This document shows, piece after piece, positions 1-64,000 of a stretch of DNA of 64,000 nucleotides. This stretch comes from Candidatus Kaiserbacteria bacterium (GTDB lineage Bacteria; Patescibacteriota; Minisyncoccia; Phycocordibacterales; Phycocordibacteraceae). How positions within the stretch are numbered: the first letter of the stretch is position 1; each line of letters opens with the position of its first letter. Under the pieces are notes generated by a model that ran no database searches, was not told the DNA's origin, and worked only from the letters and a program-made list of their open reading frames with translations. The DNA lies in NCBI GenBank assembly GCA_016182485.1, contig JACPGH010000003.1, forward strand, positions 6,331 to 70,330, written 5' to 3'. The position numbers were made by a program, and so were the translations under genes.

Positions 1-1
1 G

Positions 2-295
2 CATCGGAGCGCCCTGCCGCCGTTCAAGGAGTTCTATCACGCCATCCCGACAAAAACCTGTCAGAGCGGAACCCGGGGGCGACTGGGGGTCTTCGAGATC
101 TTGCGCATGGAGAAGAAACTCGAAGAGGTCATCCTGAAAGAGCCGGTGGAAGAAAAAGTGTTCGCCACCGCCCGCGCAGGCGGTATGCTCACGATGCGGG
201 AAGATGCGATATTGAAGGGGCTCGCCGGGCAGATACCTTTTGAAGAGATCAATACTCTCGGGGGCGAGCTTTTCCCCGGAACGGACGAATCTTGA
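2..295 (+). CDS. pilB: Type IV pilus assembly ATPase PilB/GspE, C-terminal fragment (5' end outside window)
   Basis: Translation of frame 2 gives CQSGTRGRLGVFEILRM, the CxxCxxxGYxGRxGxFExL zinc-binding C-terminal motif of GspE/PilB ATPases, followed by a conserved C-terminal tail. It lies upstream of pilT/pilC. Confidence 0.75.
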   Translation, partial: HRSALPPFKEFYHAIPTKTCQSGTRGRLGVFEILRMEKKLEEVILKEPVEEKVFATARAGGMLTMREDAILKGLAGQIPFEEINTLGGELFPGTDES

Positions 296-323
296 CAGGG
301 ACTTATAGTATACTGAAAACGCA

Positions 324-722
324 ATGGCATATCGGATCTATCTGGTAGATGATGACCGGTTCCTAGTAGATTTGTACGCGGTGAAGTTCAAGAACGCCGG
401 GCATGATGTCTCCGCCTTCACCGGCGGAGAAGCTTTGCTCGCGGAATTGCGCAAGGGCTCAGTCCCAGACGCCATCCTGCTCGATCTAATCATGCCGGGC
501 ATAAACGGTTTTGAAGCGCTCGAAACCATACGGAAGGAAAAGCTTGCGCAGGGCGCGAAGATAATAGTCTTATCTAATCAAGGGCAGGATTCTGATATCG
601 AACGGGCGAAGCGTCTCGCGGTGGACGGCTATATTATCAAAGCATCCGCCATCCCGTCGGAGGTATTTGCCGAAACGCTTCGTACGATCGGCCAGGGCAC
701 CTCGGGCGGTCCGCAACTGTAA
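324..722 (+). CDS. CheY-like response regulator, receiver domain only
   Basis: 132 aa. The N-terminal DDD acidic pocket, a conserved Ser/Thr and a Lys fit the REC domain. Sits between pilB and pilT (PilH/PilG-like context). Confidence 0.8.
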   Translation: MAYRIYLVDDDRFLVDLYAVKFKNAGHDVSAFTGGEALLAELRKGSVPDAILLDLIMPGINGFEALETIRKEKLAQGAKIIVLSNQGQDSDIERAKRLAVDGYIIKASAIPSEVFAETLRTIGQGTSGGPQL

Positions 723-728
723 GGCACT

Positions 729-1790
729 ATGACCCCCGATAAACGTCTCGGAGAGCTGCTCGACCTCGTCATCAGGGAAGGAGGCTCGGACCTGCATATA
801 TATGCGGGCGGCCCGCCGACCATACGGGTCGCCGGCGTACTCATCCCGATCACGAAATACGAGCCGCTGGCGGCAGAAGACACCGAGGCGATGTTCAAGA
901 GCATCGTGCCCGAAGAGCGGTGGCAGACGTTCCTTAAGAACCAGAGCCTTGATCTCTCGTATTCGCACCGGGCGGACGCGCGCTTCCGCATCAACGGTTA
1001 CCGCGCGCAGGGTACGGTCGCTTTCGCCCTCCGGCTCATTCCGCACGCGATCCGGACGTTCGCGGAATTGAACCTTCCGTCGCTCCTCGAGGTGTTCACC
1101 CAGCGGAAGCAGGGGTTCTTTCTTGTGGTCGGGCCGGTAGGGCAGGGAAAGTCCACGACGCTTGCCGCCATGACAGACCGCATTAACGATTCGCGAGCTG
1201 CGCACATCCTTACCATCGAAGATCCGGTAGAATATATTTTCACTCCCAAGCGCTCCCTCATACATCAGCGCGAAGTCCATATCGATGTGCCTGATTTCGC
1301 GTCGGCTCTCCAAGCCGCGTTCCGCGAAGATGTCGACGTAATCATGGTTGGGGAGATGCGCGATTACGAGACCATCTCGATGGCCGTAACTGCAGCCGAG
1401 ACCGGACATCTCGTATTCTCCACGCTGCACACCAACAATGCCTCGCAAACCATAGATCGCATCATAGATATGTTCCCCGCCCAGCAGCAGGACCAAGTGC
1501 GCGTACAGCTCGCAGGTTCTCTCGCCGGCATCTTCTCGCAACGCCTCCTGCCGCGGGTCTCTGGAGGTCTTATTCCCGCCTTCGAGCTTCTCATCAATAA
1601 TAATGCGGTAAGCACGCTTATCCGCGAGAAGCAGACACACGAGCTAAATTCAGTAATACAGACCTCTTCTCAGGAAGGAATGGTAGATATGGATCGCATG
1701 CTCTCCGAACTCGTCCACAAGGGAGAGGTGACCGTCGAGCACGCATACGAGCATGCGATGGATCCGAAGACGTTCGAAAGATACCTGTGA
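729..1790 (+). CDS. pilT: Twitching motility / pilus retraction ATPase PilT
   Basis: Walker A GPVGQGKSTT, Asp box, and a PilT-type His box AIRQDPDVIMVGEMRD-like region. 353 aa. Confidence 0.9.
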   Translation: MTPDKRLGELLDLVIREGGSDLHIYAGGPPTIRVAGVLIPITKYEPLAAEDTEAMFKSIVPEERWQTFLKNQSLDLSYSHRADARFRINGYRAQGTVAFALRLIPHAIRTFAELNLPSLLEVFTQRKQGFFLVVGPVGQGKSTTLAAMTDRINDSRAAHILTIEDPVEYIFTPKRSLIHQREVHIDVPDFASALQAAFREDVDVIMVGEMRDYETISMAVTAAETGHLVFSTLHTNNASQTIDRIIDMFPAQQQDQVRVQLAGSLAGIFSQRLLPRVSGGLIPAFELLINNNAVSTLIREKQTHELNSVIQTSSQEGMVDMDRMLSELVHKGEVTVEHAYEHAMDPKTFERYL

Positions 1791-1818
1791 ACTAGGCACT
1801 AGGCACTAGGCACTAGGA
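1791..1818. repeat. 7-bp tandem repeat (ACTAGGC x ~4) leading into a CTAG-rich palindromic intergenic element (1791-1862)
   Basis: actaggcactaggcactaggcactagga read directly. Followed by tgctagca ... gcctagagcctagcgcc, an inverted arrangement. Confidence 0.8.
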
Positions 1819-1866
1819 TGCTAGCATGGAGAGGAATTTGCTAACGCCTAGAGCCTAGCGCCTAAC

Positions 1867-3072
1867 ATGCTATTTAACTACCACGCGATAGATCAGGACG
1901 GGCACGAGCGGGACGGGACTATCGAGGCGCCGGGACAAGATATCGCCGTCGCCGCGTTGCAGCGGCGGAGCCTGATAATCTCAGCCATTACGCCAGCCGA
2001 ACAGAAGTCGGGACTCTCGATGGAATTGCCGTTCATGAATCGGGTTTCGAACAAGGATATCGTCATCCTTTCGCGGCAGATCGCTACGTTGTTCGAAGCG
2101 CAAGTATCCGCGCTGCGCATCTTCCGCCTGCTTGCCGCCGAAGTCGATAATAAGTATCTCGCGAAGGTACTCTCTGGTGTGAGCGACGATCTGCAGGGCG
2201 GCAGCCCTATAAGCAAAGCCTTATCGCAGTATCCGAAGGCGTTCTCCTCTTTTTACGTCAATATGGTGCATGCCGGAGAAGAGTCCGGGAAACTATCCGA
2301 GACCTTCGTCTATCTTGCCGATTATCTCGACCGTTCTTATGAGATCACGAGCAAGGTCAGCAATGCCCTCATTTATCCCATTTTCATTGTGTCGACGTTC
2401 TTCGGAGTCATGATCCTTATGCTGACTCTCGTCATTCCGAAGATCAGCGCTATCCTCCTCGAATCCGGCCAAGAAATACCGTTTTATACGAAGATCGTAA
2501 TAGGCCTTTCCGACTTCTTCGTTCAATATGGGATATTCGTCTTTTTCGCACTGATAGCCGGGGGCGTTTACGTGTGGCAGCTCGGCAAGACTCCCAAGGG
2601 AAAGCTCGCTATGGACGGCCTCAAGCTCTCGGTCCCTTACCTGGGCAGCCTGTATTCCAAGTTTTATCTCGCCCGAATCGCGGACAATTTCTCCACGATG
2701 CTCCTCTCTGGCATTCCTGTGATCGAAGCCATCGAGATTACGGGTTCAGTCGTAGATAACTCCGTATACCAGGCAGTGCTAGAGGACGTGAAGAATGACG
2801 TGAAAGGGGGGGCCTCCATTTCGAACGCCCTAGGCGCGCACCCGGAGATCCCGAGCATCATGACCGCCATCATGCGGGTCGGGGAAGAAACCGGCGAACT
2901 GGGCAAAATACTCACTACCTTGGCCAAGTTCTATAACCGGGAAGTGAGCAATGCCGTAGACACACTCGTCGGGCTCATCGAGCCTCTGATGCTCGTCCTC
3001 CTCGGCGTCGGAGTAGGCACCCTCCTCGCGGCAGTATTGATGCCAATCTACAATCTCGCCAGCGCGTTCTAG
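1867..3072 (+). CDS. pilC: Type IV pilus inner-membrane platform protein PilC (GspF family)
   Basis: 401 aa with two GspF-like repeats and three TM segments. Conserved pilT-pilC order. Confidence 0.9.
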   Translation: MLFNYHAIDQDGHERDGTIEAPGQDIAVAALQRRSLIISAITPAEQKSGLSMELPFMNRVSNKDIVILSRQIATLFEAQVSALRIFRLLAAEVDNKYLAKVLSGVSDDLQGGSPISKALSQYPKAFSSFYVNMVHAGEESGKLSETFVYLADYLDRSYEITSKVSNALIYPIFIVSTFFGVMILMLTLVIPKISAILLESGQEIPFYTKIVIGLSDFFVQYGIFVFFALIAGGVYVWQLGKTPKGKLAMDGLKLSVPYLGSLYSKFYLARIADNFSTMLLSGIPVIEAIEITGSVVDNSVYQAVLEDVKNDVKGGASISNALGAHPEIPSIMTAIMRVGEETGELGKILTTLAKFYNREVSNAVDTLVGLIEPLMLVLLGVGVGTLLAAVLMPIYNLASAF

Positions 3073-3146
3073 TAGCTTATCCACAGCTGCTCAGCGCGGC
3101 GACATTCTATGGCGTACAATTTAGCCATTAGCCAATTATTATCATT

Positions 3147-3614
3147 ATGTACAAAAATCGTTCCCGAGGTCTTGTCCTGAGCTTGTCGAAGGGCTTCACC
3201 CTCATCGAATTACTCGTAGTCATCGCCATCATTGGCATTCTCTCGGCCGTTGTGCTCGCTTCCTTGAACACGGCGCGCTCGAGGGGCAATGATGCGGCGA
3301 TTCAGTCGGACTTATCAGCCGTTCGAGCCCAGGCTGAAATCTTCTACGGCACTGGCAACACGTATGGCACAGCTGGCGCGAGTTGCACCACCGCCGGCAG
3401 TCTATTCGCCGACGCGACAATAGCAAGAGCCATCACTGGCGCAGAGTCGGCCAACGGATCGGCGAGCGTAGTTTGTAACAATTCGACAACCGCGTATGCG
3501 ATCTCCTCGCCGCTCGCGTCGGATGTTTCCAAATTCTGGTGCATCGATTCGACCGGTTTCGCTGGGCAGCGCGCCACCGCCCTCGGCACCGCGACTGTGT
3601 GCCCTGCGAGCTAA
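3147..3614 (+). CDS. pilA: Type IV major pilin (prepilin, class III signal)
   Basis: N-terminal KG|FTLIELLVVIAIIGILSAV prepilin cleavage/methylation motif with Glu at +5. C-terminal Cys pair forms a disulfide loop. Confidence 0.8.
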   Translation: MYKNRSRGLVLSLSKGFTLIELLVVIAIIGILSAVVLASLNTARSRGNDAAIQSDLSAVRAQAEIFYGTGNTYGTAGASCTTAGSLFADATIARAITGAESANGSASVVCNNSTTAYAISSPLASDVSKFWCIDSTGFAGQRATALGTATVCPAS

Positions 3615-3637
3615 TAATTCTGCCTACCTCAATCTCT

Positions 3638-4084
3638 ATGAAAAAAGGCTTCACCCTCATCGAATTACTCGTAGTCATCGCCATCATTGGCATTCTCTCG
3701 GCCGTTGTGCTCGCTTCCTTGAACACGGCGCGCAACAAGGGGAGCGATGCGGCGATACAGGCCGACTTGAGTAGCGTGCGCTCGCAGGCGGCGATATACT
3801 TCAACGAGAACGGCAATTACGGAACGGTGACTGAAGCGACAACCGGCTGTACCGCTCCTAACACGTTCTTCGTGTTGGATACGACCGTGGCTACCCAAGT
3901 TGCCGCAGCAGAAAACGCCAATGGCACGACGCTCGGCGTTGTATGCAATACTGCCGCGAACGGAGAAGCCTATGCTGTTTCGGCCGCGCTCGTGGCTAAC
4001 TCCGGATCTTACTTCTGTATCGACAGTGCGGGCGTAGCGACGACTACTGCTACGGGGCTCGGTGCGAATACGACCTGCTCATAG
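3638..4084 (+). CDS. Type IV pilin paralog (second tandem major pilin)
   Basis: ATG at 3638 gives MKKGFTLIELLVVIAIIGILSAVVLASLNTAR.... About 90 nt of 5' coding sequence are nucleotide-identical to the upstream pilin (3195-3288 versus 3649-3742). The C-terminus is divergent and has a Cys pair. Confidence 0.8.
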   Translation: MKKGFTLIELLVVIAIIGILSAVVLASLNTARNKGSDAAIQADLSSVRSQAAIYFNENGNYGTVTEATTGCTAPNTFFVLDTTVATQVAAAENANGTTLGVVCNTAANGEAYAVSAALVANSGSYFCIDSAGVATTTATGLGANTTCS

Positions 4085-4144
4085 CTAGCTTATCAGGCTT
4101 TAGGCGCTAGGCTCTAGCATCCAACTGCTAGAGCCTAAAGCCTA
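4084..4144. repeat. CTAG-rich near-perfect palindrome (intergenic hairpin) downstream of the pilins
   Basis: aggctttaggcgctaggctctagca tccaac tgctagagcctaaagcctagtgcct. The arms are reverse complements with two mismatches. Same motif family as 1791-1862. Confidence 0.75.
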
Positions 4145-4927
4145 GTGCCTGGAGCCTTGTATTATTGGCTCATGACTCTTTTTTTCTTCGCGCTCGGGGC
4201 GGTCGTCGCGAGTTTTCTCGGCGTAGTCGTCGCGCGGCTCAATACCGGCCAGGGCTTCCTTTCCGGCCGTTCATGCTGCGACGCGTGCGGCGCTACCTTG
4301 CGCGCTTCTCACCTCGTACCCGTGGCGTCATATATCTGGCATGGCGGCAGGGCGGGTTGCTGTCGAACGCGGCTCTCGCTCCTCTCGCCGCTCTCGGAAA
4401 TTACGCTTGGGGGTCTTTACGCAGGAATGTATATCGTTCTCGGATTCCAGATGGCTTTGGCTTTTTTTCTTTTGTCTCTCGGATTGCTCGCGGCGCTCGT
4501 GCTCTACGACCTCGCGCACCAGATCCTGCCGTGGCCGCTTCTGCTCCCTTTCATCGCGGCGAGCGCCGCCGCTCGCTTGGCGCTCTCTCCTCACGGAGAA
4601 TGGGCTTACGCTTTCCTCTCTGCTTTTGCCGCCGCCGCAGTTCTGGCACTCATTCATGTGATTTCTCGGGGCAGAGCGATGGGCCTAGCCGATGCGCCGC
4701 TTGCGTTCGCTCTCGCACTTCTCGTCGGGCCCGGACTCGTGCTTGCCGGTTTCGTCTTTTCGTTCTGGATCGGCGCCGGTATCGGGATAATCCTGTTGTT
4801 CATGCGGCCTGCCGGCTCTAGAATGGGAGTTGAGGTGCCGTTCGCGCCATTTCTGGCAGCGGGCTTCCTCCTCGCCTTCTTTACACAATGGAATCCTTTC
4901 GCGTATCTCGCGGCTTCACTCTGGTAG
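4145..4927 (+). CDS. pilD: Prepilin peptidase / N-methyltransferase PilD (A24 family)
   Basis: N-terminal CDACGATL...GGRAGCCRTRLS tetracysteine zinc motif. Polytopic membrane protein with the catalytic Asp region. Confidence 0.85.
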   Translation: MPGALYYWLMTLFFFALGAVVASFLGVVVARLNTGQGFLSGRSCCDACGATLRASHLVPVASYIWHGGRAGCCRTRLSLLSPLSEITLGGLYAGMYIVLGFQMALAFFLLSLGLLAALVLYDLAHQILPWPLLLPFIAASAAARLALSPHGEWAYAFLSAFAAAAVLALIHVISRGRAMGLADAPLAFALALLVGPGLVLAGFVFSFWIGAGIGIILLFMRPAGSRMGVEVPFAPFLAAGFLLAFFTQWNPFAYLAASLW

Positions 4928-5613
4928 AGATGCTCGTCGTGCTCAGCATCATCGGGATCATTACTTCTGTCGCGGTTACCGGCCAGGCGGCATTCAATAG
5001 GTCATTCATACTATCAAATACCGCGTACGACATTGCGCTAACATTACGCTCGGCCGAAGCGTACGGACTGGGGAATCGCGCCATAGGCGATCGCAGCACC
5101 GGGTACGGGCTTAATTTCAATCGCTTGACACCTTCCGTCTTCACTCTTTTCGTCGATAGTTATCGGCCGGTCGGAAGCGAATCTTCCCAGCTCTGCCACC
5201 CGCTTCCGGCAAATGACCCGCGCGGCCCGGATGCTCGTCCGGGCAATTGCGCGTATGACGCAAGTCAAGGCGAAAGAAAAACGGCGTATACGCTCGGGAA
5301 TGGTATAACCATAAACAAATTCTGTGCAAATGACGGGAGTTGGAGATGTTCGACGGAGCTTCCATGTACTGAGATTTGGTTGGGAGGACGAAAAACTTGC
5401 GTAACGGTGCGCAACAGCCGTCTTTCATCGCTTGATATAATCTTTGCGCGGCCGGATACGCAGCCGTTCATGAGCGTTAACGGCTCGTATTCTAAGTCGT
5501 CTCCCGTGTCGCAAGCATGCCTTGAGATCGCATCTCCCCAAGGGAGTAGTCGGTATATTTACGTCTTCTCTTCCGGAGCCATTACGACAAACGCTCTCTC
5601 CTGTCCGCCATGA
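4888..5613 (+). CDS. Minor pilin / pseudopilin with prepilin N-terminus
   Basis: RGFTLVEMLVVLSIIGII motif. Overlaps the pilD 3' end by 40 nt in another frame. Confidence 0.6.
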   Translation: MESFRVSRGFTLVEMLVVLSIIGIITSVAVTGQAAFNRSFILSNTAYDIALTLRSAEAYGLGNRAIGDRSTGYGLNFNRLTPSVFTLFVDSYRPVGSESSQLCHPLPANDPRGPDARPGNCAYDASQGERKTAYTLGNGITINKFCANDGSWRCSTELPCTEIWLGGRKTCVTVRNSRLSSLDIIFARPDTQPFMSVNGSYSKSSPVSQACLEIASPQGSSRYIYVFSSGAITTNALSCPP

Positions 5614-6137
5614 TTTCACCAAATACGCGTCCGCGCGGCTACACGCTCATCGAACTCATTATCGCCGTCGGAATATTCGCGCTCGTTATGACGCTCGCCG
5701 GTGGAGCATATCTGATAGTAATTGGTGTAAATAGGCAAGTCCATGCCATGACCACAGGTATCAACAATCTTAGTTACGCGCTGGATACCATGGCGCGTAA
5801 TATACGCACGGGAACTGGTTACCGTTGCGGGAGCGGGAACTGTACTGACGGCCCCAGCTTCTCATTCACAGACCAGTCCGGCCGGTCCGTAACTTATTCG
5901 CTCAGCAATAACGCGATACAACAGAATGTGGATAGCGTGTCGAGCACGGTAACCGACCCGGCCATCACCATTTCGGCACTCAGATTTTATGCGTCAGGCA
6001 CCGGACGTACTGCTAACAGCGATTACACCCAGCCGTACGTTACTATTGTCATATCCGGCGAAATATCTACGGGACGCGGAGACCCGCTAGGTTTTTCGTT
6101 GGAAACTTCTGCCGCCATGCGCGGGACGGACATATGA
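5610..6137 (+). CDS. Minor pilin / pseudopilin
   Basis: RGYTLIELIIAVGIFALVM prepilin-type N-terminus. ATGA overlap with neighbouring genes. Confidence 0.6.
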   Translation: MISPNTRPRGYTLIELIIAVGIFALVMTLAGGAYLIVIGVNRQVHAMTTGINNLSYALDTMARNIRTGTGYRCGSGNCTDGPSFSFTDQSGRSVTYSLSNNAIQQNVDSVSSTVTDPAITISALRFYASGTGRTANSDYTQPYVTIVISGEISTGRGDPLGFSLETSAAMRGTDI

Positions 6138-6760
6138 AAAGCAGAAGACGGAAAGCAGTAAGCAATAAGCAGAAAAAACCGATCAGGCGGCGTTCGACTG
6201 CCTACTCATCCGGATTTACCCTCATTGAAACGATGGTTGCCGTGTCCATCCTGGCTCTTGCCATCGCCGGCCCCATGTATGTGGCCGGCCGTTCCATCGT
6301 ATACGCGCAGATCGCGCGGGATGAGCTTATCGCCGTCTCGCTCGCGCAGGAGGGGATCGAATTCGTACGCCGAATGCGTGATAACTCGTATCTTTTCGCG
6401 TACAGGCAGGGCGGCTCTACCGTTTCAGCTACTGCCTGGAATAACTTTACTTCCGGAGGCTCCCTTTACGGAACCAACCCCTCTATTTATGGATGCGCCC
6501 CTCCGGCTAAGTGCACGCTGGACCCCTTGGATACCGGATTACGGCAGTATTCTGAATCGGCCAACGTGCCGATGCTCTATCTGGATAGTAGCGGCAAATA
6601 TAACCAGCGTTTTATTGGCACCGCGACGCCTTTCAAACGGACGATACAGGCGACGGCCATCTCTCCTACCGATGAGCTCATCGTCTCTACTGTTTCGTGG
6701 ACTTTCCGCGGCACATCGTACACGGTAAGCGCGCGCGATCATTTGACGCCATGGCAATGA
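6134..6760 (+). CDS. Minor pilin / pseudopilin
   Basis: SGFTLIETMVAVSILALAIA prepilin-type N-terminus after a basic leader. Confidence 0.6.
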   Translation: MKSRRRKAVSNKQKKPIRRRSTAYSSGFTLIETMVAVSILALAIAGPMYVAGRSIVYAQIARDELIAVSLAQEGIEFVRRMRDNSYLFAYRQGGSTVSATAWNNFTSGGSLYGTNPSIYGCAPPAKCTLDPLDTGLRQYSESANVPMLYLDSSGKYNQRFIGTATPFKRTIQATAISPTDELIVSTVSWTFRGTSYTVSARDHLTPWQ

Positions 6761-7974
6761 GAAATTTCCAATTTCCAATTTCCGCTTTTCAAAGCCAGCG
6801 CGGCTTTGCTCTTCTCGTCTCCCTCGTCTTCATGTCGGTGATGCTTGCTTTCGGGCTTGCTTTGAGCACGCTCTCTTACAAGCAGCAGCAACTCGCGTCC
6901 TCCGCGGTACAGTCCCAGCACGCTTTTTACGCCGCGGACGCGGCGCTCGAGTGCGCCCTGTATGCCGACCAGCAGCAGAATCTCTTCGCCTATACGTCTG
7001 ATACTTCGGCGCCCGCTCCGGCTTTGGCCTGTGACAGCGCCCAGCTTATTTACGCCGAAAAATTAAGCCATAGCGAAGACCGGTGGGTGATCAAAGAAAG
7101 GCTCTCATTCGATTCGGATGCCCGATGCGCGGACGTCACTGCCTATAAGCCGGCGGGGAGCGGTACCACCTATCTCTTCGCGCAGGGATACAGCGCGTCC
7201 TGCGCGATCGTCGAGAATCCAGGGAACGCCCGTTTCACCGTCCGCGGCGTCAAGACGATCTACAGCTCCTTCGCCCCCAGGCCCTGTACGACTGAAACAT
7301 TCCCGTATACGGGGCAGGCGCAAACTTGGATGGTGCCGGAAGGCGTTACCTCCGTATCGATCGCCGCGCGCGGGGCGGTCGGTGGTTACGGGGAAGGCGG
7401 TAAGGGAGCGGAAGTTACTGGCATACTTTCGGTAACGCCTGGAGAAAGATTGGTAATTTATGTGGGAGGAAAGGCCGGATTTAACGGAGGAGGATATAGC
7501 GGCTTTTATAGCGGCGGCGGGGCCTCGGACGTGCGTCAGGGGGGAACGACGATCACCCCGATCGATTACCGAGTAATCGTGGCCGGGGGCGGGGGCGGAC
7601 CGGGCATGCGCGGTGAGGCCGGAGGCGCCAGCGAGCGCAATGGTCAAGCTGGAGACGATGCTCTCGACTGCGGGAACGGCGGCGGCGGCGGTACTCAAGA
7701 GGCCGGAGGGAGCGGAGGTCAAGCCGGTACCTGCGCAAATTTCGGACAACTTGGGAACGTGGGTTCTTTGGGACAAGGCGGGGACGGCGGTTTCTTCAGC
7801 GGCGGCGGCGGCGGCGGCTACTACGGCGGCGGCGGCGGTACGGCTATATCTAAAGGAGGTATTAAACATGCCGGCGGCGGCGGCGGCTCAAGCCTGGTGC
7901 CTCCCGGCGGCACAGTTATCACAAGCGCGGCGGGCGGCGATGGCGTAGTTACTATTTCAACGTGCGGCCAATAA
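6757..7974 (+). CDS. Pilin-like protein with C-terminal glycine-rich (Gly_rich-type) domain; possible pilus tip/adhesin
   Basis: ATGA overlap start at 6757. N-terminal hydrophobic pilin-like helix RGFALLVSLVFMSVMLAFGLAL. The C-terminal ~200 aa contain GGGGG/GGGAT/AGGGGG runs (GGYGEGGKG...IVAGGGGGPGM...GGGGGGYYGGGGG). Confidence 0.6.
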   Translation: MRNFQFPISAFQSQRGFALLVSLVFMSVMLAFGLALSTLSYKQQQLASSAVQSQHAFYAADAALECALYADQQQNLFAYTSDTSAPAPALACDSAQLIYAEKLSHSEDRWVIKERLSFDSDARCADVTAYKPAGSGTTYLFAQGYSASCAIVENPGNARFTVRGVKTIYSSFAPRPCTTETFPYTGQAQTWMVPEGVTSVSIAARGAVGGYGEGGKGAEVTGILSVTPGERLVIYVGGKAGFNGGGYSGFYSGGGASDVRQGGTTITPIDYRVIVAGGGGGPGMRGEAGGASERNGQAGDDALDCGNGGGGGTQEAGGSGGQAGTCANFGQLGNVGSLGQGGDGGFFSGGGGGGYYGGGGGTAISKGGIKHAGGGGGSSLVPPGGTVITSAAGGDGVVTISTCGQ

Positions 7975-8006
7975 TTGTGCTCGCGCCGCCTGTATTTTTG
8001 GCCTAG

Positions 8007-10055
<2,049 letters not shown>

Positions 10056-10142
10056 ACCGGCATTTTCCTTGTGCATTGCGTACTGTTTAAGTCAGACTTA
10101 AACAGTGAGACGAGAGTCGGCGCGTTGTGATAAAGTGCATTA

Positions 10143-10436
10143 ATGGCGACGAAAGAGGAGGTGAAGAAGCTGGCGGCGCTCGCGCGCATTTCTATAGCGG
10201 ACGAGGAGCTTGAGAAATTCACACAAGAGTTTGATGCCGTTATCGCGTATGTGGGGCAATTGGAATCTCTCAACCAGCCTCCAGCCTCCAGCCTCCAGCC
10301 TCAAGCCCTGCGCAACGTCCTGCGCGAGGACGGAGAGCCGACGGCTCCGGGTACGAATACGGAGAAACTCGTCGCGCAGTTTCCCGAGAGGGAAGGGAAC
10401 GCGCTCGTTGTAAAGCAAATAATCAGCCATGACTAA
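10143..10436 (+). CDS. gatC: Asp/Glu-tRNA amidotransferase subunit C
   Basis: 97 aa. The EEVKKLAALARISIADEELEKF N-terminus is typical of GatC. Directly upstream of gatA. Confidence 0.85.
   Translation: MATKEEVKKLAALARISIADEELEKFTQEFDAVIAYVGQLESLNQPPASSLQPQALRNVLREDGEPTAPGTNTEKLVAQFPEREGNALVVKQIISHD
10274..10301 (+). repeat. 7-bp tandem repeat (CCAGCCT x4, plus a degenerate fifth unit) inside the gatC coding sequence
   Basis: ccagcctccagcctccagcctccagcct caagccc read directly. Encodes QPPASSLQPQA. Confidence 0.85.
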
Positions 10437-10490
10437 GGCGAAGCGGAGCGCGACCGATTTTTGTGCTGCGGGCGGAGCCAACCCTCGTAT

Positions 10491-11951
10491 ATGAAAGCGC
10501 CGAATGAAATGACTATCGTTGAGGCGGCGTCCGGTTTGCGCGCGCGCGAATTCTCCGTGCGCGAGCTGTGGGATGCTTGTGCCGAAGCCGCCAAGACTAA
10601 GAATTCTGAACTCAATGCATTTCTTGAAATATTCGAAGCTGACGAGGCGGCGCTCAAGGCTGCGCAGAAGAAAATAGATGCAGGCGGTTCACCCAGCGGC
10701 AAATCAGATTTGCTGCTGGGCATTCCTATCGCGACAAAAGACAACATTTTGATAGAAGGGAAGACGGCGAGCGCGGGCTCGAAGATGCTGACAAATTATC
10801 GCGCCACCTACGACGCGGCCGTCATCGAGAAGCTCAAAGCCGCGGGAGCGCTCTTTCTCGGCCGTACGAACATGGATGAGTTCGCGATGGGTTCCTCGAC
10901 GGAACACTCGGCGTTCGGTCCAACGAAGAATCCGCATGACACTTCACGGGTACCGGGCGGTTCTTCCGGCGGCTCGGCGGCGGCCGTAGCGGCGCATATG
11001 ACCATCGCGGCGCTGGGCTCGGACACCGGCGGTTCTATCCGCCAGCCTGCCGCTCTAACGGGCCTTGTCGGATTGAAACCCACGTATGGCGCCGTCTCGC
11101 GCTCGGGGCTCATCGCCATGGGGTCTTCGCTCGACCAGATCGGCCCGCTCGCCAAATCGGTCGCCGACGCGCGTGCGCTCTATGAGGCGATCCGTGGGCG
11201 GGACCTTAATGACTCGCAAACCCTTCCGGAGGATCTCAATGCGCAAAAATCGACTAGCGGGAAGATGTCTGTAGGCGTGCCGTGGGGTCTGCTCGAGAAG
11301 GGCGTTGACGCATCAGTGCTCGAGCTATTTCGCCGTACGATAAGCGCTCTAGAATCGGCTGGGCATACGGTACGCGACATCTCGTTGCCGACGAGCGCCT
11401 ATGCGCTCGCGGCTTATTACGTCATCATGCCGGCCGAAGTATCGACCAATCTCGCGCGGCTCGACGGCATGCGCTATGGCCTCGCAAAGCGCGGAAAGAC
11501 CCTGCTCGACGATTATCTAATTTCTCGCACCGAAGGTTTCGGCCAAGAGGCCCGCCGCCGAATCCTGCTCGGCACGTTCGTGCTCTCAGCCGGTTATATC
11601 GACGCCTACTATCGCAAGGCGGATGCGGCGCGCGCGGTACTGCGGCGCGAATACGAAGAAGCTTTCCAGCAAGTCGACGTTATCGCTTTCCCGACGACCG
11701 CCGCCCCGGCTTTCCACTTCGGCGAGAAGAGTGACCCGCTCTCGATGTACCTCGAAGATATCTTTACGGTAACGGCCAATCTCACGGGCATGCCGGCCAT
11801 CTCTGTTCCGATGGGAACGGTTAGTCGTCCCTCGATTACGCTCGGGACAACTGGCAGTGTAAGTCTACCTGTTGGGATCCATTTCACCGCGCCGCCGCTT
11901 GCGGAAGCGCGGCTTTTTAAGGCGGGCGAACTCGTAGAACAAGTCCGCTAG
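10491..11951 (+). CDS. gatA: Glutamyl-tRNA(Gln) amidotransferase subunit A
   Basis: Amidase signature GGSSGGSAAAVAA and the Ser-cisSer-Lys region. About 487 aa. Start chosen at MKAPNEM (10491); MTIVEAAS (10515) is an alternative. Confidence 0.9.
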   Translation: MKAPNEMTIVEAASGLRAREFSVRELWDACAEAAKTKNSELNAFLEIFEADEAALKAAQKKIDAGGSPSGKSDLLLGIPIATKDNILIEGKTASAGSKMLTNYRATYDAAVIEKLKAAGALFLGRTNMDEFAMGSSTEHSAFGPTKNPHDTSRVPGGSSGGSAAAVAAHMTIAALGSDTGGSIRQPAALTGLVGLKPTYGAVSRSGLIAMGSSLDQIGPLAKSVADARALYEAIRGRDLNDSQTLPEDLNAQKSTSGKMSVGVPWGLLEKGVDASVLELFRRTISALESAGHTVRDISLPTSAYALAAYYVIMPAEVSTNLARLDGMRYGLAKRGKTLLDDYLISRTEGFGQEARRRILLGTFVLSAGYIDAYYRKADAARAVLRREYEEAFQQVDVIAFPTTAAPAFHFGEKSDPLSMYLEDIFTVTANLTGMPAISVPMGTVSRPSITLGTTGSVSLPVGIHFTAPPLAEARLFKAGELVEQVR

Positions 11952-11980
11952 TCGCGCTCCCCGTCCCGTATACTAGGCGC

Positions 11981-12553
11981 ATGCAGCCCTTTCAGCTGAA
12001 CGTAGAATACTGGTATCGCCTGCTCTACGAATGCCTGCGCGGTACCTGCTACGGTTCGGCGGACACTTTCACCGGGCTATTGATGAGATTATGGTTTTGG
12101 ATAGTAATTGTCGGATACCTGCTCTCGCTAATAGGACTCTTCGTTATAGTCTACGCTACGATGCGCTTATTCGAGCTCCGGAAGCGGGAAGAGGCGTATT
12201 ACACCGAGCTTATAGCTCCCCCAGGAGCGCGGGGTGCGGAGAACCCGCGCTGGCAGCACATCCAATCCCTCATGGAAAGCTCGGACCCGAGCCGCTGGCG
12301 CGAGGCGATCACCGAGGCGGATATCATGCTCGATGACCTGCTGACGCGTAAGGGATATACCGGCGCGAGCATAGGGGAGAAGCTGAAAAGCGCGGTCCGG
12401 TCCGAATTCCGCACGCTCGACGATGCGTGGGAGGCGCACAAGGTGCGCAATCAGATAGCGCATGAAGGTTCTGCTTTCGATCTCTCCGAGAACTTGGCGC
12501 GCCGCACCATCGCCCGCTACGAGAACGTCTTTCGCGAATTCGACGCGCTATAG
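11981..12553 (+). CDS. Hypothetical membrane-anchored protein with C-terminal R-x4-H (HEPN-like) motif
   Basis: One TM helix (LWFWIVIVGYLLSLIGLFVIVYA). The C-terminal region contains EAHKVRNQIAHEGS (R-N-Q-I-A-H). Confidence 0.5.
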   Translation: MQPFQLNVEYWYRLLYECLRGTCYGSADTFTGLLMRLWFWIVIVGYLLSLIGLFVIVYATMRLFELRKREEAYYTELIAPPGARGAENPRWQHIQSLMESSDPSRWREAITEADIMLDDLLTRKGYTGASIGEKLKSAVRSEFRTLDDAWEAHKVRNQIAHEGSAFDLSENLARRTIARYENVFREFDAL

Positions 12554-12555
12554 AA

Positions 12556-15264
12556 TCACGCGACCCGCGCGCGGAGAGCAGTCGCGGATGGTGTTTTCCT
12601 ATGCCTTTTTCGGTATGCGAGCTTCCTGAATTCCTCTACTATCACGATAGACGAGGCAATGGCTATGATCGCGAGCCATTCGGAGAAATCGAGCGGTACT
12701 GTACGGAGTATTTTCTGGAAGAAGGGCGTATAGACGGCCGCAAGCTGTAGTGCGACAACAGTCAGCGTAGCCATCACCAGGTAGGCATTGTTGAATGGAT
12801 TCGTCCGGAAGAGAGATGCGTGCGCGGAGCGGCAATTCCATGCGTTAAACCACTGGAAGACGGCGAGTGTCGTAAGGGAGAGCGTCCACCCCTTGGCGAG
12901 ATCCGCTCCGGCGTACCCGTCAAACAGGAAGAGGGTTCCGGCCATCATAGGGAGTGCCATGAACCCCATGCGCCAGAGCATCAACGAATCGATGAGGTAT
13001 CTTCCCGGCCGCTTGAAGGTTTTGAGCAGCAGGCCGCCGTCCTTCGGCTCCATCGCGAGCGCTACGACAAGAAATCCGTCGGTGATGAAGTTCAGCCAGA
13101 TTATCTGCGTCGCAAGGAGCGGCAGGGGATACCCGAGTAGGAGAGCTCCCGTTATCGTCGCGACTTCTCCCAAGCTCGTGGAAAAAAGGTAGAGAACCAC
13201 TTTTTTTATAGTCGCATATATGTTCCTCCCTTCCTCGATCGCGGATAAGATACTGCCGAAATTGTCGTCGAGCAGCACGATGTCCGCAGCCTCTTTCGCG
13301 ACCTCGGTCCCGATCTTGCCCATGGCTACTCCCAGGTCGGCAGCGACCAATGGCGGAGCGTCATTGACTCCGTCGCCGGTCATGGCCACTATCTCCCCGC
13401 GCTTTTTATATGCATTGATGATCCTCAATTTGTGCTCAGGCGTCACGCGAGCGAACACGGACGCCGTCGCGATACGGGCCGTCAGTTCCGCATCGGACAT
13501 TTCATCTATCTCCGATCCGGTCAAGAGCTCGTCCCCTTCTTTGGCGATGCCGGCTTCTTTTGCGATGGCGCGGGCGGTTAGCTCATGATCTCCCGTGATC
13601 ATAACGACCCGGACGCCTGCTAGAGCAGCCTTCTTCATCGCGTCCGCGACTTCCGGGCGTAGCTCGTCCAGCATGCCGAGGAATCCGACGAAAACGAGGC
13701 CGTGCATGGCCTCGGGCGCCAAAGGGCCGGTAAAACCCTCCCGCATGGCGAGCGCCACTACTCGAAGCCCGCCGGCCGACATCGTGGCAAGCATCTTCTG
13801 CGCGGATTCGCGCGCTTCTCTAGAGAACGTCTCGGGCGCGCCGGCGACAAGGGTCTTCGTAGAGAGCGCAAGCACCGCCTCGGGCGCGCCGCTTACTATA
13901 AGAGTGTTTCGCTCGGCCGCCTTGAAGACTACGGCGCGGTATTTAAGCTTATAATCGAAAGGAATTTCCGATACGAGCGGGGATTCGGAAAGCATCTCGC
14001 TCCTCTTGAATCCCGCTTTTTCTCCGAACACCTGTATTGCGGCTTCGGTCGGATCCCCGGCTATCCGCCATCTGTTTTCTTTCTCGGAGAAATACACGCG
14101 TCCGCTCGAGCCCAGGGTCGCCAGCTTCCCTAAAAGAAGCAGTTCCGGATGATTGGCGGCATTTATGACTGAGCCCGCGAGCGAGATCGCTCCTTTAGGC
14201 TCGTAACCGATCCCTCCTATCGAAAACAGCTTGCCGTCCGTCCAGACCTCGCTCACCGTGAGTTCGTTCTTCGTGATAGTCCCGGTCTTATCCACGGCGA
14301 TGACGCGCGCTTGGCCGAGCGCTTCCACCGCCTGCAGTTTTTTCACGAGCGCATTGCGCTTCGACATCCGCCAAACGCCGGTCGCCAGCACGAGCGTTAT
14401 AACGATGGGGAGGCCTTCGGGGATTATCGACACCGCGAGCGAGACGACCGTCGAGAATATAGTAACGACGCTCTCGCCCCGGGCGAGCCCGAGCGCGAAA
14501 AGAGCGCCGCTTATCGCGGCAACTACGACGATGATTACGCGAGAGAGATGGCGGATATTCGCCCTGAGCGGCATTTCCGTATCTATGGATGAGATCGTTC
14601 TCGCTATCGAGCCTATGGCCGTACCCAGGCCGGTTTCGACGACTACGGCTCGGCCGTTGCCCGCTACCACCGTGGTGCCCTTGAAAACCATGTTCCGCCG
14701 GTCGGCATCCGGCCCATCTGCCTCGGCCGCCTCGGCCGTTTTGTGCGCGGGGACGGATTCTCCCGTGAGGGCCGCTTCATCGGTCCTCAGATCATTTGAA
14801 ACTAGCACGCGGGCGTCCGCTGGCACTTTCTCGCCTTCCCGTAGGGAGAGAATATCGCCGCGCACGACCTCGCGGTCCGGAATGACCATCTCCGTCTCGT
14901 CTCGTACGACAGTGGCCGTCGTATTGACATACTGTTTCAAAGCGGACAGCGTATTCTGGGCCCGTCCCTCCTGAATAGAGCCGATGATCGCGTTGAATAG
15001 GAGGACGGCTAGTATGATAGCTCCGTCCGCTGTCTCTCCGAGGAGAAACACGGTGACGGCTGCGGCCAGCAGTATGTAAATGAGCGGACTCTTGAATTGC
15101 CGCAGGAATATTTCCGCGACGGTGTCCGGCTGCTTTTCCGGCAGGACGTTAGGCCCCTCGTCTTGCAAACGCCGGGCCGCTTCTTCGACGGAGAGTCCGG
15201 CCGCTTTCGCATGCAATAACTCGAAAATCATCGTCGGTTCTTCCGCACTCCAAGACCTACCCAT
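12556..15264 (-). CDS. P2-type cation-transporting ATPase (Ca2+/Mg2+ type)
   Basis: DKTGTIT phosphorylation motif, TGDGVNDAPPL hinge motif, Cation_ATPase_N-like N-terminus and 10 predicted TM segments. 902 aa. Confidence 0.9.
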   Translation of the reverse strand: MGRSWSAEEPTMIFELLHAKAAGLSVEEAARRLQDEGPNVLPEKQPDTVAEIFLRQFKSPLIYILLAAAVTVFLLGETADGAIILAVLLFNAIIGSIQEGRAQNTLSALKQYVNTTATVVRDETEMVIPDREVVRGDILSLREGEKVPADARVLVSNDLRTDEAALTGESVPAHKTAEAAEADGPDADRRNMVFKGTTVVAGNGRAVVVETGLGTAIGSIARTISSIDTEMPLRANIRHLSRVIIVVVAAISGALFALGLARGESVVTIFSTVVSLAVSIIPEGLPIVITLVLATGVWRMSKRNALVKKLQAVEALGQARVIAVDKTGTITKNELTVSEVWTDGKLFSIGGIGYEPKGAISLAGSVINAANHPELLLLGKLATLGSSGRVYFSEKENRWRIAGDPTEAAIQVFGEKAGFKRSEMLSESPLVSEIPFDYKLKYRAVVFKAAERNTLIVSGAPEAVLALSTKTLVAGAPETFSREARESAQKMLATMSAGGLRVVALAMREGFTGPLAPEAMHGLVFVGFLGMLDELRPEVADAMKKAALAGVRVVMITGDHELTARAIAKEAGIAKEGDELLTGSEIDEMSDAELTARIATASVFARVTPEHKLRIINAYKKRGEIVAMTGDGVNDAPPLVAADLGVAMGKIGTEVAKEAADIVLLDDNFGSILSAIEEGRNIYATIKKVVLYLFSTSLGEVATITGALLLGYPLPLLATQIIWLNFITDGFLVVALAMEPKDGGLLLKTFKRPGRYLIDSLMLWRMGFMALPMMAGTLFLFDGYAGADLAKGWTLSLTTLAVFQWFNAWNCRSAHASLFRTNPFNNAYLVMATLTVVALQLAAVYTPFFQKILRTVPLDFSEWLAIIAIASSIVIVEEFRKLAYRKRHRKTPSATALRARVA

Positions 15265-15320
15265 TCTCTTTAGAATACCATTCTCTCAATTTGCACGAAT
15301 ACGGGAGGTCCCGGTTGATG

Positions 15321-15348
15321 TTGCAAGCATGAGCAATTCGACTATACT
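15321..15348 (+). promoter_or_regulatory. Sigma70-type promoter for the tRNA (TTGCAA-N16-TATACT)
   Basis: -35 TTGCAA 15321-26 and -10 TATACT 15343-48. The predicted start site coincides with the tRNA 5' end. Confidence 0.55.
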
Positions 15349-15355
15349 TATACAC

Positions 15356-15428
15356 AGCGGGGTAGAGGAGTCTGGTACCTCGGGAGGCCCATAACCTCCA
15401 GGCGTCGGTTCAAATCCGACCCCCGCAA
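15356..15428 (+). tRNA. tRNA-Met (anticodon CAU), possibly initiator-like
   Basis: Hand-folded cloverleaf. Acceptor stem is 6 bp plus an A1·A72 mismatch, with U8. D-stem gagg/cctc with GG in the loop. Anticodon stem ggagg/cctcc, loop cccataa giving CAU. T-arm gtcgg-TTCAAAT-ccgac. A11:U24 and the 1:72 mismatch are initiator-like. C33 is unusual. Confidence 0.65.
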
Positions 15429-15521
15429 CAAATTTTCAGAGAAAATTTGTGGCGAGGCTCGCCATAGACTCGCCTACGGCGGTCAAGGCGGCCCGCAACT
15501 GAACAGTGCTAGAGTTAGTCT

Positions 15522-15794
15522 ATGTACTTCGCTTACATTTTGGTAAGCGAACTGGATAAGCGTACCTATGTCGGTTTCTCGGATAATGTTGAGCGACGAC
15601 TAACTCAGCACAATGCTGGGCAAGTCACAGCGACGAAGCATCGCCGTCCGCTCCGCATATTCCATCAAGAAGAGTTTCAAACATTGAAAGAAGCAAAAAC
15701 GCGAGAATTGTGGTGGAAAAGTGGCAGCGGACGAAACGAATTAAAGAAGCTTTTCGCATCTAAAAATTGTAACGCCAGCTGTGCCCGTCCGTAG
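15522..15794 (+). CDS. GIY-YIG nuclease superfamily small protein (YhbQ/UPF0213-like)
   Basis: FAYILVSELDKRTYVGFSDNVERRLTQHN is a GIY-YIG motif. Confidence 0.7.
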   Translation: MYFAYILVSELDKRTYVGFSDNVERRLTQHNAGQVTATKHRRPLRIFHQEEFQTLKEAKTRELWWKSGSGRNELKKLFASKNCNASCARP

Positions 15795-16000
15795 CCTTTG
15801 GCGGAGGAGGGGAACTAGTACCGTTCCCCGTCAAAGTCGATACTGTACCGGCGCCCCTGTTCGGCTAGAAAAGCGAGCAAAAACCACGAAAGTGGTTTTT
15901 GCGTTTTCAGCATATACAGCATATATCCCAGTTCGATTCCGACTCTCGTATTCGGCGATGTTTCGTGTCGTGATCACGCCCGAAATGACCCGATTTCGAG

Positions 16001-16064
16001 CATGGGGGTTGGAATCGAACCGGAGAAACTCACTGATTACAACAGTTCTTGATTTCCCGCCCTC
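16001..16064. repeat. tRNA-like / T-arm-containing structured element (GGAATCGAAC family), copy next to the IS end
   Basis: gggggttggaatcgaaccgg...actgattacaacagttcttgatttcccgccc. About 75% identical to 23640-23700. The reverse complement GGTTCGATTCC is a canonical tRNA T-loop, but no complete cloverleaf could be folded. Confidence 0.4.
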
Positions 16065-17060
16065 TCTAGGGAACGAGCGTTTTCTAACCAATAGCTTGGA
16101 AACGTTTTGATGATAACGCCTGTAACGGCGTGCACAACTGAAGGCCGAAGTGAAGCCGCCGACCGTTATAGTGCGGAAGGTACTTTGCTAGTGCCTTGTT
16201 GAGCGCTTCGACGGTTCGCGACACCCCGTCGAGACACTCTTCCTGCAAGGTACGGTTGAATCGCTCCAAATGCGCATTGTCGTTCGGCCGGCGCACGCGC
16301 GAATGCCTGTGCACGGAGAATACTCGATCGGTGAACCATTGCGCCCATTCGCTCCCATGGTCGCTTTGGAGCGTTTTAAAGCGAAACGGCGCTAGCCGTT
16401 GGGCCCGCTGCACGAACCGCAAGGCCATGACCGTATTTGCATGCGGATACGCCCGGGCATATGCCCAGCGGCTGAACACATCAATGAGCGTGAAGACATA
16501 CACTCGCTGGCCTTCCGGTGTGAGGAGATGGATCGTATCGACCTGCACCAAATCGCCCGGCTTCTCGACATCCGGGCGCATTAGTGGCGGATGATACCGT
16601 TTCCAAGGCGAGCGCTTCTTCAAGAGACCCAGGCGGTCGAGCGTGCGCTTGACCGTCGAAAGCGAGACCGCCATGCCGTCGTTGATGAGTTCCTGGTGTA
16701 CGACCTCCGCGCTCCGCTTGAGAAGGAGCCGCTTGTGGAAGATTTTCCATACGAGCTCGGCAGAAAGCGCCTTGGGGTGATGCTTTGGGCGCGAGGACAG
16801 CGTGGGGATCGGATGATTGCCGTATCGCTTCGCCTTAGCCATCCATTTCGTGATAGTGCCTGGAGACACGCCGATGTATCGGGCGACTTGCCGGATTCCC
16901 CAGCCTCGGCGTACGAGCTGCGTGGCATCCCGGCGGACTTTCGGAAGATACGGATTTACCGAACCGACCTCCGGGCGCGTGGATACCATTGGAAAGATAC
17001 AGTATGTTCCGCAATTGTATTTCGCGCTCTTCGAACAAGCCGACACTGTGGCTGCGTTTC
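16040..17060 (-). mobile_element. IS481-family insertion sequence (approximate boundaries)
   Basis: Contains a DDE (rve) transposase ORF. Adjacent to a 5'-truncated ABC-F gene. Terminal inverted repeats not resolved by eye. Confidence 0.5.
16084..16989 (-). CDS. IS481-family DDE transposase
   Basis: HTH N-terminus (VRRGWGIRQVARYIGVSPGTITKW), rve core with SDHGSEW, and HSRVRRPNDNAHLERFNRTLQEE. Start taken at the internal Met, because the upstream 76 codons are low-complexity. Confidence 0.8.
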   Translation of the reverse strand: MVSTRPEVGSVNPYLPKVRRDATQLVRRGWGIRQVARYIGVSPGTITKWMAKAKRYGNHPIPTLSSRPKHHPKALSAELVWKIFHKRLLLKRSAEVVHQELINDGMAVSLSTVKRTLDRLGLLKKRSPWKRYHPPLMRPDVEKPGDLVQVDTIHLLTPEGQRVYVFTLIDVFSRWAYARAYPHANTVMALRFVQRAQRLAPFRFKTLQSDHGSEWAQWFTDRVFSVHRHSRVRRPNDNAHLERFNRTLQEECLDGVSRTVEALNKALAKYLPHYNGRRLHFGLQLCTPLQALSSKRFQAIG

Positions 17061-18400
17061 TCGAAAATAGGAGCATCTCTTGGCCGCTCGTACAGGCATC
17101 ACTCAATCGGATCTTCGGTATCACAAATGTCACACAGGATAAAGAAATGCGGGCACTATCCGGAGGCGAGCTCGCCAAGCTGTTGATTGCGATAGCTGAT
17201 ACGGGCAATCCCGACATTCTCTTGCTTGATGAGCCAACTAATCATCTCGACGCCGAGGGATTGGAAGTATTGAAGAACTATCTTCTTACGTTTAATGGGG
17301 CATTCATTGTGGTATCCCATGACCCCTTATTCCTGGATCACGTCATATCTACCATTTGGGAGATTGACAGAGGGGCTATTGCTCGCTTTGGCGGCAACTA
17401 CTCGGAGTACCAGGAACAGAAGCGATTGATCGAGGAAGCTCGCGAACGCGATTTTGAAGCAGCAAAGAAAGATGTTAAGAAAGCGCGCAGAGCAATCGAA
17501 GCTCGCGAGACACGCGTAGCCCGTGCGAATCGAGCGGGGAAGCAGTCGAAGGCTGAACCGAGCCGAGATAAGTTTGCCGAAGGATTTTTCCGTGGTCAAT
17601 CTGAGAAGACGGCTGGGAAACTAAAGCGCCAACAGGACCAAATGATTGAGGATCGTCAGCTGCGTGTCTCGCAGTTACAAAAGCCAAAGCGGAAGACAAC
17701 GCACGTTGTTCTTGAAGCTGGCGCTGAACAGTCTAAGCGGATGCTCGTCAGTGTATCGAACGGCTCATTGAGTATAGAAGGTAGAAGTCTAGTGCGGGAC
17801 ATTGGACTGCGGATAGAATTTGGCGACCGCATTGTCTTCACTGGTAAGAATGGTTCGGGGAAGAGTCTTTTGGTTAAGGCACTTATGGGTATGCAGGGAC
17901 CGTTCTCGTTTGAGGGAGTAGTCAAGCGCGGCGAAAGTCTCAAGACGGTCTACATGGATCAGAAGTATCAATCTATCGATCCCGAACTATCCATTCTCGA
18001 TAATCTTCTGCAGGCAAATCCACATTTGGATGAGAACGCAGCAAGAAATCAGCTCGGCAAGTTCTTATTCGGTGCAGATTCGAGCGTCAAGAAGCAAGCC
18101 GGGACGCTCTCAGGCGGCGAAACCGCTTGTCTCGTTCTTGCTCAAGTGACGTCCTCGCCGATTGATCTGCTTGTGCTCGACGAACCTACGAACAATCTTG
18201 ATATTGAGGCGCTCGATATCATCGCCGATGCCCTTGGGGATTTCCCAGGTGCGCTGGTAGTCATATCGCATAACGTGCATTTTTTATCGAGACTCGAAAC
18301 TGAACGTGCGTACGTCATAACCGGAGAGAGATTGAAGGAGATGAGATTCTTGCCTGAGGACGAAGCCGAGTTTTATTCAGAGCTTGTTGCGGCAGAATAA
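17021..18400 (+). pseudogene. ABC-F family ATPase, 5'-truncated (NBD1 Walker A / Q-loop missing) at the IS junction
   Basis: Homology begins at the NBD1 signature LSGGE and Walker B ILLLDEPTNHLD. A linker and a complete NBD2 (GKNGSGKS, LSGGE, LLVLDEPTNNLD) follow. No Walker A for NBD1 is found upstream in any frame. Confidence 0.7.
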
Positions 18401-18402
18401 CC

Positions 18403-18544
18403 AAAAGACGGGCGCTGGAATCGAACTACGCTGCGCAAAGCAAAAAATGGGGACAGGAATCGAACTCCGAGCCTATTCTGACGATGTTCGTTATCTTATA
18501 CGACCGCGAGAGATAACGAACATCGGATTTGAATACTTTCCGCC
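18403..18544. repeat. 142-bp direct repeat, copy A (contains two GGAATCGAAC motifs and a 13-bp-stem hairpin)
   Basis: Near-identical to 22079-22220 (2 mismatches). Starts right after the stop codon of the preceding gene. Internal palindrome gatgttcgttatc-N16-gataacgaacatc. Confidence 0.85.
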
Positions 18545-18617
18545 CCGACAGGCTACCTGATTTTCTTAGCGGTACGCCTTAAAAAATAAAAGTACTCTTG
18601 TGGTGCATCACGCAGGC

Positions 18618-18647
18618 AAAAGCCGCTCTTTCGAGCGGTTTTTTTGC
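18618..18647. terminator. Rho-independent terminator (bidirectional-type)
   Basis: aaagccgctc-tttc-gagcggttttttt. A GC stem plus a T-run, with an A-run on the other side. Confidence 0.7.
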
Positions 18648-18660
18648 GTTTGGAGTGTAC

Positions 18661-19245
18661 CTATTCAGACAAATCTTCGAGTGGCTTAGTCACCTTGTTT
18701 CGGAGCTTATTTTCTGAAGTTAAGGAAAGCAGAATACTTAATCCATGATCGTCGGCATTATTCACCGCGTCGAACGTGGCCTGATCAGCGAAATATACAT
18801 TGACCCCATTTTCGATCATGGCATCAAGGGCTGATGCATAATGGGTTTCTGAGATGGGCGTCACAGGATCGCGGCTCGTCCATTCTTTTTCTCCCATGCC
18901 AAGGTTAGGGTCAAAGTTAAAGGCGTTGCTTGAAACCTCATACATGGTTCCTCCGTGGTCCCTTTTGAGGAAATCATCCCTGTTCATGCAAATGGTCACG
19001 TAAGGTACGTCGCTGAAATATCCTATTTGCATCCAACTGTCGTCGTGACCCTCTACCAAGAATATCGACGCGAGCTCCTTATTAGGAGTAGCAAAAATGA
19101 CAGCACCTTCATTCTCACCGCGGTTGCGGCCTTCTCGCGGAGTCAGCTCCTGCAGGTTCGGGGTCTGGGCTGCAATATAAAGAACAGGCGGCTTTTCTTT
19201 CTTTTCAATACTCTGCCATTCCCGATTTCCCTCGGGACCTTCCAT
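18661..19245 (-). CDS. Hypothetical protein
   Basis: ORF with good composition. Start placed at MEGPEGNREW to avoid overlapping the convergent beta-lactamase-like gene. No recognisable motifs. Confidence 0.4.
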   Translation of the reverse strand: MEGPEGNREWQSIEKKEKPPVLYIAAQTPNLQELTPREGRNRGENEGAVIFATPNKELASIFLVEGHDDSWMQIGYFSDVPYVTICMNRDDFLKRDHGGTMYEVSSNAFNFDPNLGMGEKEWTSRDPVTPISETHYASALDAMIENGVNVYFADQATFDAVNNADDHGLSILLSLTSENKLRNKVTKPLEDLSE

Positions 19246-19302
19246 ATTAGAAATATAGCACAGTACTGCCCACGCCTGTTCGCCTCGCAGGAGTATACTT
19301 TC

Positions 19303-20373
19303 ATGATGGAAGACAGGATTGCAGAAATTGCTGGAGCGGCGATAGAGGGGCATACGTTTCCGGGGTGCGTCGTGGGCGTAGTGCGGAAAGACGGCGAGCG
19401 ACTAATTCTGCCGTTTGGTCATTTCACATACGAACCAAGTTCTCCGGCGGTCAGGGCAAATTCTATGTATGACACAGCTTCCATTACAAAGTCCATTCCA
19501 ACCGGCAGTCTGTGTCTTCAAATGATCGACCAGGGAAAGCTTAAGGTTACGGACAAACTTATCGATTATGTTCCGGAATTCAATAATTCGGACCGAGAAA
19601 ATGTTCTCATAAAGCACCTGCTAACATATACCATCGACGGATACGGTCTCGCCTCGACTCTTGACGGTCGTGATACGATTCAAAGCAAAACCGCGGAGCA
19701 GCTATTGCATCTACTCCTCACTCACGATTTCGAGAAGCGTCCGGGCACTGTTTTCAAGTACACAAATATACCCGCCGCGCTTTTGGGTCTCGTGATCGAG
19801 CGGCTGACCGGAAAGACAATTGACGTGCTTGCCGACGAGCATTTCTTCGTGCCCTTAGGAATGAGCCGGAGCACTTTTTATCCCGAGAAGTTTCCAATTG
19901 AGGAAATACCGCCAACAGAAATAGACAGTTGGCGCGGAGAAGTTCGCGGCGCGGTGCACGATGAGAGCGCTTACATAGCTAAACGCGATGGCAAAATATT
20001 TGGTCACGCTGGCCTCTTCTCTACGGCCGGCGATATTCTTTCTTTTCTTGGAATGCTTCTCGACGGCGGGACCTTAAGTGGAAAGAGGTTCTTTTCAGAA
20101 GATATCATCCGACATATGGAAACCAATCAAATTCCGGAACTCAACGACTTCACTGGCCTGGGCTGGGAATTAAATCAACCGCGCTATATGGGCAAATACT
20201 GCGGCGAGCACACGTTCGGCAAAACCGGCTTTACGGGGACGCTATGTGTTGTTGACCGCCAGAAAGGGGTCGCGTACGCAATTCTTTCTAATCGTATTTA
20301 CCCGAAGCGAGCCAAGGACTCTTCGGCGATCAACGCCTTCCGAGCGGCCATAGGAGAAATTATCTTGTCGTAA
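19303..20373 (+). CDS. Serine beta-lactamase / PBP4-like (class C-type esterase) family protein
   Basis: S-x-x-K active-site motif (ASITKS) near the N-terminus and a YxN-like region. 356 aa. Start at MMEDRIAE. Confidence 0.75.
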   Translation: MMEDRIAEIAGAAIEGHTFPGCVVGVVRKDGERLILPFGHFTYEPSSPAVRANSMYDTASITKSIPTGSLCLQMIDQGKLKVTDKLIDYVPEFNNSDRENVLIKHLLTYTIDGYGLASTLDGRDTIQSKTAEQLLHLLLTHDFEKRPGTVFKYTNIPAALLGLVIERLTGKTIDVLADEHFFVPLGMSRSTFYPEKFPIEEIPPTEIDSWRGEVRGAVHDESAYIAKRDGKIFGHAGLFSTAGDILSFLGMLLDGGTLSGKRFFSEDIIRHMETNQIPELNDFTGLGWELNQPRYMGKYCGEHTFGKTGFTGTLCVVDRQKGVAYAILSNRIYPKRAKDSSAINAFRAAIGEIILS

Positions 20374-20471
20374 TCCTTAATAGCGCAAGAAAAAAGCCCT
20401 TAAATGCTAGTTCCCGTCCGGGCCGTCGTTTAATGGGGGCAGGAATACCAGACTCAAGCTATACTTAGCGC

Positions 20472-20855
20472 ATGAAAACTATCCTTATTGATGCCGTAGA
20501 TGCCTTCGTTATAGAAGGCGAGGGCATCTATAAGCCGCTTTACGATCTGCTTGAGAAGTACTCGAATCGAAAGATCATTCTTACGAACGCCAACGATGAA
20601 CAGATGGTCAAATTCGGCCTGAACGATATGCCCTATGAGGTTTTCACACTCAAGCACAATCCTGACAAACCAGACCCAGCCTACTTTAAAACCATGCTTG
20701 CGCATTTCGGCCTAAAACCAGGAGATGTCCTTTATTTTGAACACAACCCAGATGCGGTTAAGGGCGCAGAGTCAGTCGGTATCCTCTCCTATTACTACGA
20801 CAGCGAGAAAAAGGATGTCGGGACCCTTAAGGAATTCCTTGACGCGAACCTATGA
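20472..20855 (+). CDS. HAD-superfamily hydrolase-like small protein
   Basis: LIDAVDAF (motif I-like), and K / EHNPDA-like motifs. 127 aa. Confidence 0.5.
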   Translation: MKTILIDAVDAFVIEGEGIYKPLYDLLEKYSNRKIILTNANDEQMVKFGLNDMPYEVFTLKHNPDKPDPAYFKTMLAHFGLKPGDVLYFEHNPDAVKGAESVGILSYYYDSEKKDVGTLKEFLDANL

Positions 20856-21049
20856 CCATCTCGTACGACGATTTTGAGAAAGTAGATATCCGAGTCGGGA
20901 AGATACTTGAGGCACAGGATTTCCCAGAGGCGCGGAATCCAGCATTCATGCTGAAGATCGATTTCGGTAAGGAGATTGGTGTCAAAGTCTCGAGCGTGTG
21001 TCGAGATTGGCAGCAAACTACAGTAATCTATGAAGCTCAAAAACGATAA
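20852..21049 (+). pseudogene. Truncated paralog of the tRNA-binding-domain (CsaA/Trbp111-like) gene
   Basis: The first 48 codons are nearly identical at protein and DNA level to 24402-24545 (ISYDDFEKVDIRVGKILE.QDFPEARNPAF). The sequence then diverges and stops at 65 aa, versus 112 aa for the intact copy. Confidence 0.65.
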
Positions 21050-21323
21050 GTATAAAAAGGCGCGAGGAGGGTATTCTCGATTGTTGGATATCGCCTGTCA
21101 GAAATGTGGCATCTCCATTTGTGAGTACCAAAAAGACGGAGCAGGAAACTTGCGACGAATGTATGTCGACAGGATTATTGATCCTAAGATTTCTTTGGCC
21201 CGAAAAGACCTGACTTGTCCGAAACGACATTTGTTGGGAGTGAAGATAATTTACGAAAAAGAGAAAAGACCGGCGTTCAGGTTGTTTGTTGATTCGGTTA
21301 CAAAAAGGATTATTAAAATCTGA
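21030..21323 (+). CDS. Hypothetical small Cys-containing protein
   Basis: CQKCGISICEY...CPK suggests a zinc ribbon. Weak support. Confidence 0.3.
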   Translation: MKLKNDKYKKARGGYSRLLDIACQKCGISICEYQKDGAGNLRRMYVDRIIDPKISLARKDLTCPKRHLLGVKIIYEKEKRPAFRLFVDSVTKRIIKI

Positions 21324-21324
21324 G

Positions 21325-22077
21325 ATGGAAACAAACGGTAGTCTAATACAAACTTGCCAAAAATTGATTGATGCCTACAAAACAGGCAAGATTGGACAGA
21401 CTCGTATGCCGGAAGATTCGAATCCTGGGTTCGCTGAAGATAAATGGGATATGCGTCTCGCTTACTTCACTTTACCAATGGCACTCAACTATCAGCGGGA
21501 TAGCTATAAACTCTGGGAGGCAGCACTCGAGACTTTTCGTGATCCAGAAACGCACTTTGTGTTTGATATCGCAGAGGTTTCTTCAAGACGAGAAGAGGAA
21601 GTAAGAGCAGCGCTACTGAAACATAGACTTGCATTGCAGCCGAATAAACATATCCATACGTGGCGCATCATTGCCACGACCGTGAAGAATAATTGGGGCT
21701 CGTTCGATAATTTTATGAAGGCCACAGACGGAGATTTTCTTAAACTCAAGCAACTCGTCCAGTCTGATTTCAAGAAAGGATTCCCGTATCTTTCGGGACC
21801 GAAAATCTTCAATTACTGGTCGTTCATTATCAGCACGTACGGAGGAGTCAACCTCAAGAATAGATATCAGATTGATATCGCGCCGGACACCCACATTATT
21901 CAGTGCTCGGTGAAGCTTGGTGTCATCACGCAAGGTGAGGCCGAGAAACTGTCGAAAGAGAATATCTCGCAACGCTGGAGAGAGATTCTGAAGGGAAGCG
22001 GTATCGACCCGATAGATATGCATCCGCCTCTTTGGTTTTGGAGTAGAAACAATTTCATATTTGATCAGATTGGCTAA
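21325..22077 (+). CDS. HhH-GPD-like DNA glycosylase superfamily protein (weak)
   Basis: FPYLSGPKIFNYWSFII...IAPDTHIIQCSVKLGVI resembles the HhH-GPD helix-hairpin-helix and Asp loop. Start at METNGS. Confidence 0.4.
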   Translation: METNGSLIQTCQKLIDAYKTGKIGQTRMPEDSNPGFAEDKWDMRLAYFTLPMALNYQRDSYKLWEAALETFRDPETHFVFDIAEVSSRREEEVRAALLKHRLALQPNKHIHTWRIIATTVKNNWGSFDNFMKATDGDFLKLKQLVQSDFKKGFPYLSGPKIFNYWSFIISTYGGVNLKNRYQIDIAPDTHIIQCSVKLGVITQGEAEKLSKENISQRWREILKGSGIDPIDMHPPLWFWSRNNFIFDQIG

Positions 22078-22078
22078 T

Positions 22079-22220
22079 AAAAGACGGGCGCTGGAATCGA
22101 ACTACGCTGCGCAAAGCAAAAAATGGGGACAGGAATCGAACTCTGAGCCTATTCTGACGATGTTCGTTATCTTATACGACCGCGAGAGATAACAAACATC
22201 GGATTTGAATACTTTCCGCC
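22079..22220. repeat. 142-bp direct repeat, copy B
   Basis: See copy A. Two mismatches; the hairpin has a single arm mismatch. Confidence 0.85.
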
Positions 22221-22358
22221 GTCTGGTTGTAGAATGCCAGTTCATTTCGTCAGGGGTAGTATAGTACCGCCAGGCATCTGACTCCGTAAAGAGCACAAAA
22301 GTCGCGATGTACGTCGCGGCATTTGTGTTTGTCCAGGCACGCTATACTATGAATCATC

Positions 22359-22892
22359 ATGATCATCCATTTCATTACTGGAAGCAAGAACAAGCTCGCA
22401 GAAATGCAAGCGATTTTAGGCGATGTCGAGCAACTTGATATTGCTCTGCCAGAAATACAGGAAATAGACGCGCATAAGATAATCCGCGCCAAGCTGGAGG
22501 AAGCCCTCAAGCATAAAAAGGAAGCATTTATAGTAGAGGACACATCACTCTACTTCGACGCTCTCAACGGCCTCCCAGGCCCACTAATCAAGTGGTTTAT
22601 GAAGACTGTTGGTAATGATGGCCTCTTCAAAATGGCGGAATCCTTTGGGAACTACGGAGCTGAGGCGAAGACGATCATCGGCTATACCGATTGGTCTGGA
22701 GACATTCAATTCTTCGAAGGATCAGTGCGAGGCGCGATAGTCGCCCCACGAGGCGAGACTAATTTCGGCTGGGACCCCATCTTTCAGCCGGAAGGAAAAG
22801 ACAAGACTTTTGCCGAGCTAACGGCCGAAGAGAAGAATGCATTTAGCATGCGCAAGCTTGCCGCCGAGAAACTGAAAACACATTTATTATGA
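22359..22892 (+). CDS. rdgB: Non-canonical purine NTP pyrophosphatase (ITPase, RdgB/HAM1 family)
   Basis: ITGSKNKLAEM N-terminus; TSLYFDAL; FGWDPIFQPEG; EEKNAFSMR. Confidence 0.85.
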   Translation: MIIHFITGSKNKLAEMQAILGDVEQLDIALPEIQEIDAHKIIRAKLEEALKHKKEAFIVEDTSLYFDALNGLPGPLIKWFMKTVGNDGLFKMAESFGNYGAEAKTIIGYTDWSGDIQFFEGSVRGAIVAPRGETNFGWDPIFQPEGKDKTFAELTAEEKNAFSMRKLAAEKLKTHLL

Positions 22893-23311
22893 CTATTATG
22901 ACGGACTACTCAAAATTCTTGGTCAAAGAATATACACACTGGCTAGTGAATGTGCACGAGAACCAGGGATACCTTGGCAGATGCATTGTATGGTGCAGGC
23001 GCGAGGATGCGCTTGATCTAGCAGACGCAACTGAGGCAGAGCAAAAGGAACTCATTACCATCCTCGGCGAAATACGAGAAGCTACGAAGCGAGCATTCCA
23101 GGCAGACTGGTTCAACTATGCGTTTCTCGGCAACGGCACACGACATCTCCATGGGCATTTCATCCCGCGTTACTCATCATCGCGAATGTTTGAAGGGATG
23201 ACTTTCATCGACGACCGATGGGGTCATAACTACAGAACCAATCACGATTTCGTTACGCCGCCCGAAGTATTGGATGCGGTAAGGGAAAAATTGAAAGCCG
23301 AGCTACAATAA
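22889..23311 (+). CDS. HIT-family (histidine triad) hydrolase
   Basis: HLHGHFIPR histidine triad motif. Confidence 0.8.
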   Translation: MTIMTDYSKFLVKEYTHWLVNVHENQGYLGRCIVWCRREDALDLADATEAEQKELITILGEIREATKRAFQADWFNYAFLGNGTRHLHGHFIPRYSSSRMFEGMTFIDDRWGHNYRTNHDFVTPPEVLDAVREKLKAELQ

Positions 23312-23315
23312 ATTT

Positions 23316-23633
23316 ATGAGTCAACACAAAATTGTCGTCTATGTTCCTTTAACCAATACCGATTCCGTAAGGGAAGCTATTGGCACGGCTGGAGGCGGCA
23401 AACTAGGTAAGTATTCCTTTTGCAGCTTTTCAACGCGAGGCATTGGCAGATTTAAGCCTGAAGAAGGGGCGCATCCGCACATTGGGACAGTTGGAGAATT
23501 GGAACAGGTAGAAGAAGAACGAATCGAGGTCACTTGCGATTCTCGAGTTGTGGGGAATGTTCTTGCAGCGATCAAGCGGGTGCATCCATACGAAGAAGTC
23601 GCGATGGATGTATGGCAACTGGAGAGTTATTGA
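23316..23633 (+). CDS. Small conserved alpha/beta protein (PII/Nif3-insert-like, COG3323-type; uncertain)
   Basis: KIVVYVP...AIGTAGGG...HPYEE pattern. 105 aa. Confidence 0.45.
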   Translation: MSQHKIVVYVPLTNTDSVREAIGTAGGGKLGKYSFCSFSTRGIGRFKPEEGAHPHIGTVGELEQVEEERIEVTCDSRVVGNVLAAIKRVHPYEEVAMDVWQLESY

Positions 23634-23635
23634 TG

Positions 23636-23725
23636 GGGAGCGGAATCGAACTGGTGCAGTCTACTGTTTACACCAGTTCTTGAGTTCCCGTCCCGGTCGT
23701 GCAAGACGGGGGCAGGAACCCCCGT
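23636..23725. repeat. tRNA-like / T-arm-containing structured element (GGAATCGAAC family)
   Basis: ggggagcggaatcgaactggtg...actgtttacaccagttcttgagttcccgtccc followed by GC hairpins (cccgtc/gacggg; ggggg-caggaa-ccccc). The 3' part recurs at 20408-20447. Confidence 0.4.
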
Positions 23726-23775
23726 ACTTTACTGATTATCAGATTCAAAGCTATACTTGGTACAACAGACGGGTT

Positions 23776-24396
23776 ATGAAAAAGAAGACACAAATACTTA
23801 TCATTCATGGCGGAATGACCTTCAAAAACGAGAAGGATTATCTGCATTTCTTGAAGAACAGAGAAATTTCTCTTAAAAAGAAGGTAAGTTGGGCTGGTGA
23901 CTATCTGGATAAAGAATTAGGAAGAGGACTTGAGATCATCAGGCCGCGCATGCCACTACAGGACAATGCGAAGTATAGAGATTGGAAGATTCATTTTGAG
24001 CGACATCTCCCGCATCTAAGGAGTAATGCCATTTTAGTTGGATCTTCATTGGGTGGTATTTTTCTCGCGAGGTACCTATCTGAAAATAAGTTACCTAAAA
24101 AAGCGTTGTCGATATATTTAATATGCCCACCTTTTGACAATTCCGTAAAAGGGGAAGATTTAGTTGGTGGCTTTACGCTTAAGTCTGACCTCTCCTTGCT
24201 TAAGAAAAATTCCAAGAACCTGCATCTGCTTTTTTCAAAGGATGATGAAACCGTGCCGGTCTCTCACGCCAAAAAATATAGGGGAAAGCTGAAAGACGCG
24301 CATATTGTTGTCTACAAAAGCAAGAACGGACACTTCAAGATATCCACATTTCCGGAAATCATAAAAATGATCAAGGAAGATGTTAAAGGATCATAA
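23776..24396 (+). CDS. Alpha/beta-hydrolase (YdeN/RBBP9-like serine hydrolase)
   Basis: GSSLGG nucleophile elbow, Asp and His downstream. AT-rich relative to its surroundings. Start at MKKKTQ. Confidence 0.7.
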   Translation: MKKKTQILIIHGGMTFKNEKDYLHFLKNREISLKKKVSWAGDYLDKELGRGLEIIRPRMPLQDNAKYRDWKIHFERHLPHLRSNAILVGSSLGGIFLARYLSENKLPKKALSIYLICPPFDNSVKGEDLVGGFTLKSDLSLLKKNSKNLHLLFSKDDETVPVSHAKKYRGKLKDAHIVVYKSKNGHFKISTFPEIIKMIKEDVKGS

Positions 24397-24401
24397 ATCC
24401 T

Positions 24402-24740
24402 ATGATCTCATACGATGATTTTGAGAAAGTAGATATCCGAGTCGGGAAGATTCTCGAAGTGCAGGATTTTCCTGAAGCGCGGAATCCGGCATTCAAGCTG
24501 AAGATAGATTTCGGCCCTGAGATCGGCACGAAATTATCTAGCGTGCAGGCGGTAGACGCACACACCAAAGAAGAGCTACAGGGAATTCTAGTCTGCTGCG
24601 TAGTCAACTTCCCGCCAAAAAAGATAGGCCCATTCGAATCCGAAGTCCTTACGCTCGGGTTCAAGAATACGGCAGGTATCGGATGGGTGCTCATCACGCC
24701 CGCCAAAGCGAGTGTCGAGATTGGCAGTAAGTTGCAATAA
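24402..24740 (+). CDS. csaA: tRNA-binding domain protein (CsaA/Trbp111/MetG-C-like), intact copy
   Basis: 112 aa OB-fold tRNA-binding domain pattern (DIRVGKI...E). A truncated paralog lies at 20852. Confidence 0.75.
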   Translation: MISYDDFEKVDIRVGKILEVQDFPEARNPAFKLKIDFGPEIGTKLSSVQAVDAHTKEELQGILVCCVVNFPPKKIGPFESEVLTLGFKNTAGIGWVLITPAKASVEIGSKLQ

Positions 24741-24747
24741 ATCCAAT

Positions 24748-25317
24748 ATGGAAATCGGAATCTGGGGAGACAGCATTACCTACGGCGCGGGTGACACTAT
24801 GGCACTCGGATGGGTAGGGCGACTGCGAAAATTGCTTGAGAAGAACGAAGATATAAGTGTCTACAACTTTGGCGTGTGTGGAGATACGACTGACGATCTG
24901 GCCAAGCGCTTCCTGGTGGAGGCGGACTCTATTAAACCGAATGTCGTCATTTTCGCCATTGGAATAAACGACTCAAAATACTCCGTTGGTGAGACTGCAA
25001 GCGAGGTCCCACTCGAGAGCTACAAACAGAATATGCGAGAGCTCATAAAGCTCGCGAGAAAGTACACCGACAAAATTCATATCGTTGGGGCTACGAAAGT
25101 CGATGAAACTTCTATGCGGGAGAGCGGTACACGCTTTGTGAACGATACGATCCGGTCTTATAACAATTTCCTCAAAGAATTTTCTGAATCAGAAGGCCTA
25201 CTCTATGTAGATGTTTTCGATGCGCTTGATATACATACCGATTTAGATGATGGCCTGCATCCGAACGCACAGGGCTATGAGAAATTATTCAATATGATAC
25301 AAGAATTCGTAAAATGA
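24748..25317 (+). CDS. SGNH/GDSL hydrolase family protein
   Basis: IWGDSITYGAGD (GDS block I), block III GINDS, and the DxxH region. Confidence 0.75.
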   Translation: MEIGIWGDSITYGAGDTMALGWVGRLRKLLEKNEDISVYNFGVCGDTTDDLAKRFLVEADSIKPNVVIFAIGINDSKYSVGETASEVPLESYKQNMRELIKLARKYTDKIHIVGATKVDETSMRESGTRFVNDTIRSYNNFLKEFSESEGLLYVDVFDALDIHTDLDDGLHPNAQGYEKLFNMIQEFVK

Positions 25318-25346
25318 CGAGGGTCGGACATTAGTGCATAGCCCTA

Positions 25347-25375
25347 TTGACAGAAAAGATGGGGCATGCTATGAT
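25347..25375 (+). promoter_or_regulatory. Sigma70 consensus-like promoter for cspA (TTGACA-N17-TATGAT) with a long 5' UTR
   Basis: Read directly. About 95-nt leader before the cspA ATG, typical of cold-shock mRNAs. Confidence 0.6.
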
Positions 25376-25473
25376 GGATTTCGTCAACCAGCGGCTGAGC
25401 CAGAGAAGTGGGCTCGAGCTTCAATTCCAGCTTACTGCATTGATACATTAGTCCAACCAAAATTCAATTGCAC

Positions 25474-25677
25474 ATGCAAGAAGGAACCATCGCTCGCCTC
25501 ACTGATAAGGGCTTCGGCTTTATCAAGGTGGCGGGCCAGGAGAAGGACCTTTTCTTCCATTCCAATGAGCTCGTCGGCGTTTCGTTCGACTCGCTTCAGG
25601 AAGGGGACAAGGTGACCTTCGAAGTCGCCGACAGCCCGAAGGGCCCGAACGCGATTAAGGTCAGCAAGGCCGCGTAA
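25474..25677 (+). CDS. cspA: Cold-shock protein (CspA family)
   Basis: KGFGFI (RNP1) and LFFHSNE/VSFD (RNP2-like). 67 aa. Confidence 0.9.
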   Translation: MQEGTIARLTDKGFGFIKVAGQEKDLFFHSNELVGVSFDSLQEGDKVTFEVADSPKGPNAIKVSKAA

Positions 25678-25690
25678 GCTGCCGATCCGC

Positions 25691-25716
25691 AAAAAAGCGC
25701 CCACGGGCGCTTTTTT
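25691..25716 (+). terminator. Rho-independent terminator after cspA
   Basis: aaaaaagcgccc-acg-ggcgcttttttg. Confidence 0.8.
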
Positions 25717-27091
25717 GCATCATGGAAGGGGATGGAGACTTCTGTGGAGTAGCATCCGACCGTGTTATAATTTAAATCACGTGAATAGCAACGGTAAGCA
25801 GCACGGGTTGGATCGGTATGCATTCGAAAAGACCCGTTCAATTTTGAGATTATTCCGCAATGGAAGCAAGCGGGTTCCACAAGGCCGTACGCCAGGTAAG
25901 GTTAAAGTCGCCTTCATCCATGGCGAGAAACGGCTGGGTTCAGGCATTCGTACCGGTGCGGCGCAGATCAACCGGCTCATGGTAAGCGCACTTAATGAGC
26001 GCCGCGTGTTGGTGCGGAACTTCTATCCGCGCGTGCAGCTATTTGATACCCCCGCGCATATCAAAGGCATAGCGAATATTTTGTTCTTCTATTCTCTTCT
26101 GGAACACAAAAATGAGATGCTAAAGTACGATGTGATCCAAGGAACTACCTATACGCCGCTCCCGTTTCTTACGTTTGACGTGCCGGTCGTGTGCCATTTC
26201 GGGTCTACTGCCCGCGGTTATCTCGCTTCTACGCCGCGAACTTCCGAACTGCCGCCTCATGAACGGGCTGTTTACAAAGAATTCGTGCGGCTTGGCGTCA
26301 TTCCTGAATTTGATTATAAGACATTGCGTCCGATAGAAGACGTTGCCGACATCGAAGCTGTCGCCGCGCAACGCGCGGCAGCATGTGTCGCCACTTCTGC
26401 AAAAGTCAGGGATGAGCTTATCGCGGCAGGAGCACGTCCCGAGCGCATATGGCTCATCCACAATGCGATCGAGGATTATTGGTTCTATCCGCCGCGCGAA
26501 ACTGCGCCTCAGCAACCGCACCTCGTTTTCTTGGGGCGACTCGGTAATGACGTATTCACTCTTAAACTCAAGGGTCTTTCCAGGCTCGTTAATTTTTACA
26601 ACGCTTTTCCGGAGACGCCGAAAACTACCGTATGCATGACGACCAATCGCAAGCTAAAGGAATGGCTTCGCGTCGCGTTCCCCTTGCATTATATGTACGT
26701 CAATCTGCGAAAAGATCTTATCCCGGGAGCGCTGGCTCCATTGCGCGGAAGTATCTTATTCCTTTCTTCCCGATATGAAGGGTTTTCTCTCAGTCTGATA
26801 GAAGGCATGTCGCAGGGACTGGTTCCTGTTGCCTTCCCAGTTGGCGTAGCCGAGGAAATCATACGAGACGGAGAAAACGGCTTTCTGGTCTCATCTACGG
26901 AAGAAGCTATTGCGCGGACGGGATTACTACTGGCAGACGATGCGAGGCGCCTCGAAATGGCTAGGGCTGCCCAGCAAACCGCAGCGCAATTCAGGGCAGA
27001 ACGCATAGCTGAAGATCTGGAACGGCTCTATCTGGAACTAAAGCGAGAACGGCAAGAACAGCGCGATCGGATTCCATGTGAGGCGAACTGA
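25715..27091 (+). CDS. Glycosyltransferase family 1 (GT4-like); start uncertain
   Basis: C-terminal EGFSLSLIEGMSQGLVPVAFPVGVAEEIIRDGENGFLV matches the GT1 E-x7-E region. The true start is probably an internal or non-ATG codon near 25900. Confidence 0.7.
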   Translation: MHHGRGWRLLWSSIRPCYNLNHVNSNGKQHGLDRYAFEKTRSILRLFRNGSKRVPQGRTPGKVKVAFIHGEKRLGSGIRTGAAQINRLMVSALNERRVLVRNFYPRVQLFDTPAHIKGIANILFFYSLLEHKNEMLKYDVIQGTTYTPLPFLTFDVPVVCHFGSTARGYLASTPRTSELPPHERAVYKEFVRLGVIPEFDYKTLRPIEDVADIEAVAAQRAAACVATSAKVRDELIAAGARPERIWLIHNAIEDYWFYPPRETAPQQPHLVFLGRLGNDVFTLKLKGLSRLVNFYNAFPETPKTTVCMTTNRKLKEWLRVAFPLHYMYVNLRKDLIPGALAPLRGSILFLSSRYEGFSLSLIEGMSQGLVPVAFPVGVAEEIIRDGENGFLVSSTEEAIARTGLLLADDARRLEMARAAQQTAAQFRAERIAEDLERLYLELKRERQEQRDRIPCEAN

Positions 27092-27175
27092 TCGCATCTG
27101 CGACGCCGAATTGCGGGATCTCTGAGCGGCGCTCCCGTTAATGGAATCTCCCGGATAAACCATTACGCTTCTCCC

Positions 27176-28207
27176 ATGCGAATAGCGCAGATCGCGCCTT
27201 TGGCTGAACGGGTGCCGCCCAAGAAATACGGAGGGACCGAGCGAGTCATACATGCGCTTACGGAAGAACTGGTGCGGCGAGGGCATGACGTTACGCTATT
27301 CGCGAGCGGCGACTCATTAACATCGGCGAAGTTGCACTCGGTCTATCCGCGGGCCCTGCGCGAAGCGGGGGTGAAAGATATATACGGGATGAATAATTGG
27401 CTCCTGCTTTCTATCGGGGAGGCGTATGCGTCTGCCAGCGAATTCGACGTCATCCATGATCACTTGATGCCGCTCTCGCTCGCCACCGCCAATCTCTCTT
27501 CTGCTCCCGCGGTCGGTACGATACATGGCCCGATCACTCGCGACGTGCGCAGGTTAATGCAATCCCTGCGCAATCCCAATATTGTGACGATCTCGCAGGC
27601 GCAGCTTTTTGGTAGTGCCGATATAAATCACGCGGGAACGGTATACAACGGACTTCCTATGCAAGATTATCCTTGGAGCGCAGATGCGGACGAATATTTG
27701 CTTTTCGTCGGCCGCATTTCGATGGAGAAGGGCGTGCACAATGCCATCGAAGTGGCCGATCAGCTTGGTCTGCCCCTTATCATCGCCGCCAAGCTGGAGT
27801 CGGTCGATCGGCAGTACTACCGGCAATATGTCGAACCGCGCCTCTCCTCCCGCATTACGTGGGTGGGCGAAGTGGATGAACAGGAGCGCAATCGTCTCAT
27901 GAGCCGGGCGCGCTGTTTCTTGCATCCGGTCGAGTGGCGAGAACCCTTCGGGCTAACGCTTATAGAGGCTATGGCCTGCGGTTGTCCCGTAATCGCGTTC
28001 CGAAAAGGCTCTATCCCCGAGATCGTGAAAGACGGGGAAACCGGGTACGTCGTGGAAGATGTTGCTGAAATGGCGGCGGCGGCGGATACTATTGAAGCCA
28101 TTGATCGAAGTTACTGCCGAACGTATGCGCTCGAGAATTTCAGCGCGGCGCGGATGACTGACGGATACGAGGCGGTATATAGAAAAATTTTCGAGCAACA
28201 TGAATAA
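27176..28207 (+). CDS. Glycosyltransferase family 4
   Basis: MRIAQIAP...YGGTERVIHALTEELVRRGHDVTLF N-terminal GT4 domain. C-terminal EPFGLTLIEAMACGCPVIA...GETG. Confidence 0.85.
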   Translation: MRIAQIAPLAERVPPKKYGGTERVIHALTEELVRRGHDVTLFASGDSLTSAKLHSVYPRALREAGVKDIYGMNNWLLLSIGEAYASASEFDVIHDHLMPLSLATANLSSAPAVGTIHGPITRDVRRLMQSLRNPNIVTISQAQLFGSADINHAGTVYNGLPMQDYPWSADADEYLLFVGRISMEKGVHNAIEVADQLGLPLIIAAKLESVDRQYYRQYVEPRLSSRITWVGEVDEQERNRLMSRARCFLHPVEWREPFGLTLIEAMACGCPVIAFRKGSIPEIVKDGETGYVVEDVAEMAAAADTIEAIDRSYCRTYALENFSAARMTDGYEAVYRKIFEQHE

Positions 28208-29450
28208 AGACGAATTGTGGGCGCTCGGCATTGCAAGCATCAAGAGCCTCGAGACGGACTGGGGCGTTCTCGCCTCGGGGCGGGGCGAACTTTTCGGATG
28301 CGTTTTTGGCAGAGATTCGCTCATCACGAGCCTTTCGCTGCTCAAGGTTTACAGAAAGACTGGCGATGCGTACTTCCTACAGCTGGTCAACAAGGTGCTT
28401 ATGCGGCTCGCGGAGCTGCAAGGGCGCGCCATCAACATCGAGAACGGGGAAGAGCCGGGCAAATGCATCCATGAATTCCGGCTGGATAAGCACGAGCATC
28501 TCACTCAGGCGCTCGAGCCCTGGCACGTCTCTTCGGACGGCTCGATGCGCAATTACGATTCCGTAGACGCGACGCCGCTCTTCCTCATGGCGCTCTATGA
28601 GTATCTCTCTGTTGCGCCGCCCTCCGAGGATGCCGCCCCGCTTCTGCGGGCGGCGCACCGCGCGCTCGCCTGGCTTACGGAGCACGGGGATTCCAATCGA
28701 GACGGCTTCATAGATTATCGATTCCATCCCGACCGGAAACACGGAGGCCTGCGGGTGCAGAGCTGGATGGACAGCAGTGAATCGCTGTTCTTCGAGATTC
28801 AGGAAGAAAAACCCGCATACGCGATCGCTCCCGTCGAAGTCCAGGCATACGCCTATGTGGCGCTTCTCGAGTGGGCCGATTACTTCTCTAAGGAAGCCCC
28901 TACATTCTCCCGGGACCTCTTGATGCGGGCGGGCAATCTCAAGCGGCGCTTCAACTCCGCCTTCGTTTTGCCGCATGGAAAATCGTTAACGCTCGCATTC
29001 GCCGTGGACGGGAACGGAAGAAGGCTCACTAGCGCGCGTTCTAGCATGGCTCACGTTCTCTGGGCCGTCAGACGCTCGGGTCAATCTGCACCGGACGGTA
29101 TCCTGGATGCCTCGCTCGTGCCGAAGCTTGTCAAAAGACTTCTCTCGCCGGACCTCTACGTGCCTTCGGCGGGCATTCGTACCTTGAGCTCGCGTTCCAG
29201 GCGGTTTAATCCGGTGAGCTACCACAACGGCTCCATATGGCCGCACGATACGGAACTGTTCGCAGCAGGCCTGGAGAACTACGGGTATCGAGAAGATGCC
29301 GAGCGGGTGCGGGCGGGCCTTTTGCGCTCATATCGGCATTTCAAGACTCCCATAGAACTCTTCGGATACCGGCGCGGATTTCGGGAATACGAGGCGAGCT
29401 GCCGCGTACAGGCTTGGAGCGCTGCCGCAATCCTTTCGGGACTGGCCTGA
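28200..29450 (+). CDS. Amylo-alpha-1,6-glucosidase / glycogen-debranching-like (GDE_C, six-hairpin glycosidase)
   Basis: CVFGRDSLIT and the overall (alpha/alpha)6 pattern. 416 aa. Confidence 0.7.
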   Translation: MNKDELWALGIASIKSLETDWGVLASGRGELFGCVFGRDSLITSLSLLKVYRKTGDAYFLQLVNKVLMRLAELQGRAINIENGEEPGKCIHEFRLDKHEHLTQALEPWHVSSDGSMRNYDSVDATPLFLMALYEYLSVAPPSEDAAPLLRAAHRALAWLTEHGDSNRDGFIDYRFHPDRKHGGLRVQSWMDSSESLFFEIQEEKPAYAIAPVEVQAYAYVALLEWADYFSKEAPTFSRDLLMRAGNLKRRFNSAFVLPHGKSLTLAFAVDGNGRRLTSARSSMAHVLWAVRRSGQSAPDGILDASLVPKLVKRLLSPDLYVPSAGIRTLSSRSRRFNPVSYHNGSIWPHDTELFAAGLENYGYREDAERVRAGLLRSYRHFKTPIELFGYRRGFREYEASCRVQAWSAAAILSGLA

Positions 29451-29497
29451 AGCGGGAATTCACGCCAACTTTCCGGCTGGTCCGCCATGATGTACGC

Positions 29498-30331
29498 ATG
29501 TCGCGCGGCGAGGTGCGAATAGGGACGTCCGGGTGGATGTACAAAGATTGGGGTAAAGAATTCTATCCGTCCGGGATGAGGGAGGGTTTCCTGACGTATT
29601 TGGCAGGCGAATTCGACACGGTCGAGATAAACAATTCTTTCTACCATCTGCCGCTCATGAAGACCTTTTCGGCATGGAGGGCTCAAACTCCGGAGCATTT
29701 CCTGTTCGCCGTAAAATTATCGCGTTATATCACGCATAGGAATTTGCCGAGCGCGCGGCAGCCGCTTTTCCGCTTTCTCTCGCACGCGAAGCGGCTGGAG
29801 CATAAACTGGGGCCGATTCTGGTCCAACTCCCGCCCTGGAAGAAATTTTCCGAGGAATGGCTCGGCCGTTTCCTAACGGATGTACAGGCGGCTGCGCAGC
29901 GCGCGCGTATTTCTCCGAGATTCGCTCTTGAACCCAGGCACGCGAGCTGGCTTGAGAATATTGAAACCGTTCGCGAACGACTTCGAGAGGTAAACATAGC
30001 GCTCGCCCAGCACCAAACTGGGTTTGGTGCTGGGCTCGTCTTCCCGCATTCCGCAAAGATACCTTCCATTCCGCCGGACGAGGCAAACATAACCGCAGAT
30101 TTCGCCTATGTCCGTTTCCACGGCCCTTCCGAATTCGCCGCTTCCCGCTACGGGGAGAAGCGCTTAAAGCCGTGGGCGGAACGGATCAGCAAATGGCAGG
30201 AAAAGGGGGTTCAGATATTTTGCTATTTCAATAACGACGTGCATGGACATGCCGTCCATGACGCGCGCACGTTAAAGCAGCTTGTAGGCATCAGCGAGCC
30301 TCGCGCGAGAACTCTTTTTCAAGACGGGTAA
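29498..30331 (+). CDS. DUF72 (YecE-like) family protein
   Basis: IGTSGWMYKDW...FYP...VEINNSFY is the DUF72 N-terminal signature. Start at MSRGEV. Confidence 0.8.
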   Translation: MSRGEVRIGTSGWMYKDWGKEFYPSGMREGFLTYLAGEFDTVEINNSFYHLPLMKTFSAWRAQTPEHFLFAVKLSRYITHRNLPSARQPLFRFLSHAKRLEHKLGPILVQLPPWKKFSEEWLGRFLTDVQAAAQRARISPRFALEPRHASWLENIETVRERLREVNIALAQHQTGFGAGLVFPHSAKIPSIPPDEANITADFAYVRFHGPSEFAASRYGEKRLKPWAERISKWQEKGVQIFCYFNNDVHGHAVHDARTLKQLVGISEPRARTLFQDG

Positions 30332-32138
30332 CGGCCTCCTTAAGGTCCACGCTTTGTGCAAGCATCGGCCGCATCAGGTCGCCTTTCTTCTTGAGCCTTT
30401 CCAAAATCGTTTTGATATTGAACTTCTTTGGCTCGAGGCCCTTCTTCACCTCCCGCCACTCTAGTGGCGTGGAAACAGTCGCGCCGGCGAAAGGGCGCAG
30501 AGAGTAGGGAGCCGCGACGGTTTGCCCATAGCGGTTTTGCAGGTAGTCGAGATATATCTTGTCTTTGCGTTTCTTGGGCGAACGCTCGATGCTCGTTATG
30601 TCGGGCAGTTTACGATGCGCCAGCCGCATGATTAGTTCCGCAAAATCTTTCACCGCCTCATAGGGATACCGCCCGCCGAGCGGCACGAGGATATGCAGTC
30701 CTGTTTTGCCGCTCGTTTTGGGGTAGGAGCGCGCGCCGGCTTTCGCAAGTAGGCGGTTGATTTCGCCTGCGACCGCGATCACGTCCTCGAACGGACGTCC
30801 GTTCGGATCGATATCGAATATCATGAAATCCGGCTTCTCGAGATTCCCGACCCGCGAACTCCACGGGTTGATCTCGATACAGCCGAGATTCGCCATGTAG
30901 AGAAGAGTTTCTTTGTTGTTACAGACTAGATACTCGATCTTTTTCCGGTTCGTATCCGACCAGATCTTTACGCTCTGCGCGAAAGGCGGCACCGCGCCCG
31001 ATATGTCTTTCTGGAAAAAACTCTTGCCCTGCCAGCCGTTCGGATGGCGGTTCAGGTTTTCGGGCCGGCCTTTAAGATAAGGCAGGATGGTCTCGGCCAG
31101 GCGGTCGTAATACTCGATAAGGTCGCCTTTGGTGTAGCCTTCTTCCGGCCAAAAAACTTTATCAAGATTGCTGAAGTGCGGGCTTTTTACTTTTTCTGCC
31201 GCCTCATTCCTCGGGAATTCTCGCACCACTTCCTCGGGCTTTTTATCAATGCGAAGGCCGGCGTATACGGGATGGCGCATGTACCCCTCCGGCGTCCATT
31301 CTGAAAACGCGCTTTCGATTACATATTTCGGGTTCACCCAAGTGATCGGGGAGTTGATCGGCACGCGCTCTTTGAGAGGCGCTGTATTCCGGACTGTTTT
31401 CGACAATGTAGCGTGGAGCTCGGCGAGTTCGCGGTCGGTAAAGCCGCCTCCCGAATGGCCGATATACCTGAGCCGCCCGTTCTCGTATGCGCCGAGCACG
31501 AGAGCGCCTAAGTGCTTGCGCGAGCCGCGCGGCTTCGTGAAGCCGATAATGACGGCTTCCTGTGTATTGAGATTCTTTACTTTGAGCCAGTCCCCGCCGC
31601 GAACTCCCTCGCGATAGGGACTTTTCGGATCCTTAGCCACCATGCCCTCGAGCCCGTGCGCGCGCATGAGGTCGAAGAATTTCTTGCCGTGGTTTTCGGC
31701 GTGTTCGCTAAAAAGCAGGTGTGCGTCGTGCGGCAATATCTCGCGCAGGCGCTTCTTGCGCTCGGAGAGCGGCTTCTGGCGCAGGTCCTCTCCGTCAAAA
31801 TAGAGCAAATCGAATACCGCGTATTGGAGTGGGGAGGGCACATGCTCATAGTCTTGCAGCGCGTGAAAGTCCGGTCTGCCATCCTTAAGCGCGATGATTT
31901 CTCCATCGAGCACGCAAGTATGACGGATCTTCTTAAGGGCTCCCGCGATCGGCGCATACCGTTTTGAGAAATCAATGCCGTGGCGCGAGTAGAGCCGTAC
32001 GGAACCGGACTCGATCTCGGCAATGGCGCGGTAGCCGTCCCATTTCGTTTCGAAGTACCAGCCGTCTTTATCGAACGGCTCGCGAACCAGGGTCGCGAGC
32101 ATCGGGCGCACGCGCCGCGGCATTTGCGCGCGCGTCAT
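30291..32138 (-). CDS. ligD: ATP-dependent DNA ligase LigD, ligase + polymerase (PolDom) domains
   Basis: KWDGYR (KxDG) ligase motif in the N-terminal half; LigD primase-polymerase domain in the C-terminal half. Start at MTRAQMP, a 4-nt overlap with the upstream PE ORF. Confidence 0.85.
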   Translation of the reverse strand: MTRAQMPRRVRPMLATLVREPFDKDGWYFETKWDGYRAIAEIESGSVRLYSRHGIDFSKRYAPIAGALKKIRHTCVLDGEIIALKDGRPDFHALQDYEHVPSPLQYAVFDLLYFDGEDLRQKPLSERKKRLREILPHDAHLLFSEHAENHGKKFFDLMRAHGLEGMVAKDPKSPYREGVRGGDWLKVKNLNTQEAVIIGFTKPRGSRKHLGALVLGAYENGRLRYIGHSGGGFTDRELAELHATLSKTVRNTAPLKERVPINSPITWVNPKYVIESAFSEWTPEGYMRHPVYAGLRIDKKPEEVVREFPRNEAAEKVKSPHFSNLDKVFWPEEGYTKGDLIEYYDRLAETILPYLKGRPENLNRHPNGWQGKSFFQKDISGAVPPFAQSVKIWSDTNRKKIEYLVCNNKETLLYMANLGCIEINPWSSRVGNLEKPDFMIFDIDPNGRPFEDVIAVAGEINRLLAKAGARSYPKTSGKTGLHILVPLGGRYPYEAVKDFAELIMRLAHRKLPDITSIERSPKKRKDKIYLDYLQNRYGQTVAAPYSLRPFAGATVSTPLEWREVKKGLEPKKFNIKTILERLKKKGDLMRPMLAQSVDLKEAVTRLEKEFSREAR

Positions 32139-32722
32139 GGCCGCTTCGAGTCGCGCGGGAGCTTCTTGCCGGTCTTCACCGATTTCGTATCTTTTGTGAC
32201 GTCTTTCGCGCTCGCGTATTTGTCCTTTTCTTTGATCAAGAGCCAAGCATTGTCCTTCCCGCCCTTCTGATTTCGGATTTTCACGAGCGCGAAGCCGCCT
32301 TGGAGCTTTTTGCCGAGCAGGACGAATTTAAGCTCTCCTTCGCCGTACCCCTGTCTAAGCTTTTCGCGGCTCTCTTTCGGGTCGGCCGTTTCGCTCGAGG
32401 TATACAGCCCCTCGTCCCAGACTATGACGTCTCCCGCGCCGTACTCTCCCTCCGGAATGACGCCCTCGAAATCTTTGTATGAATACGGGTGGTCCTCGAC
32501 CTCCATCGCGAGCCGCTTGTCGGCCGGATTGAGCGACGGGCCTTTCGGCACGGCCCAGCTCTTCAGTACGCCGTCTAGCTCGAGGCGGAAATCGTAATGC
32601 AGGCGCGAAGCGTCGTGCTTCTGCACGACGAAATGAAGTGCTCCCGTCCGTGAAGCTTTTTGCGGTTTGGGTTCCGGTGTTTTAGAGAATTTGCGTTTCT
32701 TTTTATATTCAGCTAACGGCAT
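32135..32722 (-). CDS. LigD 3'-phosphoesterase (PE) domain protein, separate ORF
   Basis: HYDFRLE and SWAVPKG motifs of the LigD PE domain. Lys-rich C-terminal tail. Confidence 0.8.
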   Translation of the reverse strand: MPLAEYKKKRKFSKTPEPKPQKASRTGALHFVVQKHDASRLHYDFRLELDGVLKSWAVPKGPSLNPADKRLAMEVEDHPYSYKDFEGVIPEGEYGAGDVIVWDEGLYTSSETADPKESREKLRQGYGEGELKFVLLGKKLQGGFALVKIRNQKGGKDNAWLLIKEKDKYASAKDVTKDTKSVKTGKKLPRDSKRP

Positions 32723-32740
32723 GCTCCTATTTTAGTGGCC

Positions 32741-32768
32741 TTGACATGGTAAAGCAAGTGTGTATACT
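32741..32768 (+). promoter_or_regulatory. Sigma70 promoter (TTGACA-N16-TATACT) for the DGR target gene, divergent from ligD
   Basis: Read directly. AGAGGAG Shine-Dalgarno 8 nt before the ATG at 32843. Confidence 0.55.
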
Positions 32769-32842
32769 ATAAAAAGCTAATGAACGCGGTTCCCGTGTTC
32801 AGGGCAGCTATGTACTTTCGTGCTTTCAGAGGAGATGACGCC

Positions 32843-33475
32843 ATGGCGAAAGCTGTGTCCCCATCCGCAGTGAATCCCATTAGCATTGGGCAGGCCGCGA
32901 AGTTCCTCGACCTGCAGATGGCCGCGCTACGCAAGAGCGGCCTGCCGAGCGGACCAACGCAGCAGGTGCTCGAGAGCCAGGGCGCCGCTCTGGCCGACGA
33001 GTTCGTCACATTGGTCCGTAGGCGCGTCGAGGCAATCTCGGATCTAATCGTCCGCGTCGTCGCGAAGGTCGACCGCTCGCGCACGCCGCAGGAGGCACTC
33101 GACGCGACTGGTCGAACGCAGTACGTCGACCGCGGTGTCGCGAAGGCGATGCCGCGTGGCACGGGCGAGGGTGCCAAGACGGAATTTTTCGAGCTCGATC
33201 TCTCGCGGCGCGGCGGATGGATCAGCGACTCTGACCTCGACAAGGAGTACGCGCTCCGTGGCCTCGTCCCCGAGGATCCTTACTCGCTCGCGGCACAGAA
33301 CGAGGCTGATCCGGCCTTCGCCGACGAGCACCCCAACGCCACGCACTGGAAGGATGCGAATGGCAGTTGGTGTTACGCGGCGTTCTTCCTCTGGCGCGAT
33401 GAGCGCTACGTGCGCGTCCACCGCTGCGACAGCGACTGGCTCGACCGCTGGTGGTTCGCCGGTCGCCGCAAGTAG
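32843..33475 (+). CDS. DGR target (variable) protein with C-terminal VR
   Basis: The 3' ~100 nt (VR) pair with the downstream TR and differ almost only at TR adenines. The C-terminus ...LWRDERYVRVHRCDSDWLDRWWFAGRRK corresponds to TR-encoded ...LWNDERNLNVNRNDNDWNDNWWFAGRRN. Start could also be 32780 or 32810. Confidence 0.7.
   Translation: MAKAVSPSAVNPISIGQAAKFLDLQMAALRKSGLPSGPTQQVLESQGAALADEFVTLVRRRVEAISDLIVRVVAKVDRSRTPQEALDATGRTQYVDRGVAKAMPRGTGEGAKTEFFELDLSRRGGWISDSDLDKEYALRGLVPEDPYSLAAQNEADPAFADEHPNATHWKDANGSWCYAAFFLWRDERYVRVHRCDSDWLDRWWFAGRRK
33375..33472 (+). repeat. DGR variable repeat (VR)
   Basis: Aligns with 33792-33889. TR AAC codons correspond to VR TAC, CGC, CAC, TGC, AGC, CTC and CGC. 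There are 11 A-site substitutions and one non-A (C to G) change. An identical GC-rich 3' end ctggtggttcgccggtcgccgcaa (IMH-like) is followed by hairpins at 33480-33580. Confidence 0.8.
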
Positions 33476-33791
33476 TTCTAGGGACTCGATCCTCGGTTCT
33501 TTCAGAACCTTGGGATTGAGTCCTTGCATTCGGGCTCCGCATTGCCTCACGGCGTGCGGAGTCCTTTCGTTTTGATACAATCGATAACGGCGCTAGGCGA
33601 ATACGCGGGCGACCACGCGTCTCCCGCTGCCCGCGATCACGGTTTCGAGTAGCGTGGTGTATGTAGACCTTAAAAATTGAAGATACTTGGTGCGGACCTC
33701 TCTGGCATTATAATGCCGAATCAGATACAGCTCGGAGATCGGCAGAGGCCTTCAATGGGCAGTGGTACGGATGGAGGTCCGCACATTGCGA

Positions 33792-33889
33792 CGTTCAACC
33801 TCTGGAACGATGAGCGCAACCTGAACGTCAACCGCAACGACAACGACTGGAACGACAACTGGTGGTTCGCCGGTCGCCGCAACTCTTCA
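33792..33889 (+). repeat. DGR template repeat (TR)
   Basis: AAC-rich (8 AAC codons in the VR reading frame). The overlapping six-frame ORF 33677-33985 is incidental. Confidence 0.8.
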
Positions 33890-34303
33890 TTCCCCGGCCC
33901 CGCCCTCATGCGGGGCTTGGTTTTGTTTGGTCAATTGACCATTCCAGCCGCCGAGCATTCTGCCGACCTCCTCAAGCGGAATTGAGAGAGCGGCGTATCG
34001 CTTTGTCTCGAACGAATTTGTTTCCCAGAGCACCATAAGCAGCAGCTTGACGGTATCGAGCTTGCGGATGGCGAGCCGCACCCACGGTTGCTTCTCACTG
34101 CGCTGCAGGACTCCCGCGAATCCGGCGGCCTCGATAACGTCGATAAACAATGCATCAATGCGGTTGCCGAGCGTGTAGCGGTGGAGCTTCGGGAGTTTCT
34201 GATATTCGTACCAAAGCAGATATGCCGCCTTTAATTTCTGCAAAACCGGAAGAATCGTCGGGGGGGGGGGTTGCTCATGGAGTCTTGCATACGACAATAT
34301 CAT
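33887..34303 (-). CDS. avd: DGR accessory variability determinant (Avd)
   Basis: C-terminus EVGRMLGGWNGQ and the upstream helices match Bordetella phage bAvd (EVGRILGSWIAR..., LPKLHRYTLGNRID versus IPRKHGVAREMF). 139 aa. Contains a PPPP stretch encoded by the C11 run. Confidence 0.8.
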   Translation of the reverse strand: MILSYARLHEQPPPPTILPVLQKLKAAYLLWYEYQKLPKLHRYTLGNRIDALFIDVIEAAGFAGVLQRSEKQPWVRLAIRKLDTVKLLLMVLWETNSFETKRYAALSIPLEEVGRMLGGWNGQLTKQNQAPHEGGAGE

Positions 34304-34744
34304 TTCCGTCGAAAACCTGCTTGCCGCATGGCAGGAATTCGCGAAAGGGAAGCGCAAGAAAAGCGATGTGCAGGAATTCGGGCGATATTTGATGCAGAAT
34401 ATTTTGGAGCTACACCGCGACCTTGCGGCCGGCACCTTTAAACACGGCGGGTGCGGACGATTTCGTTATCCTTTCCGCTGAACGAACACAGCTGCTCGAG
34501 TCTCTACGATATATCGTAGTATTTCTCCGCGCCCGTCTGAAACTCACATTGCATCCCGATAAAGTCTCTGTCTAGAGAAGCGACGATTGCCTCATATCTA
34601 GGCATGCTTCGCCATGGCAATACGAACAAACTGCAACAAGTTCCACTCAATGCCGCTAGACTGCTTTCTCAAGCTTGCGGATCCTGCGCTCGTGATCGAA
34701 AATCCGATCCCTATCTCTATCGTGAGCGTCGGAAAGAGATGTGA
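34222..34744 (+). pseudogene. DGR reverse transcriptase remnant (N-terminal region only; frameshifted, multiple stops, 3' truncated)
   Basis: Frame-0 translation DNIISVENLLAAWQEFAKGKRKKSDVQEFGRYLMQNILELHRDLAAGTFKHG aligns with the bRT N-terminus (DQITTWENLWDAYRKTSHGKRRTWGYLEFKEYDLANLLALQAELKAGNYERG). RP..TH..A (motif 2) is recognisable further on. The ATG at 34222 is in frame only if the G tract were 12 nt. Stops at 34479, 34519, 34558 and 34742. No YxDD region anywhere downstream. Confidence 0.7.
34260..34270. repeat. G11 (C11) homopolymer tract at the divergent Avd / RT 5' ends
   Basis: cgtcgggggggggggttgc read directly. It lies within the Avd N-terminal codons and immediately upstream of the RT homology. 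Confidence 0.9.
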
Positions 34745-34760
34745 GTTCATCCTGAATGTC

Positions 34761-35006
34761 TTAAATCCTATTCTGAACCTTTCCTAACGTACGCTGCACG
34801 TCTCCGAGACGGACATCTATATTATCCATGCGATCATCCATCGCATTAAATCTCTGAGTTGTTCTTCCCTCGAAATTGTCAACGCGTTTCTCTACGGTAT
34901 CAAATCGCTTATCTACGGTATCAAACCGCTCATTCATTACCGCAAGCACTTCGCCGAGTGTCGGTTCGGGTATAGCAGCTTTTCTTATCCGCTTCATGTC
35001 TGCCAT
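34761..35006 (-). CDS. Small coiled-coil protein downstream of ku, containing a 21-bp tandem duplication
   Basis: MADMKRIRK...FDTVDKRFDTVEKRVDNFEGRTTQRFNAMDDRMDNIDVRLGDVQ. The DNA 34895-34936 is two 21-bp units with 2 mismatches. Confidence 0.45.
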   Translation of the reverse strand: MADMKRIRKAAIPEPTLGEVLAVMNERFDTVDKRFDTVEKRVDNFEGRTTQRFNAMDDRMDNIDVRLGDVQRTLGKVQNRI

Positions 35007-35037
35007 TGTATCACCCTCACCAAACGGATTGCGGGTG

Positions 35038-35832
35038 CTACCGCGTTCCGGAGTGGGCGGGGCGGCGCTCTTGCTCAAGGCTCTTGCGCAGGGCTTCCAT
35101 GAGATTCCGCATATCGGTCGGGACGGGAGCTTCTTCTTCGGATACCTTGATCGGCTTGCCTTTCGCCTTGCGGGCGATAACTTTCTTCAGATCGCCGGTA
35201 TAGGTGTCCTTATATTGGCTCGCGTCGAAATGTTCCTCGAGCTGCTTGATGAATGCGACGGTAAGGTCGAATTCTTTGCTTGAAAATTTAGTAGATTCGG
35301 GGATATGCAGGTCTGTAGGCTTGCGTAATTCCTCTTCGAATCGCAGGCGGATGAGCATGAGCGCCTTGCCCTCGGGCTTGAGCATGGCGATATGCTCGCG
35401 GTCTTTCAGAACGAACGTGCCTATGCCGACCTTTTTAGAACGCGCCAGCGCTTCGCGCAGGAGCACGTACGCTTTCTCGGCGCTCGGATCCGGCTCCAGA
35501 TAATACGGCTTTTCTATGAACCGGCTTTCTACCTCCTCCTCGTTCGCGAAGCTCTGCACGTCGATCGTCTTGGTCTTCTTGGGCGCCGCTTTCTCGAAAT
35601 CCTCATCGGTCAGTATCACATAATCGCCCTTCTGATATTCGTAGCCTTTTACGATATCTTCGGGTTTCACCTCCTCATTCGTCCCGCGACATACCTTGAG
35701 GTAGCTGATGGGGCAGTGCCCATGCTTGTCGAGCAGGCGGAACGAGAGCGCCCGCTCCTCGCTCGCGTTGTAAAGCTTTACGGGTATGGATACTAGGCCG
35801 AAAGTAAGCGCGCCTGACCAGATTGCTCTCAT
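35038..35832 (-). CDS. ku: Ku protein (NHEJ DNA end-binding)
   Basis: MRAIWSGALTFGLVSIPVKLY N-terminus and Ku core. Lys-rich C-terminal tail. 264 aa. Confidence 0.9.
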   Translation of the reverse strand: MRAIWSGALTFGLVSIPVKLYNASEERALSFRLLDKHGHCPISYLKVCRGTNEEVKPEDIVKGYEYQKGDYVILTDEDFEKAAPKKTKTIDVQSFANEEEVESRFIEKPYYLEPDPSAEKAYVLLREALARSKKVGIGTFVLKDREHIAMLKPEGKALMLIRLRFEEELRKPTDLHIPESTKFSSKEFDLTVAFIKQLEEHFDASQYKDTYTGDLKKVIARKAKGKPIKVSEEEAPVPTDMRNLMEALRKSLEQERRPAHSGTR

Positions 35833-35911
35833 ATAACTACTATGACCCGCCCCGAATGACGGTTCGATGAATCAGGATAAGTGGAACGTTTTCCACATGG
35901 TCATGGCCATA

Positions 35912-35993
35912 TATACCCCCCTCAGGGTATACTGGCCGTATACCATCTTTCGTATGGAAAAACTTTGACCAATACCCCCATAGGGTATATACT
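35912..35993 (+). promoter_or_regulatory. csoR promoter (TTGACC-N17-TATACT) with two CsoR-type operators (TATACCC-N6-GGGTATA and ATACCC-N5-GGGTAT)
   Basis: Operator 1 is tatacccccctcagggtata (35912-35931). Operator 2 is atacccccatagggtatat (35972-35990) and overlaps the -10 element. Confidence 0.6.
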
Positions 35994-36000
35994 TTGAGAC

Positions 36001-36273
36001 ATGGAATATATGCCCAAAACGGAGAAAGGGAAACTTGTGCGCCGGCTCAAGATTATCGAGGGGCAGGTGCGGGGGCTTGTCGCGATGATCGAACGGGACA
36101 CCTATTGCATCGACGTCATAACTCAGACTTCGGCGGTGAAGCAAGGACTTTCCACGGCAGAGGACCTGCTCATGAGGAATCACCTGAATAACTGCGTCCG
36201 GAACCAAATGTCGTCAGGGCAGGCGCTAAAAGCCGTTAGCGAGGTTATGAAGGTGTATAAATTGAAGAAATAG
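36001..36273 (+). CDS. csoR: Copper-sensing transcriptional repressor CsoR/RcnR family
   Basis: [33 protein letters not shown] with the conserved Cys and His ligand positions. 90 aa. Confidence 0.8.
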
Positions 36274-36280
36274 CACTTGC

Positions 36281-38845
36281 ATGAAAACACAAACATATAA
36301 GATCCACGGTATGCACTGCGCGAGCTGTGTGGCGGTCATCGAGCGCGTACTTGGCAGAACGGTCGGCGTCCGCTCCGCCTCCGTAAATTTCGCTGCCGAA
36401 TCCGCCCTAGTCGAATTCGATGAAAAGGCGGTTTCAGAGCCGCAACTTGCCGAAGCGGTCGCTTCCGCCGGCTATCATCTGATCACCGGCGCAACTGATG
36501 GACAAACTGATGGACACGTCGCGTCCATCAAAGCTGAAGGACACGACGTGTCTACAACCCGGACCATTTCAATCCAAGTGCTCGGTATGGATTCGCCGCA
36601 TTGCGCCATGGTCGTAGAGGGCGCGCTCAAGAATCTGCCCGGCATACGGAACTCCGAACTGGATTTCGCCAACCAGCGGGCGAAGATTTCTTTCGACTCC
36701 CCGTTGACCGCAGAGCAAATTTTCGCAGTGATCCGTGACGCCGGATACAAGCCCTTTCTTGAGGAGGGGAGGGCAGAAGACCTTTTGGACAGGGAGAAAG
36801 TCGAACGGGAACAAGAGGCGCGGATCATGAGGCGCAAGCTTGCGGTAGGGGGAATTCTGGCGGTGCTCGTATTTCTCGGCAGCTTCCCGCAATGGTTCCC
36901 GTTCATGCCCGAGATAGCAAGGAATCCCTGGACCCTGCTCCTCCTCACCGCCCCGATCCAGTTCTGGGTCGGTTCGCAATTCTATAACGGGCTCAAATTG
37001 CTGGTGAAATACCGGACGGCTGACATGAACACGCTGGTTGCCATCGGCACTCTCTCCGCATTTCTTTACAGCGCGGCAGTCACGGCCTTTCCAGACTTCT
37101 TCATGCGGGGCGGTATCGCGCCCGAGTTATACTTCGACACCTCGGCCATAATCATCGTTCTTATCCTCTTGGGAAAGTATTTTGAGATCCAGATGAAAGG
37201 CCGAGCTTCAGAAGCGATAAAGAAGCTCATCGGACTACAGCCGAAGACGGCTATAGTCCTTCGGGATGCAAAAGAAGTTGAGATACCCATCATCGAAGTC
37301 GTCCCTGGAGACAGAGTCATCGTCCGCCCCGGGGAGCGCATACCGGTAGACGGGAAGATTCTCGACGGAGAATCTGAAGTGGACGAGTCAATGCTCACCG
37401 GAGAATCTATGCCCGTTCATAAAAAGGCGGGGAGCATGGTCATCGGGAGCACGATAAACAAATTCGGTACCTTTAGCTTTGAGGCCGCCAAAGTCGGCAA
37501 GGACACCATTCTTGCGAGGATAATAAAGATGGTGGAAGAAGCTCAGGGCTCTAAAGCGCCGATCCAGCGGTTGGCGGACCTTATTTCCTCTTATTTCGTG
37601 CCGGCAGTTCTCGGTATTGCGATCGCCACCTTTGGCGTCTGGCTCTTTTTCGGCCCGGCACCAGCCTTCACGTTCGCTCTAGTTAATTTTGTAGCAGTTC
37701 TCATCATCGCCTGCCCGTGCGCGCTCGGCCTCGCCACGCCAATGGCTATCATGGTTTCTGCTGGCAGCGCCGCCGGGAAGGGGATACTGATAAAAGACGC
37801 GGCTTCGCTCGAGATCGCGAACAAAATCAACACGGTCGTCCTCGATAAGACAGGCACGCTCACGGTGGGGAAGCCGGAGTTGACCGATATCGTCGCCTGG
37901 AATAACGCGCAGCAGCCGGAGGTTCTTCACTATGCCGCGTCGCTCGAGCAGAGGTCGGAGCATCCGCTCGCGCAAGCCATTCTGCAATATGCCGCGAGCC
38001 TGGATCAGAAATCGTCGCATCCTTTGGATAGCGCGATCATCGCCGAAGGCGCAAAGGAGAAGCTCGCTCTCTACCGGCTGGAAGATTTTCAGGCTATTTC
38101 CGGTAAGGGTTTGCGCGGGTATTTGTTCGACGGTTCGCAGAAATATGAAGCGCATCTCGGTAACCGGAGCCTTATGGAAGATATAGGGCTTTCGACTGCG
38201 CCGTACGAAAAAACGATTGCCGATCTCGAGAGCCAGGGGAAGACCGTCATGATCCTCGCGGCAGAAAGAGAGATCAAGGGCGCGCTCGCGGTGGCGGATG
38301 TGCTGAAGAAAGAATCTGCCGCCGCAGTCCGAACGCTCAGGAAAAAAGGCATAGACGTCTGGATGCTTACGGGAGACAACGAGCGCACGGCTCGCGCTAT
38401 CGCGAAAGAAGCCGGAATAGAGAATGTAATGAGCGGCGTTCTCCCCGATCAGAAAGCGCTCAAAATACGCGAACTGCAGACGGCGGGGAATATCGTCGCG
38501 ATGGTGGGCGACGGCATAAATGATGCGCCGGCGCTCACGCAGGCGAATATCGGCATCGCCATGGGAGAAGGCACGGATATCGCGATGGAATCAGCGAACA
38601 TAACGCTTATGCGCGGGGACCTGAGGCTTATTCCGGAAGTGATCCAACTCTCGCAGCGGACTTTGCGGATAGTCAAGCAGAACCTGTTCTGGGCCTTCTT
38701 CTACAACATCGCGTTCATCCCCGTCGCGGCAGGAGTCTTATATCCGTTTTTCGGCCTCCTGCTCAATCCGATCTTCGCGGGCGCCGCCATGGCCGCGAGC
38801 AGCATCAGCGTAGTGCTCAATTCCCTGCGGCTTCGGAGTGTATAG
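36281..38845 (+). CDS. copA: Copper-translocating P1B-type ATPase
   Basis: Two HMA domains (GMHCASC and MDSPHCA), CPC motif (ACPCALG), [17 protein letters not shown]. 854 aa. Confidence 0.95.
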
Positions 38846-39037
38846 GTTCCGAAACATTTATGCCCGGAGCCGTTACAAGATATGCATCCCTATTTTCGAG
38901 CGGTCGCCTAAAAATAGGGATAATGCCGGGATTCACAGGGACCGTGTAGTTTATTGACGGCAGGGCATGATCCGTGGTATTCTGTTTTGCAGAAAGTTCG
39001 CACCCATAACAGCAAAAAAGGAGAAGGAGGGGAAGTC

Positions 39038-39505
39038 ATGACGGCCGAAAGACTCCTGTACCTCATTGGCTCAGTGCCGGTGCCTGCGCTTCCGGAGTTC
39101 GTCGCCGCGGAGAAGTTCCGAGTCGGTGAGACGACCGACGGCCTCACCGTCGGCTGGCTCGACGACAACTTCAAGAAGCACTTCCTCGGCAAGATCGAGG
39201 AAGCAGTCGAGGCGGCGGAGCTGCGCGTGCACGAGCTCATCAAGCCCTCGCGCGACCCGGCTCTTATCGCCGAGCTCGGCGGCGGGGACAAGGCCGAAAT
39301 CAGCCTCGGCCAGTTCTGGCACTTCCTCACGAAGGCTAACCGTGTCCGCTGGTGGGTCTGTTGGTACTGCGCCCACATCCGCGACCTGGACAGAGTGCTC
39401 TGGGTTGTGAGCGCGTCCTGGGGTGGCGTCGACCTTCGCGTCGCGGTCCGTTCGGTTGACAACCCGTTCAGGTTGGACGCGGGCCGCCGATTTCTCTCCC
39501 GCTGA
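39038..39505 (+). CDS. Hypothetical protein
   Basis: Strong AAGGAGAAGGAGG Shine-Dalgarno before the ATG at 39038. No recognisable domain. Confidence 0.45.
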   Translation: MTAERLLYLIGSVPVPALPEFVAAEKFRVGETTDGLTVGWLDDNFKKHFLGKIEEAVEAAELRVHELIKPSRDPALIAELGGGDKAEISLGQFWHFLTKANRVRWWVCWYCAHIRDLDRVLWVVSASWGGVDLRVAVRSVDNPFRLDAGRRFLSR

Positions 39506-39624
39506 TTCTGCAGCGCTCTGACATTTGACCCGCTGTACCTTGGGCTCTTTGAACCTTTGCGAAGCAATTCGCGGAGCGTAGGAGAGCCCATCTGTTTTGT
39601 ATAACGTGCTATACTAATGCCACG

Positions 39625-40017
39625 ATGGATTTAGCATCCAAAAAGTTTGTCGCGCCGCTCGCTCTCGCGGTATTTCTTTTCGCCGCGCTGTTCGGATTCG
39701 CGGCGATGGGGGCGCACATGCAAGAGGGCTGTTCATTAATAGTCTCGGGAGCGGCGCCGTGCCCGGAAAATATCGTGGCCGTCGCGGTGCACCACTTATC
39801 TGCGTACCAAACTTTCAGTCACGTGCCGCTCGATTTTGGCGTCCTCTTTTTATTGGAAATCCTCCTCTTCGCCGCATTTGCCGCGGCGGTGTTCAAAATA
39901 TCACCGCCTCTTGCCGCCGTCCCAGCATATTTTCCGCACGGGCCTCCGCAGTCTATCCTTTCCAGACAAAAACTCACGCGCTGGCTTTCTCTTCTCGAAC
40001 ATAGTCCTTCTTTTTAA
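39625..40017 (+). CDS. Hypothetical small membrane protein with C-x9-CP motif
   Basis: Signal/TM N-terminus, CSLIVSGAAPCPEN, then a second TM segment. Confidence 0.4.
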   Translation: MDLASKKFVAPLALAVFLFAALFGFAAMGAHMQEGCSLIVSGAAPCPENIVAVAVHHLSAYQTFSHVPLDFGVLFLLEILLFAAFAAAVFKISPPLAAVPAYFPHGPPQSILSRQKLTRWLSLLEHSPSF

Positions 40018-40075
40018 TCGCGAAGCTCGCCTCTCAGCGAGCGATTCCGGGCGCTTATTCGTTTCCTATCTATCT

Positions 40076-40582
40076 ATGAAAATAAGCCTCATCAGCATCG
40101 TTGCAGCGGTTCTGCTCGTACTCGTCGGGCTCTTCTTGTGGGGATACTCGGGCGGCGCGGCAGGCACATCCAACCCTTCTCTCTCCGGCGCAGAGAGCGC
40201 GCTCGTCGCGGCCGAGAAATCCTACGACTTCGGCACCATATCGATGAAGAATGGGAACGTCACGAAAGACTTCGTAATCACCAATCCTACGCAGGCAGAC
40301 CTTAAGGTAGCTTCAGTTAGCACTTCGTGCATGTGCACCAACGCGTACATCGTTAAACCGGACGGCAGCTTGAAGGGGCCCTTCGGCATGGCCGGCCATG
40401 GCGGATTCGTGCCGCCGGCAAATGAAGTGATCGAAGCGGGCGGCAGCCGTACGATCCGCGTCGTTTATGATCCGAACGCGCACGGACCGGCAGGCGTCGG
40501 GAAGATAGACCGGTTCGTGACCCTGGCGGATTCCGCCGGCAATACGCTAGACCTCGAGATACAGGCGCTCGTTACCCCATAG
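40076..40582 (+). CDS. DUF1573-domain membrane-anchored protein
   Basis: N-terminal TM anchor, YDFGTI...NGNVTKDFVITN...SCMCT pattern. Confidence 0.6.
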   Translation: MKISLISIVAAVLLVLVGLFLWGYSGGAAGTSNPSLSGAESALVAAEKSYDFGTISMKNGNVTKDFVITNPTQADLKVASVSTSCMCTNAYIVKPDGSLKGPFGMAGHGGFVPPANEVIEAGGSRTIRVVYDPNAHGPAGVGKIDRFVTLADSAGNTLDLEIQALVTP

Positions 40583-40584
40583 GC

Positions 40585-41367
40585 ATGAAACGGATATCCA
40601 TTATCGGAGGCGCCATCGCGCTCTTCATCCTCGCTGTACTTATCCTGAAATTGAACCCGACAACCTCGACGCTCATCTGGAATGCGAGCAACGGGGGCGC
40701 CTGGCTCTTACCGCTCGTTCTTGCGTCGGCCCTACTCGACAGCGTGCATCCTTGCTCGTTCTCGATCCTTCTCATCACGATCGCCTTCCTCTTCGGACTC
40801 CAGATGACGCGGGAAAAGATATTGCGTATCGGCGGCACGTATATAGCGGGCATATTTGCCGCGTACCTGCTTATCGGACTCGGTATTCTCCAGGTGCTGC
40901 ACTTATTCAATACGCCGCACTTCATGGGGAAGCTGGGGGCTCTGCTGCTCGTACTCTTCGGCGTGGTCAATCTTGTGAATCGGTTCTTCCCTAAGACGCC
41001 GATCAAGCTCTCCATCCCGCAAGCCGCGCATCGGCCTATGGCGCGCCTTATGGAGCAGACTTCATATGTTGCGGCATTCGGGCTCGGGGCGCTCGTCGGC
41101 ATCTGCCAATTCCCCTGCATGGGCGGTCCGTACCTCATGGTGATCGGGCTTCTGCGCGACAAGATGACTTATTTGGCGGGATTCTGGTATTTAGTCCTCT
41201 ATAACGCCATCCTTATCGTTCCACTCGCGCTCGTGCTGTGGTTCTCGGCGGATAAGGCGGTTGTGGATAAATTCCAAGCATGGAAGCGGGACAATCTCTC
41301 TCGCGTGCGGCTAATCGCCGGCATCGCGATGATAGGATTAGGGAGTCTGATTTTCTTCGTCGCATAG
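40585..41367 (+). CDS. ccdA: Cytochrome c-type biogenesis / thiol-disulfide transporter CcdA (DsbD_2 family)
   Basis: DSVHPCSF and QFPCMGGP, the two conserved Cys of CcdA. Six TM segments. Confidence 0.8.
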   Translation: MKRISIIGGAIALFILAVLILKLNPTTSTLIWNASNGGAWLLPLVLASALLDSVHPCSFSILLITIAFLFGLQMTREKILRIGGTYIAGIFAAYLLIGLGILQVLHLFNTPHFMGKLGALLLVLFGVVNLVNRFFPKTPIKLSIPQAAHRPMARLMEQTSYVAAFGLGALVGICQFPCMGGPYLMVIGLLRDKMTYLAGFWYLVLYNAILIVPLALVLWFSADKAVVDKFQAWKRDNLSRVRLIAGIAMIGLGSLIFFVA

Positions 41368-41371
41368 CAGT

Positions 41372-41806
41372 ATGGAAATCGTAATCGTCATCGCGTCGAT
41401 CCTTGCCATCGCGCTTCTCGCGTGGGCGGTGAATCGAATATCTTCGTTTCCGATCTGCCCAATATGCGCCGGAGTCGCAGGCACGTGGCTCGCGATGCTC
41501 GCCCTGCGTTTCGCCGGGTATGCTGTGCCGGTCACGCTCATGGCAATGCTCATTGGCGGTTCGGTGGTCGGCATCGCTTATCAGCTTGAAAGACGCGTAT
41601 CTAAGCCGCGTCTTTTCAAAGCGCTCGCCATCCCGGCCGGCTTCGTCGCGGGATATGGGATAGTTGCCGAAGAGTGGCTGCTCGCTTTCTTGGCCGGCCT
41701 GGCAGCTATTCTGATAACGGGAATTTTCCTGGAGAAATCGTCCTCGCCTGCGGCAAAAAAGAGAGGCCAACTGCTGCGCGAATTAGCGGATTGCTGTAAC
41801 GAGTAA
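41372..41806 (+). CDS. Membrane protein with CPIC motif (putative thiol-disulfide oxidoreductase-like)
   Basis: FPICPICAG between TM helices. Four TM segments. C-terminal CC. Confidence 0.45.
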   Translation: MEIVIVIASILAIALLAWAVNRISSFPICPICAGVAGTWLAMLALRFAGYAVPVTLMAMLIGGSVVGIAYQLERRVSKPRLFKALAIPAGFVAGYGIVAEEWLLAFLAGLAAILITGIFLEKSSSPAAKKRGQLLRELADCCNE

Positions 41807-41809
41807 TAT

Positions 41810-42700
41810 ATGCCCATAAAAAACTATTCAGGATTGTTCTCCGTACTCGCCGCAGGAGCGCTCATCGCTCTCGCGTTCCTCTGGTCGCCGCCGTCTTCTC
41901 CGAAGGCCGCCCCTTCTTCCGACCGGGCGGAATTAGCAGAAGTAGTGCTACCGACCGATGGCGTGACGTTGCCGGTTATCTGGGGCGAGATCGGCGCAAA
42001 GCTGGTTGAATCTGGCGCCATTGATCTCGAGAAGCTGAGAGCCCTCTACGAGAGCCGGGGCGGCTTTCCGGCAGAATATCAAAAGATGCTGGAGAAGAAT
42101 CACAGCGAGAAGGTCGTGATCACTTCTTGGAACGCCGGATACCTGCTCAATCTCCTCTGGGCGCTCGGATTGGCCAATGAGAATCCGATCCTCGAGGACA
42201 AGGACGAAATGATGAACCCGCGCTACGGAGGAGACGGACGTCCACCGGCAGCGGGCTTCGCTTCCACCGGCGGATGGTCTCTCGCGCGCGGGAATGTGAT
42301 GGACCATTACGGCAAACACAGGCTAATCTCGCTTACGACAGATCAGCAAATGCTTGTAGACCGCGTGTCGCGGAACATCTATCGGCCCTGCTGCGGCAAT
42401 TCGACGCACTTCCCGGACTGCAATCACGGCATGGCCATGCTGGGCTTACTCGAGCTTATGGCCTCGCAGGGGGTGAGCGAGGAGGAAATGTACCGGACTG
42501 CGCTTGCGGTAAATGCATACTGGTTTCCGGATACATACCTGACCATCGCGGCGTACTGGCGGGGAAAAGGCGTCGAATGGAAAGATGTCAGAGCGAAGGA
42601 GGTTCTCGGCGCAGCATTCTCGAGCGCCTCGGGGTACCGAAATATCGCAGCCCAAGTCGCTCCGCAGGGAGCGAGCGGCGGCGGCAGTTGTTCGAATTAA
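41810..42700 (+). CDS. Secreted/anchored Cys-rich protein (RPCCGNSTHFPDCNHG metal-binding-like motif)
   Basis: N-terminal signal-anchor, the Cys/His cluster, and a Gly/Ser C-terminal tail. Confidence 0.45.
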   Translation: MPIKNYSGLFSVLAAGALIALAFLWSPPSSPKAAPSSDRAELAEVVLPTDGVTLPVIWGEIGAKLVESGAIDLEKLRALYESRGGFPAEYQKMLEKNHSEKVVITSWNAGYLLNLLWALGLANENPILEDKDEMMNPRYGGDGRPPAAGFASTGGWSLARGNVMDHYGKHRLISLTTDQQMLVDRVSRNIYRPCCGNSTHFPDCNHGMAMLGLLELMASQGVSEEEMYRTALAVNAYWFPDTYLTIAAYWRGKGVEWKDVRAKEVLGAAFSSASGYRNIAAQVAPQGASGGGSCSN

Positions 42701-42727
42701 TGGAATTAACAGAGGACGCGAAATAAT

Positions 42728-42997
42728 ATGCAACTTATGATGTACGGACTCTATGACGGATACGGCGGATGGGGAATGATGGGCAATCCGCTCGGCTGGG
42801 CGGTCGGAGGCGTGATGATGCTAGTGTTCTGGGTCGTATTCATCGGACTTATCGTTTGGGCGGTGCGCGAGTTTTCCGGGCGCCATTATCGAAGGGATTC
42901 GCGCGATTCTTCCGCGCTCGAGATATTGAAAGAGCGCTATGCGCGCGGAGAGATAGACCGAGAAGAGTTCGAATCTAAGAAACGAGATTTGGCATAA
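42728..42997 (+). CDS. SHOCT-domain membrane protein
   Basis: TM helix plus C-terminal ALEILKERYARGEIDREEFESKKRDL (SHOCT). Confidence 0.7.
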   Translation: MQLMMYGLYDGYGGWGMMGNPLGWAVGGVMMLVFWVVFIGLIVWAVREFSGRHYRRDSRDSSALEILKERYARGEIDREEFESKKRDLA

Positions 42998-43008
42998 AAG
43001 CTGCTAAC

Positions 43009-43044
43009 GACGCGCGCCGCCCGAGAGGGCGGCGCGCGTCTTTT
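43009..43044 (+). terminator. Rho-independent terminator
   Basis: gacgcgcgccgccc-gaga-gggcggcgcgcgtc followed by tttt. Confidence 0.8.
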
Positions 43045-43058
43045 GTGCCAGACGTTGC

Positions 43059-43592
43059 TTAGAAGAATCCGAACAGGCGAGAGAAGAATTTGTTGATGTG
43101 GCCGAAGAAGTTTCCGCGCGCCTTCGTCGAAGTTGCATTCGGTGTGCTTTTTTCCAAGATTGCCGAAGCGGTTATCGAAGAGCCGTTCACAGTCCCCTGA
43201 ATGACCACTGCGTCCCCGACCGCTACATTTGAGAGAGTCGAGGTCGCGTTGTTCTTCACGATATTCGCGCCTGCCGCATTCACGCTGAAAGAAGCACCGC
43301 CTTTGTTCGTTATCGTGAACGTTGTCGAACTGACGGCTGTTACAGTACCGGCGACGATGGGCTGGCCGTTCCCGAAGGGAAGCGCGAATGCAGCTCGCTG
43401 CCCTCTGCCACGACCCCCGCGATCATCGTCATCGTCGTCATCATCATGCATCTTGATGAGCGTGGTCGAGGCCATGCCATGCCGGCCCTTCTCTTTTCTT
43501 CCGCCTTCATGCGCGAGCGCAGGGGCCGCGAGAAGGAGCGAACCCGTCATCGACCCGATGAGCAGAAGCGATAATGCGCGTGAATATTTCAT
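43059..43592 (-). CDS. Secreted protein with poly-Asp (D7) tract
   Basis: Signal peptide ending AAPALAHEGG. HDDDDDDDDRGGRGRG. Ser/Thr-rich beta-strand-like C-terminal domain. Confidence 0.55.
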   Translation of the reverse strand: MKYSRALSLLLIGSMTGSLLLAAPALAHEGGRKEKGRHGMASTTLIKMHDDDDDDDDRGGRGRGQRAAFALPFGNGQPIVAGTVTAVSSTTFTITNKGGASFSVNAAGANIVKNNATSTLSNVAVGDAVVIQGTVNGSSITASAILEKSTPNATSTKARGNFFGHINKFFSRLFGFF

Positions 43593-43652
43593 GTAGTTCT
43601 TAGTTACTGTGCTAATGGCCGGCTTCCCCTATATACGCACGCGAGGAAATAT

Positions 43653-44549
43653 TTATTTCCTGCCCGGGCCTCTTCCGCCGTTCCGCTCGTCATCGGCATC
43701 TTCCGTGTCGCTGCCGTTCTCGGCGTCTTTCTCGCCGCGTTCTTCTCCCCCCTCCCCTCTTTCGTGTTTTTTATTTTTGCCCTTTTGTGATTCCATATGA
43801 ATACCATACGCTCGTACAACCCCGCCTTCGTCATGGCCGCCGACATATACTTTCTCTCCGACTGAAAAAGCCTCCGGGGAGGCGCCGGCAGGCGGCACGA
43901 TGGTCCATGTCTCTTCCTGGGACGCTTCTTGAGTCATCCGGAGCATTGACGAAGCGGCAGACTCAAGCTCGTCACTCTCTTCAGGCTTTGAGGTCGGGCC
44001 GCTTTTGGAGATAGTGATGGTCGAGCTTCCGATCGAGGTGATTTCTCCGGAATACAAGCCTTGCTCGGGGCGAGGCGCGTCCAGTTCTCCGTAAAGCGGA
44101 GTTAATGCGGGGAGCTGGCCCGTATTGGCCGCTCTGAATATGGAATAGTGGAGCGGCGTAACGTCGAGCAGCGCGCTGCCAGCGAGGCCGACGAAAAGAA
44201 CTGCTCCGAATACACGAAGGACAGGGAATCGGTAGGCGGAGGTGAATCGGCGGACAAGGAATTCGAGCGCGACGATAAGGAGGAGAAAGAGAATAAGAGA
44301 TGTCCATGGAAAGAGAGAGAGGAAGGCTTGCAGGCCTTGGGTGCCGAACAGAAGCAAATACTGCGCCCCGCTTGTTTTCACGCTGAAGAAAGCGAAGGAC
44401 AGGGCGAGGAGGGAGGCGGCAAGCACGAGCGCTGCAGAGATGCCGATAAGGATTCTTTGCAGCATGAACGAACTCCGCGGGCGCATCTTGATCTCTCCCG
44501 CGCGGATCTTCTCGAGCACGTTCTTACGGATGTCAGGTTGGTTCGACAT
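43653..44549 (-). CDS. Putative anti-sigma factor / membrane protein co-transcribed with the ECF sigma
   Basis: Overlaps the sigma-factor 3' end. Multiple TM helices. Acidic, Gly-rich C-terminal tail. Confidence 0.5.
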   Translation of the reverse strand: MSNQPDIRKNVLEKIRAGEIKMRPRSSFMLQRILIGISAALVLAASLLALSFAFFSVKTSGAQYLLLFGTQGLQAFLSLFPWTSLILFLLLIVALEFLVRRFTSAYRFPVLRVFGAVLFVGLAGSALLDVTPLHYSIFRAANTGQLPALTPLYGELDAPRPEQGLYSGEITSIGSSTITISKSGPTSKPEESDELESAASSMLRMTQEASQEETWTIVPPAGASPEAFSVGEKVYVGGHDEGGVVRAYGIHMESQKGKNKKHERGEGGEERGEKDAENGSDTEDADDERNGGRGPGRK

Positions 44550-45093
44550 GTTTTTTTAATGCTTCTCGCGCGCGCTTGAGGCGAATGCCCACCGTGCCGA
44601 TCGGCACGCGGAGCACTTCGGCAATCTCCTGGTATGAAAGGTCTTCCAGATAATACAAGATGAGAACTTCTCGATATAGCGCGGAAAGTTTCGCGAGACC
44701 GCGCTCTATCCGCGTGCGGATCTCTTCGCGCTCCTCGTCCTCGGCCGGGTCGAGCTTGTGCGAGGCGAGGGCGGGGAAAAGGTCCAGGTCGACAGTGATG
44801 AACGGCAGGCGGCTGCGCTCCCGCAGAGAGTTCACGAACATATTGTGCGCGATGCGGTAAATCCAGGGCGAAAAAGGCCGTTTAGGGTCGTAACTCTGGA
44901 TGTTTTGATAAGTTTTGATGAAAACTTCCTGCACCGCATCTTCGATCGGCGCATGTTCATAGAGAAATTTCCGCCCATAGCGAAGCAGCTTGTTCTGGAA
45001 CCTCTCCATTAGTACGCCGAAGGCCGCTTCGTTATTTCTCTGTACCAAGGCGGCCAGCTCCTCATCGGTCTTTTGGGCAAGCGCATCCTCCAT
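44533..45093 (-). CDS. RNA polymerase ECF-type sigma factor (sigma-70 family)
   Basis: Region 2 (FQ...VFIKTYQNIQSYD), region 4 HTH (LSYQEIAEVLRVPIGTVGIRLKRAR). Confidence 0.85.
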   Translation of the reverse strand: MEDALAQKTDEELAALVQRNNEAAFGVLMERFQNKLLRYGRKFLYEHAPIEDAVQEVFIKTYQNIQSYDPKRPFSPWIYRIAHNMFVNSLRERSRLPFITVDLDLFPALASHKLDPAEDEEREEIRTRIERGLAKLSALYREVLILYYLEDLSYQEIAEVLRVPIGTVGIRLKRAREALKKHVEPT

Positions 45094-45134
45094 GCCGCCC
45101 TAAGTATACGCTTGAATTTAGGACATCGGATGTC

Positions 45135-46142
45135 CTAAGATTGCGGGACCAAGTTTGCCGGAGAACCGGCGGCAAACTGCCGGATATTATCGATGCTGGT
45201 ATTTAGGATCCGCTCGACGGCCTCGGTCGTGTTGAAAGCGACATGCGGCGTGACGATGACCCGCGGATGCTCGATGAGGTAATGATTCGCAAGTGCGATC
45301 GCGAGTTCTTCTGCGCGCGGATGCGGCGCCGTGAGAAGCGCCGCTTCGTCCGCCATGTCGCCTTCTTCTTCGAGTACGTCGAGCGCCGCGCCCGCGAGCG
45401 ATTCACTTTTTAATGCTTCAATCAGCGCGGCCGTCTCGATAACCGCTCCCCGGGCCGTATTAATCAAGAAGGACCCCTTTTTCAGGGTGCCAATATTTTC
45501 GCGATTGAGCAGGTGGTGCGTGTGCTCGTTATACGGCACATGAATGGTCACGATATCGGAGGCGGCGAGCAGTTCCGGAAGCGAAACGTATGAGAATCCG
45601 AGTTTTTGCGCGAGCTCGGCGTTGGGGAAGGCGTCATAGCCGAGGACCTTCGTAGAGAAGCCTTGTGCCATGCGAATGACGTGCGCGCCGATGTGGCCGG
45701 TGCCAATAACGCCGAGTGTTTTGCCGGCGAGGTCGAAACCGCGGAGGCCAGTGGTGGAGAATGCGCCTGCACGCACGCGTTCGTCCGCATCGATTATGCG
45801 ACGCGAAAGCGCGAGCAGGAGCGCGAATGTGAATTCGGCGACCGTGTTCTCGCCGTAGTAGGGGACGTTGGCGATTGCGATTCCGCGCGGTTTCGCGGCG
45901 GCAAGATCGATATGATCAAAGCCTGTGGAGCGCGTCGCGATCAGCTTCAGGGCAGGGAAGCGCGCCATCTCCGCCTCGCCGATCTTAGCTTCGATAAATA
46001 CGCAAAGCGCTTCTGCTTCCGGATCGGCCAGATCCGGGAAGTCGCTCAAAGGGCCATTATGAAAAACTATATCGTGGTCCGCAAGTTTCTCGCGAGCCAA
46101 CTTCTCTTCCCACTCCTCCCCGGCGAAATAATGTATTTTCAT
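45135..46142 (-). CDS. D-isomer-specific 2-hydroxyacid dehydrogenase family (D-lactate/glycerate dehydrogenase-like)
   Basis: NAD-binding GVIGTGHIGAHV; catalytic R..E..H region. Confidence 0.9.
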   Translation of the reverse strand: MKIHYFAGEEWEEKLAREKLADHDIVFHNGPLSDFPDLADPEAEALCVFIEAKIGEAEMARFPALKLIATRSTGFDHIDLAAAKPRGIAIANVPYYGENTVAEFTFALLLALSRRIIDADERVRAGAFSTTGLRGFDLAGKTLGVIGTGHIGAHVIRMAQGFSTKVLGYDAFPNAELAQKLGFSYVSLPELLAASDIVTIHVPYNEHTHHLLNRENIGTLKKGSFLINTARGAVIETAALIEALKSESLAGAALDVLEEEGDMADEAALLTAPHPRAEELAIALANHYLIEHPRVIVTPHVAFNTTEAVERILNTSIDNIRQFAAGSPANLVPQS

Positions 46143-46571
46143 AAATGTATTTTACCTTATGCAAATAGAGACCGCTTCGGTGAGCCTACGGGCGGGGAGC
46201 GGTTGAGGTCCGCGAATCATTCCAAGGCGCTGGACAGATTGACTTATTCGACTATACTATAGATGTAGATCTTTCGGCACCGAGGTCTACAAGACAGTTG
46301 CTCTTTGAGTGCAGCAAAAGCAGCTTCTGTCAGGCTGCAGTTCTATAGGGAATTTGATCTTCGATCAGCTTCCCCGTGTTGGCCCGACTTACAAGTGCCT
46401 TTTGGCCGCCACACGTTAATAATGTCGGATGCTCTTTCCAGACGTCACGATTCTTTCCTCATATTCTTCCTCTTCCCATCCTTCCTGCTCTTTCTTTCCT
46501 TTCCGCCCGTGACGTCGCCGCCGAGCCCCATGGCTCGGTTTCGCGTTTTATCTCTTGTCCACATCTGCATA

Positions 46572-47252
46572 ATGAAAGTCGTTATTCCCACAAAACTGCA
46601 AGCTTTATACGACCGTATCGACGCGTGCGAACGATGCCAGGCCGAAGGGAATGCATTGCGGCACGTGCTCGGCGGCGGGAAATTTCATAAACCGAAATTC
46701 TTTTTCCTTTTCATCAATCCAACGCACAAAAACCGCTCTTCAAATGCCGATTACGCCGGAGAGCGAAGGTATCCTTTCGTCGGCGTCCGGCATTTATATA
46801 AAGGCCTCGCCGAAGGCGGTTTTATCGACCGCGCATTGATGGCGGATATATACGAGCGCGGCTGGCAAGTCGCGGACGAGCACCGGATAGAAGAGAGCTT
46901 GCGCCGCCACGACGTATACATAAGCAACTTCGTGAAATGCGCGCAGCCGAATCCTAAAAATCCCAAGCGCTCGATCATGCGAGCCGATCTGCCGCTATTG
47001 GCCGAGGAGCTCTCGCTCGTGCGGCCGCAGTACGTCGTGACTTTCGGGTTGCCGCCGCTTGAATTATTGACGGGCAATACGCATCTTATGCGCGACATTC
47101 TGCGCACGGCCCGCATTTCGAAATATGCGCCGCTCATCTCGATCCCGCTGAATGGAAAACGATATGAAATTCTGCCTTGCTACTATCCTTTCGGCCACGG
47201 CAACGAGCCGAAGGCGCACAAGATCCTCACTTACATACGGGAGCATTTTTGA
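46572..47252 (+). CDS. Uracil-DNA glycosylase superfamily protein (family 4-like, divergent motif A)
   Basis: CERC, PFVG..G..L, and a C-terminal HPS-like region. The GEAPG motif is replaced by INPTHK. Start at MKVVIPT. Confidence 0.6.
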   Translation: MKVVIPTKLQALYDRIDACERCQAEGNALRHVLGGGKFHKPKFFFLFINPTHKNRSSNADYAGERRYPFVGVRHLYKGLAEGGFIDRALMADIYERGWQVADEHRIEESLRRHDVYISNFVKCAQPNPKNPKRSIMRADLPLLAEELSLVRPQYVVTFGLPPLELLTGNTHLMRDILRTARISKYAPLISIPLNGKRYEILPCYYPFGHGNEPKAHKILTYIREHF

Positions 47253-47275
47253 TAGCTGATGTTTATTACGAGAAA

Positions 47276-47313
47276 ACAGAGCCGCCTCGCCGAGAGCGGC
47301 GAGGCGGCTCTGT
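47276..47313. terminator. Strong GC hairpin (17-bp perfect stem) with a T-run on the minus-strand side
   Basis: acagagccgcctcgccg-aga-gcggcgaggcggctctgt. Confidence 0.6.
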
Positions 47314-47634
47314 GACGAGGCGGTCGGCGAAACCCGCTAAATGAAAGGAACTTCATGGCGAAGCAGGAATGGGCTGATGCCCGCGCACTCCTCTGAACAG
47401 TGCAATTTCCATGCTGGTTGCGAGCGGGGCTTCGCTTTCGGTTGGCAAGAACTTGCCGCGATGAATCAGGTCGCACATGAGCCGGTTTGCGACTGCCCAG
47501 TTTATGCACTCCGCTTTGCCAGAGTACGAACAGGATGGAGTGCCCGGGGGAGGATTGAGCGTGCAATTCTCGCATACTGGCAGGTGCATTGCCACCTCCT
47601 TCTGTTTTCAGAATAGAACAATCGGAGAGAAGTA

Positions 47635-48876
47635 TCAAATTCCAGCCGCCTCGCGTTCGATGGCGAGCAGGCGCTCGTATTTCTCGAGCCGCTCGCGTTG
47701 GCCCAAGCCGCCGGCCTTGAGGCCGTGGGCGCCGATGCCGTAGGCGAAGTCGGCGATGAATGTGTCTCGGGTCTCGCCCGAGCGGTGCGAGGCGACGGCC
47801 TCAAAGCCGGCGGCCCTCGTCTCGCGTACGGCGGCAAGCGCCTCTTTTATCGTGCCGATCTGATTCGGCTTGATAATCACGGCGCTGATCGCGCCTCGCG
47901 CAACAGCTGTCTTGATCCGCTCGGGGTTCGTCACCGTGAGATCGTCGCCAACAACTAGAGTATTCCCGAGGCTCACGGCGAGGCTGGCGAAATCTTCAAA
48001 CATATCTTCAGCGAACGGATCTTCGATCGAATGCATCGGAAACTCTGTGGCGATACGACGATATATCGCAGCAAGTTCTTCGGCTGAATAAGATTTGCCG
48101 AGCAATTCATAATGATCGTCGTGAAGCAGTTCGCTTGCCGCCGCGTCAAGAGCGAGAGAAACGTTCGAATGCCCTTGAATGAGCGCGGCGAGTATCTCAA
48201 ACGGCTCTTCGAGCGAGTCGAAAGTCGGCGAATAGCCGCCCTCGTCTCCCATTGGCGCCCCAGGTCCTAGCCGCTCTCCTAATTTCGCGAAAAGCTCCTG
48301 CGCGAGAGGAAAGGCCTCGCTCGTTTTTCCTTCGATAACGAGCATATATTCCTGGAAGGGCAGCTTGCCTGTCCCGAGCTTGTCGAGGGAGAAGTCGCCC
48401 GCCTTCGCCGAGGCTGCGGCGGGTGAGACATGTACGCCGCCGTTCAGTACGTTCACGAAGAGGCGCGGCGCCGCTGGTTTAGTCCCTGCGCGTTCCGCGA
48501 TAGCCTGCCAGAGAGGAACGTCAGCGAGCAACGCGAAAAGCCGCTCCCCGGCGATAGAGACGGCCAGTAGGGCATTCGCGCCCAGGCGCGCCTTGTTCGA
48601 CGTGCCGTCGAGTTCGATGAGGAAGGTATCCAGATCATCAAGTGTCGAGAAACGGCGCCCAACCGTCTCTCGCGCGATCTCGCCGTTCACGTTCTCGATG
48701 GCACGCGTGACGCTGCCATCCGGGTCGCGCAACTCGAAGGCCTCGTGGTTTCCAGTACTTTTACCAGAGGGAGCCGAAGCTGTCGCAGTGAATGTATTTG
48801 CGGAAAGCGATACCTCGACCGTCGGCTTCCCGCGCGAGTCGAGGACCTGCTTCGCTTCGAGGCGGTCAATGCGCAT
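47635..48876 (-). CDS. eno: Enolase
   Basis: MRIDRLEAKQVLDSRGKPTVEV N-terminus, enolase signature region. 413 aa. Confidence 0.95.
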   Translation of the reverse strand: MRIDRLEAKQVLDSRGKPTVEVSLSANTFTATASAPSGKSTGNHEAFELRDPDGSVTRAIENVNGEIARETVGRRFSTLDDLDTFLIELDGTSNKARLGANALLAVSIAGERLFALLADVPLWQAIAERAGTKPAAPRLFVNVLNGGVHVSPAAASAKAGDFSLDKLGTGKLPFQEYMLVIEGKTSEAFPLAQELFAKLGERLGPGAPMGDEGGYSPTFDSLEEPFEILAALIQGHSNVSLALDAAASELLHDDHYELLGKSYSAEELAAIYRRIATEFPMHSIEDPFAEDMFEDFASLAVSLGNTLVVGDDLTVTNPERIKTAVARGAISAVIIKPNQIGTIKEALAAVRETRAAGFEAVASHRSGETRDTFIADFAYGIGAHGLKAGGLGQRERLEKYERLLAIEREAAGI

Positions 48877-48877
48877 A

Positions 48878-51370
48878 CTAGCGATGTTCCGAAGTTAAAC
48901 TTCGGTAGTCGCTTCCGAAGTTTAACTTCGGAAGCGACTCTTCGATCTGCGCCACATGCTCGATGGTCTTCACGACCGAATCCGGGTTGAGGGACATGCT
49001 CTCGATCCCTTCGCGCACGAGGAATTCGGCGAAATCGGGCAAGTCGGACGGGCCTTGGCCGCAGATGCCTAGATACTTTTTGCGCGCCGAGCATTTCCGG
49101 ATTATCTGGCTGATAAGCGCGCGCACGGCCTCGTCATTCTCGTCGCCAATATGAGTGACTATGCCGGAATCGCGGTCGAGGCCGAGCGTGAGCTGGGTCA
49201 AGTCGTTAGAGCCGATCGACATGCCGTCGAAGAGGTCGAGAAATTCCTCCGCAAGGAGTATGTTCGACGGTATCTCGCACATCATGTAAACGGGCGTGGT
49301 CTTTTGTCCGCCTTTCGCGACTGATCTCGCGACCAGTCCGTTATCCGCCATGATAGCCAGGACTTCCTCCGCCTCTTTAATAGTACGGCAGAAGGGTATC
49401 ATCGATATCACGTTCGCGAGCCCCATCGCTTCGCGCACCTTCACGAGCGCGCGGCATTCGAGCTCGAAGGCCGCCTTGAACTTCGCGTCGTAATAGCGCG
49501 AGGCGCCGCGCCAGCCGATCATCGGATTCTCTTCCTTAGGCTCGTACGCCTCGCCGCCGAGAAGCGTGGCGTACTCGTTTGTTTTGAAATCGGAGAAGCG
49601 CACTATAACTGGGCGAGGCGCGAAGGCGGCTCCGATCTTCGCGATGCCGTAGGCCAGAGTGTCGACGTAGAAATCGACCGGATTCTTCCAGCCGGCGGCC
49701 CTCTTGGCTATCGCCTCGCGTAATTTTGCCGGCTGTTTGCGGTACGCGAGAACCGCGAGCGGATGTACGCCGATGGTGGAGGCGATAATGAATTCTTCTC
49801 GCGCGAGCCCTACTCCCGCGACCGGCAGGAAGGACTGTTCGAAGGCGATGTCCGGCGACGCGATGTTCACCATGATATGCGTGCGCGTTTTGGGAAGCGA
49901 GCCGATGCTATGTTCCCGCATGGCGATCTTCGCCTTGCCGGCGGTCACGATACCGGCGCTGCCGGTCGTATCGATCGTCACAAGCGTGCCGGTCTTAAGA
50001 ACGCGCGTCGCATTTCCCGCGCCCACTATCGCCGGGAGGCCGAGTTCACGCGAGACTATCGCCGCATGGCTAGTGCGTCCGCCGCGGTCGGTGATTATGG
50101 CGGCGGCCATTTTCATGATAGGTTCCCAGTCCGGATCGGTCATCGTCGTGACAAGAATCTCCCCCTGCTTGAATTCTTTTATCTGCTTCGTTGAAGCGAT
50201 AACGTGGACAGCGCCTGTCGCGGCCTTCGAGCCGACCGATATGCCGCGCACTAGTTCTTTGCCTGCGCCGCTCACCCTGTATTCGATGAATTTCGAGAAG
50301 TCGCGGCCGGCCTGCACGGTCTCCGGACGCGCCTGCACGATGTGGAGCTCGCCGGTCGTGCCATCCTTAGCCCATTCCATATCCATCGGCGTCCAGGTCT
50401 TTGCACGTTCGGAATAGTGTTCTTCGATAAGCGCGCCCCAGCGCGCTAATTCCTCGATCTCTTTCTCGGAAAGGACGAAGCTCGCCTGTTCAGCAGCGGA
50501 CGTCGACACTACCTTGGTCTGTTTCAATCCCTGTTGGCCCCGTAGGAAATCAGATTTCCTACGGGGTTTGCCCTCCGCATAAATCATTTTCCGCGTTTTC
50601 ACGCCTAAAGTTTTCCCGATGACTGGGCAGGGCACCTTGTCGATCTTCGACTTGAGTACCAAGTATTCGTCCGGAGTTACGCGGCCTTGGACGATCATCT
50701 CGCCCAGGCCCCACACTGCATTGATAAGAACGACGTCGCGGAAGCCGCTTTCGGTATCCACCGTGAACATGACGCCCGAGGCGCCCCGATCCGAGCGCAC
50801 CATCTTCTGCACGCCGACAGAGAGCGCGACTTTCGTATTCGCGAAGCCTTTATCCGCGCGGTAGGAGATCGCGCGGTCGGTGAAGAGGGAAGCCATCGCC
50901 CACACGGTCGCCCTCACCACCTCCTTTCCTCCGCGAATGCCGAGATACGTCTCGTGCTCGCCGGCGAAGGAGGCGCCCGGCAGGTCTTCGGCGGTCGCCG
51001 AGGACCGCACCGCCACGTCGACACTTCTACCGTATTCCTTCTCCATCTCGCCGTATGCTTCTAGGATGGCTTTCTCTAGATCGAGTGGCACCGCCGCCCC
51101 CCTAATTTTTTCCCGAATGAGTTTCCCGCGCCGCGCGAGTTCCGAAAGGTTTTTTGTATCGAGGCCGGCGAGCGTTTCTTCTATGAACGAGTCCAAGCCG
51201 GTGGTCTTGAGAAAATAGTAGTATGCATCGGCAGTCACGCAGAATCCTTGCGGCACGCGCACGCCCTTCGGCACGACCGCACGGATAAGTTCGCCGAGCG
51301 AAGCGTTCTTACCGCCGACCTGTTTGACATCGTCCATGCCGATGTCTTTCATCCACAGAATGTATTTCAT
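48878..51370 (-). CDS. ppsA: Phosphoenolpyruvate synthase-like PEP-utilising enzyme (PpsA/PPDK family)
   Basis: LVGGKNASLGEL ATP-grasp N-terminus, mobile His domain GGRTSHAAIVSRELGLPAIVG, C-terminal PEP-binding TIM barrel. 830 aa. Confidence 0.85.
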   Translation of the reverse strand: MKYILWMKDIGMDDVKQVGGKNASLGELIRAVVPKGVRVPQGFCVTADAYYYFLKTTGLDSFIEETLAGLDTKNLSELARRGKLIREKIRGAAVPLDLEKAILEAYGEMEKEYGRSVDVAVRSSATAEDLPGASFAGEHETYLGIRGGKEVVRATVWAMASLFTDRAISYRADKGFANTKVALSVGVQKMVRSDRGASGVMFTVDTESGFRDVVLINAVWGLGEMIVQGRVTPDEYLVLKSKIDKVPCPVIGKTLGVKTRKMIYAEGKPRRKSDFLRGQQGLKQTKVVSTSAAEQASFVLSEKEIEELARWGALIEEHYSERAKTWTPMDMEWAKDGTTGELHIVQARPETVQAGRDFSKFIEYRVSGAGKELVRGISVGSKAATGAVHVIASTKQIKEFKQGEILVTTMTDPDWEPIMKMAAAIITDRGGRTSHAAIVSRELGLPAIVGAGNATRVLKTGTLVTIDTTGSAGIVTAGKAKIAMREHSIGSLPKTRTHIMVNIASPDIAFEQSFLPVAGVGLAREEFIIASTIGVHPLAVLAYRKQPAKLREAIAKRAAGWKNPVDFYVDTLAYGIAKIGAAFAPRPVIVRFSDFKTNEYATLLGGEAYEPKEENPMIGWRGASRYYDAKFKAAFELECRALVKVREAMGLANVISMIPFCRTIKEAEEVLAIMADNGLVARSVAKGGQKTTPVYMMCEIPSNILLAEEFLDLFDGMSIGSNDLTQLTLGLDRDSGIVTHIGDENDEAVRALISQIIRKCSARKKYLGICGQGPSDLPDFAEFLVREGIESMSLNPDSVVKTIEHVAQIEESLPKLNFGSDYRSLTSEHR
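48893..48948. repeat. Nested palindromes inside the pps 3' end (ccgaagttaaacttcgg; agtcgcttccgaagtttaacttcggaagcgact)
   Basis: Read directly. Encodes the atypical C-terminal tail ...LPKLNFGSDYRSLTSEHR. Confidence 0.8.
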
Positions 51371-51376
51371 GTCCGG

Positions 51377-52678
51377 CTATTTCTTAAGCGCGATAATAAG
51401 GTCCGATACATTGGTTCCAGTATACTCGGTGATGAGCGCATCCCCGGTGCTCCGGAAGAAATCGTAGGAACGGTGGCCCTCTAAGTAGTCCGTTATGGAA
51501 AGTTTATTCTCCTCGGCGTGCGCGCGGGAGAGCGCGTCGCTTATAGCCCCTGCGGCATCGGTGTTGTCGTGTCCGTCGGAGGCGAAGGGAAGAAAGAGCT
51601 CTCCTTCCCGCATATCTCTCAGCGCGGCAAGCGCCATTTCCTGATTACGCCCTCCAGTGCCAGAAGAATTTCCGAGGGTTACAGTGCTCTCTCCCGCGAA
51701 GAGAAGGGCGCTCCCGGGAGGGGAATCATGTAGCTTCGCGCCGATCGCGCGCCCGATCTCGCGCGCTTCTCCGGAAAATCGGTCATCAGCTATGGCCGGC
51801 TGATATCCGCGATCCACTGCTTCTGCGCGCATAGCATCGAGAGCGCTCTGGCTGGTCAGGAAGAGGATATTCCGCACGCGCTCGAAGTACGTTTCTTCTT
51901 TGGGCGTCTCGAGAAGCTGAATATTCGATATACCGTAGGTATCCAAAACGTGTCGCGCGTCTTCAATTGTCGATGAATCGCGGATCGTGGGTCCGGACGC
52001 GATGAGACGCACGTCATCTCCCGGCACATCAGAGACGATGAATGAGAGGACCTCGGCCGGATAGGCGGCTTTCGCGAGTCCGCCGCCGCGGGCGCGTGAC
52101 AAGTGCTTGCGCACGGTATTGATCTCCGCTATCGTCGCACCTTTTTTTGTGAGCTCTTTGAAGATCGCGCTCTCTTCAAGACAGGTCATAGGAGCTTCGG
52201 TCCGGCACAAGAGCGTGGACCCGCCGCCCGAAATGAGCATCAGCACGATGTCGGACTCGCCGCGCTCTTCGAGGAATGCGAGTATGCGGTCGGTCGCGCG
52301 CTCGTTCGCTTCGCTCGGCAGGGGATGCGTGCCGACGTAGGGTTCTATCTTCCTGCTGCCGCCCCGATCGCGCGCAGAAACATCTAAGGCGACGCCTCCG
52401 GTCAGGCGGTCGCCAAGAATTTGCTCAATTGCAGCGGCCGCAGCGAACGCGCATTTGCCGATGCCGACGAAAAAGACATTCCGTCCCCGGATCGAATAGG
52501 CGGTATCCTTCTGTGAAGGTCTGACCTTCACAAGCAATTCGTCCTGCTCGATACGGAGATTGTGGGTGAGCGCGGCGCCGACGTCGAGCGCGGCGTAGCC
52601 GGCTTCCGCGATCGATAGCGCGTCGATGCGCAGATCGGAGAGCGCGAGCGCGTCAAAGTTCCGTATCACGCGGCTCAT
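51377..52678 (-). CDS. Glycerate 2-kinase (MOFRL family; DUF4147 + MOFRL domains)
   Basis: 433 aa. Overall match to GckA/TtuD-type glycerate kinases. Downstream of pps/eno. Confidence 0.75.
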   Translation of the reverse strand: MSRVIRNFDALALSDLRIDALSIAEAGYAALDVGAALTHNLRIEQDELLVKVRPSQKDTAYSIRGRNVFFVGIGKCAFAAAAAIEQILGDRLTGGVALDVSARDRGGSRKIEPYVGTHPLPSEANERATDRILAFLEERGESDIVLMLISGGGSTLLCRTEAPMTCLEESAIFKELTKKGATIAEINTVRKHLSRARGGGLAKAAYPAEVLSFIVSDVPGDDVRLIASGPTIRDSSTIEDARHVLDTYGISNIQLLETPKEETYFERVRNILFLTSQSALDAMRAEAVDRGYQPAIADDRFSGEAREIGRAIGAKLHDSPPGSALLFAGESTVTLGNSSGTGGRNQEMALAALRDMREGELFLPFASDGHDNTDAAGAISDALSRAHAEENKLSITDYLEGHRSYDFFRSTGDALITEYTGTNVSDLIIALKK

Positions 52679-53481
52679 CGTTTCGAAGAGCGGGCTTCGC
52701 GGGAGAAGAAAGGCCGGACGTAATAATCAAGTCCCCAGTATCCTGCGACTCGATGCGCGAGCATGACGGCGAGCGCGAGGACGAGCAGAACGGGATTGGT
52801 GCTTACCGTCCCGGCCAAGAGATAATTCATATTCATAAAGAAGCCGAAGAAGGCGGCGAGGCCGGTAAAGAGCCCGACCAAGAGCCCAACTCCGACTAGA
52901 AGCTCTCCGACCGCGACGATGTTTGACCATATCGTGGCGTTCGGCAAGACAACACCGCGCAAGAATTCCGCGTACCACCATGACACGTCCGGATGAGCCC
53001 CGCCTGTTTTCGCGAGCGCGCCTTTTACGAAGCCGGACACGGCCGCGCCTGCGCCCGGGCCGACCCATACGGGATTCATCACTTTCTCCCACCCCGCTAT
53101 GAGCCATTCGTAGCCGAGATAGAGCCGAACGAGAAGCCAGAGCGGCGCGCTTGCCGTGTCTGCCGTTAAAAAGCGCGTAACCGCGTAAGGTTTAGAAGTG
53201 TAGATCATGCTTATAGTGTAGAAGAAGAGGCCATTAAATAAAGCGGCCGCTGGGGAGTACTTCCTTATCAACAGTTGCGGATGGCCAACCTTGCGCAGTA
53301 GAATGGCGCCAGAAGTCAATCTTCGGCCTTGAGGAGGAACTGCGATCATATCCGTTATCGTAGTCCTCGTAGTGGTCTGGCAGTGGAAGGCGCAAGACCC
53401 AATGCACCGGTTCGATCGATCAATCGGATCGCCCCGTCTCTTCAAAGCGCGCAGGGTTCGGCGCTGGCGGCCGCAGAACAC
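52675..53481 (-). CDS. DoxX-family membrane protein (start probably internal)
   Basis: LRLYLGYEWLIAGWEKV is a DoxX motif. Four TM segments. The N-terminal ~90 codons of the ORF look non-coding. Confidence 0.55.
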   Translation of the reverse strand: MFCGRQRRTLRALKRRGDPIDRSNRCIGSCAFHCQTTTRTTITDMIAVPPQGRRLTSGAILLRKVGHPQLLIRKYSPAAALFNGLFFYTISMIYTSKPYAVTRFLTADTASAPLWLLVRLYLGYEWLIAGWEKVMNPVWVGPGAGAAVSGFVKGALAKTGGAHPDVSWWYAEFLRGVVLPNATIWSNIVAVGELLVGVGLLVGLFTGLAAFFGFFMNMNYLLAGTVSTNPVLLVLALAVMLAHRVAGYWGLDYYVRPFFSREARSSKR

Positions 53482-53650
53482 GCGGCGCCCCGTGCGCGTA
53501 TAGAGCGATTCAGGCTATGCGCGCACAGAGAGGAGGTGATCCAGTCTGATCCGGGCCGAAGCCTGGCCCGACCAGAGGGGAGGTGGTGTTCATTCGAGAG
53601 CCGTGGGGAAACCCGCGGCTCTGACATTTTTCACACCGGCGCTGCATAGT

Positions 53651-55231
53651 ATGGATTTATGTGTTATAGTCAGTTACGCAATGCAGCCCCGCCGCCTCTC
53701 TGCCGGAAAACAGAAATTCCTGCCGCACCGACCCCTTGTAGCGTCCTCCGCTTTTATTGCGAAGCTGCGCACGAACGAAAGCGCGGATTGGGCACGCGCA
53801 ACGGGAGCGGCCATACTCAGATATTTTAAGGATGCCTGCGCCCGCGTTCCGGCATACCGGCAATTCTTGAAAAGTCTCGGTGTCGAACCATCCTCGATCA
53901 AAACCGCTAAAGATATCGGGCGCATCCCGCCGATCACTAAAGAGAATTATTTGCGCGCGAATCCTTGGAACAAACTCTGCAGAGCCGGGACCCTCGCACA
54001 CGAATCTTTGGTTCTTACCGCTACGTCCGGCTCGACCGGCCAGCCTTTTTACATTCCGCGCACGGATGACATTCACGAGGCCTCGATGGTCTATCACCGG
54101 CTTTTTCTCGAACGCAGCGGCCTCGACCGCGCCAAGCCGACGCTCGTCATAGTCGGATTCGGCATGGGCGTATGGATCGGCGGCATTCTTACCTATGAAG
54201 CCTTTCGCCGCATCTCGCAGGGCGGCTGGCCGCTTACGCTCATTACGCCGGGCGTGAATAAGAAAGAGATCTTCGAAGCGCTGACGCATATCGCGTCCTC
54301 ATACGAGCAGATCATCCTGTGCGGATATCCTCCTTTCATAAAAGATGTGATCGACGAGGCCCCCGACCAAGGGATCGAGTGGAAGCGATGGGATATGCGC
54401 ATCGTTTGCGCCGCGGAAGCTTTCTCGGAGCATTTCCGCGAATATCTGATGCAAAAGACCGGCATGAAAGATCCGTTCCGCAGCGTTATGAATATTTACG
54501 GCAGCGCGGAGCTCGGCTCCATGGCGACCGAGACGCCTCTCTCGATACTGTTGCGCCGGCTGGCCGTGGCGAATGAAGCGCTCTATCGGAAGCTTTTCAG
54601 CGAGGCGCACCGTTTGCCGACCTTAGCACAGTTCATTCCCGACTTCATTTCGTTTGAAGCGGGGAAGGGCGGCGAAATATATGCGACCGGCGGCGCTGCT
54701 CTGCCCTTCATCAGATATGATATCGGCGATCAGGGCGGTGTTTTCACTTATCGGGACGCGGCGCGCGCGTGCGCGGACATTGGCATTGATCTCTCTGCCG
54801 AGACAAAGCGCGCAGGCATCAATGAGACGGTCATGGAACTCCCGTTCGTCTATCTTTATGAGCGCAAAGATCTCTCGACCAAACTGTACGGCGCGATAAT
54901 TTTCCCCGAGCATGTGAAGATCGGTCTACAGAATCCGGCACTGGAGAAATTCATCACCGGCCGCTTCACTATGACGACCGAGCATGATGCTCAACACAAC
55001 GAATATCTCGAAGTTAATGTCGAGCTCAAGCACGGCGTAAAGAACGGAGAGGCGATACGCGCGGCGCTTGTCGGGAGCGTTATGAAAAGCCTATGCGCCT
55101 CGAGCGGCGAATATAAAAACAATGTCACGAATATGGGAGAGCGCGTTGCGCCGCGCATCGTCTTCTGGCCGCACGAAGACCGGAAATATTTCCCGCCGGG
55201 CATCAAGCAGAAGTGGGTCATCCGCACATGA
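53651..55231 (+). CDS. Phenylacetate-CoA ligase-like (PaaK/CapK/F390-synthetase family) adenylate-forming enzyme
   Basis: TSGSTGQPF (AMP-binding P-loop), and YRTGD-like and C-terminal motifs of the PaaK family. Confidence 0.7.
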   Translation: MDLCVIVSYAMQPRRLSAGKQKFLPHRPLVASSAFIAKLRTNESADWARATGAAILRYFKDACARVPAYRQFLKSLGVEPSSIKTAKDIGRIPPITKENYLRANPWNKLCRAGTLAHESLVLTATSGSTGQPFYIPRTDDIHEASMVYHRLFLERSGLDRAKPTLVIVGFGMGVWIGGILTYEAFRRISQGGWPLTLITPGVNKKEIFEALTHIASSYEQIILCGYPPFIKDVIDEAPDQGIEWKRWDMRIVCAAEAFSEHFREYLMQKTGMKDPFRSVMNIYGSAELGSMATETPLSILLRRLAVANEALYRKLFSEAHRLPTLAQFIPDFISFEAGKGGEIYATGGAALPFIRYDIGDQGGVFTYRDAARACADIGIDLSAETKRAGINETVMELPFVYLYERKDLSTKLYGAIIFPEHVKIGLQNPALEKFITGRFTMTTEHDAQHNEYLEVNVELKHGVKNGEAIRAALVGSVMKSLCASSGEYKNNVTNMGERVAPRIVFWPHEDRKYFPPGIKQKWVIRT

Positions 55232-55261
55232 GTCTGCGAGCCGCATGCTAGCATATCGGTT

Positions 55262-56437
55262 ATGGAAAAATCTTTAAGCCTGCTGCGTCACAAGAAGATC
55301 GCGTCGAAGCCGTTACTGCTCGACCTGTCACTTCCCAAAGATCGAGATCGTTTTGAAACTCTGGTCGTTGAAGGAGAGGTCAGGCAAATCTCGGACGATT
55401 TCGAAGAAGAGCAGCGCGAGCTCTTCGGCATCCGGAATCCTTCACGCGTGTACGCTCCGGGGTTTGAAGAAGAATTCAAGAAATACTACAAATCGCTGTC
55501 GCAAGAGAAGCCCCTTTGGGAGCATGGCAGGTGGGCCTACTTTTCCTGGCGGTATCTCGCCGCGCACATCTTGCCTGAAGAGGAGTATCGTCTGGTCCGC
55601 ACGGCGCGTAATCAGAATCTTATTACCAAAGAAGAGCAGGAGAAGTTCTATAACGCGACTATAGGTATCGCGGGGCTCTCGGTCGGCTCTTCGGTCGCAT
55701 TCGCTATCGCGCTCGGCGGCGGCGGCAAGCGCATGAAGCTCGCCGATATGGACCGGTTGGCGCTTTCCAATACCAATCGTATTCTCGCCGGCGCCGACCG
55801 GCTCGGGATGCTGAAGGTAGAGATGGCCGCGCGCACGATCTACGAGATCAATCCGTATGCCGAGCTCGAGCTGCATCCGGAAGGTCTAACATCGGAAAAT
55901 ATCGAAGCTTTTTTCGAAGGACTTGATATCGTTGTGGACGAGATTGATAACTTGGCAGTGAAGTATCTTATCCGCGAGCAGGCAAAGAAGCGAAAGATTG
56001 CGGTCGTTATGGCCGCGGACAACGGTGACAACGCGGTCGTGGACGTCGAACGTTATGATCTTGACCCGCAGCCTGAGTTTTTCCACGGGCGCATGGGAGA
56101 GGTCTCCTACGAGATGCTCAAGGGACTCGATAAATTCGGCATCGGGAAGATGATCACCAAACACGTCGGACCGGAGAATGTCACGGAGCGCATGCAGCAG
56201 TCGCTCACCGAAATGGGGAAGACGATCGTCTCGTGGCCGCAGCTTGGCGGCGCCGCCATGGTAAACGGCGCGGCGGTCGCGTATTGCGTACGCAAAATTC
56301 TGAACAGGCAGCCGCTCGAATCGAACCGCGCGCTCGTCTCGCTCGATGAAAAGCTCGTGCCCGACTATCACGCGCCCGAGGCCGTCGCGCACCGGCAGCA
56401 AATCTCCGCGGATTTCGCAAGAGGTTTCGGGCTATGA
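55262..56437 (+). CDS. ThiF/MoeB/E1-like adenylyltransferase family protein with ~130-aa N-terminal extension
   Basis: IGIAGLSVGSSVA (Rossmann GxGxxG-like), ...VVDEIDN..., E1 fold pattern. Confidence 0.7.
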   Translation: MEKSLSLLRHKKIASKPLLLDLSLPKDRDRFETLVVEGEVRQISDDFEEEQRELFGIRNPSRVYAPGFEEEFKKYYKSLSQEKPLWEHGRWAYFSWRYLAAHILPEEEYRLVRTARNQNLITKEEQEKFYNATIGIAGLSVGSSVAFAIALGGGGKRMKLADMDRLALSNTNRILAGADRLGMLKVEMAARTIYEINPYAELELHPEGLTSENIEAFFEGLDIVVDEIDNLAVKYLIREQAKKRKIAVVMAADNGDNAVVDVERYDLDPQPEFFHGRMGEVSYEMLKGLDKFGIGKMITKHVGPENVTERMQQSLTEMGKTIVSWPQLGGAAMVNGAAVAYCVRKILNRQPLESNRALVSLDEKLVPDYHAPEAVAHRQQISADFARGFGL

Positions 56438-56469
56438 TTGGCTTTCAAGTCTATTCCCGTGGGGAACGA

Positions 56470-58283
56470 TGAGTACGGAATACATCATAAGAGACTTCTT
56501 GGAAGTCAGATCTGCTGGAGGCGCGAGTTTTAGTCCTGACGGTACGCGGGTTGCGTATCAGAGTAACGTTACTGGCACATCCCAAGTTTTTCTTGTGCCT
56601 GCTGAAGGAGGAGAGCCCGAACAGCTTACAGATTTTCAAGACTCAGTTTCTTTCGCGCGGTTCTCTCCGACTGAGGATGTGCTCATCTTTGGGAAGGCCG
56701 AAGGCGGCAACGAGCAGACGCAATTGTATTTGCTAGATCTCGCTACCCGGCAAATCACCGAAATCACCGCAAGGCCCAATGTAAGGCATGACTTTGGAGG
56801 ATGGTCCCGAGACGGGAAGAGCATATGTTTCGCTTCGAATGAAAGAAATGGGAAGGATTTCGACGTGTACGTCATGGATATTAATACGCTCGAAACGCGC
56901 TGCATCTTCGATGGGGGAGAATGGTGCGCCGCAGAAGGATTCTCTCCACAGGCCACATACGTAGTTGTACGGAAGAAGCATTCAAATTCGAATACGGACT
57001 TGTATCTTTGCCATCTTGAGACAGGCACTGTCGACCACATCACTCCGCATGATGGGAATGTATTTTACGCAGGATCGTTTTGGCTCCCCGATGAATCCGC
57101 TTTCTTTTTTGTGCAGGATCACGCTAGAGAATTCAAGGGTCTTGCTCGCTATTCGCTCGCTGAAAGGAAATCCCAATATGTCCTTTCTCCGGATTGGGAC
57201 GTCGAAGGTGTCGCCATAGATCGGATCGGCAAGAATATCGCTGTCACGGTAAACGAGGATGGATACGAACGGGTGACTATATATGACGCAATAAGATTCG
57301 AGCCTCGCCCGTATCATCTGCCCGCAGGCAATGTCTACCAGACCAGATTTTCTGAAAGCGGTTCGCAAATCGCGTTTAGTTTAGGCGACTCGCGCCGAAC
57401 GTCGGACGTATGGATACATAGCTTGGAAACAGGAGAATCACGTCAGCTCACGCATAGTCGCCAGGGCGTTCCGCCTGAAGCGATGGTTGAGCCAGAACTC
57501 ATCCGCTTCGCGTCTTTCGACGGGCTCCCAGTCCCAGCTTTCGTTTACAGGCCGAAGGGAATCAAGCCTGGAATGAAGGTTCCGGTGGTTATTAATATCC
57601 ATGGCGGTCCCGAAGAGCAGTATCAGCCGGCATATCACCCAGTGATGCAGTACCTGGTGCACAGCGGATATACGGTGATCGCGCCGAACGTGCGAGGCAG
57701 TTCGGGCTACGGGAAGTCATATATGGCGCTCGATGATGTGGAGAAACGTCTGGATTCGGTGAAGGATGTCATTGCGCTGCGGGAATATGTTACGGGCATA
57801 TCTGATATGGATACCAAGAAGATAGCCTTGTATGGAGCAAGCTACGGCGGATTTATGGTTCTCGCATGCATGGCGTTCTATCCGCGACTCTGGGCTGCGG
57901 GAGTGAATATAGTAGGCATCGTAAATTTTGTCACCTTCCTTGAGAACACGGCCGTATATCGCCGAGCCCTGCGGGAAGCCGAATACGGCTCGTTAGAAAA
58001 CGATAGGGAGCTTTTAAGAAAAATCTCTCCTATACACTCGATCGAGAAAATTGAAGTGCCATTATTATTAATACATGGCGAGAATGATCCGAGGGTCCCG
58101 CTTTCCGAGGCAAAGCAAGTGGTTGAAAGACTTAAGGAGGCTGGAAGGCACGTTGAATTGCTTACCTATCCGGATGAGGGGCACGGAATCGTTAAGCTCC
58201 AGAACAGGCTTGATGCGTATCCAAAGGCCGTCGAGTTCTTAAATAAGGCGCTGGCATATCAACCAAGCAATGAGACCAGATAG
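56470..58283 (+). CDS. S9 prolyl oligopeptidase family serine peptidase (beta-propeller + alpha/beta hydrolase)
   Basis: GASYGGFM nucleophile elbow, ...IHGENDPRV..., DEGH catalytic His. 604 aa from MSTEY. Confidence 0.85.
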
Positions 58284-58329
58284 GAATCATATCGAATCTC
58301 TACGTTTTCTTATCATGTAAGATTCACTC

Positions 58330-59415
58330 ATGATCCACGGCCTATCTTCTGAATTAGAACGAATCTTGGCAGCGGGGAATAGTGCGCCTTCAGGCGAGAA
58401 CTGCCAGCCATGGCGTTTTGTCGTGCGTCCAGGTCTTAGTGAAATTGAAATCCATCTTCTGCCCGAGCGCGACCAGTCGCCCTATAGCTGGGGCCAGCGC
58501 GCTTCCTATCTCGCGAACGGAGCGGCGATAGAGAATATGGCCATAGCCGCTTCAAGCGAAGGGTATCGAACCGAAGTGCGGTATTTCCCTCGGGAGGAGG
58601 ATGAATGGCACGTCGCAACGCTGGCGCTCGCAAAAGACCCGACCATTAAACCTGACGCGCTCGCTTCATTCATTGGGACGCGCGTCTCGAATCGGAAAGT
58701 GTACGAGAAGAAACCTCTCGCGCGCGAGGAGCGTGCGGCGTTTCTCGATGCAGCTGCGAACGGGTACGGTGAATTCGCGCTCACCGAGGCGCCTGCAGAC
58801 GTTGAGCGGCTCGGGCGCGTCGGCTCGACAAATGAAGAAGTGATGTTGGCGAATCATTTACTTCACAGCTTCTTCTTTAGTCACGTGAATTGGACCGAGG
58901 CAGAAGATAGGGAGAAAAAAGTCGGTTTTTATATAAAGACGCTCGAGTTGCCGCCGCCAGCGGAGGCGATGTTCAAACTTTTCAGGCATTGGACGATCAT
59001 GCGCATTTTCAATGCGCTCGGATTCAATCGCCTCGTAGCGAAACAAAATGCCGCGGTGAATGCCGCTGCCTCGGCGATGGGCGCTCTCATGCTTGCCGAG
59101 ACCGATCCGCTCGATTTCGTAAAGGCAGGCCGGACTATAGAGCGGCTGTGGCTCACCGCTACCGCTCTCGGACTCTCTCTTCAACCGCTCACTGGCATCC
59201 TCTTCTTTAAATTAAAGCTCGATGCGGGCGAACACGCCGTCTTCTCGCCAGTTCAGCAAAAGCGCATATCCGACGCGTACCAGGACGTTGCCCGTATATT
59301 CAGCGCAGATGGAAAGCACATCGCCTTTATGGTCCGCCTAGGCCGCGGGGCCGCACCCTCGGCTCAGGCAATCCGCTTCCCGCTCGCGGAAGTCGTAGAT
59401 ATTCCAAGTAAATGA
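58330..59415 (+). CDS. Tandem nitroreductase-fold protein (two nitroreductase-like halves)
   Basis: SGENCQPWRF in the first half and a second ...LQPLTG half. 361 aa, about twice a nitroreductase domain. Confidence 0.65.
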   Translation: MIHGLSSELERILAAGNSAPSGENCQPWRFVVRPGLSEIEIHLLPERDQSPYSWGQRASYLANGAAIENMAIAASSEGYRTEVRYFPREEDEWHVATLALAKDPTIKPDALASFIGTRVSNRKVYEKKPLAREERAAFLDAAANGYGEFALTEAPADVERLGRVGSTNEEVMLANHLLHSFFFSHVNWTEAEDREKKVGFYIKTLELPPPAEAMFKLFRHWTIMRIFNALGFNRLVAKQNAAVNAAASAMGALMLAETDPLDFVKAGRTIERLWLTATALGLSLQPLTGILFFKLKLDAGEHAVFSPVQQKRISDAYQDVARIFSADGKHIAFMVRLGRGAAPSAQAIRFPLAEVVDIPSK

Positions 59416-59416
59416 C

Positions 59417-60040
59417 GTGACAAATATTTTCCCTAAAATTAATATCAAATATAACCGATTCCTGGATCCGATCTTTATTTTCTACTGTCAGAACAACCCA
59501 GAACTAAAGGAGCGCGGATGGAATGACTGGAAACCACCAGAAGCACCGGTGGTGTTGGACCGAGTGGAGAAATACAAAGCCGAGTGGGCAAAGGACGGAG
59601 GCGAGATCATCAAGAATGTATGCACCGTGCTCGGGCTCAGTTTTCAACGAAATATCATTGACGTTCATATTGTCAGTGGCTCTTCTCGCGGATTTAGCGA
59701 ACCAATAATACTAAAGAGCGGTTTTTCGCCCAAGGAATTTGTAGATACGCTTGTCCACGAGCTAATACACGCTTTGCTTCAGGATAATATTGAACGGGTA
59801 CCTGTCCGGATCTTATCTGATCTGTTTCCAGACGAATCAACCCTGACGAGAAACCATATAATAACTCACGCTGTCCTCAAGCATGTCTATATCGATATTC
59901 TAAAAGATAAGTCGCGGTTGGCTGAAAATATAGAGAGGTCCTCAAACGCCGATTCGCCGAGCTACAATCGCGCATGGGAGATCGTAGACGAAAGAGGGTA
60001 TCTGCACTTAATTAACGAGTTTAGAAAAAAGTATCAGTAA
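59417..60040 (+). CDS. Hypothetical HExxH-motif protein (putative Zn-metallopeptidase), AT-rich
   Basis: VHELIHALLQDN. Confidence 0.4.
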   Translation: MTNIFPKINIKYNRFLDPIFIFYCQNNPELKERGWNDWKPPEAPVVLDRVEKYKAEWAKDGGEIIKNVCTVLGLSFQRNIIDVHIVSGSSRGFSEPIILKSGFSPKEFVDTLVHELIHALLQDNIERVPVRILSDLFPDESTLTRNHIITHAVLKHVYIDILKDKSRLAENIERSSNADSPSYNRAWEIVDERGYLHLINEFRKKYQ

Positions 60041-60749
60041 AATCGGTTTCTGCAATAGAAATGTCTTTCCGGTATACCGCGTTAAATATATTTTTGTTCT
60101 GCTCTCCCGAGAGTTTCCGATTCGTTCTTTTGTATAGTTCTTCGAATTTTGGCCTGCCGAATGTTGAGATCAAGTATGCAGCAAACGCTCCCGCAAGGCT
60201 GTAAAAATAAATCGCACGCTCATCACTCGTCTCCAACCAGGCTTCATGGCGCATGAAGGTCGCGATAGGGGGATATACATTCTTTTCCATACCTCCGCGA
60301 ACATATTCCATATGGGGTTTGCCATCCCACGCATGCCCAACCATCCACTCGGCCAATCCTTCTTGCAGGAATCCTATGGAAAGGCCCCAGGGCAATGATA
60401 GGAGATGCGTATCTTCGTGAGGTCCGATAACGCGATCTTTCTCGGTATACAGAGCATGGATCGAGAAATCTTCATAGATTGACTGCGCGAACCAGGGACT
60501 ACCCATAAGTTGTTCCTTAGTTCTTGAATCCGGGTAGAGGTAATAGAATATCTTTTTCTCAGGGGCGGCCAATCCGAGAAACTGGAGTATCTTACGAAAA
60601 TATTCCTCTTGGACAATGATGATCCGTTCGATTTCTTTTTCTGCAAGACTGTCTTTGAAAAAACAAAATCGATAATGTGTCGAATCCCGTGTTTCCCATG
60701 CCGCGTCCTTGAAGGCAGTGCTATAGCCAGGCAGGTGCTGTTTACCCAT
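60021..60749 (-). CDS. Hypothetical HExxH-like protein (HEDTH)
   Basis: GPHEDTHLLSLPWG. 242 aa. Confidence 0.35.
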   Translation of the reverse strand: MGKQHLPGYSTAFKDAAWETRDSTHYRFCFFKDSLAEKEIERIIIVQEEYFRKILQFLGLAAPEKKIFYYLYPDSRTKEQLMGSPWFAQSIYEDFSIHALYTEKDRVIGPHEDTHLLSLPWGLSIGFLQEGLAEWMVGHAWDGKPHMEYVRGGMEKNVYPPIATFMRHEAWLETSDERAIYFYSLAGAFAAYLISTFGRPKFEELYKRTNRKLSGEQNKNIFNAVYRKDISIAETDFTDTFF

Positions 60750-61254
60750 GACCCATTTTGGCCCCGATCTGCAAGGCCCGGCGCATTAGGTGGTCGCCGA
60801 TCTCGCCCCAGTCAAAATATCGCCTGTAATCCTGCGGGTCGATGAGTTTAACTTCGGTAATATCGCCGTCAGGGTCTTGCAGGAAGGGGCCGTAAGGTTC
60901 GACGAGGCAGACGGAACGCGTCTGCGAAACTACCCGGCCGGGCTCGAATATGTCCTGGAAGCCGATAAATCGCTGTTGCAGTACTCGCATATTGGTCTCT
61001 TCTTTTACTTCCCGCTCTACCGCGTCGCGCAGGAGCTCGCCCTCTTCAACGCCGCCACCGGGCAGCGTCCAATAATGTTTGCTCGGCGCGTACACGACTA
61101 CCATTTTGTCCTTGTGGAAGCAATAGGCATGCACGCCGCTGACTCTCCTATGACTTTCAATATCTTCTTCGTTCTCTATGTCTCGATAGATTACCTTTAG
61201 AACTTGGCCCGCCCGGTTTGTCAGTGTGGATTGTATCTCCATAACACTTATCAA
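60742..61254 (-). CDS. NUDIX hydrolase
   Basis: NUDIX box GGGVEEGELLRDAVEREVKEETNM. Confidence 0.8.
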   Translation of the reverse strand: MISVMEIQSTLTNRAGQVLKVIYRDIENEEDIESHRRVSGVHAYCFHKDKMVVVYAPSKHYWTLPGGGVEEGELLRDAVEREVKEETNMRVLQQRFIGFQDIFEPGRVVSQTRSVCLVEPYGPFLQDPDGDITEVKLIDPQDYRRYFDWGEIGDHLMRRALQIGAKMGHG

Positions 61255-61262
61255 TTAGTATC

Positions 61263-61889
61263 CTAATAGTTTTTTACTCCTATCGCCTTAGCTATCGTTT
61301 TTATGTCCGGGAACGACGATTCGTATGCCGGATCAACTGCCGCGACCGCGCTCGCAGGCGCCTTCTGCATCATTTTCTTGCCCGGGAAATAGCGCTCGAC
61401 GAGCAGGTCGACGAGGCGCTCCTTATGCCAGTGCGGAACACCGAAGGCCTTTATGTACGTATCTATTGCCATATGCACTATCTCGTGTGCGGCTACGGCG
61501 GCAGATTTTTCTATGTTCTCCGCCATACGCAGGACGATCAGCGAGCGAGCTGGGTTGTATCCTCCGCCGGTGCCGTACTTGGTAAGTACGATCTCATACG
61601 CGTCCTTCAGATCGAAGGACGACACTTTCTTCATCTCCGCGAATCCTGGCTGAAATGCTGGCCAAACTGCGAGCAGTTGCTGTGCGTAGGCGCTATATGC
61701 ATCTAAGTCGTACTCTTTCCGCACCGCATTCGCTACGTCTTCATCGGTAGAGTCTTTAGTCACGCCGGAGGGCAAGCGGATATTCTCTGCCGGATATCCC
61801 ATTTGCAGGTACCAATCGTACTTGCGGACGACCCCGCGTACGGTCGAAATCTCAGCCTCAAGTGAATGGTTGATGGTGGCCGTAATCAT
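61263..61889 (-). CDS. Hypothetical HExxH-motif protein (HEIVH)
   Basis: AAVAAHEIVHMAIDTY. 208 aa. Confidence 0.4.
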   Translation of the reverse strand: MITATINHSLEAEISTVRGVVRKYDWYLQMGYPAENIRLPSGVTKDSTDEDVANAVRKEYDLDAYSAYAQQLLAVWPAFQPGFAEMKKVSSFDLKDAYEIVLTKYGTGGGYNPARSLIVLRMAENIEKSAAVAAHEIVHMAIDTYIKAFGVPHWHKERLVDLLVERYFPGKKMMQKAPASAVAAVDPAYESSFPDIKTIAKAIGVKNY

Positions 61890-62048
61890 GCTGTAATCAG
61901 CTCGGCAATAATCCTATTATCGTAGCATCGTCTGAAGATCCTCCGCTAATTTATCATCCGTACAACCATCTTTGACACCTTACTTAATATAAGGTACTGT
62001 CTCATTGGAAGAGTGGCACATTAAAGCAAGAAAAGAGGGGAAACTGAG

Positions 62049-63215
62049 ATGACAAGAAAGAAAGTTCTTAAACTACGGAGAGAGTGTTTTGGCGGAACTA
62101 TCTTCGATATCACTTCAGGCAGAAGGGCGTATGTAGACCGGACTGAGTTTGAGCGCATCAAGTGCCATCGTGGCCTAGACGCGCACCTGATGGCGGAACT
62201 CGGCATGAACGGGTCCATTGATGTCACGACGCCAGCATGGATACCGGACTTCAACTTCAGTGCACCTGATACGGTCTTCTTTGAAGTCACCCGAGCATGC
62301 AACTTGCGCTGTAGCCATTGCCTCAATGCGTCGGGAGTTCGGTCCATGGATGAACTGACTCAGAAACAGCGTTTGTCGATGATCGACGACCTCGCGGAAA
62401 CGGGTGTCCAAGAAATCAGGTTCACCGGTGGCGAGCCGATGATCCTCGATGGTCTCGGGGAATTGCTCGCACGCGCCACCGCTCTCAACCTGAGAACCTC
62501 CATGGGAACCAACGCTGTGCTGGCTACGGAGAAGAACGTTCACAGGTTTGCGCGATTCCTTCACATGGCTATCGTCAGTATAGATGGAATGGAAGATCGA
62601 CATGACTCGATCCGAGGGCGCGGAGCTTTCAGAAGGACGATGGCTGGAATGGAGAATTTCCTGTCATATAGCATCAAGGTCAGGGTGAATACCGTCATCA
62701 TGCGGTCAGGTATCCATGATACTGTCGCATTGGCGGAGCATCTCTACAACCGAGGCATCCCGCTCTTTGTCAGGAGGCTCGTGCCCTCAGGAAGGGCAAC
62801 CGACATGTTGAGCGAGGTGCTGAATAAGGAAGAATACGAGCAGGTCTGCGTCCAGTTGAAGCCCTACCTCGCGGATCCGAGAGGACTGACTCAGGGACAT
62901 TACCTGAATGAAAGAGCGCTGGAAACCAGGATACGTCTCCCATTCCGAAGAAGTAGCTGTAGCGCCGGTCATAGAGGAATGGTGACACTGCCGAACGGAA
63001 ATATGCAAACATGCGGCTTTCTCGGATCGCTTGGTGAACCATCGGTTGGGAAAGTACCGGACGAGTCTTTGGCGACCATATGGAAGAGGTTACTAGTCTC
63101 TAACCATATCGCATCGCTTGAAGATAATCTGGCCATCCATAACCAATACTCCACGGGCCCGTCCACGAACTGTCTCGCGATCGCGCTCTCGTCACGAATA
63201 TGTACGCCACCATAG
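62049..63215 (+). CDS. Radical SAM enzyme with C-terminal SPASM/twitch-like Cys cluster
   Basis: CNLRCSHC (CxxxCxxC), ...FTGGEP..., C-terminal CSAGHRG...C...C. About 90-aa N-terminal extension (possible RRE). Confidence 0.75.
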   Translation: MTRKKVLKLRRECFGGTIFDITSGRRAYVDRTEFERIKCHRGLDAHLMAELGMNGSIDVTTPAWIPDFNFSAPDTVFFEVTRACNLRCSHCLNASGVRSMDELTQKQRLSMIDDLAETGVQEIRFTGGEPMILDGLGELLARATALNLRTSMGTNAVLATEKNVHRFARFLHMAIVSIDGMEDRHDSIRGRGAFRRTMAGMENFLSYSIKVRVNTVIMRSGIHDTVALAEHLYNRGIPLFVRRLVPSGRATDMLSEVLNKEEYEQVCVQLKPYLADPRGLTQGHYLNERALETRIRLPFRRSSCSAGHRGMVTLPNGNMQTCGFLGSLGEPSVGKVPDESLATIWKRLLVSNHIASLEDNLAIHNQYSTGPSTNCLAIALSSRICTPP

Positions 63216-63226
63216 GAGAGTGAATC

Positions 63227-63766
63227 ATGATCGTCGGCCTAGTCGGCCTCCACGGCAGCGGCAAAAGTAACTTGTCGAGCCTTCTCGAGAAGGAATTCGG
63301 TTGGGTCACAGTAAATAAGCGAGTAATCCTGGAGAGGGTCTTCTCGAGAGACTTTCCGTCGCCAGAGAATCCCGAGTCAATCGACTGGTACCGCAGTATG
63401 TATAAATCATACGGCGTGTCGAGACTCATGGAACTTGTTCTCGGGGAGGTACCGAAAAATGCCAATGTGGTGCTTGACGCCATCCACAATCCCCGGGAGT
63501 GGTCAGTTGTCAAAAAAGAGTCTCCTTCTTCGATGCTTGTGGCTGTATTCTCGCCTCAGACCACTAGGGATACACGGAATAGCCCACAAGACGCATGCCT
63601 TGACCAAAAGAGGGTTTCTTATTGGCATGACGGCGATAGCGAGCTGGAAGCGTGTCTGCTATCAGAGGTCGAGTGGGCCTTCACTGGAGTTCACCCCACA
63701 GAGTTGCTACGGGCTGAATGTGCAGAGTTCATAAAGTTCCTCAAAGCCTCTGGATGTGTTCGTTGA
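63227..63766 (+). CDS. P-loop NTPase / small kinase-like protein
   Basis: Walker A GLHGSGKS at the N-terminus. Confidence 0.5.
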   Translation: MIVGLVGLHGSGKSNLSSLLEKEFGWVTVNKRVILERVFSRDFPSPENPESIDWYRSMYKSYGVSRLMELVLGEVPKNANVVLDAIHNPREWSVVKKESPSSMLVAVFSPQTTRDTRNSPQDACLDQKRVSYWHDGDSELEACLLSEVEWAFTGVHPTELLRAECAEFIKFLKASGCVR

Positions 63767-63822
63767 CCTCACAACTAACCCCTTGGTACACTATTGTACC
63801 AAGGGGTTCGCAATTTTTGTAC

Positions 63823-64000
63823 ATGCCTGGTACCCAAGAACAAGCTCGAGAACAAGTGAAGAAGGCTGGCGCGATAGTTCTGCGTCCTGATTATTCTGCG
63901 CAGATAGTCCTTGTATATAGGGCGAAAGAAAGGGACTGGTCCTTTCCAAAGGGACATGTTGAGGAAGGCGAGACTCCTTTGGCCGCTTGCCTGAGAGAAG
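63823..64000 (+). CDS. NUDIX hydrolase, N-terminal part (3' end outside window)
   Basis: RPDYSAQIVLVYRAKERDWSFPKGHVEEGETPLAACLRE is the start of a NUDIX box. Preceded by a perfect 12-bp-stem hairpin at 63786-63813. Confidence 0.6.
   Translation, partial: MPGTQEQAREQVKKAGAIVLRPDYSAQIVLVYRAKERDWSFPKGHVEEGETPLAACLRE

Follow-up and report, generated by a model that had tools for sequence, protein, structure and literature searches.

Two near-identical direct repeats bracket a group of genes in a 64,000-nt stretch of DNA from a Candidatus Kaiserbacteria bacterium (GCA_016182485.1 JACPGH010000003.1:6331-70330), which we refer to as the window. The question raised by this locus is whether the repeats are the duplicated attachment site of a single integrated element, an attL/attR-type arrangement proposed in an earlier, sequence-only reading, or whether they have a different origin.

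The repeat pair and its surroundings

Repeat searches and alignments place copy 1 at 18403-18544 and copy 2 at 22079-22220, both on the plus strand. As had been claimed, the two 142-nt copies differ at 2 positions (99% identity) and each directly follows a stop codon: copy 1 begins 2 nt past the TAA of an ABC-F ORF (stop at 18400), and copy 2 begins 1 nt past the TAA of the ORF ending at 22077. The 64-kb window holds no other copy of the unit, and inspection of both copies revealed neither terminal inverted repeats nor target-site duplications at their ends. In independent Logan assemblies of this organism, contigs break off within copy 2 and within the csaA duplication, the behavior expected of true repeats. 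Each copy contains the two exact GGAATCGAAC motifs described previously, motif 1 at 18417-18426 and 22093-22102 and motif 2 at 18456-18465 and 22132-22141; in copy 1 an A-rich spacer lies between them. The last 73 nt of each copy (18472-18544 and 22148-22220) are a private insertion carrying a hairpin (18482-18525 and 22158-22201). The arms of this hairpin, CGATGTTCGTTATCT and AGATAACGAACATCG (18482-18496 and 18511-18525 in copy 1), are 15 bp long rather than the 13 bp first reported, and in copy 2 the stem is weakened by one of the 2 mismatches between the copies. Given that no further copy of the insertion is found in any related locus examined, we rejected the idea that it is a mobile unit.

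The module between the repeats (18661-22077, genes on both strands according to ORF calls and Pfam searches) starts with ORF230, a minus-strand ORF of 230 aa with no family. It continues with a beta-lactamase-fold gene at 19294-20373 (Beta-lactamase, PF00144, 7e-49), a HAD gene at 20472-20855, a truncated csaA-like ORF (tRNA_bind) at 20852-21049, ORF97 at 21030-21323 (97 aa, no family) and an AGOG/HhH-GPD-like ORF at 21286-22077. The earlier assignments of the beta-lactamase and truncated csaA genes are borne out, while those of the HAD gene (5e-4) and the HhH-GPD gene (1.2e-3, below the Pfam cutoff) rest on weak matches. Homologues of these genes occur in other orders in three related loci (L047, L107 and L122).

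The GC content is 0.44-0.50 across ~17-26 kb versus 0.55-0.60 on either side, in agreement with the AT-rich stretch noted before. To the left lies a tRNA-Met(CAU) gene at 15356-15429 on the plus strand (ARAGORN; Rfam, 53.6 bits), probably the initiator, with 1:72 unpaired and the 3' end CCCCGCAAC. It occupies its native position after LigA-GatA-ORF190, as is the case wherever upstream sequence exists (the window, L070, L118, L128 and L131). Reading of the sequence indicates that its trailer (15430-15910, plus strand) is disrupted: the 15-bp core described below is interrupted by a 17-nt hairpin (GCAACA, then AATTTTCAGAGAAAATT, then TGTGGCG), and a GIY-YIG ORF (PF01541, 3e-13) is inserted at 15522-15794. 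Motifs 4 and 5 and a type-T1 terminator belong to the rest of the trailer (15795-15910), and positions 15811-16060 align with the trailers of L131, L132, L124 and L128 at 84-90% identity. Beyond it is a "b-unit" (15925-16075, plus strand), an inverted pair of GTTCGATTCC (15931) and GGAATCGAAC (16011) spaced ~80 nt apart that is also found after T1 and T4 terminators in related loci. An IS481-family DDE transposase gene follows on the minus strand (16084-17217; rve, rve_3 and LZ_Tnp_IS481 domains); its insertion removed the N-terminus of the ABC-F gene ending at 18400, whose first ABC domain is reduced to the signature/Walker B part.

Similar fragments are found inside the module (20408-20446, ending in ATGGGGGCAGGAAT) and to the right of copy 2. 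An "e-unit" at 23634-23720 (plus strand; GGGGAGCGGAATCGAACTGGTG…CACCAGTTCTTGAGTTCC), directly after the stop codon of ORF105, is a decayed hairpin of the same motif as the repeats. A truncated motif 1 start, GACGAGGGTCGG, overlaps the stop codon of a GDSL gene at 25316-25327 (plus strand) and forms the right edge of the low-GC region; the same GDSL gene is followed by a full element in L122 and L128. The anchor tRNA and these outlying fragments, the leftmost at 15795-16075 and the last ending at 25327, indicate that the variable region spans ~10 kb, not the ~3.5 kb previously taken as its full extent.

The intact element in related loci

The left 65 nt of the repeat, with its two GGAATCGAAC motifs, correspond to the left arm of a ~200-nt element known from at least 18 related Parcubacteria/Patescibacteria loci. 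Matches to the left 60-65 nt at 82-92% identity are present in at least 7 GTDB Patescibacteria MAGs. A first, looser contig pattern returned mostly unrelated tRNA-remnant loci, with 7 of 119 relevant among the matches listed, and a stricter pattern search found the arm in 16 metagenome contigs. The arm pattern and the core are both absent from IMG/VR contigs, and a phage origin was rejected.

To the right of the left arm, the element consists of a pseudo T-arm, an invariant 15-bp core, GCAACACGGTTGTGA, and then a trailer and terminator like those after the genuine tRNA-Met. The core is made up of the final 5 nt of tRNA-Met(CAU) and 10 nt of its trailer, and the right halves of the elements align with the genuine tRNA-Met from T-loop through trailer to terminator, with the invariant block CC.GCAACACGGTTGTGA. 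Exact copies of the core number 1-3 per locus in 18 of 18 related loci and 0 in 119 unrelated loci. Each GGAATCGAAC motif is a T-loop in reverse complement; the earlier description of these motifs as tRNA T-arm-like is correct to that extent, but they sit in the arm of the element and not in its tRNA-derived part.

Orientation is uniform within every contig (25 copies in 10 contigs; chance ~2^-15), and in all 7 tRNA-containing loci the elements lie 2-10 kb downstream of tRNA-Met and are co-oriented with it. An intact tRNA-Met stands at one end of the region in the window, L070, L047, L118 and L128. As a point against the explanation favored below, the tRNA and the element are separated in L118 by a core gene, that for lysyl-tRNA synthetase. 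The apparent partial tRNA 3' halves of L131 and L124, a candidate second class of att site, in fact belong to complete tRNA-Met genes in which an intron-like insertion of ~236 nt separates U33 from C34. Downstream, co-oriented direct repeats of the tRNA 3' segment are present in related loci, whereas the window copies keep the arm only.

The core is joined at one point to many left contexts, namely the tRNA, a pseudo T-arm with a centre of type A or B, and 8 more. Left and right types occur in all 3x2 pairings, four terminator types reassort too, and hybrid sites with halves reassorted at the common core occur in related loci. The modules themselves have also moved. The csaA-GDSL module of the window shares 90.9% DNA identity with that of L122, compared to 68.5-68.8% for flanking core genes, and module order varies among genomes. 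Homology breaks off at motif edges after GDSL in the window and also in L107 and L137, and a 230-bp insert in L047 is flanked by a 17-bp repeat of the tRNA end. These data establish a family of elements that are homologous to the tRNA 3' end and trailer, are co-oriented in each contig and reassort their halves at the core, with modules exchanged horizontally. Module boundaries that lack an element exist as well (SerHyd-csaA, and csaA-GDSL versus csaA-HIT), so ordinary homologous or illegitimate recombination must account for some of the shuffling. The strong sequence conservation of the elements could reflect an RNA function rather than recent transfer.

We infer that the exchange at the core is performed by a site-specific recombinase acting in trans. 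A partly heuristic search covered the window and ~170 kb of related loci (Pfam on all island ORFs and 20 related-locus ORFs, motif scanning of the window plus 23 loci, and heuristics for the rest of the window) and turned up neither a tyrosine nor a serine recombinase. The recombinase-type genes seen were IS481/IS3 DDE transposases and one Y1 transposase. Near the window repeats, where a search for an integrase or recombinase had been suggested, the IS481-family transposase is the sole recombinase.

Origin of the window copies

The core is absent from the entire window, even when 3 mismatches are allowed, and a remnant of a right half follows each copy on the plus strand. For copy 1 (18545-18650, aligned with L123, L128 and L070), the pseudo T-arm and core are deleted, leaving a motif-5-like CCGACAGGC, a type-T3 trailer and an intrinsic terminator at ~18612-18645. 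For copy 2 (22221-22345, aligned with the genuine L070 tRNA-Met trailer and with the L132 and L022 elements), there remain part of the centre, a degenerate pseudo T-loop, CCAGTTCATTTCG (~22236-22256), motif 5, GTACCGCCAGGCATC, and a type-T2 trailer with a terminator at ~22297-22331, beyond which lies the Ham1 promoter. Given that the copies have different trailers and share a private insertion, their near-identity points to recent homologous exchange, not to one integration. Judged by these alignments, copies 1 and 2 appear to be two older paralogous junctions that were recently homogenised, rather than the attL and attR of one 3.5-kb insertion. The window system is a fossil, with neither the copies nor the tRNA trailer retaining the core.

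The explanation that we favor, with moderate confidence, is that the repeats are the left arms of two decayed junctions in a tandem array of small, integrase-less modules downstream of tRNA-Met(CAU) in a Parcubacteria clade. An intact junction would be attP-like, with a P arm bearing two inverted T-loop/acceptor-like 17-mers, followed by the pseudo T-arm, the core common to the tRNA 3' end, and a P' arm formed by trailer and terminator. A circular module would integrate at a core, either that of the tRNA or that of a junction already in place, and the resulting layout would run from tRNA and P' arm to module, P-core-P' junction and next module, repeating in this manner. Neither an excised circle of this kind nor an unoccupied site was seen. 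In the window, one of the two paralogous junctions would have gained the 73-nt hairpin insertion, and gene conversion or crossing-over between the junctions would then have produced the recent near-identity. At present the copies would serve solely as a 142-bp stretch of homology at which RecA-type recombination could delete or duplicate the 3.7-kb segment. In a simple integration model the inverted core-like motifs of the arm are superfluous; our guess is that they are arm-type binding sites.

A functional role of the element as a 3'-UTR RNA module is doubtful, although compatible with this explanation; in that case the tRNA-Met 3' region would have supplied a tRNA-like T-arm, long hairpins and a terminator for the processing, stabilisation or termination of operon transcripts, and selection rather than recombination would maintain the copies. 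The element is always oriented as the upstream gene, begins at or beside its stop codon and ends in an intrinsic terminator. Its pseudo T-stem is kept with an altered sequence (GTCCA/TGGAC versus GCCGG/CCGGC), the changes being paired on the plus strand only (U.G in L118, L107, L122 and L047; A-U to G-C in L007), and for copy 1 the plus-strand fold has z = -4.05. However, the T-arm is wholly missing from the window copies, the RNAalifold consensus is weak on both strands, MFE differences between strands are inconsistent and thus equivocal, some long helices favor the minus strand (G.U there, A.C on plus), and the acceptor-like pairing lacks covariation by inspection. As a tRNA or tmRNA, the element gave nothing with ARAGORN at default settings and no Rfam family match at any threshold (gathering or E<=10); relaxed ARAGORN calls were inconsistent between the copies (tRNA-Arg, tRNA-Ile, permuted tmRNA, minus strand). 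Column covariation computed all against all was too noisy for use.

Three related candidates were rejected. A minus-strand tRNA or tmRNA gene in the repeat would have locally unpaired T-stems, and ARAGORN and Rfam were negative. A small conserved ORF on the minus strand (22102-22296, and in L070) shows differing frames and single-nucleotide indels. Base pairing between motif 4 (CCC[G/A]TC) and the left end of motif 1 (GA[C/T]GGG) is consistent with 6 of 9 informative sequences, which by inspection is no better than chance given their relatedness.

We also regard it as improbable that the repeats are REP- or MITE-like selfish palindromes derived from a tRNA T-arm, spread by a transposase (e.g. 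Y1/RAYT) and settling after stop codons. Like REP/BIME (RAYT) elements and bacterial MITEs, they are short, clustered extragenic palindromes downstream of genes, with variants and frequent small palindromic insertions; in several hairpin units (b-unit, e-unit, motifs 2 and 3) GGAATCGAAC is paired with GTTCGATTCC, frequently just past stop codons, and the motif density in related loci is 5-10 copies per 10 kb. In L130 the element has a Y1_Tnp gene 630 nt upstream, but Y1 is confined to that one locus and there is no RAYT in the window. Nor are the motifs dispersed, the distribution that would have spoken for a MITE: all 7 exact copies in the 64 kb lie between 15.9 and 23.7 kb, a span of 8 kb. 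The strict co-orientation of the cores, the lack of terminal inverted repeats and target duplications, and the long collinear homology to the tRNA trailer are likewise unlike a MITE.

A simple attL/attR pair left by one integration of a 3.5-kb element is very unlikely, for although direct repeats bracket low-GC cargo near a tRNA gene, the repeat comprises arm and private insertion without the tRNA-derived core, its right flanks are two different old trailer types, extra fragments lie within and beyond the segment, and no integrase was found. The proposal was right as to kind, in that an att-like junction family is tied to the tRNA and to low-GC exchanged cargo, and wrong as to anatomy.

Comparison with known systems and significance

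The kind of structure is already known, and this family of junction elements seems undescribed; we found nothing specific in the literature on integrons or tRNA-linked islands in Patescibacteria. In tycheposon islands, partial tRNAs are scattered through tRNA-anchored islands with tandem integrations and integrase-less remnants (10.1101/2020.12.28.424599). The present regions resemble these accretion islands of Prochlorococcus and the ssrA-linked islands of Dehalococcoides (PMC3146451) in their proximal intact tRNA, internal co-oriented partial copies of the tRNA 3' end, atypical composition, horizontally shared cargo and many integrase-less remnants. They differ in that no integrase is seen in any locus, the modules are tiny (1-6 genes), the site is composite, ~200 nt long, and includes a pseudo T-arm along with two inverted T-loop-like motifs, and the shared core is limited to the last 5 nt of the tRNA and 10 nt of trailer.

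Like integron attC sites, the elements are imperfectly palindromic, directly follow the stops of co-oriented cargo and accompany shuffled module order, and, as in CALIN arrays, a recombinase may act in trans. Unlike attC sites, they are homologous to a tRNA 3' region, and their ATCGAAC and GTTCGAT fail the R''/R' consensus (RYYYAAC and GTTRRRY) at the fourth position; there is one site per group of adjacent or overlapping genes rather than per ORF, with no IntI and no attI. A lambda-type attP likewise spans ~200 bp and combines a short core with repeated motifs of ~20 nt, which are in inverted orientation to one side (here 1 and 2) and in direct orientation to the other (4 and 5). This likeness is an analogy from sequence layout alone, with no known integrase, IHF or Xis partner, and unlike in lambda the arm motifs resemble core-side sequence.

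A bolder reading, which we hold to be a long shot, is that relatives that retain the core carry a cassette-acquisition platform on the Parcubacteria tRNA-Met, with the elements as its live recombination sites. A recombinase encoded elsewhere would act on the 15-bp core to capture and stack small integrase-less modules equipped with promoter and terminator and to exchange them between species, with the pseudo T-arm and inverted T-loop motifs as its recognition architecture. If true, the platform would be integron-like in function, but built on a tRNA end.

For this window the meaning is more modest, its repeats being fossils of a tRNA-Met-linked system. In the Candidate Phyla Radiation, where genomes are tiny and gene exchange is poorly known, a variable region fixed at tRNA-Met offers a concrete route for such exchange. 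Its modules of 1-6 genes (hydrolases, a beta-lactamase-fold enzyme, nucleotide-cleaning enzymes and defence genes) are common to species ~30% diverged in their core genes, and the 15-bp core together with the arm motif makes it simple to search for and map such regions and to look for the recombinase responsible.

The repeat pair and the segment that it encloses

The near-identical 142-nt direct repeats described in the sequence-only reading are present at 18403-18544 (copy 1) and 22079-22220 (copy 2) with two mismatches, and no third copy occurs within the 64-kb window. As that reading claimed, each copy begins directly after a stop codon (distance 1-2 nt), each contains two exact matches to GGAATCGAAC, and the surrounding stretch is AT-rich, with a GC content of 0.44-0.50 at about 17-26 kb versus 0.55-0.60 outside. 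Each copy also contains the reported hairpin, although in copy 1 its stem measures 15 bp rather than the 13 bp claimed. Contigs of Logan assemblies of the same organism end within copy 2 and within the csaA duplication, which rules out an artefact of the present assembly as the source of the repeats.

The 3.5-kb segment between the repeats encodes a minus-strand ORF of 230 aa, a beta-lactamase-fold protein (Pfam PF00144, 7e-49), a HAD protein, a truncated tRNA_bind (csaA-like) ORF, a 97-aa ORF (ORF97) and an AGOG-like ORF. The cargo first proposed holds for the beta-lactamase fold and the truncated csaA; the HAD match is weak, and the gene called HhH-GPD-like has only a weak, sub-threshold AGOG match. 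The truncated csaA-like copy (20858-21026) is fused in frame-overlap to ORF97, and this fusion is the scar of recombination within a gene common to several modules. In contrast to the 142-nt copies, the csaA duplicates are only 82% identical (truncated copy versus the full gene at 24405-24740).

A modular element linked to tRNA-Met in related genomes

Species-representative genomes were scanned for the double motif, and the matches were mostly to unrelated loci. Among the matches listed, the left 60-65 nt of the repeat are 82-92% identical in at least seven Patescibacteria/Parcubacteria MAGs, one of which is Parcubacteria GW2011_GWA1_56_13. A stricter arm pattern matched 16 further metagenome contigs and no viral contigs. 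In these related loci the element is modular and about 200 nt long. From the left, it begins with motif 1, in which a run of G and 3-4 variable nt precede GGAATCGAAC; a conserved A-rich spacer separates this from motif 2, which is built in the same way. The centre (type A or type B) comes next, then a pseudo T-arm (e.g. GTCCA-GTTCGATTA-TGGAC) and a right part in which CCCCGCAACACGGTTGTGA is followed by motifs 4 and 5, two further degenerate motif copies in direct orientation, and then by an intrinsic terminator. Searches with ARAGORN and Rfam gave no tRNA, tmRNA or other RNA family for the element; relaxed ARAGORN calls of it as a tRNA or tmRNA were mutually inconsistent and were rejected.

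The module of pseudo T-arm and terminator may have a role as RNA, and such a role would be compatible with the recombination model developed below. Pairing of the pseudo T-stem is kept through plus-strand-specific wobble and compensatory changes, but the other helices, a strand energy test and alifold lend this role no consistent support.

The same trailer lies behind the genuine tRNA-Met(CAU) genes of three related loci (L118, L128 and L070). When the 3' halves of the tRNAs are aligned with the right halves of elements (alignment A1), homology is collinear from the T-loop to past the end of the terminator and includes an invariant block CC.GCAACACGGTTGTGA. The T-loop sequence GTTCGATTCC reads as GGAATCGAAC on the opposite strand, so motifs 1 and 2 represent part of the T-loop/acceptor region copied in inverted orientation. 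A fuller inverted copy of this region, in locus L047, adjoins a 230-bp insert that has a 17-bp direct repeat of the tRNA end on both sides. As a separate observation, an insertion of about 236 nt splits tRNA-Met(CAU) in the anticodon loop between U33 and C34 in two relatives (L131, 4826-5116; L124, about 880-1160); it follows a U and has a terminal G, the pattern expected of a group I intron, and the split tRNA and its insert were missed by ARAGORN and by Rfam at the gathering threshold.

Eighteen related loci each contain one to three copies of the 15-mer GCAACACGGTTGTGA, the core, and 119 unrelated loci contain none. To its left stands the tRNA, a pseudo T-arm with centre A or B, or one of eight other contexts; to its right, the sequence falls into two types and the terminators into four. 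Each of the 3x2 possible pairings of left and right type is seen. Core copies are co-oriented within every contig (10 contigs, 25 copies), and the tRNA lies upstream of the elements, in the same orientation, on every contig that contains it. The tRNA site is a conserved position among core genes, following LigA-GatA-ORF190 in the window and, where the region is covered, in L070, L118, L128 and L131. The varied partners, the 3x2 reassortment, the co-orientation and the upstream tRNA all point to recombination at the core.

A REP- or MITE-like origin of the repeats finds some support in the extra hairpin units and in one Y1 transposase, an IS200-like gene (PF01797, 1.9e-14) at 2264-2935 of L130, which precedes the element by about 630 nt in this locus only. 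Such an origin is at odds with the strict co-orientation, the long trailer homology and the confinement of the motifs to 8 kb of 64 kb; the window, with two 142-nt copies, does not contain the high-copy dispersed MITE that would have told against an island.

The decayed copies in the window

The limits of the window's variable region are the tRNA-Met gene at 15356-15429 and a truncated motif 1 at 25316-25327 that overlaps the GDSL stop codon. Within 15430-15810 the tRNA trailer is broken by a 17-nt hairpin inside the core and by a GIY-YIG ORF (15522-15794, between TGTGGCG and GGGAACTAG), after which come the trailer remainder, the terminator and an inverted motif pair. At the equivalent trailer position, the related locus L122 (about 7900-7960) has a 31-nt footprint that shares the end sequence (GCCCGTCCGTAGC…GGAGG); the ORF and footprint together suggest a small mobile GIY-YIG cassette targeting the tRNA-Met trailer. 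An IS481-family transposase gene (minus strand) and a truncated ABC-F ATPase gene occupy 16084-18400. The first ABC domain of the ATPase has lost its N-terminal part to the transposase gene, and the ATPase gene, directly upstream of copy 1, is probably a pseudogene.

A 73-nt insertion bearing the hairpin stands in place of the centre in both copies, and this insertion is found in no related locus. In copy 2 a pseudo T-loop survives in degenerate form and the trailer is of type T2, as behind the tRNA of L070 (alignment A2), and copy 1 has a direct junction to motif-5-like sequence and a trailer of type T3, as in L123 (alignment A3). Further element fragments lie at 20408-20446 and 23634-23720, and GCAACACGGTTGTGA is absent throughout the window with up to three mismatches allowed. 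Given that the copies share the insertion but differ in right halves and trailer types, and that the core is absent, we infer that the two junctions are old paralogues and that gene conversion or crossing-over has recently made their left parts alike. They can no longer be used for site-specific recombination. The attL/attR-type or recombination-generated duplication first proposed was right in kind and wrong in anatomy, the copies being decayed junction arms, and a single attL/attR insertion is disfavoured by their different trailers and the missing core.

Other features lie elsewhere in the window. A 95-nt repeat pair (33377-33471 and 33788-33882) is 82% identical, and the second copy differs almost only by A in place of other bases (runs of AAC codons), which is the signature of a candidate diversity-generating retroelement. 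The putative variable repeat is at the C-terminus of a 231-aa ORF (32780-33475), with the template repeat 411 nt downstream; the next ORF (33887-34435, minus strand) looks like an Avd-type four-helix-bundle protein, and no reverse transcriptase ORF was noted within about 2 kb. At about 28-36 kb, a putative Ku gene (35038-35832, minus strand) and multi-domain LigD-like genes, one of which ends at 32722 (minus strand), point to a possible set for non-homologous end joining, and 1-8 kb holds a putative type IV pilus/pseudopilin cluster whose paralogous pilins carry repeat D1 (3189-3345 and 3644-3800); both were recognised from translations only.

Module exchange and a model of integration

The genes between elements (Ham1, HIT, ORF105, Ser-hydrolase, csaA, GDSL, beta-lactamase, HAD and ORF97) vary in order among genomes. 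The csaA-GDSL module has 90.9% DNA identity between the window and L122, and the P-type ATPase and glycosyltransferase genes of the same two contigs are 68.5-68.8% identical. Cargo near elements in relatives includes restriction-modification, Fic, RT-protease and TIR-like genes and IS elements, which is typical of variable hotspots. Ordinary recombination also plays a part, since no element lies at some of the module boundaries.

We propose that a circular module with a P-core-P' site would integrate at a core, either that of the tRNA or that of a junction already in place, to give in order the tRNA with a P' arm, a module, a P-core-P' junction, a further module and so on. This model matches the trailer behind the tRNA, the complete composite elements at internal junctions, the co-orientation of all copies and the reassortment at the core; motifs 1, 2, 4 and 5 may be arm-type binding sites. 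Its weak point is the recombinase. The suggested look for an integrase or recombinase nearby, by Pfam searches of the island ORFs and 20 ORFs of relatives and by a motif scan, yielded only DDE transposases and the one Y1 transposase. Tycheposon islands (10.1101/2020.12.28.424599) and the Dehalococcoides ssrA islands (PMC3146451) display tandem accretion at tRNA/tmRNA genes, scattered partial tRNAs and integrase-less remnants. This pattern of accretion, with partial tRNAs and integrase-less remnants, is like that of the proposed arrays. Literature searches on integrons and tRNA-linked islands in Patescibacteria found no earlier description of the element family, which appears to be undescribed; the family varies on a type of structure already known, and the window's own members of it are decayed.

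Follow-up and report, generated by a model that had tools for sequence, protein, structure and literature searches.

A decayed DGR cassette between ku and a split ligD in a Candidatus Kaiserbacteria bacterium

Introduction

In 75% of bacteria with conventional NHEJ, in which all LigD domains are found in one protein, ku and ligD lie within 10 kb of each other, and NHEJ with the LigD domains on separate proteins is also a recognised category (PMC7719229). DGR genes, for their part, travel as a cassette, are often transferred horizontally, and change in chromosomal location faster than in any other feature (Wu et al., 2018, PMC5758913); the same survey covers the DGRs of CPR bacteria and Parcubacteria and cites an earlier CPR/DPANN survey. 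Here we analyzed a locus in which the two systems occur side by side, in a stretch of 64,000 nucleotides (the 64-kb window) from contig JACPGH010000003.1 of a Candidatus Kaiserbacteria bacterium.

The locus resembles a ku-ligD operon with a Pseudomonas-type LigD, since Ku is accompanied by the domains PE, Lig, and Pol in that order and all on the same strand. Unlike in the bacterial operon, however, ku is parted from ligD by 2.3 kb that include a gene transcribed in the opposite direction, the LigD domains are divided between a PE and a Lig-Pol protein, which is non-conventional in the sense of PMC7719229, and the host belongs to the small-genome CPR bacteria, although NHEJ has been reported to go with large genomes. 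The intervening DNA shares with the DGRs of CPR bacteria and Parcubacteria a C-terminal VR, a TR differing from it at adenines alone, an Avd, and an RT of the same family, as well as the target(+)-TR-avd(-)-RT(+) layout common to 14 intact relatives. It differs from them in that its RT is a pseudogene with two internal deletions, its VR is invariant between samples, and its position inside an NHEJ operon recurs in none of 80 related loci. We consider it quite probable that a DGR cassette, which later decayed, was inserted into an ancestral tight ku-ligD operon.

The NHEJ genes and the gap between them

The NHEJ genes and their neighbor are as follows.

35038 to 35832, minus strand: ku, 264 aa (Pfam Ku, PF02735, E = 3.3e-49, profile positions 2-189 of 190)
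32135 to 32722, minus strand: stand-alone LigD 3'-phosphoesterase (PE), 195 aa (Pfam LigD_N, E = 2.2e-44)
30291 to 32138, minus strand: LigD Lig-Pol (ligase and primase-polymerase), a separate ORF of 615 aa (Pfam)
32135 to 32138, minus strand: ATGA stop/start overlap of PE and Lig-Pol (read directly from the sequence)
29498 to 30331, plus strand: DUF72 gene (Pfam PF01904, E = 2.4e-64; called as a 277-aa gene in contig L033)

All three LigD domain types (ATP-dependent ligase, primase-polymerase, and phosphoesterase) and the Ku core were detected by Pfam. The LigD domain matches (PF01068, PF04679, PF21686, and PF13298) were all far over their cut-offs, and those of Lig-Pol, scored on the ORF 30291-32246(-), had E values of 4e-35 (DNA_ligase_A_M), 7e-25 (DNA_ligase_A_C), and 2e-87 (LigD_Prim-Pol). 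The motifs KWDG, FDIDP, and HYDFRLE are legible in the LigD translations, an exact copy of PE is present in the Logan contigs L033 and L034, and the Ku record is named 'Ku protein [Candidatus Kaiserbacteria bacterium]' in NCBI. At invariant columns Ku has 0 unique changes and LigD has 4 conservative ones, which is within the range of the relatives. Judged by their sequences, Ku, PE, and Lig-Pol appear intact and bear no sign of decay. End-joining activity is predicted, with conservation as indirect evidence. The DUF72 gene, which is convergent with Lig-Pol and overlaps its 3' end by 41 nt, is a conserved neighbor of the NHEJ locus that flanks Ku/LigD in six related loci (L005-L008, L016, and L018).

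The ku stop is separated from the PE start by a gap of 2,315 bp (32723-35037), which contains the target gene with its VR, the TR, avd, an RT pseudogene, and a small coiled-coil gene. The preliminary description had put this distance at about 2.3 kb, and each element that it listed was recovered at the position given there. Two independent contigs, L034 (window 30645-34148) and L001 (33840-42435), tile the whole insertion at an identity of at least 99.9%; the layout is therefore not an assembly artefact, and we rejected that explanation.

The ku-ligD operon in related genomes

Among 28 genome loci with a Ku relative, ku is directly followed by same-strand PE, Lig, or Pol genes in 23, in agreement with the preliminary claim that ku and ligD are normally adjacent. 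These contiguous loci come from Paceibacterota (78-52% Ku identity), other CPR bacteria, Chlamydiae, Syntrophaceae, Planctomycetes, and Devosia. The ku stop and the PE start are only 3-12 nt apart in the six closest relatives (L005-L008, L042, and L043). The target, avd, RT, and coiled-coil genes gave no tblastn match in the Ku-relative loci. Conversely, 0/80 metagenome loci with a target homologue carried Ku, PE, Lig-Pol, or DUF72. The comparison of synteny that had been proposed as a check thus favors insertion of a DGR into the repair locus, as first suggested, with an empty site in the relatives and the same outcome from the reverse search.

The intervening genes might instead be ancestral neighbors of ku and ligD, with contiguity elsewhere produced by deletion. 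This reading could draw on the fact that the arrangement is known from one genome only and that the closest available relative has just 78-79% Ku identity, a near-identical genome in the pre-insertion or intact-RT state not having been seen. However, contiguity of ku and ligD extends from the nearest Paceibacterota to other phyla, the gap being only 3-12 nt in the closest six, and no relative has the intervening genes near Ku, while the same cassette is found in many other genomic contexts. A relative with the same intervening genes and no VR/TR was also not found among the related loci. Ancestral neighborhood is disfavored because many independent precise deletions would be required, and we regard it as extremely unlikely. 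The insertion that we prefer left no target-site duplication, terminal repeats, or recombinase that could be found at the site.

The DGR cassette and its decay

The gap contains the following features.

32741 to 32768, plus strand: sigma-70-like promoter of the target gene, TTGACA-16-TATACT (11/12 matches), facing away from PE
32843 to 33475, plus strand: DGR target (variable protein) gene, 210 aa (homologues, conserved start context)
33377 to 33471, plus strand: variable repeat (VR) in the 3'-terminal part of the target gene, pairing with TR
33788 to 33882, plus strand: template repeat (TR), pairing with VR
33896 to 33917, plus strand: GC-rich hairpin with a T-rich tail, terminator-like, directly past TR and within the 3' end of the opposite-strand avd
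33887 to 34303, minus strand: intact avd gene, 138 aa, oriented against target, TR, and RT
about 34239 to 34639, plus strand: reverse-transcriptase pseudogene (tblastn search of the window with the L035 RT; weak RVT_1 match)
34761 to 35006, minus strand: small gene for a coiled-coil protein of 81 aa, situated between the cassette and ku

In Parcubacteria lineages the target protein has 470 homologues, which are about 200 aa long. Its start had been placed at 32780, which now seems less likely than 32843, because a conserved GGAGATGACGCC-ATG context and all homologues favor the latter; the longer ORF from 32780 is probably unused. The promoter was correctly described as divergent from ligD. VR and TR are 95 nt long and differ at 17 positions in the window sequence, 16 of which are TR adenines. 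The sole non-A mismatch, at 33821, is a G in L033 and L034, equal to VR, so that 16/16 mismatches fall on TR adenines there. TR and VR agree at 68-69 of their 69 non-A positions. The pair thus has the differences at TR adenines that mark a DGR. The last 24 nt of VR are identical to TR (IMH-like), and no other VR-like site occurs in the window, where TR is the only partner of VR. VR spans the last ~32 codons of the target gene, a region that is hypervariable across 34 homologues. The VR of a DGR target usually lies in a C-type-lectin fold; the AF2 model of the target (pLDDT 93.6) had a C-type lectin, 3whd, as its best and weak hit (E = 0.17).

The avd product matches Pfam bAvd at E = 3.9e-7 and 31 bits, under the 40-bit gathering score; PF22296 is the family recorded for the Logan gene call, and the product is 63% identical to the Avd of an intact cassette, L035, which identifies it as an Avd-type accessory protein. 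No intact DGR-clade RT lies beside TR. The RT remnant consists of three fragments in shifting frames that correspond to residues ~4-75, 240-279, and 318-342 of a 353-aa relative. Residues ~76-239, upstream of YADD, and 280-317 are absent, and YADD itself is reduced to ADD. The remnant is identical in contigs L001-L003, and four independent assemblies agree on it. The local element is unable to copy TR into VR because the deletions and frame shifts have removed most of RT.

The small coiled-coil gene had been counted as part of the retroelement cargo together with target, TR, avd, and the RT remnant. The other four belong to the cassette, but the coiled-coil gene is missing from all 80 cassette/target loci and from every Ku locus. 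Its one homologue (P0121, 51%) lies between rplB and rpsS of another genome. By this comparison it does not belong to the DGR.

The window sequence, L033, and L034 share one VR, which is invariant in all assemblies from at least four samples, and the 90% cluster of the target contains only a 210-aa and a 231-aa form of one sequence, on 8 contigs. No ongoing VR diversification was thus seen at the assembly level (window sequence, L033, and L034; 8 contigs). Because VR is identical in every assembly, the cassette looks frozen, barring an RT elsewhere in the genome. Such an RT, if intact, might together with the local Avd still diversify VR from TR. Continued activity of this kind would suit the intact 138-aa avd, the near-complete agreement of TR and VR at non-A positions with an exactly shared 24-nt 3' end, the target promoter that is still predicted to be strong, and the frequency of target homologues with no nearby RT (9/25 loci). 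It is at odds with the invariance of VR across assemblies and samples and with the 64-kb window, in which no other YxDD RT was found, and we judge it unlikely. The intact avd and the agreement at non-A positions would mean either that RT was lost very recently or that one encoded elsewhere in the genome continues to act on TR and VR.

The cassette family and its sites

The cassette belongs to a Parcubacteria DGR family of ~2.5 kb with the native layout target(+)-TR(+)-avd(-)-RT(+). L035, for example, carries target(+), avd(-), and RT(+) between recO and macB. Among 25 non-redundant loci with enough flank, 14 show the complete layout and TR mismatches that are nearly all at A, 2 are partial, and 9 have the target alone. 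Judged by this family, the cargo between ku and ligD represents a compact cassette in decayed form, and its divergent avd/RT layout is native. In every genome that was inspected, unrelated housekeeping genes flank the cassette: LigA|GatC, IleRS|RecO, RF1|L31, MAP|NDK, GyrA|MTase, TatD|S6, Mur ligase|NIF3, RuvA|DUF2914, and TsaD|fn3.

A replication or repair gene adjoins the cassette in 6 of the 16 distinct contexts (RecO twice, LigA, GyrA, RuvA, and Ku/LigD), with a binomial p of 0.003-0.08 depending on the assumed background. The family might accordingly favor DNA repair genes, through shared regulation or through cDNA integration that depends on repair proteins, with ku/ligD as one partner. 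However, the bias test was post hoc, the two RecO contexts may be non-independent, the other 10 contexts are translation, cell-wall, or other genes, the copy whose RT is dead is the very one adjoining ku/ligD, and Ku or LigD is involved in 0/80 other loci. Functional placement is thus a very improbable explanation. One may also speculate, with low expectation, that the ~2.5-kb cassette is a self-contained mobile unit that enters short gaps between housekeeping genes with no integrase or transposase, perhaps as DNA or cDNA captured at a double-strand break by host Ku/LigD and perhaps with a bias for repair loci; the insertion between ku and ligD would then be a footprint of this process.

The split of PE and Lig-Pol

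LigD had been described as separate PE and Lig-Pol ORFs that overlap by 4 nt, and a direct reading bore this out. Plus-strand positions 32135-32138 read tcat, so that on the minus strand the ATG (32138-32136) overlaps the TGA (32137-32135). Independent gene calls on Logan assemblies gave proteins of 195 aa and 615 aa with the identical overlap, and the split is seen in three assemblies (the window sequence, L033, and L034). The four closest genome relatives (L005-L008) have a single fused PE-Lig-Pol ORF, and the PE-Lig linker is 29 nt here versus 48 nt in the fused L005 gene, 19 nt shorter. By this comparison the split is real and is a derived fission of a fused gene; translational coupling of PE and Lig-Pol across ATGA is plausible. 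An apparent split in L042 was rejected as a like fission, being an A7 frameshift inside PE. As in the CPR relatives L009, L010, and L019, PE is its own polypeptide beside the other domains. Unlike those cases, the fission here is recent and traceable, with the four closest genome relatives fused.

The split could be an early step in the decay of ligD after disruption of the operon rather than a working two-protein arrangement. It is derived relative to L005-L008, it occurs in the very genome in which ligD is severed from ku, and the PE frame past the stop still resembles the L005 linker (RARK versus NARK). However, both ORFs are full length with a high Pfam score for every domain, substitutions at invariant columns are not in excess in LigD, and the new Lig-Pol start overlaps the PE stop as ATGA. 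Moreover, stand-alone PE accompanies Lig-Pol in the three CPR relatives just named, and a class of NHEJ whose LigD domains sit on separate proteins has been recognised (PMC7719229). We therefore consider incipient decay of ligD rather improbable.

Proposed course of events and implications

We propose that ku originally formed a tight operon with a single fused PE-Lig-Pol gene that began 3-12 nt after it. A cassette of ~2.5 kb, with promoter, leader, target with VR, TR, opposite-strand avd, and RT, would have landed precisely in the short gap from the ku stop to the ligD start, its target gene directed away from ligD. The cassette would next have decayed, two internal deletions and frame shifts taking most of RT, so that the variable protein would now be fixed in one sequence while its strong promoter and ORF were kept and avd remained intact. 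Ku, PE, and Lig-Pol would have stayed intact on one strand. In a separate event, shortening of the PE-Lig linker by 19 nt would have broken the fused ligD into a pair of ORFs that meet at ATGA, a junction that is probably read by termination-reinitiation. Because ligD now lies 2.3 kb from ku behind an oppositely transcribed gene, its expression would need read-through across the insert or a weak new promoter; no sigma-70-like promoter for PE scored over the threshold in the promoter scan.

The locus is a clear record of an insertion that involves only known kinds of elements, and it leaves the understanding of how DGRs or NHEJ work unchanged. It provides a before-and-after pair, with the site empty in relatives and filled here, and indicates that a whole DGR cassette can enter the 3-12-nt gap of a tight CPR operon with no recognisable recombinase. 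It is also a natural case of operon disruption and traceable LigD fission in which the genes are still conserved, and the wide occurrence of Ku/LigD in small-genome Parcubacteria runs counter to the reported link of NHEJ with large genomes. The cassette itself has been caught mid-decay, with RT gone and TR, avd, and target intact, a stage that fits the family series of 14 full, 2 partial, and 9 target-only loci and suggests how 'orphan' variable-protein genes may arise.

Organization of the ku-ligD region

The ku and PE genes of the window are separated by a gap of 2,315 bp, which holds a DGR cassette and a small coiled-coil gene. The preliminary description, in which ku, about 2.3 kb of intervening parts, PE and Lig-Pol follow one another and the target gene promoter is divergent from ligD, was correct on all these points, as judged by ORF listing, Pfam matches, repeats and a promoter scan.

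Features of the locus (window coordinates, strand, description and basis)
29498-30331, DUF72 gene, beside the ku-ligD locus
30291-32138, minus, Lig-Pol, 615-aa protein (Pfam E = 4e-35, 7e-25 and 2e-87)
32135-32138, minus, ATGA overlap of PE stop and Lig-Pol start (sequence reading)
32135-32722, minus, LigD PE domain as a separate 195-aa protein (Pfam E = 2e-44)
32741-32768, promoter-like TTGACA-16-TATACT, directed toward the target gene and away from PE (promoter scan)
32780/32843-33475, plus, DGR target gene (ORF without Pfam match)
33377-33471, plus, variable repeat (VR) in the target gene; 33788-33882, plus, template repeat (TR) downstream (95-nt repeat pair)
33887-34303, minus, accessory gene avd (Pfam bAvd, E = 3.9e-7)
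33896-33917, plus, GC-rich hairpin with T-rich tail, directly 3' of TR and within the 3' end of avd (minus strand)
Between PE and ku, plus, fragments of a reverse transcriptase (RT) gene (reverse-transcriptase similarity)
34761-35006, minus, coiled-coil ORF, 81 aa (ORF listing)
35038-35832, minus, ku (PF02735, E = 3e-49)

The window derives from a Candidatus Kaiserbacteria MAG, and its target protein corresponds to NCBI MBI2409618.1, locus tag HYV30_01075, encoded on a contig of 150,032 bp; exact look-up of the 231-aa ORF returned no record, and the 210-aa form is recorded. An Rfam scan of 32000-36300 at E ≤ 1 gave no match.

The layout is genuine. The exact Ku and PE proteins were present on Logan contigs of four runs (SRR12113420, SRR12113422, SRR12113424, and SRR12113390), which were at least 99.94% identical to the window, and the whole insertion was tiled by two contigs (L034, 30645-34148; L001, 33840-42435). 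The Logan contigs also share the RT fragments and the pair of 195-aa and 615-aa genes with their 4-nt overlap. The window departs from the Logan assemblies at two single bases, C/G at 33821 in TR and C/A at 34111 in avd, the latter altering one residue.

Contiguity of ku and ligD in relatives

It had been proposed from the window alone that the DGR was inserted into an NHEJ locus, a claim to be checked by the synteny of ku and ligD in related genomes, and this comparison supported it. A Ku protein scan with one genome per species gave 28 loci, against which all window proteins were searched by tblastn. The nearest of these loci come from Paceibacterota/Parcubacteria MAGs at 78, 70, 66, and 64% identity; no Ku relative between 79% and 100% was present in a collection of 5.8 billion proteins. 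PE, Lig or Pol genes directly follow ku on the same strand in 23 of the 28 loci, while the others comprise one with an adjacent but divergent ligD, three with Ku alone and one that is truncated. Two further loci with Ku relatives (L042 and L043, 75% identity) are likewise contiguous, and in the six closest relatives only 3-12 nt lie between the ku stop and the PE start. The target, avd, RT, and coiled-coil genes had no tblastn match in any of the 28 loci, and the same intervening genes without VR/TR, which would mark them as ancestral neighbours, were not found in any Ku relative examined. These contiguous genes with short gaps and no cassette parts indicate that the ancestral state was a tight operon and that the 2.3 kb is an insertion.

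Ku and LigD are widespread in small-genome CPR bacteria, namely Paceibacterota, Nomura-, Doudna-, and Saccharibacteria (the window; L005-L012, L019, L020, and L022-L025), and 1,173 Ku relatives were found at E ≤ 1e-60; a published survey ties NHEJ to large genomes (PMC7719229). A DUF72 gene adjoins ku-ligD, on either side, in the window and in six relatives, Syntrophaceae included (L005, 13233-14018; L006, 9165-9917; L007, 186-929; L008, 9129-9911; L016, 9479-10204; L018, 11880-12605), and a literature search for DUF72 together with LigD found no paper naming both.

The cassette family and its genomic contexts

The target protein has 470 homologues of approximately 200 aa in Parcubacteria lineages (Kaiser-, Zambryski-, Andersen-, and Yonathbacteria and Paceibacterota), whose C-terminal 30 or so positions are hypervariable. 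At locus L035 a target homologue, an avd gene on the opposite strand, and a 353-aa RT lie in this order between recO and macB. A metagenome scan with the target family alignment gave 80 loci, and layout was counted, after removal of redundancy, in the 25 that have 2.6 kb or more of downstream sequence. The order target(+)-TR(+)-avd(-)-RT(+) was found in 14 of them, with TR/VR mismatches almost only at A; nine carried the target alone without TR, and two carried partial cassettes (L097 and L115). Because the layout is shared by these 14 loci, the divergent avd and RT of the window are native to the family rather than rearranged. Of the two decayed partial cassettes, L097 (7956-9394) retains TR and avd but no RT, and L115 (813-2233), directly upstream of rpsS, retains TR with part of an RT (residues 239-344) but no avd.

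Cassettes of this family are compact: the upstream neighbour mostly lies 81-208 nt from the target start (845 and 985 nt in two loci), and at the other end the downstream neighbour either overlaps the RT gene or lies within 66 nt of its stop, except for one locus at 218 nt. Their neighbours differ from case to case (RecO/MacB, IleRS/RecO, LigA/GatC, RF1/L31, MAP/NDK, GyrA/methyltransferase, TatD/S6, Mur ligase/NIF3, RuvA/DUF2914, TsaD/fn3, GH18/methyltransferase, and ParE/PilM), in agreement with the view that DGR genes travel as a cassette, with location as their most labile feature and frequent transfer (PMC5758913). Ku, PE, Lig-Pol, DUF72, and the coiled-coil gene were not found near a target homologue in the 80 loci. 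A replication or repair gene stands beside the cassette in 6 of 16 distinct contexts (RecO twice, LigA, GyrA, RuvA, and Ku/LigD; L035, L053, L077, L095, L111, and the window), a weak excess (p = 0.003-0.08, post hoc). As to how the cassette arrived, only short, chance-level repeats were found in a search for terminal repeats or a target-site duplication around 32723-35037, and the cassette ends in the 14 loci have no common motif except the target gene start context. A phage-borne origin is without support, since viral contigs scanned with the target alignment gave no relative.

Several further features of the family were recorded. The L121 cassette, like that of the window, splits a co-oriented gene pair (rpmE/prfA) in opposite orientation, and the GyrA gene adjoining the cassette of L095 (4157-7792) contains an intein (PF14890, E = 2e-20). 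The stretch GGAGATGACGCC-ATG before the target gene (window 32825-32845) is near-invariant in DNA though the proteins are only 50-70% identical; it occupies the same position in L035, L047, L048, L060, L077, L095, L100, and L121, and is preceded in several loci by a leader containing a long hairpin. This start context and leader may form a conserved regulatory RNA. The divergent avd and RT genes overlap at their 5' ends, by 14 nt in L035 (9385-9398); the window junction (34239-34303) holds a run of 11 G (34260-34270), unchanged in all assemblies.

State of the cassette in the window

VR and TR differ at 17 of 95 nt, and 16 of the mismatches fall at TR adenines, which is the DGR signature. The sole non-adenine mismatch (33821) is G, equal to VR, in two further assemblies of this organism, so that every TR/VR difference there is at an adenine. 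Compared with the intact RT of L035, the remnant keeps residues ~4-75, 240-279 (ADDFVILS...LHPDKVSV), and 318-342 in shifting frames and lacks residues ~76-239 and 280-317; most of the RT upstream of YADD is lost, and only ADD is left of YADD itself. Neither another YxDD-type RT nor a second VR-like site was found within the window. The VR sequence does not differ between the window, L033, and L034, and the 90% cluster of the target protein comprises one sequence, in two start-codon versions, on eight contigs. These deletions, with no other RT in the window, indicate a dead local element, and with its invariant VR the variable protein looks fixed. Some caution comes from the intact avd, from the near-consensus promoter retained by the target gene, and from the equality of TR and VR at 68-69 of 69 non-adenine positions: either an RT elsewhere in the genome still serves this TR, or the RT was lost only recently. 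The hairpin at 33896-33917 could terminate the TR transcript or form part of a priming RNA.

The coiled-coil gene

The preliminary description had counted the coiled-coil gene among the retroelement cargo, which did not hold: no cassette locus contains the gene, and its one detectable homologue (P0121, 51% identity) sits between rplB and rpsS in the ribosomal protein operon of another genome, with no DGR parts beside it even by relaxed search. It is a small gene in its own right, located, like the cassette, in the ku-ligD gap. Derivation of its 5' end from a duplicated PE start (MA..KR.RK..PEP) was ruled out because the conserved N-terminal block that the gene has in common with P0121 is a different one, EPTLGEVLAVMNERF. 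Small genes are also wedged into conserved CPR operons in L041 (2108-3141 and 6001-6680), where rplB and rpsS are separated by the homologue together with a 75-aa ORF, and rpsJ and rplC by a PaaX_M-like gene, and in L037 (7240-8687), where a PaaX_M-like gene and a target homologue standing alone separate rpmE from rpsB.

Fission of LigD

PE and Lig-Pol are separate ORFs overlapping by 4 nt (ATGA, 32135-32138), as first described, in the Logan assemblies as well as in the window. In L005-L008, loci of Ku relatives, a single open frame of 817-854 aa contains both the PE and the Lig-Pol matches. The window PE frame follows L005 up to RDSKRP and then stops, and the Lig-Pol frame follows it from R(V/I)RPMLAT; the stretch between these motifs is 29 nt in the window versus 48 nt in L005, and this 19-nt shortening of the linker gave rise to the stop, to the change of frame, and to the ATGA overlap. 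Translational coupling across the overlap is a reasonable inference. A second split LigD was considered in L042 and ruled out because the break there results from a frameshift at an A7 run within the PE domain. A separate PE also occurs in the more distant CPR relatives L009, L010, and L019, and the literature recognises a category of NHEJ in which the LigD domains reside on separate polypeptides (PMC7719229).

Consequences for NHEJ

The window encodes Ku, PE, and Lig-Pol at full length. At alignment columns that nine relatives keep invariant, four conservative changes were counted in the window LigD and none in Ku, within the ranges of 1-21 and 0-17, respectively, obtained for the relatives themselves; the sequences give no sign of decay. 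The tight ku-ligD link is lost. No sigma-70-like promoter for PE was found on the minus strand at the scan threshold, and a hand-picked candidate (TTGCTT-17-TAAAAT) has 8/12 matches. With no minus-strand terminator-like site between ku and PE, transcription from ku through the coiled-coil gene and avd could possibly read on into ligD, antisense to the target gene.

Each component falls into a known class: CPR DGRs, DGR decay, the ku-ligD operon, and LigD domains encoded as stand-alone proteins. Novelty lies in the particular event, the entry of a cassette into a gap of a few bases within an NHEJ operon, documented by the empty site in relatives, along with a LigD fission whose origin can be traced and a DGR decay intermediate that lacks its RT.

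Follow-up and report, generated by a model that had tools for sequence, protein, structure and literature searches.

Organization of the locus

The locus lies within the window, i.e., the whole 64-kb stretch of DNA that was analysed, and carries the parts of a diversity-generating retroelement (DGR): a target gene with its VR, an adenine-specific TR, an avd gene and the remnant of an RT gene. This composition is that of the original prediction, and all parts proved homologous to those of intact cassettes in related genomes. The features of the genes and repeats are as follows.

32741-32768, + strand: promoter-like site of the target gene, TTGACA-16 nt-TATACT, a consensus match only (11 of 12 positions)
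32843-33475, + strand: gene of the target (variable) protein, encoding 210 aa followed by a stop codon; taken at its longest, the ORF begins at 32780
33377-33471, + strand: VR, the last 31 residues of the target; its variable sites are the hypervariable columns of the family alignment
33448-33471, + strand: IMH-like block, GC-rich, nearly A-free and identical in VR and TR; the homology ends at CGCAA
33474-33536, + strand: long imperfect hairpin 3′ of the VR, cruciform-capable, main stem 33479-33526, MFE -31.8 kcal/mol, z = -5.9
33532-33574, + strand: terminator-like hairpin and T-run, probable end of the target transcript, read from the sequence and with an equivalent in most related loci
33788-33882, + strand: TR, with C at 33821 where five other assemblies have G
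33887-34243, - strand: avd, intact; stop 33887-33889, TTG start 34243, alternative ATG 34306
34242-34452, + strand: RT fragment 1, matching residues ~5-78 of a complete RT of 353 aa (tblastn), in a frame without a canonical start codon before the conserved motif
34453-34572, + strand: RT fragment 2, ADDFV...LHPDKVSV, residues 240-279, in a different frame; weak RVT_1 match (E 0.022)
34565-34642, + strand: RT fragment 3, the C-terminal piece (...SYLGMLRHGNTNKLQQV), corresponding to residues ~316-342 and read in a third frame

A Candidatus Kaiserbacteria MAG includes the target protein among its annotated products, and the DGRs of CPR/Patescibacteria have reportedly been dealt with by Paul et al. 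in 2017. The target gene is followed by the TR on the plus strand, avd on the minus strand and the RT remnant (34242-34642) on the plus strand. Architecture B3, defined as TR-(avd)-RT with avd inverted, is typical of CPR DGRs (Wu et al. 2018, PMC5758913), and the window displays its part order, its inverted avd, an RT on the strand of the TR and a CPR host. The CPR-specific DGR clade corresponds to clade 2 of Roux et al. 2021 (PMC8144416), to which the window DGR may be assigned on the basis of host phylum and architecture. Besides order, orientation and host phylum, the window shares with CPR/Patescibacteria B3 DGRs the adenine-specific mismatches, an AAC-rich TR and a short target without recognisable Pfam domain or transmembrane segment. 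It differs from them by its three out-of-frame RT fragments, a 29-nt deletion in the RNA scaffold and an invariant VR. DNA-repair genes are found in the neighbourhood of the locus.

Compared with the prototype, the BPP-1 DGR (mtd-VR, avd, TR, brt), the window displays the same adenine-directed mutagenesis from the TR to a C-terminal VR, a target with a C-type lectin fold (predicted here), an Avd accessory protein, a GC-rich IMH-like block and a hairpin 3′ of the VR. However, BPP-1 is phage-borne while the window element is chromosomal, and the BPP-1 avd precedes the TR in the same orientation, whereas that of the window family is inverted.

A bAvd homolog had been proposed immediately downstream of the repeats. 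Profile searches do return Avd homology, with NF033474 (E 4.1e-14, 52.8 bits, below the curated cut-off of 80; profile positions 1-102 of 104) and with PF22296 (E 1.9e-7, also below the curated cut-off), but the gene lies inverted on the minus strand. The protein is 63% identical over its full length (115 aa) to a PF22296-annotated Avd encoded next to an intact RT in a related locus (L008).

The VR/TR repeat pair and the target gene

A repeat search identifies VR and TR as a pair of 95-nt repeats with an offset of 411 and 82% identity. The repeats anticipated from the sequence are therefore real, and the VR range was right to within 2 nt, but their length is 95 nt rather than ~98 bp and the TR range given (33792-33889) was some 4-7 nt off. 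VR and TR differ at 17 positions, and tabulation by TR base shows that the differences are not spread over the four bases: 16 fall on TR adenines (A→G 6, A→T 5, A→C 5). With 26 A in the 95-nt TR, the hypergeometric probability that 16 or more of 17 mismatches fall on A is 1.4e-10. These 26 adenines occupy the first (11) or second (15) codon position and never the third (0). The claim that the copies differ only at TR adenines thus stands except for one site, where the TR has C33821 and the VR G33410. This C-to-G difference, flagged as deserving a check, is a TR polymorphism of the window assembly and not a property of the mutagenesis. Indeed, G is found at 33821, as in the VR, in five assemblies (L001-L005) obtained independently from the same population, so that all 16 of 16 mismatches are at adenines. 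Changed AAC codons number nine rather than the seven initially counted, AAC→TTC and the first AAC→CGC having been missed, and the tenth changed codon is ACG→GCG. When all TR adenines are made degenerate, the resulting pattern matches the 64-kb window only at the VR and TR sites, with 0 matches expected.

The GC-rich identical block expected at the 3′ end of the repeats is found; it measures 24 nt, has 71% GC and contains A only at its last two bases. The boundary of the VR/TR homology is the same in 37 related loci. As proposed, the VR is the 3′ end of a gene whose product ends in ...WWFAGRRK. This target belongs to a large Patescibacteria family, with 652 homologs, in which the hypervariable columns lie exactly at the TR AAC positions. 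The target is predicted to display its VR on a C-type-lectin-like fold, its closest known counterparts being DGR variable proteins with a C-type lectin fold such as Mtd (1yu0) and TvpA (2y3c).

Among the cruciform-capable hairpins anticipated after the VR is the long hairpin at 33474-33536, which starts 3 nt past the end of the homology. A nested hairpin occupies the same place with z < -2 in 21 of 37 related loci, each folded singly. No consensus structure emerged when RNAalifold was applied to a MAFFT alignment of this region, since it is the shape of the hairpins that is conserved and not their sequence. The window therefore contains both an IMH-like block and a post-VR inverted repeat, elements whose role in the DGR is putative.

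A structured RNA 5′ of the TR

In the cassettes of the family, the TR is preceded by a structured RNA of ~210 nt with strong covariation, of which the window keeps a defective copy. The elements of the RNA in the window are as follows.

33573-33581, + strand: extended -10-like box TGATACAAT, putative promoter of the template RNA
33590-33787, + strand: structured 5′ domain of the DGR RNA, defective copy with a 29-nt deletion after 33630, mapped by alignment
33675-33683, + strand: 5′ strand of a long-range duplex, AAUUGAAGA, pairing with 33884-33892; the invariant UACUUGGU comes next
33690-33701, + strand: 5′ strand of a 12-bp helix (RNAalifold, model R1)
33773-33784, + strand: second (3′) strand of the 12-bp helix, next to the TR 5′ boundary, ending 4 nt before the TR
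33884-33892, + strand: TR 3′ flank UCUUCAUUC, pairing with 33675-33683
33896-33930, + strand: terminator-like hairpin (33896-33917) and U-tract directly after the TR (terminator scan)

RNAalifold yields 46 pairs for the 5′ domain, 39 of which show compensatory changes, and the covariance model built for it (R1) gives 150-234 bits for the majority of cassette loci and lower values for a few divergent copies. In the window, R1 scores 111 bits at 33602-33791, 57 model positions being replaced by 23 nt, and the 29 nt lost from the scaffold are highly conserved in relatives. Searching Rfam 15, including the RT-1 to RT-19 motifs, with window positions 32000-36000 and five intact loci gave no match at E <= 1, and no published description of an RNA domain 5′ of the TR was found.

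A TGnTAnAAT-like box lies 6-8 nt before a conserved GGYAGUAGG in 34 loci. An alternative TR promoter, TTGGTG-N16-TATAAT at 33689-33716, was withdrawn because this stretch consists of conserved RNA helices (the GGCAUUAUAAUGCC hairpin) and because the conserved -10-like box lies further upstream.

The long-range duplex that bridges the TR has strands that read AAAUGAAGA and UCUUCAUUU in the family. Its cells are paired in 88% of cases and seven of its nine pairs show compensatory changes; none of 500 shuffles reaches this level, slid controls give 45-62%, and permutation of the partners reaches it in 0 of 2000 trials. At the other edge of the TR, the VR/TR homology begins 1 nt after the 12-bp helix in 20 of 34 loci. 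The post-TR hairpin has seven pairs with compensatory changes across 37 loci.

The BPP-1 DGR RNA possesses a template:primer duplex, a cPRT Stop duplex and an Avd-binding stem-loop (Handa et al., PMC6182149, bioRxiv 10.1101/2023.10.23.563531), the stem-loop being at a place equivalent to that of the post-TR hairpin (bioRxiv 10.1101/2023.10.23.563531). The window RNA likewise has a short duplex by the TR 3′ end and a stem-loop downstream, as well as a helix bordering the TR on its 5′ side, all three supported by covariation here, yet it shows no sequence or model similarity to the BPP-1 RNA or to the Rfam RT-10 motif (Weinberg et al. 2017, PMC5737381). The topology is also permuted. In BPP-1, the indispensable structured RNA, Sp, which carries the priming adenosine, is 3′ of the TR; in the window family, in contrast, the large domain is 5′ of the TR, the strand that pairs with the TR 3′ flank comes from upstream, and a hairpin with a U-tract follows within ~15 nt after the TR. 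By analogy with BPP-1, and judging from covariation, we infer roles in priming and in stopping for the duplex and the 12-bp helix, respectively.

Loss of the RT and invariance of the VR

The original prediction recognised an N-terminal RT remnant. The remnant is genuine and its N-terminal part covers 34242-34452, but an ADDFV fragment and a C-terminal fragment are present as well. RT homology by HMM search is limited to the weak RVT_1 match (E 0.022), while tblastn with eight intact RTs maps the three fragments consistently, with E down to 7e-33. The fragments, spread over three frames, share 45-70% identity with the RTs of intact Patescibacteria cassettes; residues ~79-239 (~160 aa, motifs 1-4) and ~280-315 (~36 aa) are missing. 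The remnant therefore lacks motifs 1-4 and the Y of YADD, and it is not an intact RT. A G11 tract (34260-34270) that was considered as a phase-variation switch of the RT is irrelevant because the catalytic core is deleted regardless.

Intact counterparts are common among relatives. Among 65 species-representative loci, 37 are full cassettes and 24 are target-only, seven of the latter (7/24) keeping RNA remnants. The 37 full cassettes, as well as loci L008 and L009, are arranged as target-TR-avd(-)-RT(+), with RT ORFs of 330-487 codons. One locus (L043) that appeared to be a second case of TR and Avd without RT was discarded, its missing RT being a run of N in the scaffold.

The exact target protein, VR included, is found in seven contigs from different runs and in the MAG, and the 90% cluster of the window target, made of assembled consensus sequences, contains no VR variant. 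As a positive control from public data, the clusters of four relatives without detected cassette defect vary almost only at VR positions. At the consensus level, ongoing VR diversification is thus not observed in the window target; low-frequency variants would be missed because consensus sequences, and not reads, were judged.

Altogether, these findings led us to regard the locus as a fossil DGR of the type common in ultra-small Patescibacteria, i.e., a chromosomal element whose engine has been lost and whose VR is frozen, a reading to which we give a probability of roughly 0.88. The DGR is considered nonfunctional because its RT is gutted, its template RNA scaffold is deleted in part and its VR is invariant across assemblies; it appears likely that this loss of function is complete. 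The decay of the locus itself is partial, since Avd and the target ORF have been retained, together with the 3′ half of the RNA, the terminator hairpin and the duplex that spans the TR.

Of the alternatives, the one that survives best holds that the DGR is still active, the local RT being dead while an intact RT-Avd pair elsewhere in the genome, perhaps with a matching TR RNA, acts in trans. Trans targeting does occur in the family. In a related genome, one TR (that of L023) serves two targets 206 kb apart, the remote one (L086, on a Moranbacteria contig) being a target-only paralog with 17 A-site mismatches to this TR that differ from those of the local VR. L086 looks like a live target, and it led to rejection of the view that all target-only loci are fossils. 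In the window, moreover, the TR, the IMH-like block, the post-VR hairpin, avd and the RNA 3′ half are intact, and since the visible genome amounts to 64 kb, a cassette beyond it could in principle act in trans. Nevertheless, activity in trans is hard to reconcile with a VR that is identical in the seven independent contigs and the MAG, with a 90% cluster devoid of variants, when relatives show several VR variants, or with the loss of 29 highly conserved nucleotides from the RNA scaffold. Furthermore, the 64-kb window contains no second RT or VR and no other TR-like sequence, and a search of 5.8 billion proteins with the concatenated fragments found no intact RT more than 76% identical to the remnant. 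We consider this scenario improbable.

Still less credible is the proposal that the RT is in reality intact, its deletions and frame changes having been created during assembly, for example by collapse at the G11 homopolymer or at repeats. The tract of 11 G does lie within the remnant, and short-read contigs of the same population break inside the TR. However, two independent assemblies from other runs (L092 and L093) are the same over 33840-38832, gapless and at 99.98%, thus including the whole remnant, and the ~590 nt that are missing in all come from two distinct sites, both of them distant from the homopolymer. Finally, an ordinary duplication of the gene 3′ end followed by random mutation, with incidental Avd/RT similarity, accounts for the direct repeat and nothing more, and is practically dismissed by the concentration of 16 of 17 differences on the adenines of a single copy (P 1.4e-10), all of them in the first or second codon position, and by the same arrangement with intact RT and Avd in dozens of species.

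Proposed mechanism in intact relatives and its decay

A working scheme may be proposed for the intact relatives of this DGR. An RNA of ~365 nt would be produced from its own promoter; its 5′ structured domain would fold, and the strand noted above as AAAUGAAGA would pair with the bases immediately 3′ of the TR. RT and Avd would then copy the TR from this duplex point, misincorporating opposite adenines, and synthesis would end at the 12-bp helix abutting the TR 5′ edge. The resulting cDNA would replace the VR at the tip of the C-type-lectin-like protein, presumably guided by the A-free GC-rich block and the downstream hairpin. In the window, the VR still carries the signature of this process, with 16 adenine-site changes in AAC and other codons, while two internal deletions and frame changes have removed motifs 1-4 from the RT and the TR has begun to drift in this assembly (G33821C). 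The RT deletions, the loss of 29 nt from the scaffold and the TR drift leave the VR frozen, in a locus where the target gene and avd are still open.

A broader proposal concerns Patescibacteria B3 DGRs, the largest cellular DGR group, as a whole. These may use a permuted template RNA in which the ~210-nt upstream domain supplies both the strand pairing 3′ of the TR, the likely cis-priming site, and the halting helix. This would constitute an undescribed RNA family, of which the window copy is crippled, and the locus would record the order of decay, RT and scaffold going first while TR, avd and target persist. We put this forward tentatively, at somewhat less than even odds.

Significance

The DGR signature at this locus is textbook and, because Patescibacteria are already known to be DGR-rich, one further instance adds little. 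The locus is a clear intermediate in DGR loss and, taken with the survey of the 65 loci, bears on the origin of the many orphan target copies, some of which are fossils and others remote targets of a cassette located elsewhere; it also indicates that the target protein is kept after diversification stops. Comparison of the window copy with its intact relatives exposed the covarying RNA domain 5′ of the TR. If this domain plays the role of the BPP-1 downstream spacer, it would provide a concrete and mutable model for priming and termination in Patescibacteria DGRs.

A retroelement cassette of the B3 type

The original prediction read this region as a diversity-generating retroelement (DGR), and our analysis supports that interpretation. 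By descent, the locus is a DGR of the known Patescibacteria B3 type; with a gutted reverse transcriptase (RT), a damaged RNA scaffold, a template repeat (TR) that is starting to drift and a fixed variable repeat (VR), it is no longer working. Its parts are as follows.

Protein-coding and repeat features of the cassette (window coordinates)
32741-32768: strong promoter-like site upstream of the target ORF
32780/32843-33475 (+): target gene, 210 aa
33377-33471 (+): VR, upstream copy of the repeat, last 31 codons of the target ORF
33788-33882 (+): TR, downstream copy of the repeat, 26 A in 95 nt
33887-34243 (-): avd, matching NF033474 (E 4.1e-14) and PF22296 (E 1.9e-7), each under the curated cut-off
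34242-34452: RT fragment 1, intact RT residues about 5-78
34453-34572: RT fragment 2 (ADDFV...LHPDKVSV), intact RT residues 240-279
34565-34642: RT fragment 3, intact RT residues about 316-342

The VR and TR form the only long direct repeat returned by a repeat search of the region: 95 nt each, offset by 411 nt and 82% identical. The predicted VR boundaries hold within 2 nt, whereas those of the TR were off by about 4-7 nt. Compared base by base, the two copies differ at 17 positions, 16 of which fall at TR adenines (changed to G in 6 cases, T in 5 and C in 5), which bears out the claimed adenine specificity; given 26 A per 95 nt, the hypergeometric probability that 16 or more of the 17 mismatches hit an A is 1.4e-10. 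Read in the frame of the target gene upstream, all 26 TR adenines occupy codon position 1 or 2. AAC codons are indeed recoded in the VR, though nine of them, plus one ACG, rather than the seven first listed. With every A made degenerate, the TR pattern matches the VR and TR sites only in the 64-kb window, where 0 matches are expected.

The one non-adenine mismatch, TR C33821 against VR G33410, had been flagged for checking. Seven other public contigs encode the identical 210-aa target protein; of these, five cover the TR, and each of the five has G where the window has C33821. They match the TR-specific adenines on either side and are therefore true TR sequence, not VR. With the G allele, all 16 VR/TR differences lie at adenines. 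C33821 turns the TR codon GTG (Val) into CTG; Val is also found in the VR and is nearly invariant across the target family. Since all five TR-covering contigs have G, C33821 is a substitution or polymorphism in this assembly's TR and not non-adenine mutagenesis.

As predicted, the VR forms the 3′ end of the target gene. The target protein has no Pfam or NCBIfam match in a profile search but has 652 homologs of about 200 aa each, and those that are named all belong to Patescibacteria (Parcubacteria, Kaiserbacteria, Andersenbacteria and others); the same protein, called at greater length, is NCBI MBI2409618.1 in a Candidatus Kaiserbacteria MAG. Across the aligned family, backbone identity to the window's query is 55-73%, and the C-terminal motif F.xW.DER.V.V.R...DW.D.WWFAG.RK is hypervariable exactly at the TR AAC positions. 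The proposed Avd homolog is likewise confirmed by its profile matches and by a full-length identity of 63% with an intact cassette's Avd. The intact comparators, L008/L009, are ordered target (+), about 330 nt, TR, bAvd (-) and a 353-aa RT (+), a layout that corresponds to architecture B3, TR-(avd)-RT, which accounts for 90% of CPR DGRs according to Wu et al. (PMC5758913). Roux et al. described a Patescibacteria-restricted DGR clade whose targets lack recognisable domains (PMC8144416).

A conserved RNA domain upstream of the TR

The interval separating the target gene from avd was aligned across 37 loci. In every locus, the terminator-like hairpin of the target is followed by an extended -10-like box, TGnTAnAAT (33573-33581 in the window), and the conserved GGYAGUAGGYGAAUAU starts 6-8 nt past it. 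The following ~200 nt adopt a conserved fold with 46 pairs predicted by RNAalifold, 39 of them showing compensatory changes. A covariance model of 211 positions and 53 pairs, built without the window, matches every cassette locus, at least 20 of which lie outside its training set. Scores are mostly 150-234 bits, with a few divergent copies lower, and no match occurs on the opposite strand. Rfam has no match to the 5′ RNA domain, whether in the window or in five intact loci, and no earlier description of this upstream RNA was found in the searchable literature. A 102-aa ORF in the VR reading frame spans the TR (33677-33985, +), where gene callers place a 76-aa product in other assemblies; this pseudo-ORF overlaps conserved RNA helices and was rejected as a gene.

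The 3′ half of the domain is closed by a 12-bp helix (33690-33701 / 33773-33784), which stops 4 nt short of the TR; VR/TR homology begins 1 nt past it in 20 of 34 loci and within -3 to +11 nt in all 34. A second duplex bridges the TR: AAAUGAAGN, directly 5′ of the invariant UACUUGGU, is complementary to N'CUUCAUUU, located 3-4 nt beyond the end of VR/TR homology. In anchored windows, 88% of cells are paired and 7 of 9 pairs have changed on both sides, in related sequences and with the register picked by maximising pairing within small offsets; this pairing was reached by 0 of 500 shuffles, and slid controls gave 45-62%. When partners were permuted between loci, the mean number of paired positions fell from 8.16 to 7.70 ± 0.07, with 0 of 2000 permutations as high. 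Directly after N'CUUCAUUU lie a hairpin, in which seven pairs covary, and a U-tract (33896-33930 in the window).

Decay of the window cassette

The RT remnant, mapped with eight intact RTs of related loci as queries, consists of three fragments in three different frames. The N-terminal fragment was correctly recognised in the original prediction, but more of the gene remains than was proposed. The losses comprise about 160 residues, among them motifs 1-4 and the Y of YADD, plus another ~36, and no in-frame canonical start codon lies 5′ of the conserved N-terminal motif. Two independent assemblies from other sequencing runs (L092, L093) cover 33840-38832 without gaps at 99.98% identity, which excludes an artefact of this assembly as the source of the deletions. 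No other RT occurs in the window, and the fragments have no match above 76% identity among 5.8 billion proteins. An 11-G homopolymer (34260-34270), reproduced in two other assemblies, coincides with the conserved Gly run of the RT N-terminus and lies upstream of the avd start on the opposite strand; it is a possible slippage hotspot.

The RNA is also damaged. Relative to all relatives, the window lacks 29 nt after 33630, a stretch that reads CGAAUCCAGUAUCCAUACAUUCAGAAUAU in the related locus L013 and is the most conserved of the domain's 5′ half, forming one strand of a helix. In the window, 57 model positions are reduced to 23 nt, and the model score is 111 bits, below the 150-234 of most cassette loci. 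The damage spares the 3′ half, the terminator hairpin and the TR-bridging duplex (6-7 of 9 pairs).

In assembled consensus sequences, the VR is frozen. The 90%-identity cluster of the target protein contains no variants, though the protein comes from assemblies of at least 7 runs. In the control clusters of four relatives (P0042, P0059, P0103, P0111), members differ almost wholly in the last 36 residues, at VR positions, with 15 of 15 variable columns at such positions in one cluster; the cassette-less P0020 shows no VR variation. The VR is unchanged between the MAG and other assemblies despite neutral differences at 33821, at three sites near 28.4 kb and at 34111, where this assembly differs from three others by a C/A polymorphism, with a Val-to-Phe change at Avd residue 45 (numbered from the TTG start). 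The main residual uncertainty is complementation in trans by a part of the genome outside the window, which we consider improbable.

Related loci and genomic context

Eighty species-representative genome loci of the target family were surveyed, 65 of them with at least 2 kb downstream. Among these 65, 37 hold a full cassette, 24 the target only, two a partial cassette (L055, L064) and one an interrupted RT (L083); in one, L043, a scaffold gap hides the state. The window locus falls in the rare partial class. Cassette-RNA remnants are recognisable downstream of the gene in 7 of the 24 target-only loci, which thus descend from full cassettes. Partial RNA-model matches of 18-91 bits (L056, L076, L010/L014, L089, L040, L060, L080), about 100-250 nt past the target gene in loci without TR, Avd or RT, are graded remnants of lost cassettes. 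Orphan copies can also be remote DGR targets, as indicated by at least one target-only locus, L086, whose VR differs from the TR of the full cassette L023 at 17 adenine sites, in a pattern unlike that of L023's local VR. Both lie on contig CAVURJ010000001.1, about 206 kb apart (L023 5001-5606, L086 5001-5414); L086 is a remote target, and the L023 TR serves two targets. In L015, the structured RNA domain occurs twice (5737-5949 and 8170-8381), with an Avd fragment (6052-6141) after the first copy and full Avd and RT after the second, which suggests a partial tandem duplication or insertion within the cassette.

The window cassette lies between a LigD phosphoesterase/LigD pair and Ku; related cassettes are found in unrelated contexts, so this position is not conserved. 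The (+) strand cassette sits inside an apparent minus-strand non-homologous end-joining cluster (30291-32722 and 35038-35832, both -), where it is flanked by Ku (PF02735) on one side and, on the opposite side, by a LigD ligase/primase-polymerase (PF01068, PF04679, PF21686) together with a distinct LigD phosphoesterase (PF13298). The target gene also adjoins DNA-metabolism genes in three other genomes (RecO, Mfd-like helicase, dCTP deaminase). A 105-aa ORF (34761-35078, -) is situated between the RT remnant and Ku. Within it, 34879-34920 is a 21-nt tandem repeat whose product repeats the motif RFDTV(D/E)KR; the only profile matches of the ORF are weak and of coiled-coil type (DUF7310, MtrG). 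Ku is directly adjoined by a small CsoR-type metal-sensing repressor (PF02583) and, after it, an 854-aa copper-type P-type ATPase with HMA domains (36001-38845, +). Elsewhere, 18001-26000 has a GC content of 0.46-0.49, lower than the 0.54-0.59 of its flanks; GC skew and AT skew are both positive there, and the segment may be a foreign island.

Proposed topology of the template RNA

In phage BPP-1, Handa et al. described a template:primer duplex beside the TR 3′ end, a stop duplex at the TR 5′ boundary and an Avd-binding stem-loop just downstream of the TR, all three involving the spacer 3′ of the TR (bioRxiv 10.1101/2023.10.23.563531). The TR-bridging duplex, the 12-bp helix and the hairpin of the present family are comparable to these elements, respectively. 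By this analogy, the priming strand would be provided by the upstream RNA domain, as would the stop helix, and we infer that the template RNA of the family may have a permuted topology relative to BPP-1. In their survey of other DGRs, Handa et al. considered no more than 40 nt before and 100 nt after the TR (bioRxiv 10.1101/2023.10.23.563531). It is this family-wide upstream RNA domain that deserves follow-up.

Follow-up and report, generated by a model that had tools for sequence, protein, structure and literature searches.

Two deletions have removed the catalytic core of the reverse transcriptase from a DGR cassette between ku and ligD of a Candidatus Kaiserbacteria genome, very probably a fossil of a CPR-specific clade

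The 64 kb window analyzed in this study (the term denotes the whole stretch of DNA) is part of a 150,032 bp contig of a Candidatus Kaiserbacteria MAG, whose Ku and CopA proteins are MBI2409621.1 and MBI2409623.1, respectively. It contains a ku-ligD operon which is interrupted by the cassette of a diversity-generating retroelement (DGR); the target protein of this DGR is MBI2409618.1 (locus tag HYV30_01075). The features of the locus, in window coordinates, are as follows.

30291-32246, minus strand: ligD
32135-32722, minus strand: ligD phosphoesterase ORF (ligD-PE)
32723-35037: insertion of approx. 2.3 kb that separates ligD-PE from ku, comprising the DGR cassette and a small coiled-coil ORF and running antisense to the operon
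32843-33475, plus strand: DGR target gene (210 aa; N-terminal helical hairpin and C-terminal C-type-lectin-like domain)
33377-33471, plus strand: variable region (VR), the last 32 codons of the target gene, a direct repeat with the TR (82% identity)
33481-33524, no strand assigned (DNA fold): hairpin just 3′ of the VR, the DGR target-recognition element
33678-33790, plus strand: RNA domain with conserved structure immediately upstream of the TR, from a covariation alignment
33788-33882, plus strand: template region (TR), forming the repeat pair with the VR
33896-33917, plus strand: terminator-like hairpin and T-run right after the TR, overlapping the 3′ end of avd on the opposite strand
33887-34303, minus strand: avd (accessory variability determinant), with its body at 33890-34258 and its only in-frame ATG at 34303
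34260-34270, no strand assigned: G11 homopolymer between the divergent avd and reverse transcriptase (RT) genes
34266-34451, plus strand: RT block A, the N-terminal region before motif 1, equivalent to aa 1-62 of the intact RT of locus L081 (70% identity by tblastn)
34453-34572, plus strand: RT block B, from the (Y)ADD box through motif 6/7, equivalent to L081 aa 224-263 (65% identity by tblastn)
34574-34744, plus strand: RT block C, the C-terminal tail, equivalent to L081 aa 302-331 (homology to 34660, 53% identity)
34761-35006, minus strand: coiled-coil ORF (81 aa), inside the insertion
35038-35832, minus strand: ku

In the window, ku and ligD-PE are separated by 2,315 nt, which accommodate both the cassette and the coiled-coil ORF. 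The distance from the ku stop to the start of the ligD phosphoesterase is 0-45 nt in 14 metagenome relatives of the window Ku, and it reaches 331 nt in a fifteenth ku-ligD relative (L100 of the set L094-L108). Compared with its CPR DGR relatives, the window copy is the only one that sits in a ku-ligD operon: neither ku nor ligD was found near any of the best 80 of at least 581 related DGR loci. Because ku and ligD-PE abut in the relatives and are absent near related DGRs, the cassette is a lineage-specific insertion which splits ku-ligD, and it marks the precise point at which the two genes have been parted in this Kaiserbacteria lineage.

The coiled-coil ORF carries a 21 nt tandem repeat at 34879-34920 (FDTVDKR/FDTVEKR). 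No homologues of this ORF were found beside other DGRs, or beside ku in the relatives.

The VR and TR differ at 17 of 95 positions, and 16 of these mismatches fall at TR adenines, in agreement with the initial annotation of this DNA, which had described the two repeats as near-identical. The sole mismatch at a different base (G at VR 33410, C at TR 33821) involves a C that is private to the MAG; among the six TR-spanning contigs from Logan per-run assemblies, five carry G at 33821, as in the VR, and therefore all 16 VR/TR mismatches are adenine-specific in most of the population. The two repeats share an identical, A-free and GC-rich 3′ core of 23 nt (TGGTGGTTCGCCGGTCGCCGCAA), which occurs nowhere else in the window. 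The hairpin following the VR has a folding energy of −13.7 kcal/mol (z = −5.25), and none of 200 shuffled sequences was equally stable. The locus thus displays several DGR hallmarks: an adenine-biased TR/VR pair, a VR placed at the 3′ end of a C-type lectin ORF, and an A-free core with a hairpin.

The target protein belongs to a CPR family of at least 652 unannotated members of approx. 205 aa that match no Pfam domain. Members of this family have an N-terminal helical hairpin and a C-type-lectin-like C-terminus, of which the last ~35 residues are hypervariable.

Directly upstream of the TR lies an RNA domain of approx. 110 nt, composed of a 12 bp closing helix and two hairpins. An alignment of 24 loci revealed compensatory double changes in 19 of the 25 predicted pairs. 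The domain is conserved in 24-27 related loci and is intact in the window. It does not match any Rfam family; an Rfam scan of the window identified a single tRNA, and near the TR it gave nothing but noise below threshold. Judging from the searches made here, this covarying RNA is a clade-wide feature which is apparently undescribed, having no counterpart in Rfam or in the passages on decay of the DGR surveys PMC5758913 and PMC8144416. It offers a testable lead on the regulation or priming of CPR DGRs. The TR itself is followed by a terminator-like hairpin, and a similar hairpin with a subsequent T-run was seen after the TR of loci L005 and L007 by visual reading of their sequences.

The product of avd was recognized by the NCBIfam profile DivGenRetAVD (E 8e-14, profile positions 1-102 of 104; 51.8 bits, cut-off 80) and by the Pfam profile bAvd (E 4e-7; 31 bits, cut-off 40), in both cases below the cut-off. 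It is 59-68% identical to the Avd proteins of intact Kaiserbacteria DGRs, and the gene is homologous to and syntenic with avd in 75 related loci. In each of the 75 loci among the best 80 relatives that gave an avd match, the gene directly precedes the RT gene and is encoded on the minus strand, and for this reason the orientation found in the window is considered the normal layout of the clade. We had also entertained the idea that the inverted avd and the poly-G tract mark a chimeric join or an inversion; this was rejected, since the same layout is normal in 71-75 related loci.

Comparison of the MAG with the Logan contigs revealed five SNPs over about 16 kb, two of which are located in the cassette (33821 in the TR and 34111 in avd). 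These two are compatible with relaxed constraint, the numbers being small. Position 34111 is C or A in the population, which corresponds to Val/Phe (codon worked out by hand).

The initial annotation had assigned degraded RT homology to 34203-34760, and this homology is real. It extends over 34266-34660 and comprises three collinear blocks of a CPR-type DGR RT, each in a different frame. In tblastn searches, CPR DGR RT fragments gave E values of 8e-22 for 34287-34463 and 8e-16 for 34453-34572, while the intact Kaiserbacteria RT of L081 (331 aa) gave 2e-34 for block A and 3e-17 for block B. Block A ends with ...FKHGG, before motif 1, and does not run through motifs 1-3 as originally proposed. 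Block B (ADDFVILSAERTQLLESLRYIVVFLRARLKLTLHPDKVSV, i.e. ADDFVIL...HPDKVSV, at 34453-34572) is a YADD box which lost its Tyr at the junction; the earlier statement that no YxDD sequence exists in any frame was therefore mistaken. Block C contains the conserved tail SYLGMLRHGNTNKL, located at about 34590-34631.

Alignment of these blocks with the intact protein identified two gaps. About 482-483 nt (aa 63-223, motifs 1-4) are missing at junction 1 (34452), and about 113-114 nt (aa 264-301, the segment after motif 7) at junction 2 (34573), with a shift of frame in both cases. One nucleotide stands at each junction, and possible microhomology is at most 0-1 nt. According to the multiple alignment, the first gap removed PKPRxIHK, KCDIRKFF and GLPLGNLTSQ (motifs 1-4) together with the Tyr of YADD, so that both the first catalytic Asp and LGNLTSQ are gone. 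The second gap removed SGxDFLGWVHF...RR. The spread of the homology over three frames was borne out; two frame changes, produced by the two deletions, are sufficient to explain it, and the three or more postulated at first are not required.

The in-frame stops that had been listed exist: TGA at 34479 and TAA at 34560 lie in the frame of block A, and TAG at 34517 and TGA at 34742 in that of block C. The last of these closes block C, and a further TAG at 34573 closes block B. The retained blocks contain no internal stops, and they share 55-76% aa identity with three intact Kaiserbacteria RTs, compared with 52-75% for those RTs among themselves. Avd shows the same pattern.

When the blocks were concatenated, the remnant scored 19.3 bits against Pfam RVT_1 (PF00078), short of the 29.6-bit cut-off, and aligned with positions 146-203 of the 205 in the profile. 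Of the motifs that define an intact RT (the Asp of motif 3, LGxxxSQ of motif 4 and YxDD of motif 5), only the ADD of YADD is kept. The earlier description of the catalytic half as missing was right in substance, since the fingers and palm motifs 1-4 are absent. The missing segments have not moved to another place in the window, as tblastn produced no match better than E 0.1 outside 34260-34672. The catalytic core of the DGR RT is truly lost through two deletions, which represents ordinary gene decay. The absence of an in-frame RT start was ruled out as a sign of decay, because it is shared with the intact loci L081 and L050.

Assembly or sequencing errors in a difficult region that mask an intact gene had been offered as an explanation of the frameshifts and gaps, and two circumstances speak in its favor: an 11 nt G homopolymer sits 10 nt upstream, and the VR/TR repeats break several contigs near 33840. 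We retrieved ten Logan per-run contigs, derived from at least eight SRA runs, by exact look-up of the Ku and target proteins; these were built with an assembler different from that of the MAG. Together they cover 26843-42435 at 99.92-100% identity with zero indels, and they reproduce both RT junctions and the G11 tract. The agreement of different runs and a different assembler across both junctions, without a single gap, led us to reject an artefact. Moreover, ~600 nt of unique coding sequence is missing, unlike what homopolymer slips produce, and an intact version is absent from the protein collection. We consider it extremely improbable that the true gene is intact. The contigs are consensus assemblies, from which low-frequency VR variants or a minor intact RT allele would escape.

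A scan of the GTDB species representatives identified related RTs at no fewer than 581 loci. Among the best 80 of these, 79 encode the RT in a single open frame of at least 328 aa, and an intact RT is therefore the norm in this DGR clade, in contrast to the RT of the window, gutted by two deletions. The suggestion that most RTs of the clade are fragmented was rejected as a search bias (it came from short proteins only), given that 79 of 80 were open in the genome scan. The closest homologues of the window RT, Avd and target all come from Patescibacteria MAGs, and the order target-VR, RNA domain, TR, terminator, avd (minus strand), G tract, RT (plus strand) is common to the window and to the DGRs restricted to CPR/Patescibacteria. 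The latter correspond to the "CPR set" of Wu et al. 2018 (PMC5758913) and to "DGR clade 2" of Roux et al. 2021 (PMC8144416).

The window cassette resembles the prototype DGRs (mtd/avd/TR/brt of Bordetella phage BPP-1, TvpA of Treponema, and the Legionella element) in its adenine-specific TR/VR mismatches, the 3′-terminal position of the VR in a target with a C-type-lectin fold, the Avd protein, the GC-rich A-free 3′ core, the hairpin that follows the VR, and those RT motifs which can still be recognized in the remnant (YADD, C-terminal tail). It differs from them in that its RT lacks motifs 1-4 and cannot be catalytic, its avd separates the TR from the RT gene and has the opposite orientation, and its TR closes in a terminator hairpin of its own. 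In BPP-1 the known structured spacer is 3′ of the TR, whereas the structured RNA of the window sits 5′ of it.

Several other decayed DGRs were identified, which likewise keep the target/VR and TR while the RT is disabled. An independent fossil DGR is present in Parcubacteria GW2011 (loci L115-L124; LBVM01000003.1 and 20 other contigs; positions ~1799-3384 in L115). In L115, a single deletion extends from avd (aa 1-62 lost) across the tract into the RT (aa 1-198 lost), with the target/VR, the RNA domain and the TR left in place; this state was found in 21 contigs. Large internal RT deletions occurred in P0007 and P0002. The RT of L005 is affected only by an in-frame TAG nonsense codon, and that of L007 only by a 1 nt frameshift, possibly a long-read error. 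Since the breakpoints differ, the decayed copies represent independent events. Deletions have thus eliminated the RT more than once in CPR genomes.

Apart from the RT, the cassette of the window is intact: this applies to avd, the structured RNA, the TR terminator, the VR hairpin and the target ORF. We infer that the RT was lost recently in evolutionary terms and that diversification of the cassette has ceased. The confinement of the decay to two deletions argues for recent loss, where "recent" is relative to species divergence, and the option of recent inactivation raised in the initial annotation is upheld by the blocks without internal stops, their ordinary divergence and the intact state of the remaining parts. 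In a working copy of such an element, one transcript carries the TR and the structured domain 5′ of it, the RT and Avd make cDNA from the TR with misincorporation opposite template adenines, and this cDNA replaces the VR, which forms the 3′ end of the target gene with the C-type-lectin fold. In the window copy, two internal deletions have taken RT residues 63-223 and 264-301, each shifting the frame; a polymerase can no longer be made, and the VR would be frozen in its last diversified state.

The 210 aa target, including the VR, is identical in seven Logan contigs and the MAG (eight assemblies, at the consensus level), and the 90%-identity cluster of this protein contains two entries only, which differ in their called start. 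Heterogeneity of the VR between samples, the mark of ongoing diversification, was thus not observed at the consensus level. A search of a 5.8-billion-protein collection yielded nothing more than 61% identical to the RT remnant, from which it follows that no intact RT allele has been assembled in any sample. An exact 25-mer of the TR end gave no match to an intact or sister allele in JGI metagenomes, and we found no close intact sister allele with which to date the deletions or read the junction microhomology.

The same observations bear on the proposal that the cassette is still active, its TR being copied in trans by an RT from a second DGR at another site in the genome or from a co-resident element. 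Such a scenario would account for the decay of the local RT alone, with avd, the TR RNA, the post-VR hairpin and the target ORF all intact, and for the restriction of VR/TR differences to adenines in five of six TR-spanning Logan contigs. However, tblastn detected no second RT within the 64 kb window, a single VR allele is fixed in all eight assemblies, and the protein cluster is devoid of variants. The avd and TR each carry one population SNP, as expected under relaxed constraint. A weaker argument comes from ten RT clusters, of which three list NCBI accessions (MCX6786407.1, MDP3645913.1 and an OGG series), none of them MBI2409xxx; the other seven list no accession. A trans-acting RT, also put forward at the outset, finds no support in these data, and we regard continued activity by this route as very improbable.

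Another possibility is that the cassette arrived between ku and ligD with its RT already defective, for instance as damaged DNA captured by end joining. It would fit the lineage-specific insertion exactly at the ku/ligD-PE junction, the junction microhomology, which we estimate at no more than 0-1 nt, and the failure to find a sister genome with an intact copy at the same site. On the other hand, the collinear order and common orientation of the blocks are what one expects from simple internal deletions, and the remaining parts are complete, with both ends of the RT gene included. The present data do not separate damage before insertion from damage after it; we judge an RT broken prior to arrival unlikely. 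We are similarly doubtful of its corollary, namely that the DGR never diversified in this genome and that its adenine-specific VR/TR differences date back to the donor.

The best reading is that the window holds a recently inactivated and now frozen DGR, very probably a fossil of the CPR-specific clade. Cassettes which lack an RT and show perfect adenine signatures are then fossils and provide no evidence of activity, which matters for DGR surveys that count RTs or TR/VR pairs, and VR sequences in genomes with a dead RT should be read as frozen alleles. The locus is a well-documented case of DGR death in a small CPR genome, in which the RT has been deleted while the target, TR, RNA scaffold and avd persist for a while.

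The G11 tract of the window is constant in the MAG and three Logan assemblies. A tract of G8-G17 was found exactly between avd and the RT gene in 71 of 77 loci (approx. 92%) of the CPR DGR clade. In the other ~695 kb of these loci, there are only nine runs of G or C of at least 7 nt. The position of the tract is taken by (CT)n or (GA)n in two of the loci that lack it.

The length of the tract varied between assemblies of two loci. In the first (L125-L133), it was G9 in four and G10 in five assemblies, and this was the only indel. In the second (L134-L138), it was G10 in three and G11 in three, again the only indel except in L136, which has an additional gap of ~70 bases about 1.8 kb downstream of the tract. 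The assemblies of these loci are otherwise at least 99.8% identical, and Illumina homopolymer stutter could mimic a 1 nt difference in tract length.

We also compared the regions of the RT start in the window (34222-34290), L081 (4945-5010) and L050 (4933-5010). In all three, the RT frame contains no ATG, GTG or TTG before the conserved N-terminus, and an upstream ATG is one G short of the RT frame. In the Kaiserbacteria subclade, an ATG located 7 nt past the tract is out of the RT frame. Among 68 loci, the nearest open ATG upstream of avd shares the avd frame in 25 and lies in another frame in 37, and the phase counts of the avd ATG are roughly those that random phase would give. Many of the upstream avd ATGs are the reverse complement of a conserved RT His codon, and internal TTG starts are possible.

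Taken together, the tract and the RT-start patterns suggest slip-strand control of avd/RT expression. Under this hypothesis, the spacing of the promoters of avd and RT, their reading frame, or both would depend on a hypermutable tract, G8-G17 in most loci and (CT)n or (GA)n in single ones. It is conceivable, and we put it forward tentatively, that G11 is the remnant of a slip-strand switch built into the whole CPR DGR clade, which would make mutagenic retrohoming itself phase-variable, and that the switch of the window was locked by the deletion of the RT.

Phase variation through homopolymer tracts is characteristic of contingency loci, e.g. those with poly-G/poly-C tracts in the Neisseria porA and opc promoters. 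Like these, the DGR tract is conserved in position and not in length, with 1 nt differences in two loci. The tract of the window differs from them in being constant (G11 in four assemblies) and in preceding a dead RT.

A full-text literature search for "homopolymer" retrieved no description of a DGR tract, and none is given in the passages on decay of PMC5758913 and PMC8144416. As far as the searches here show, the length-variable G tract between avd and RT is a clade-wide feature which is apparently undescribed, and it constitutes a testable lead on the regulation of CPR DGRs. At the P0104 locus, the first of the two length-variable loci above, the RT is joined to an upstream ATG when the tract is G10 (362 aa), and starts from a GTG when it is G9 (327 aa).
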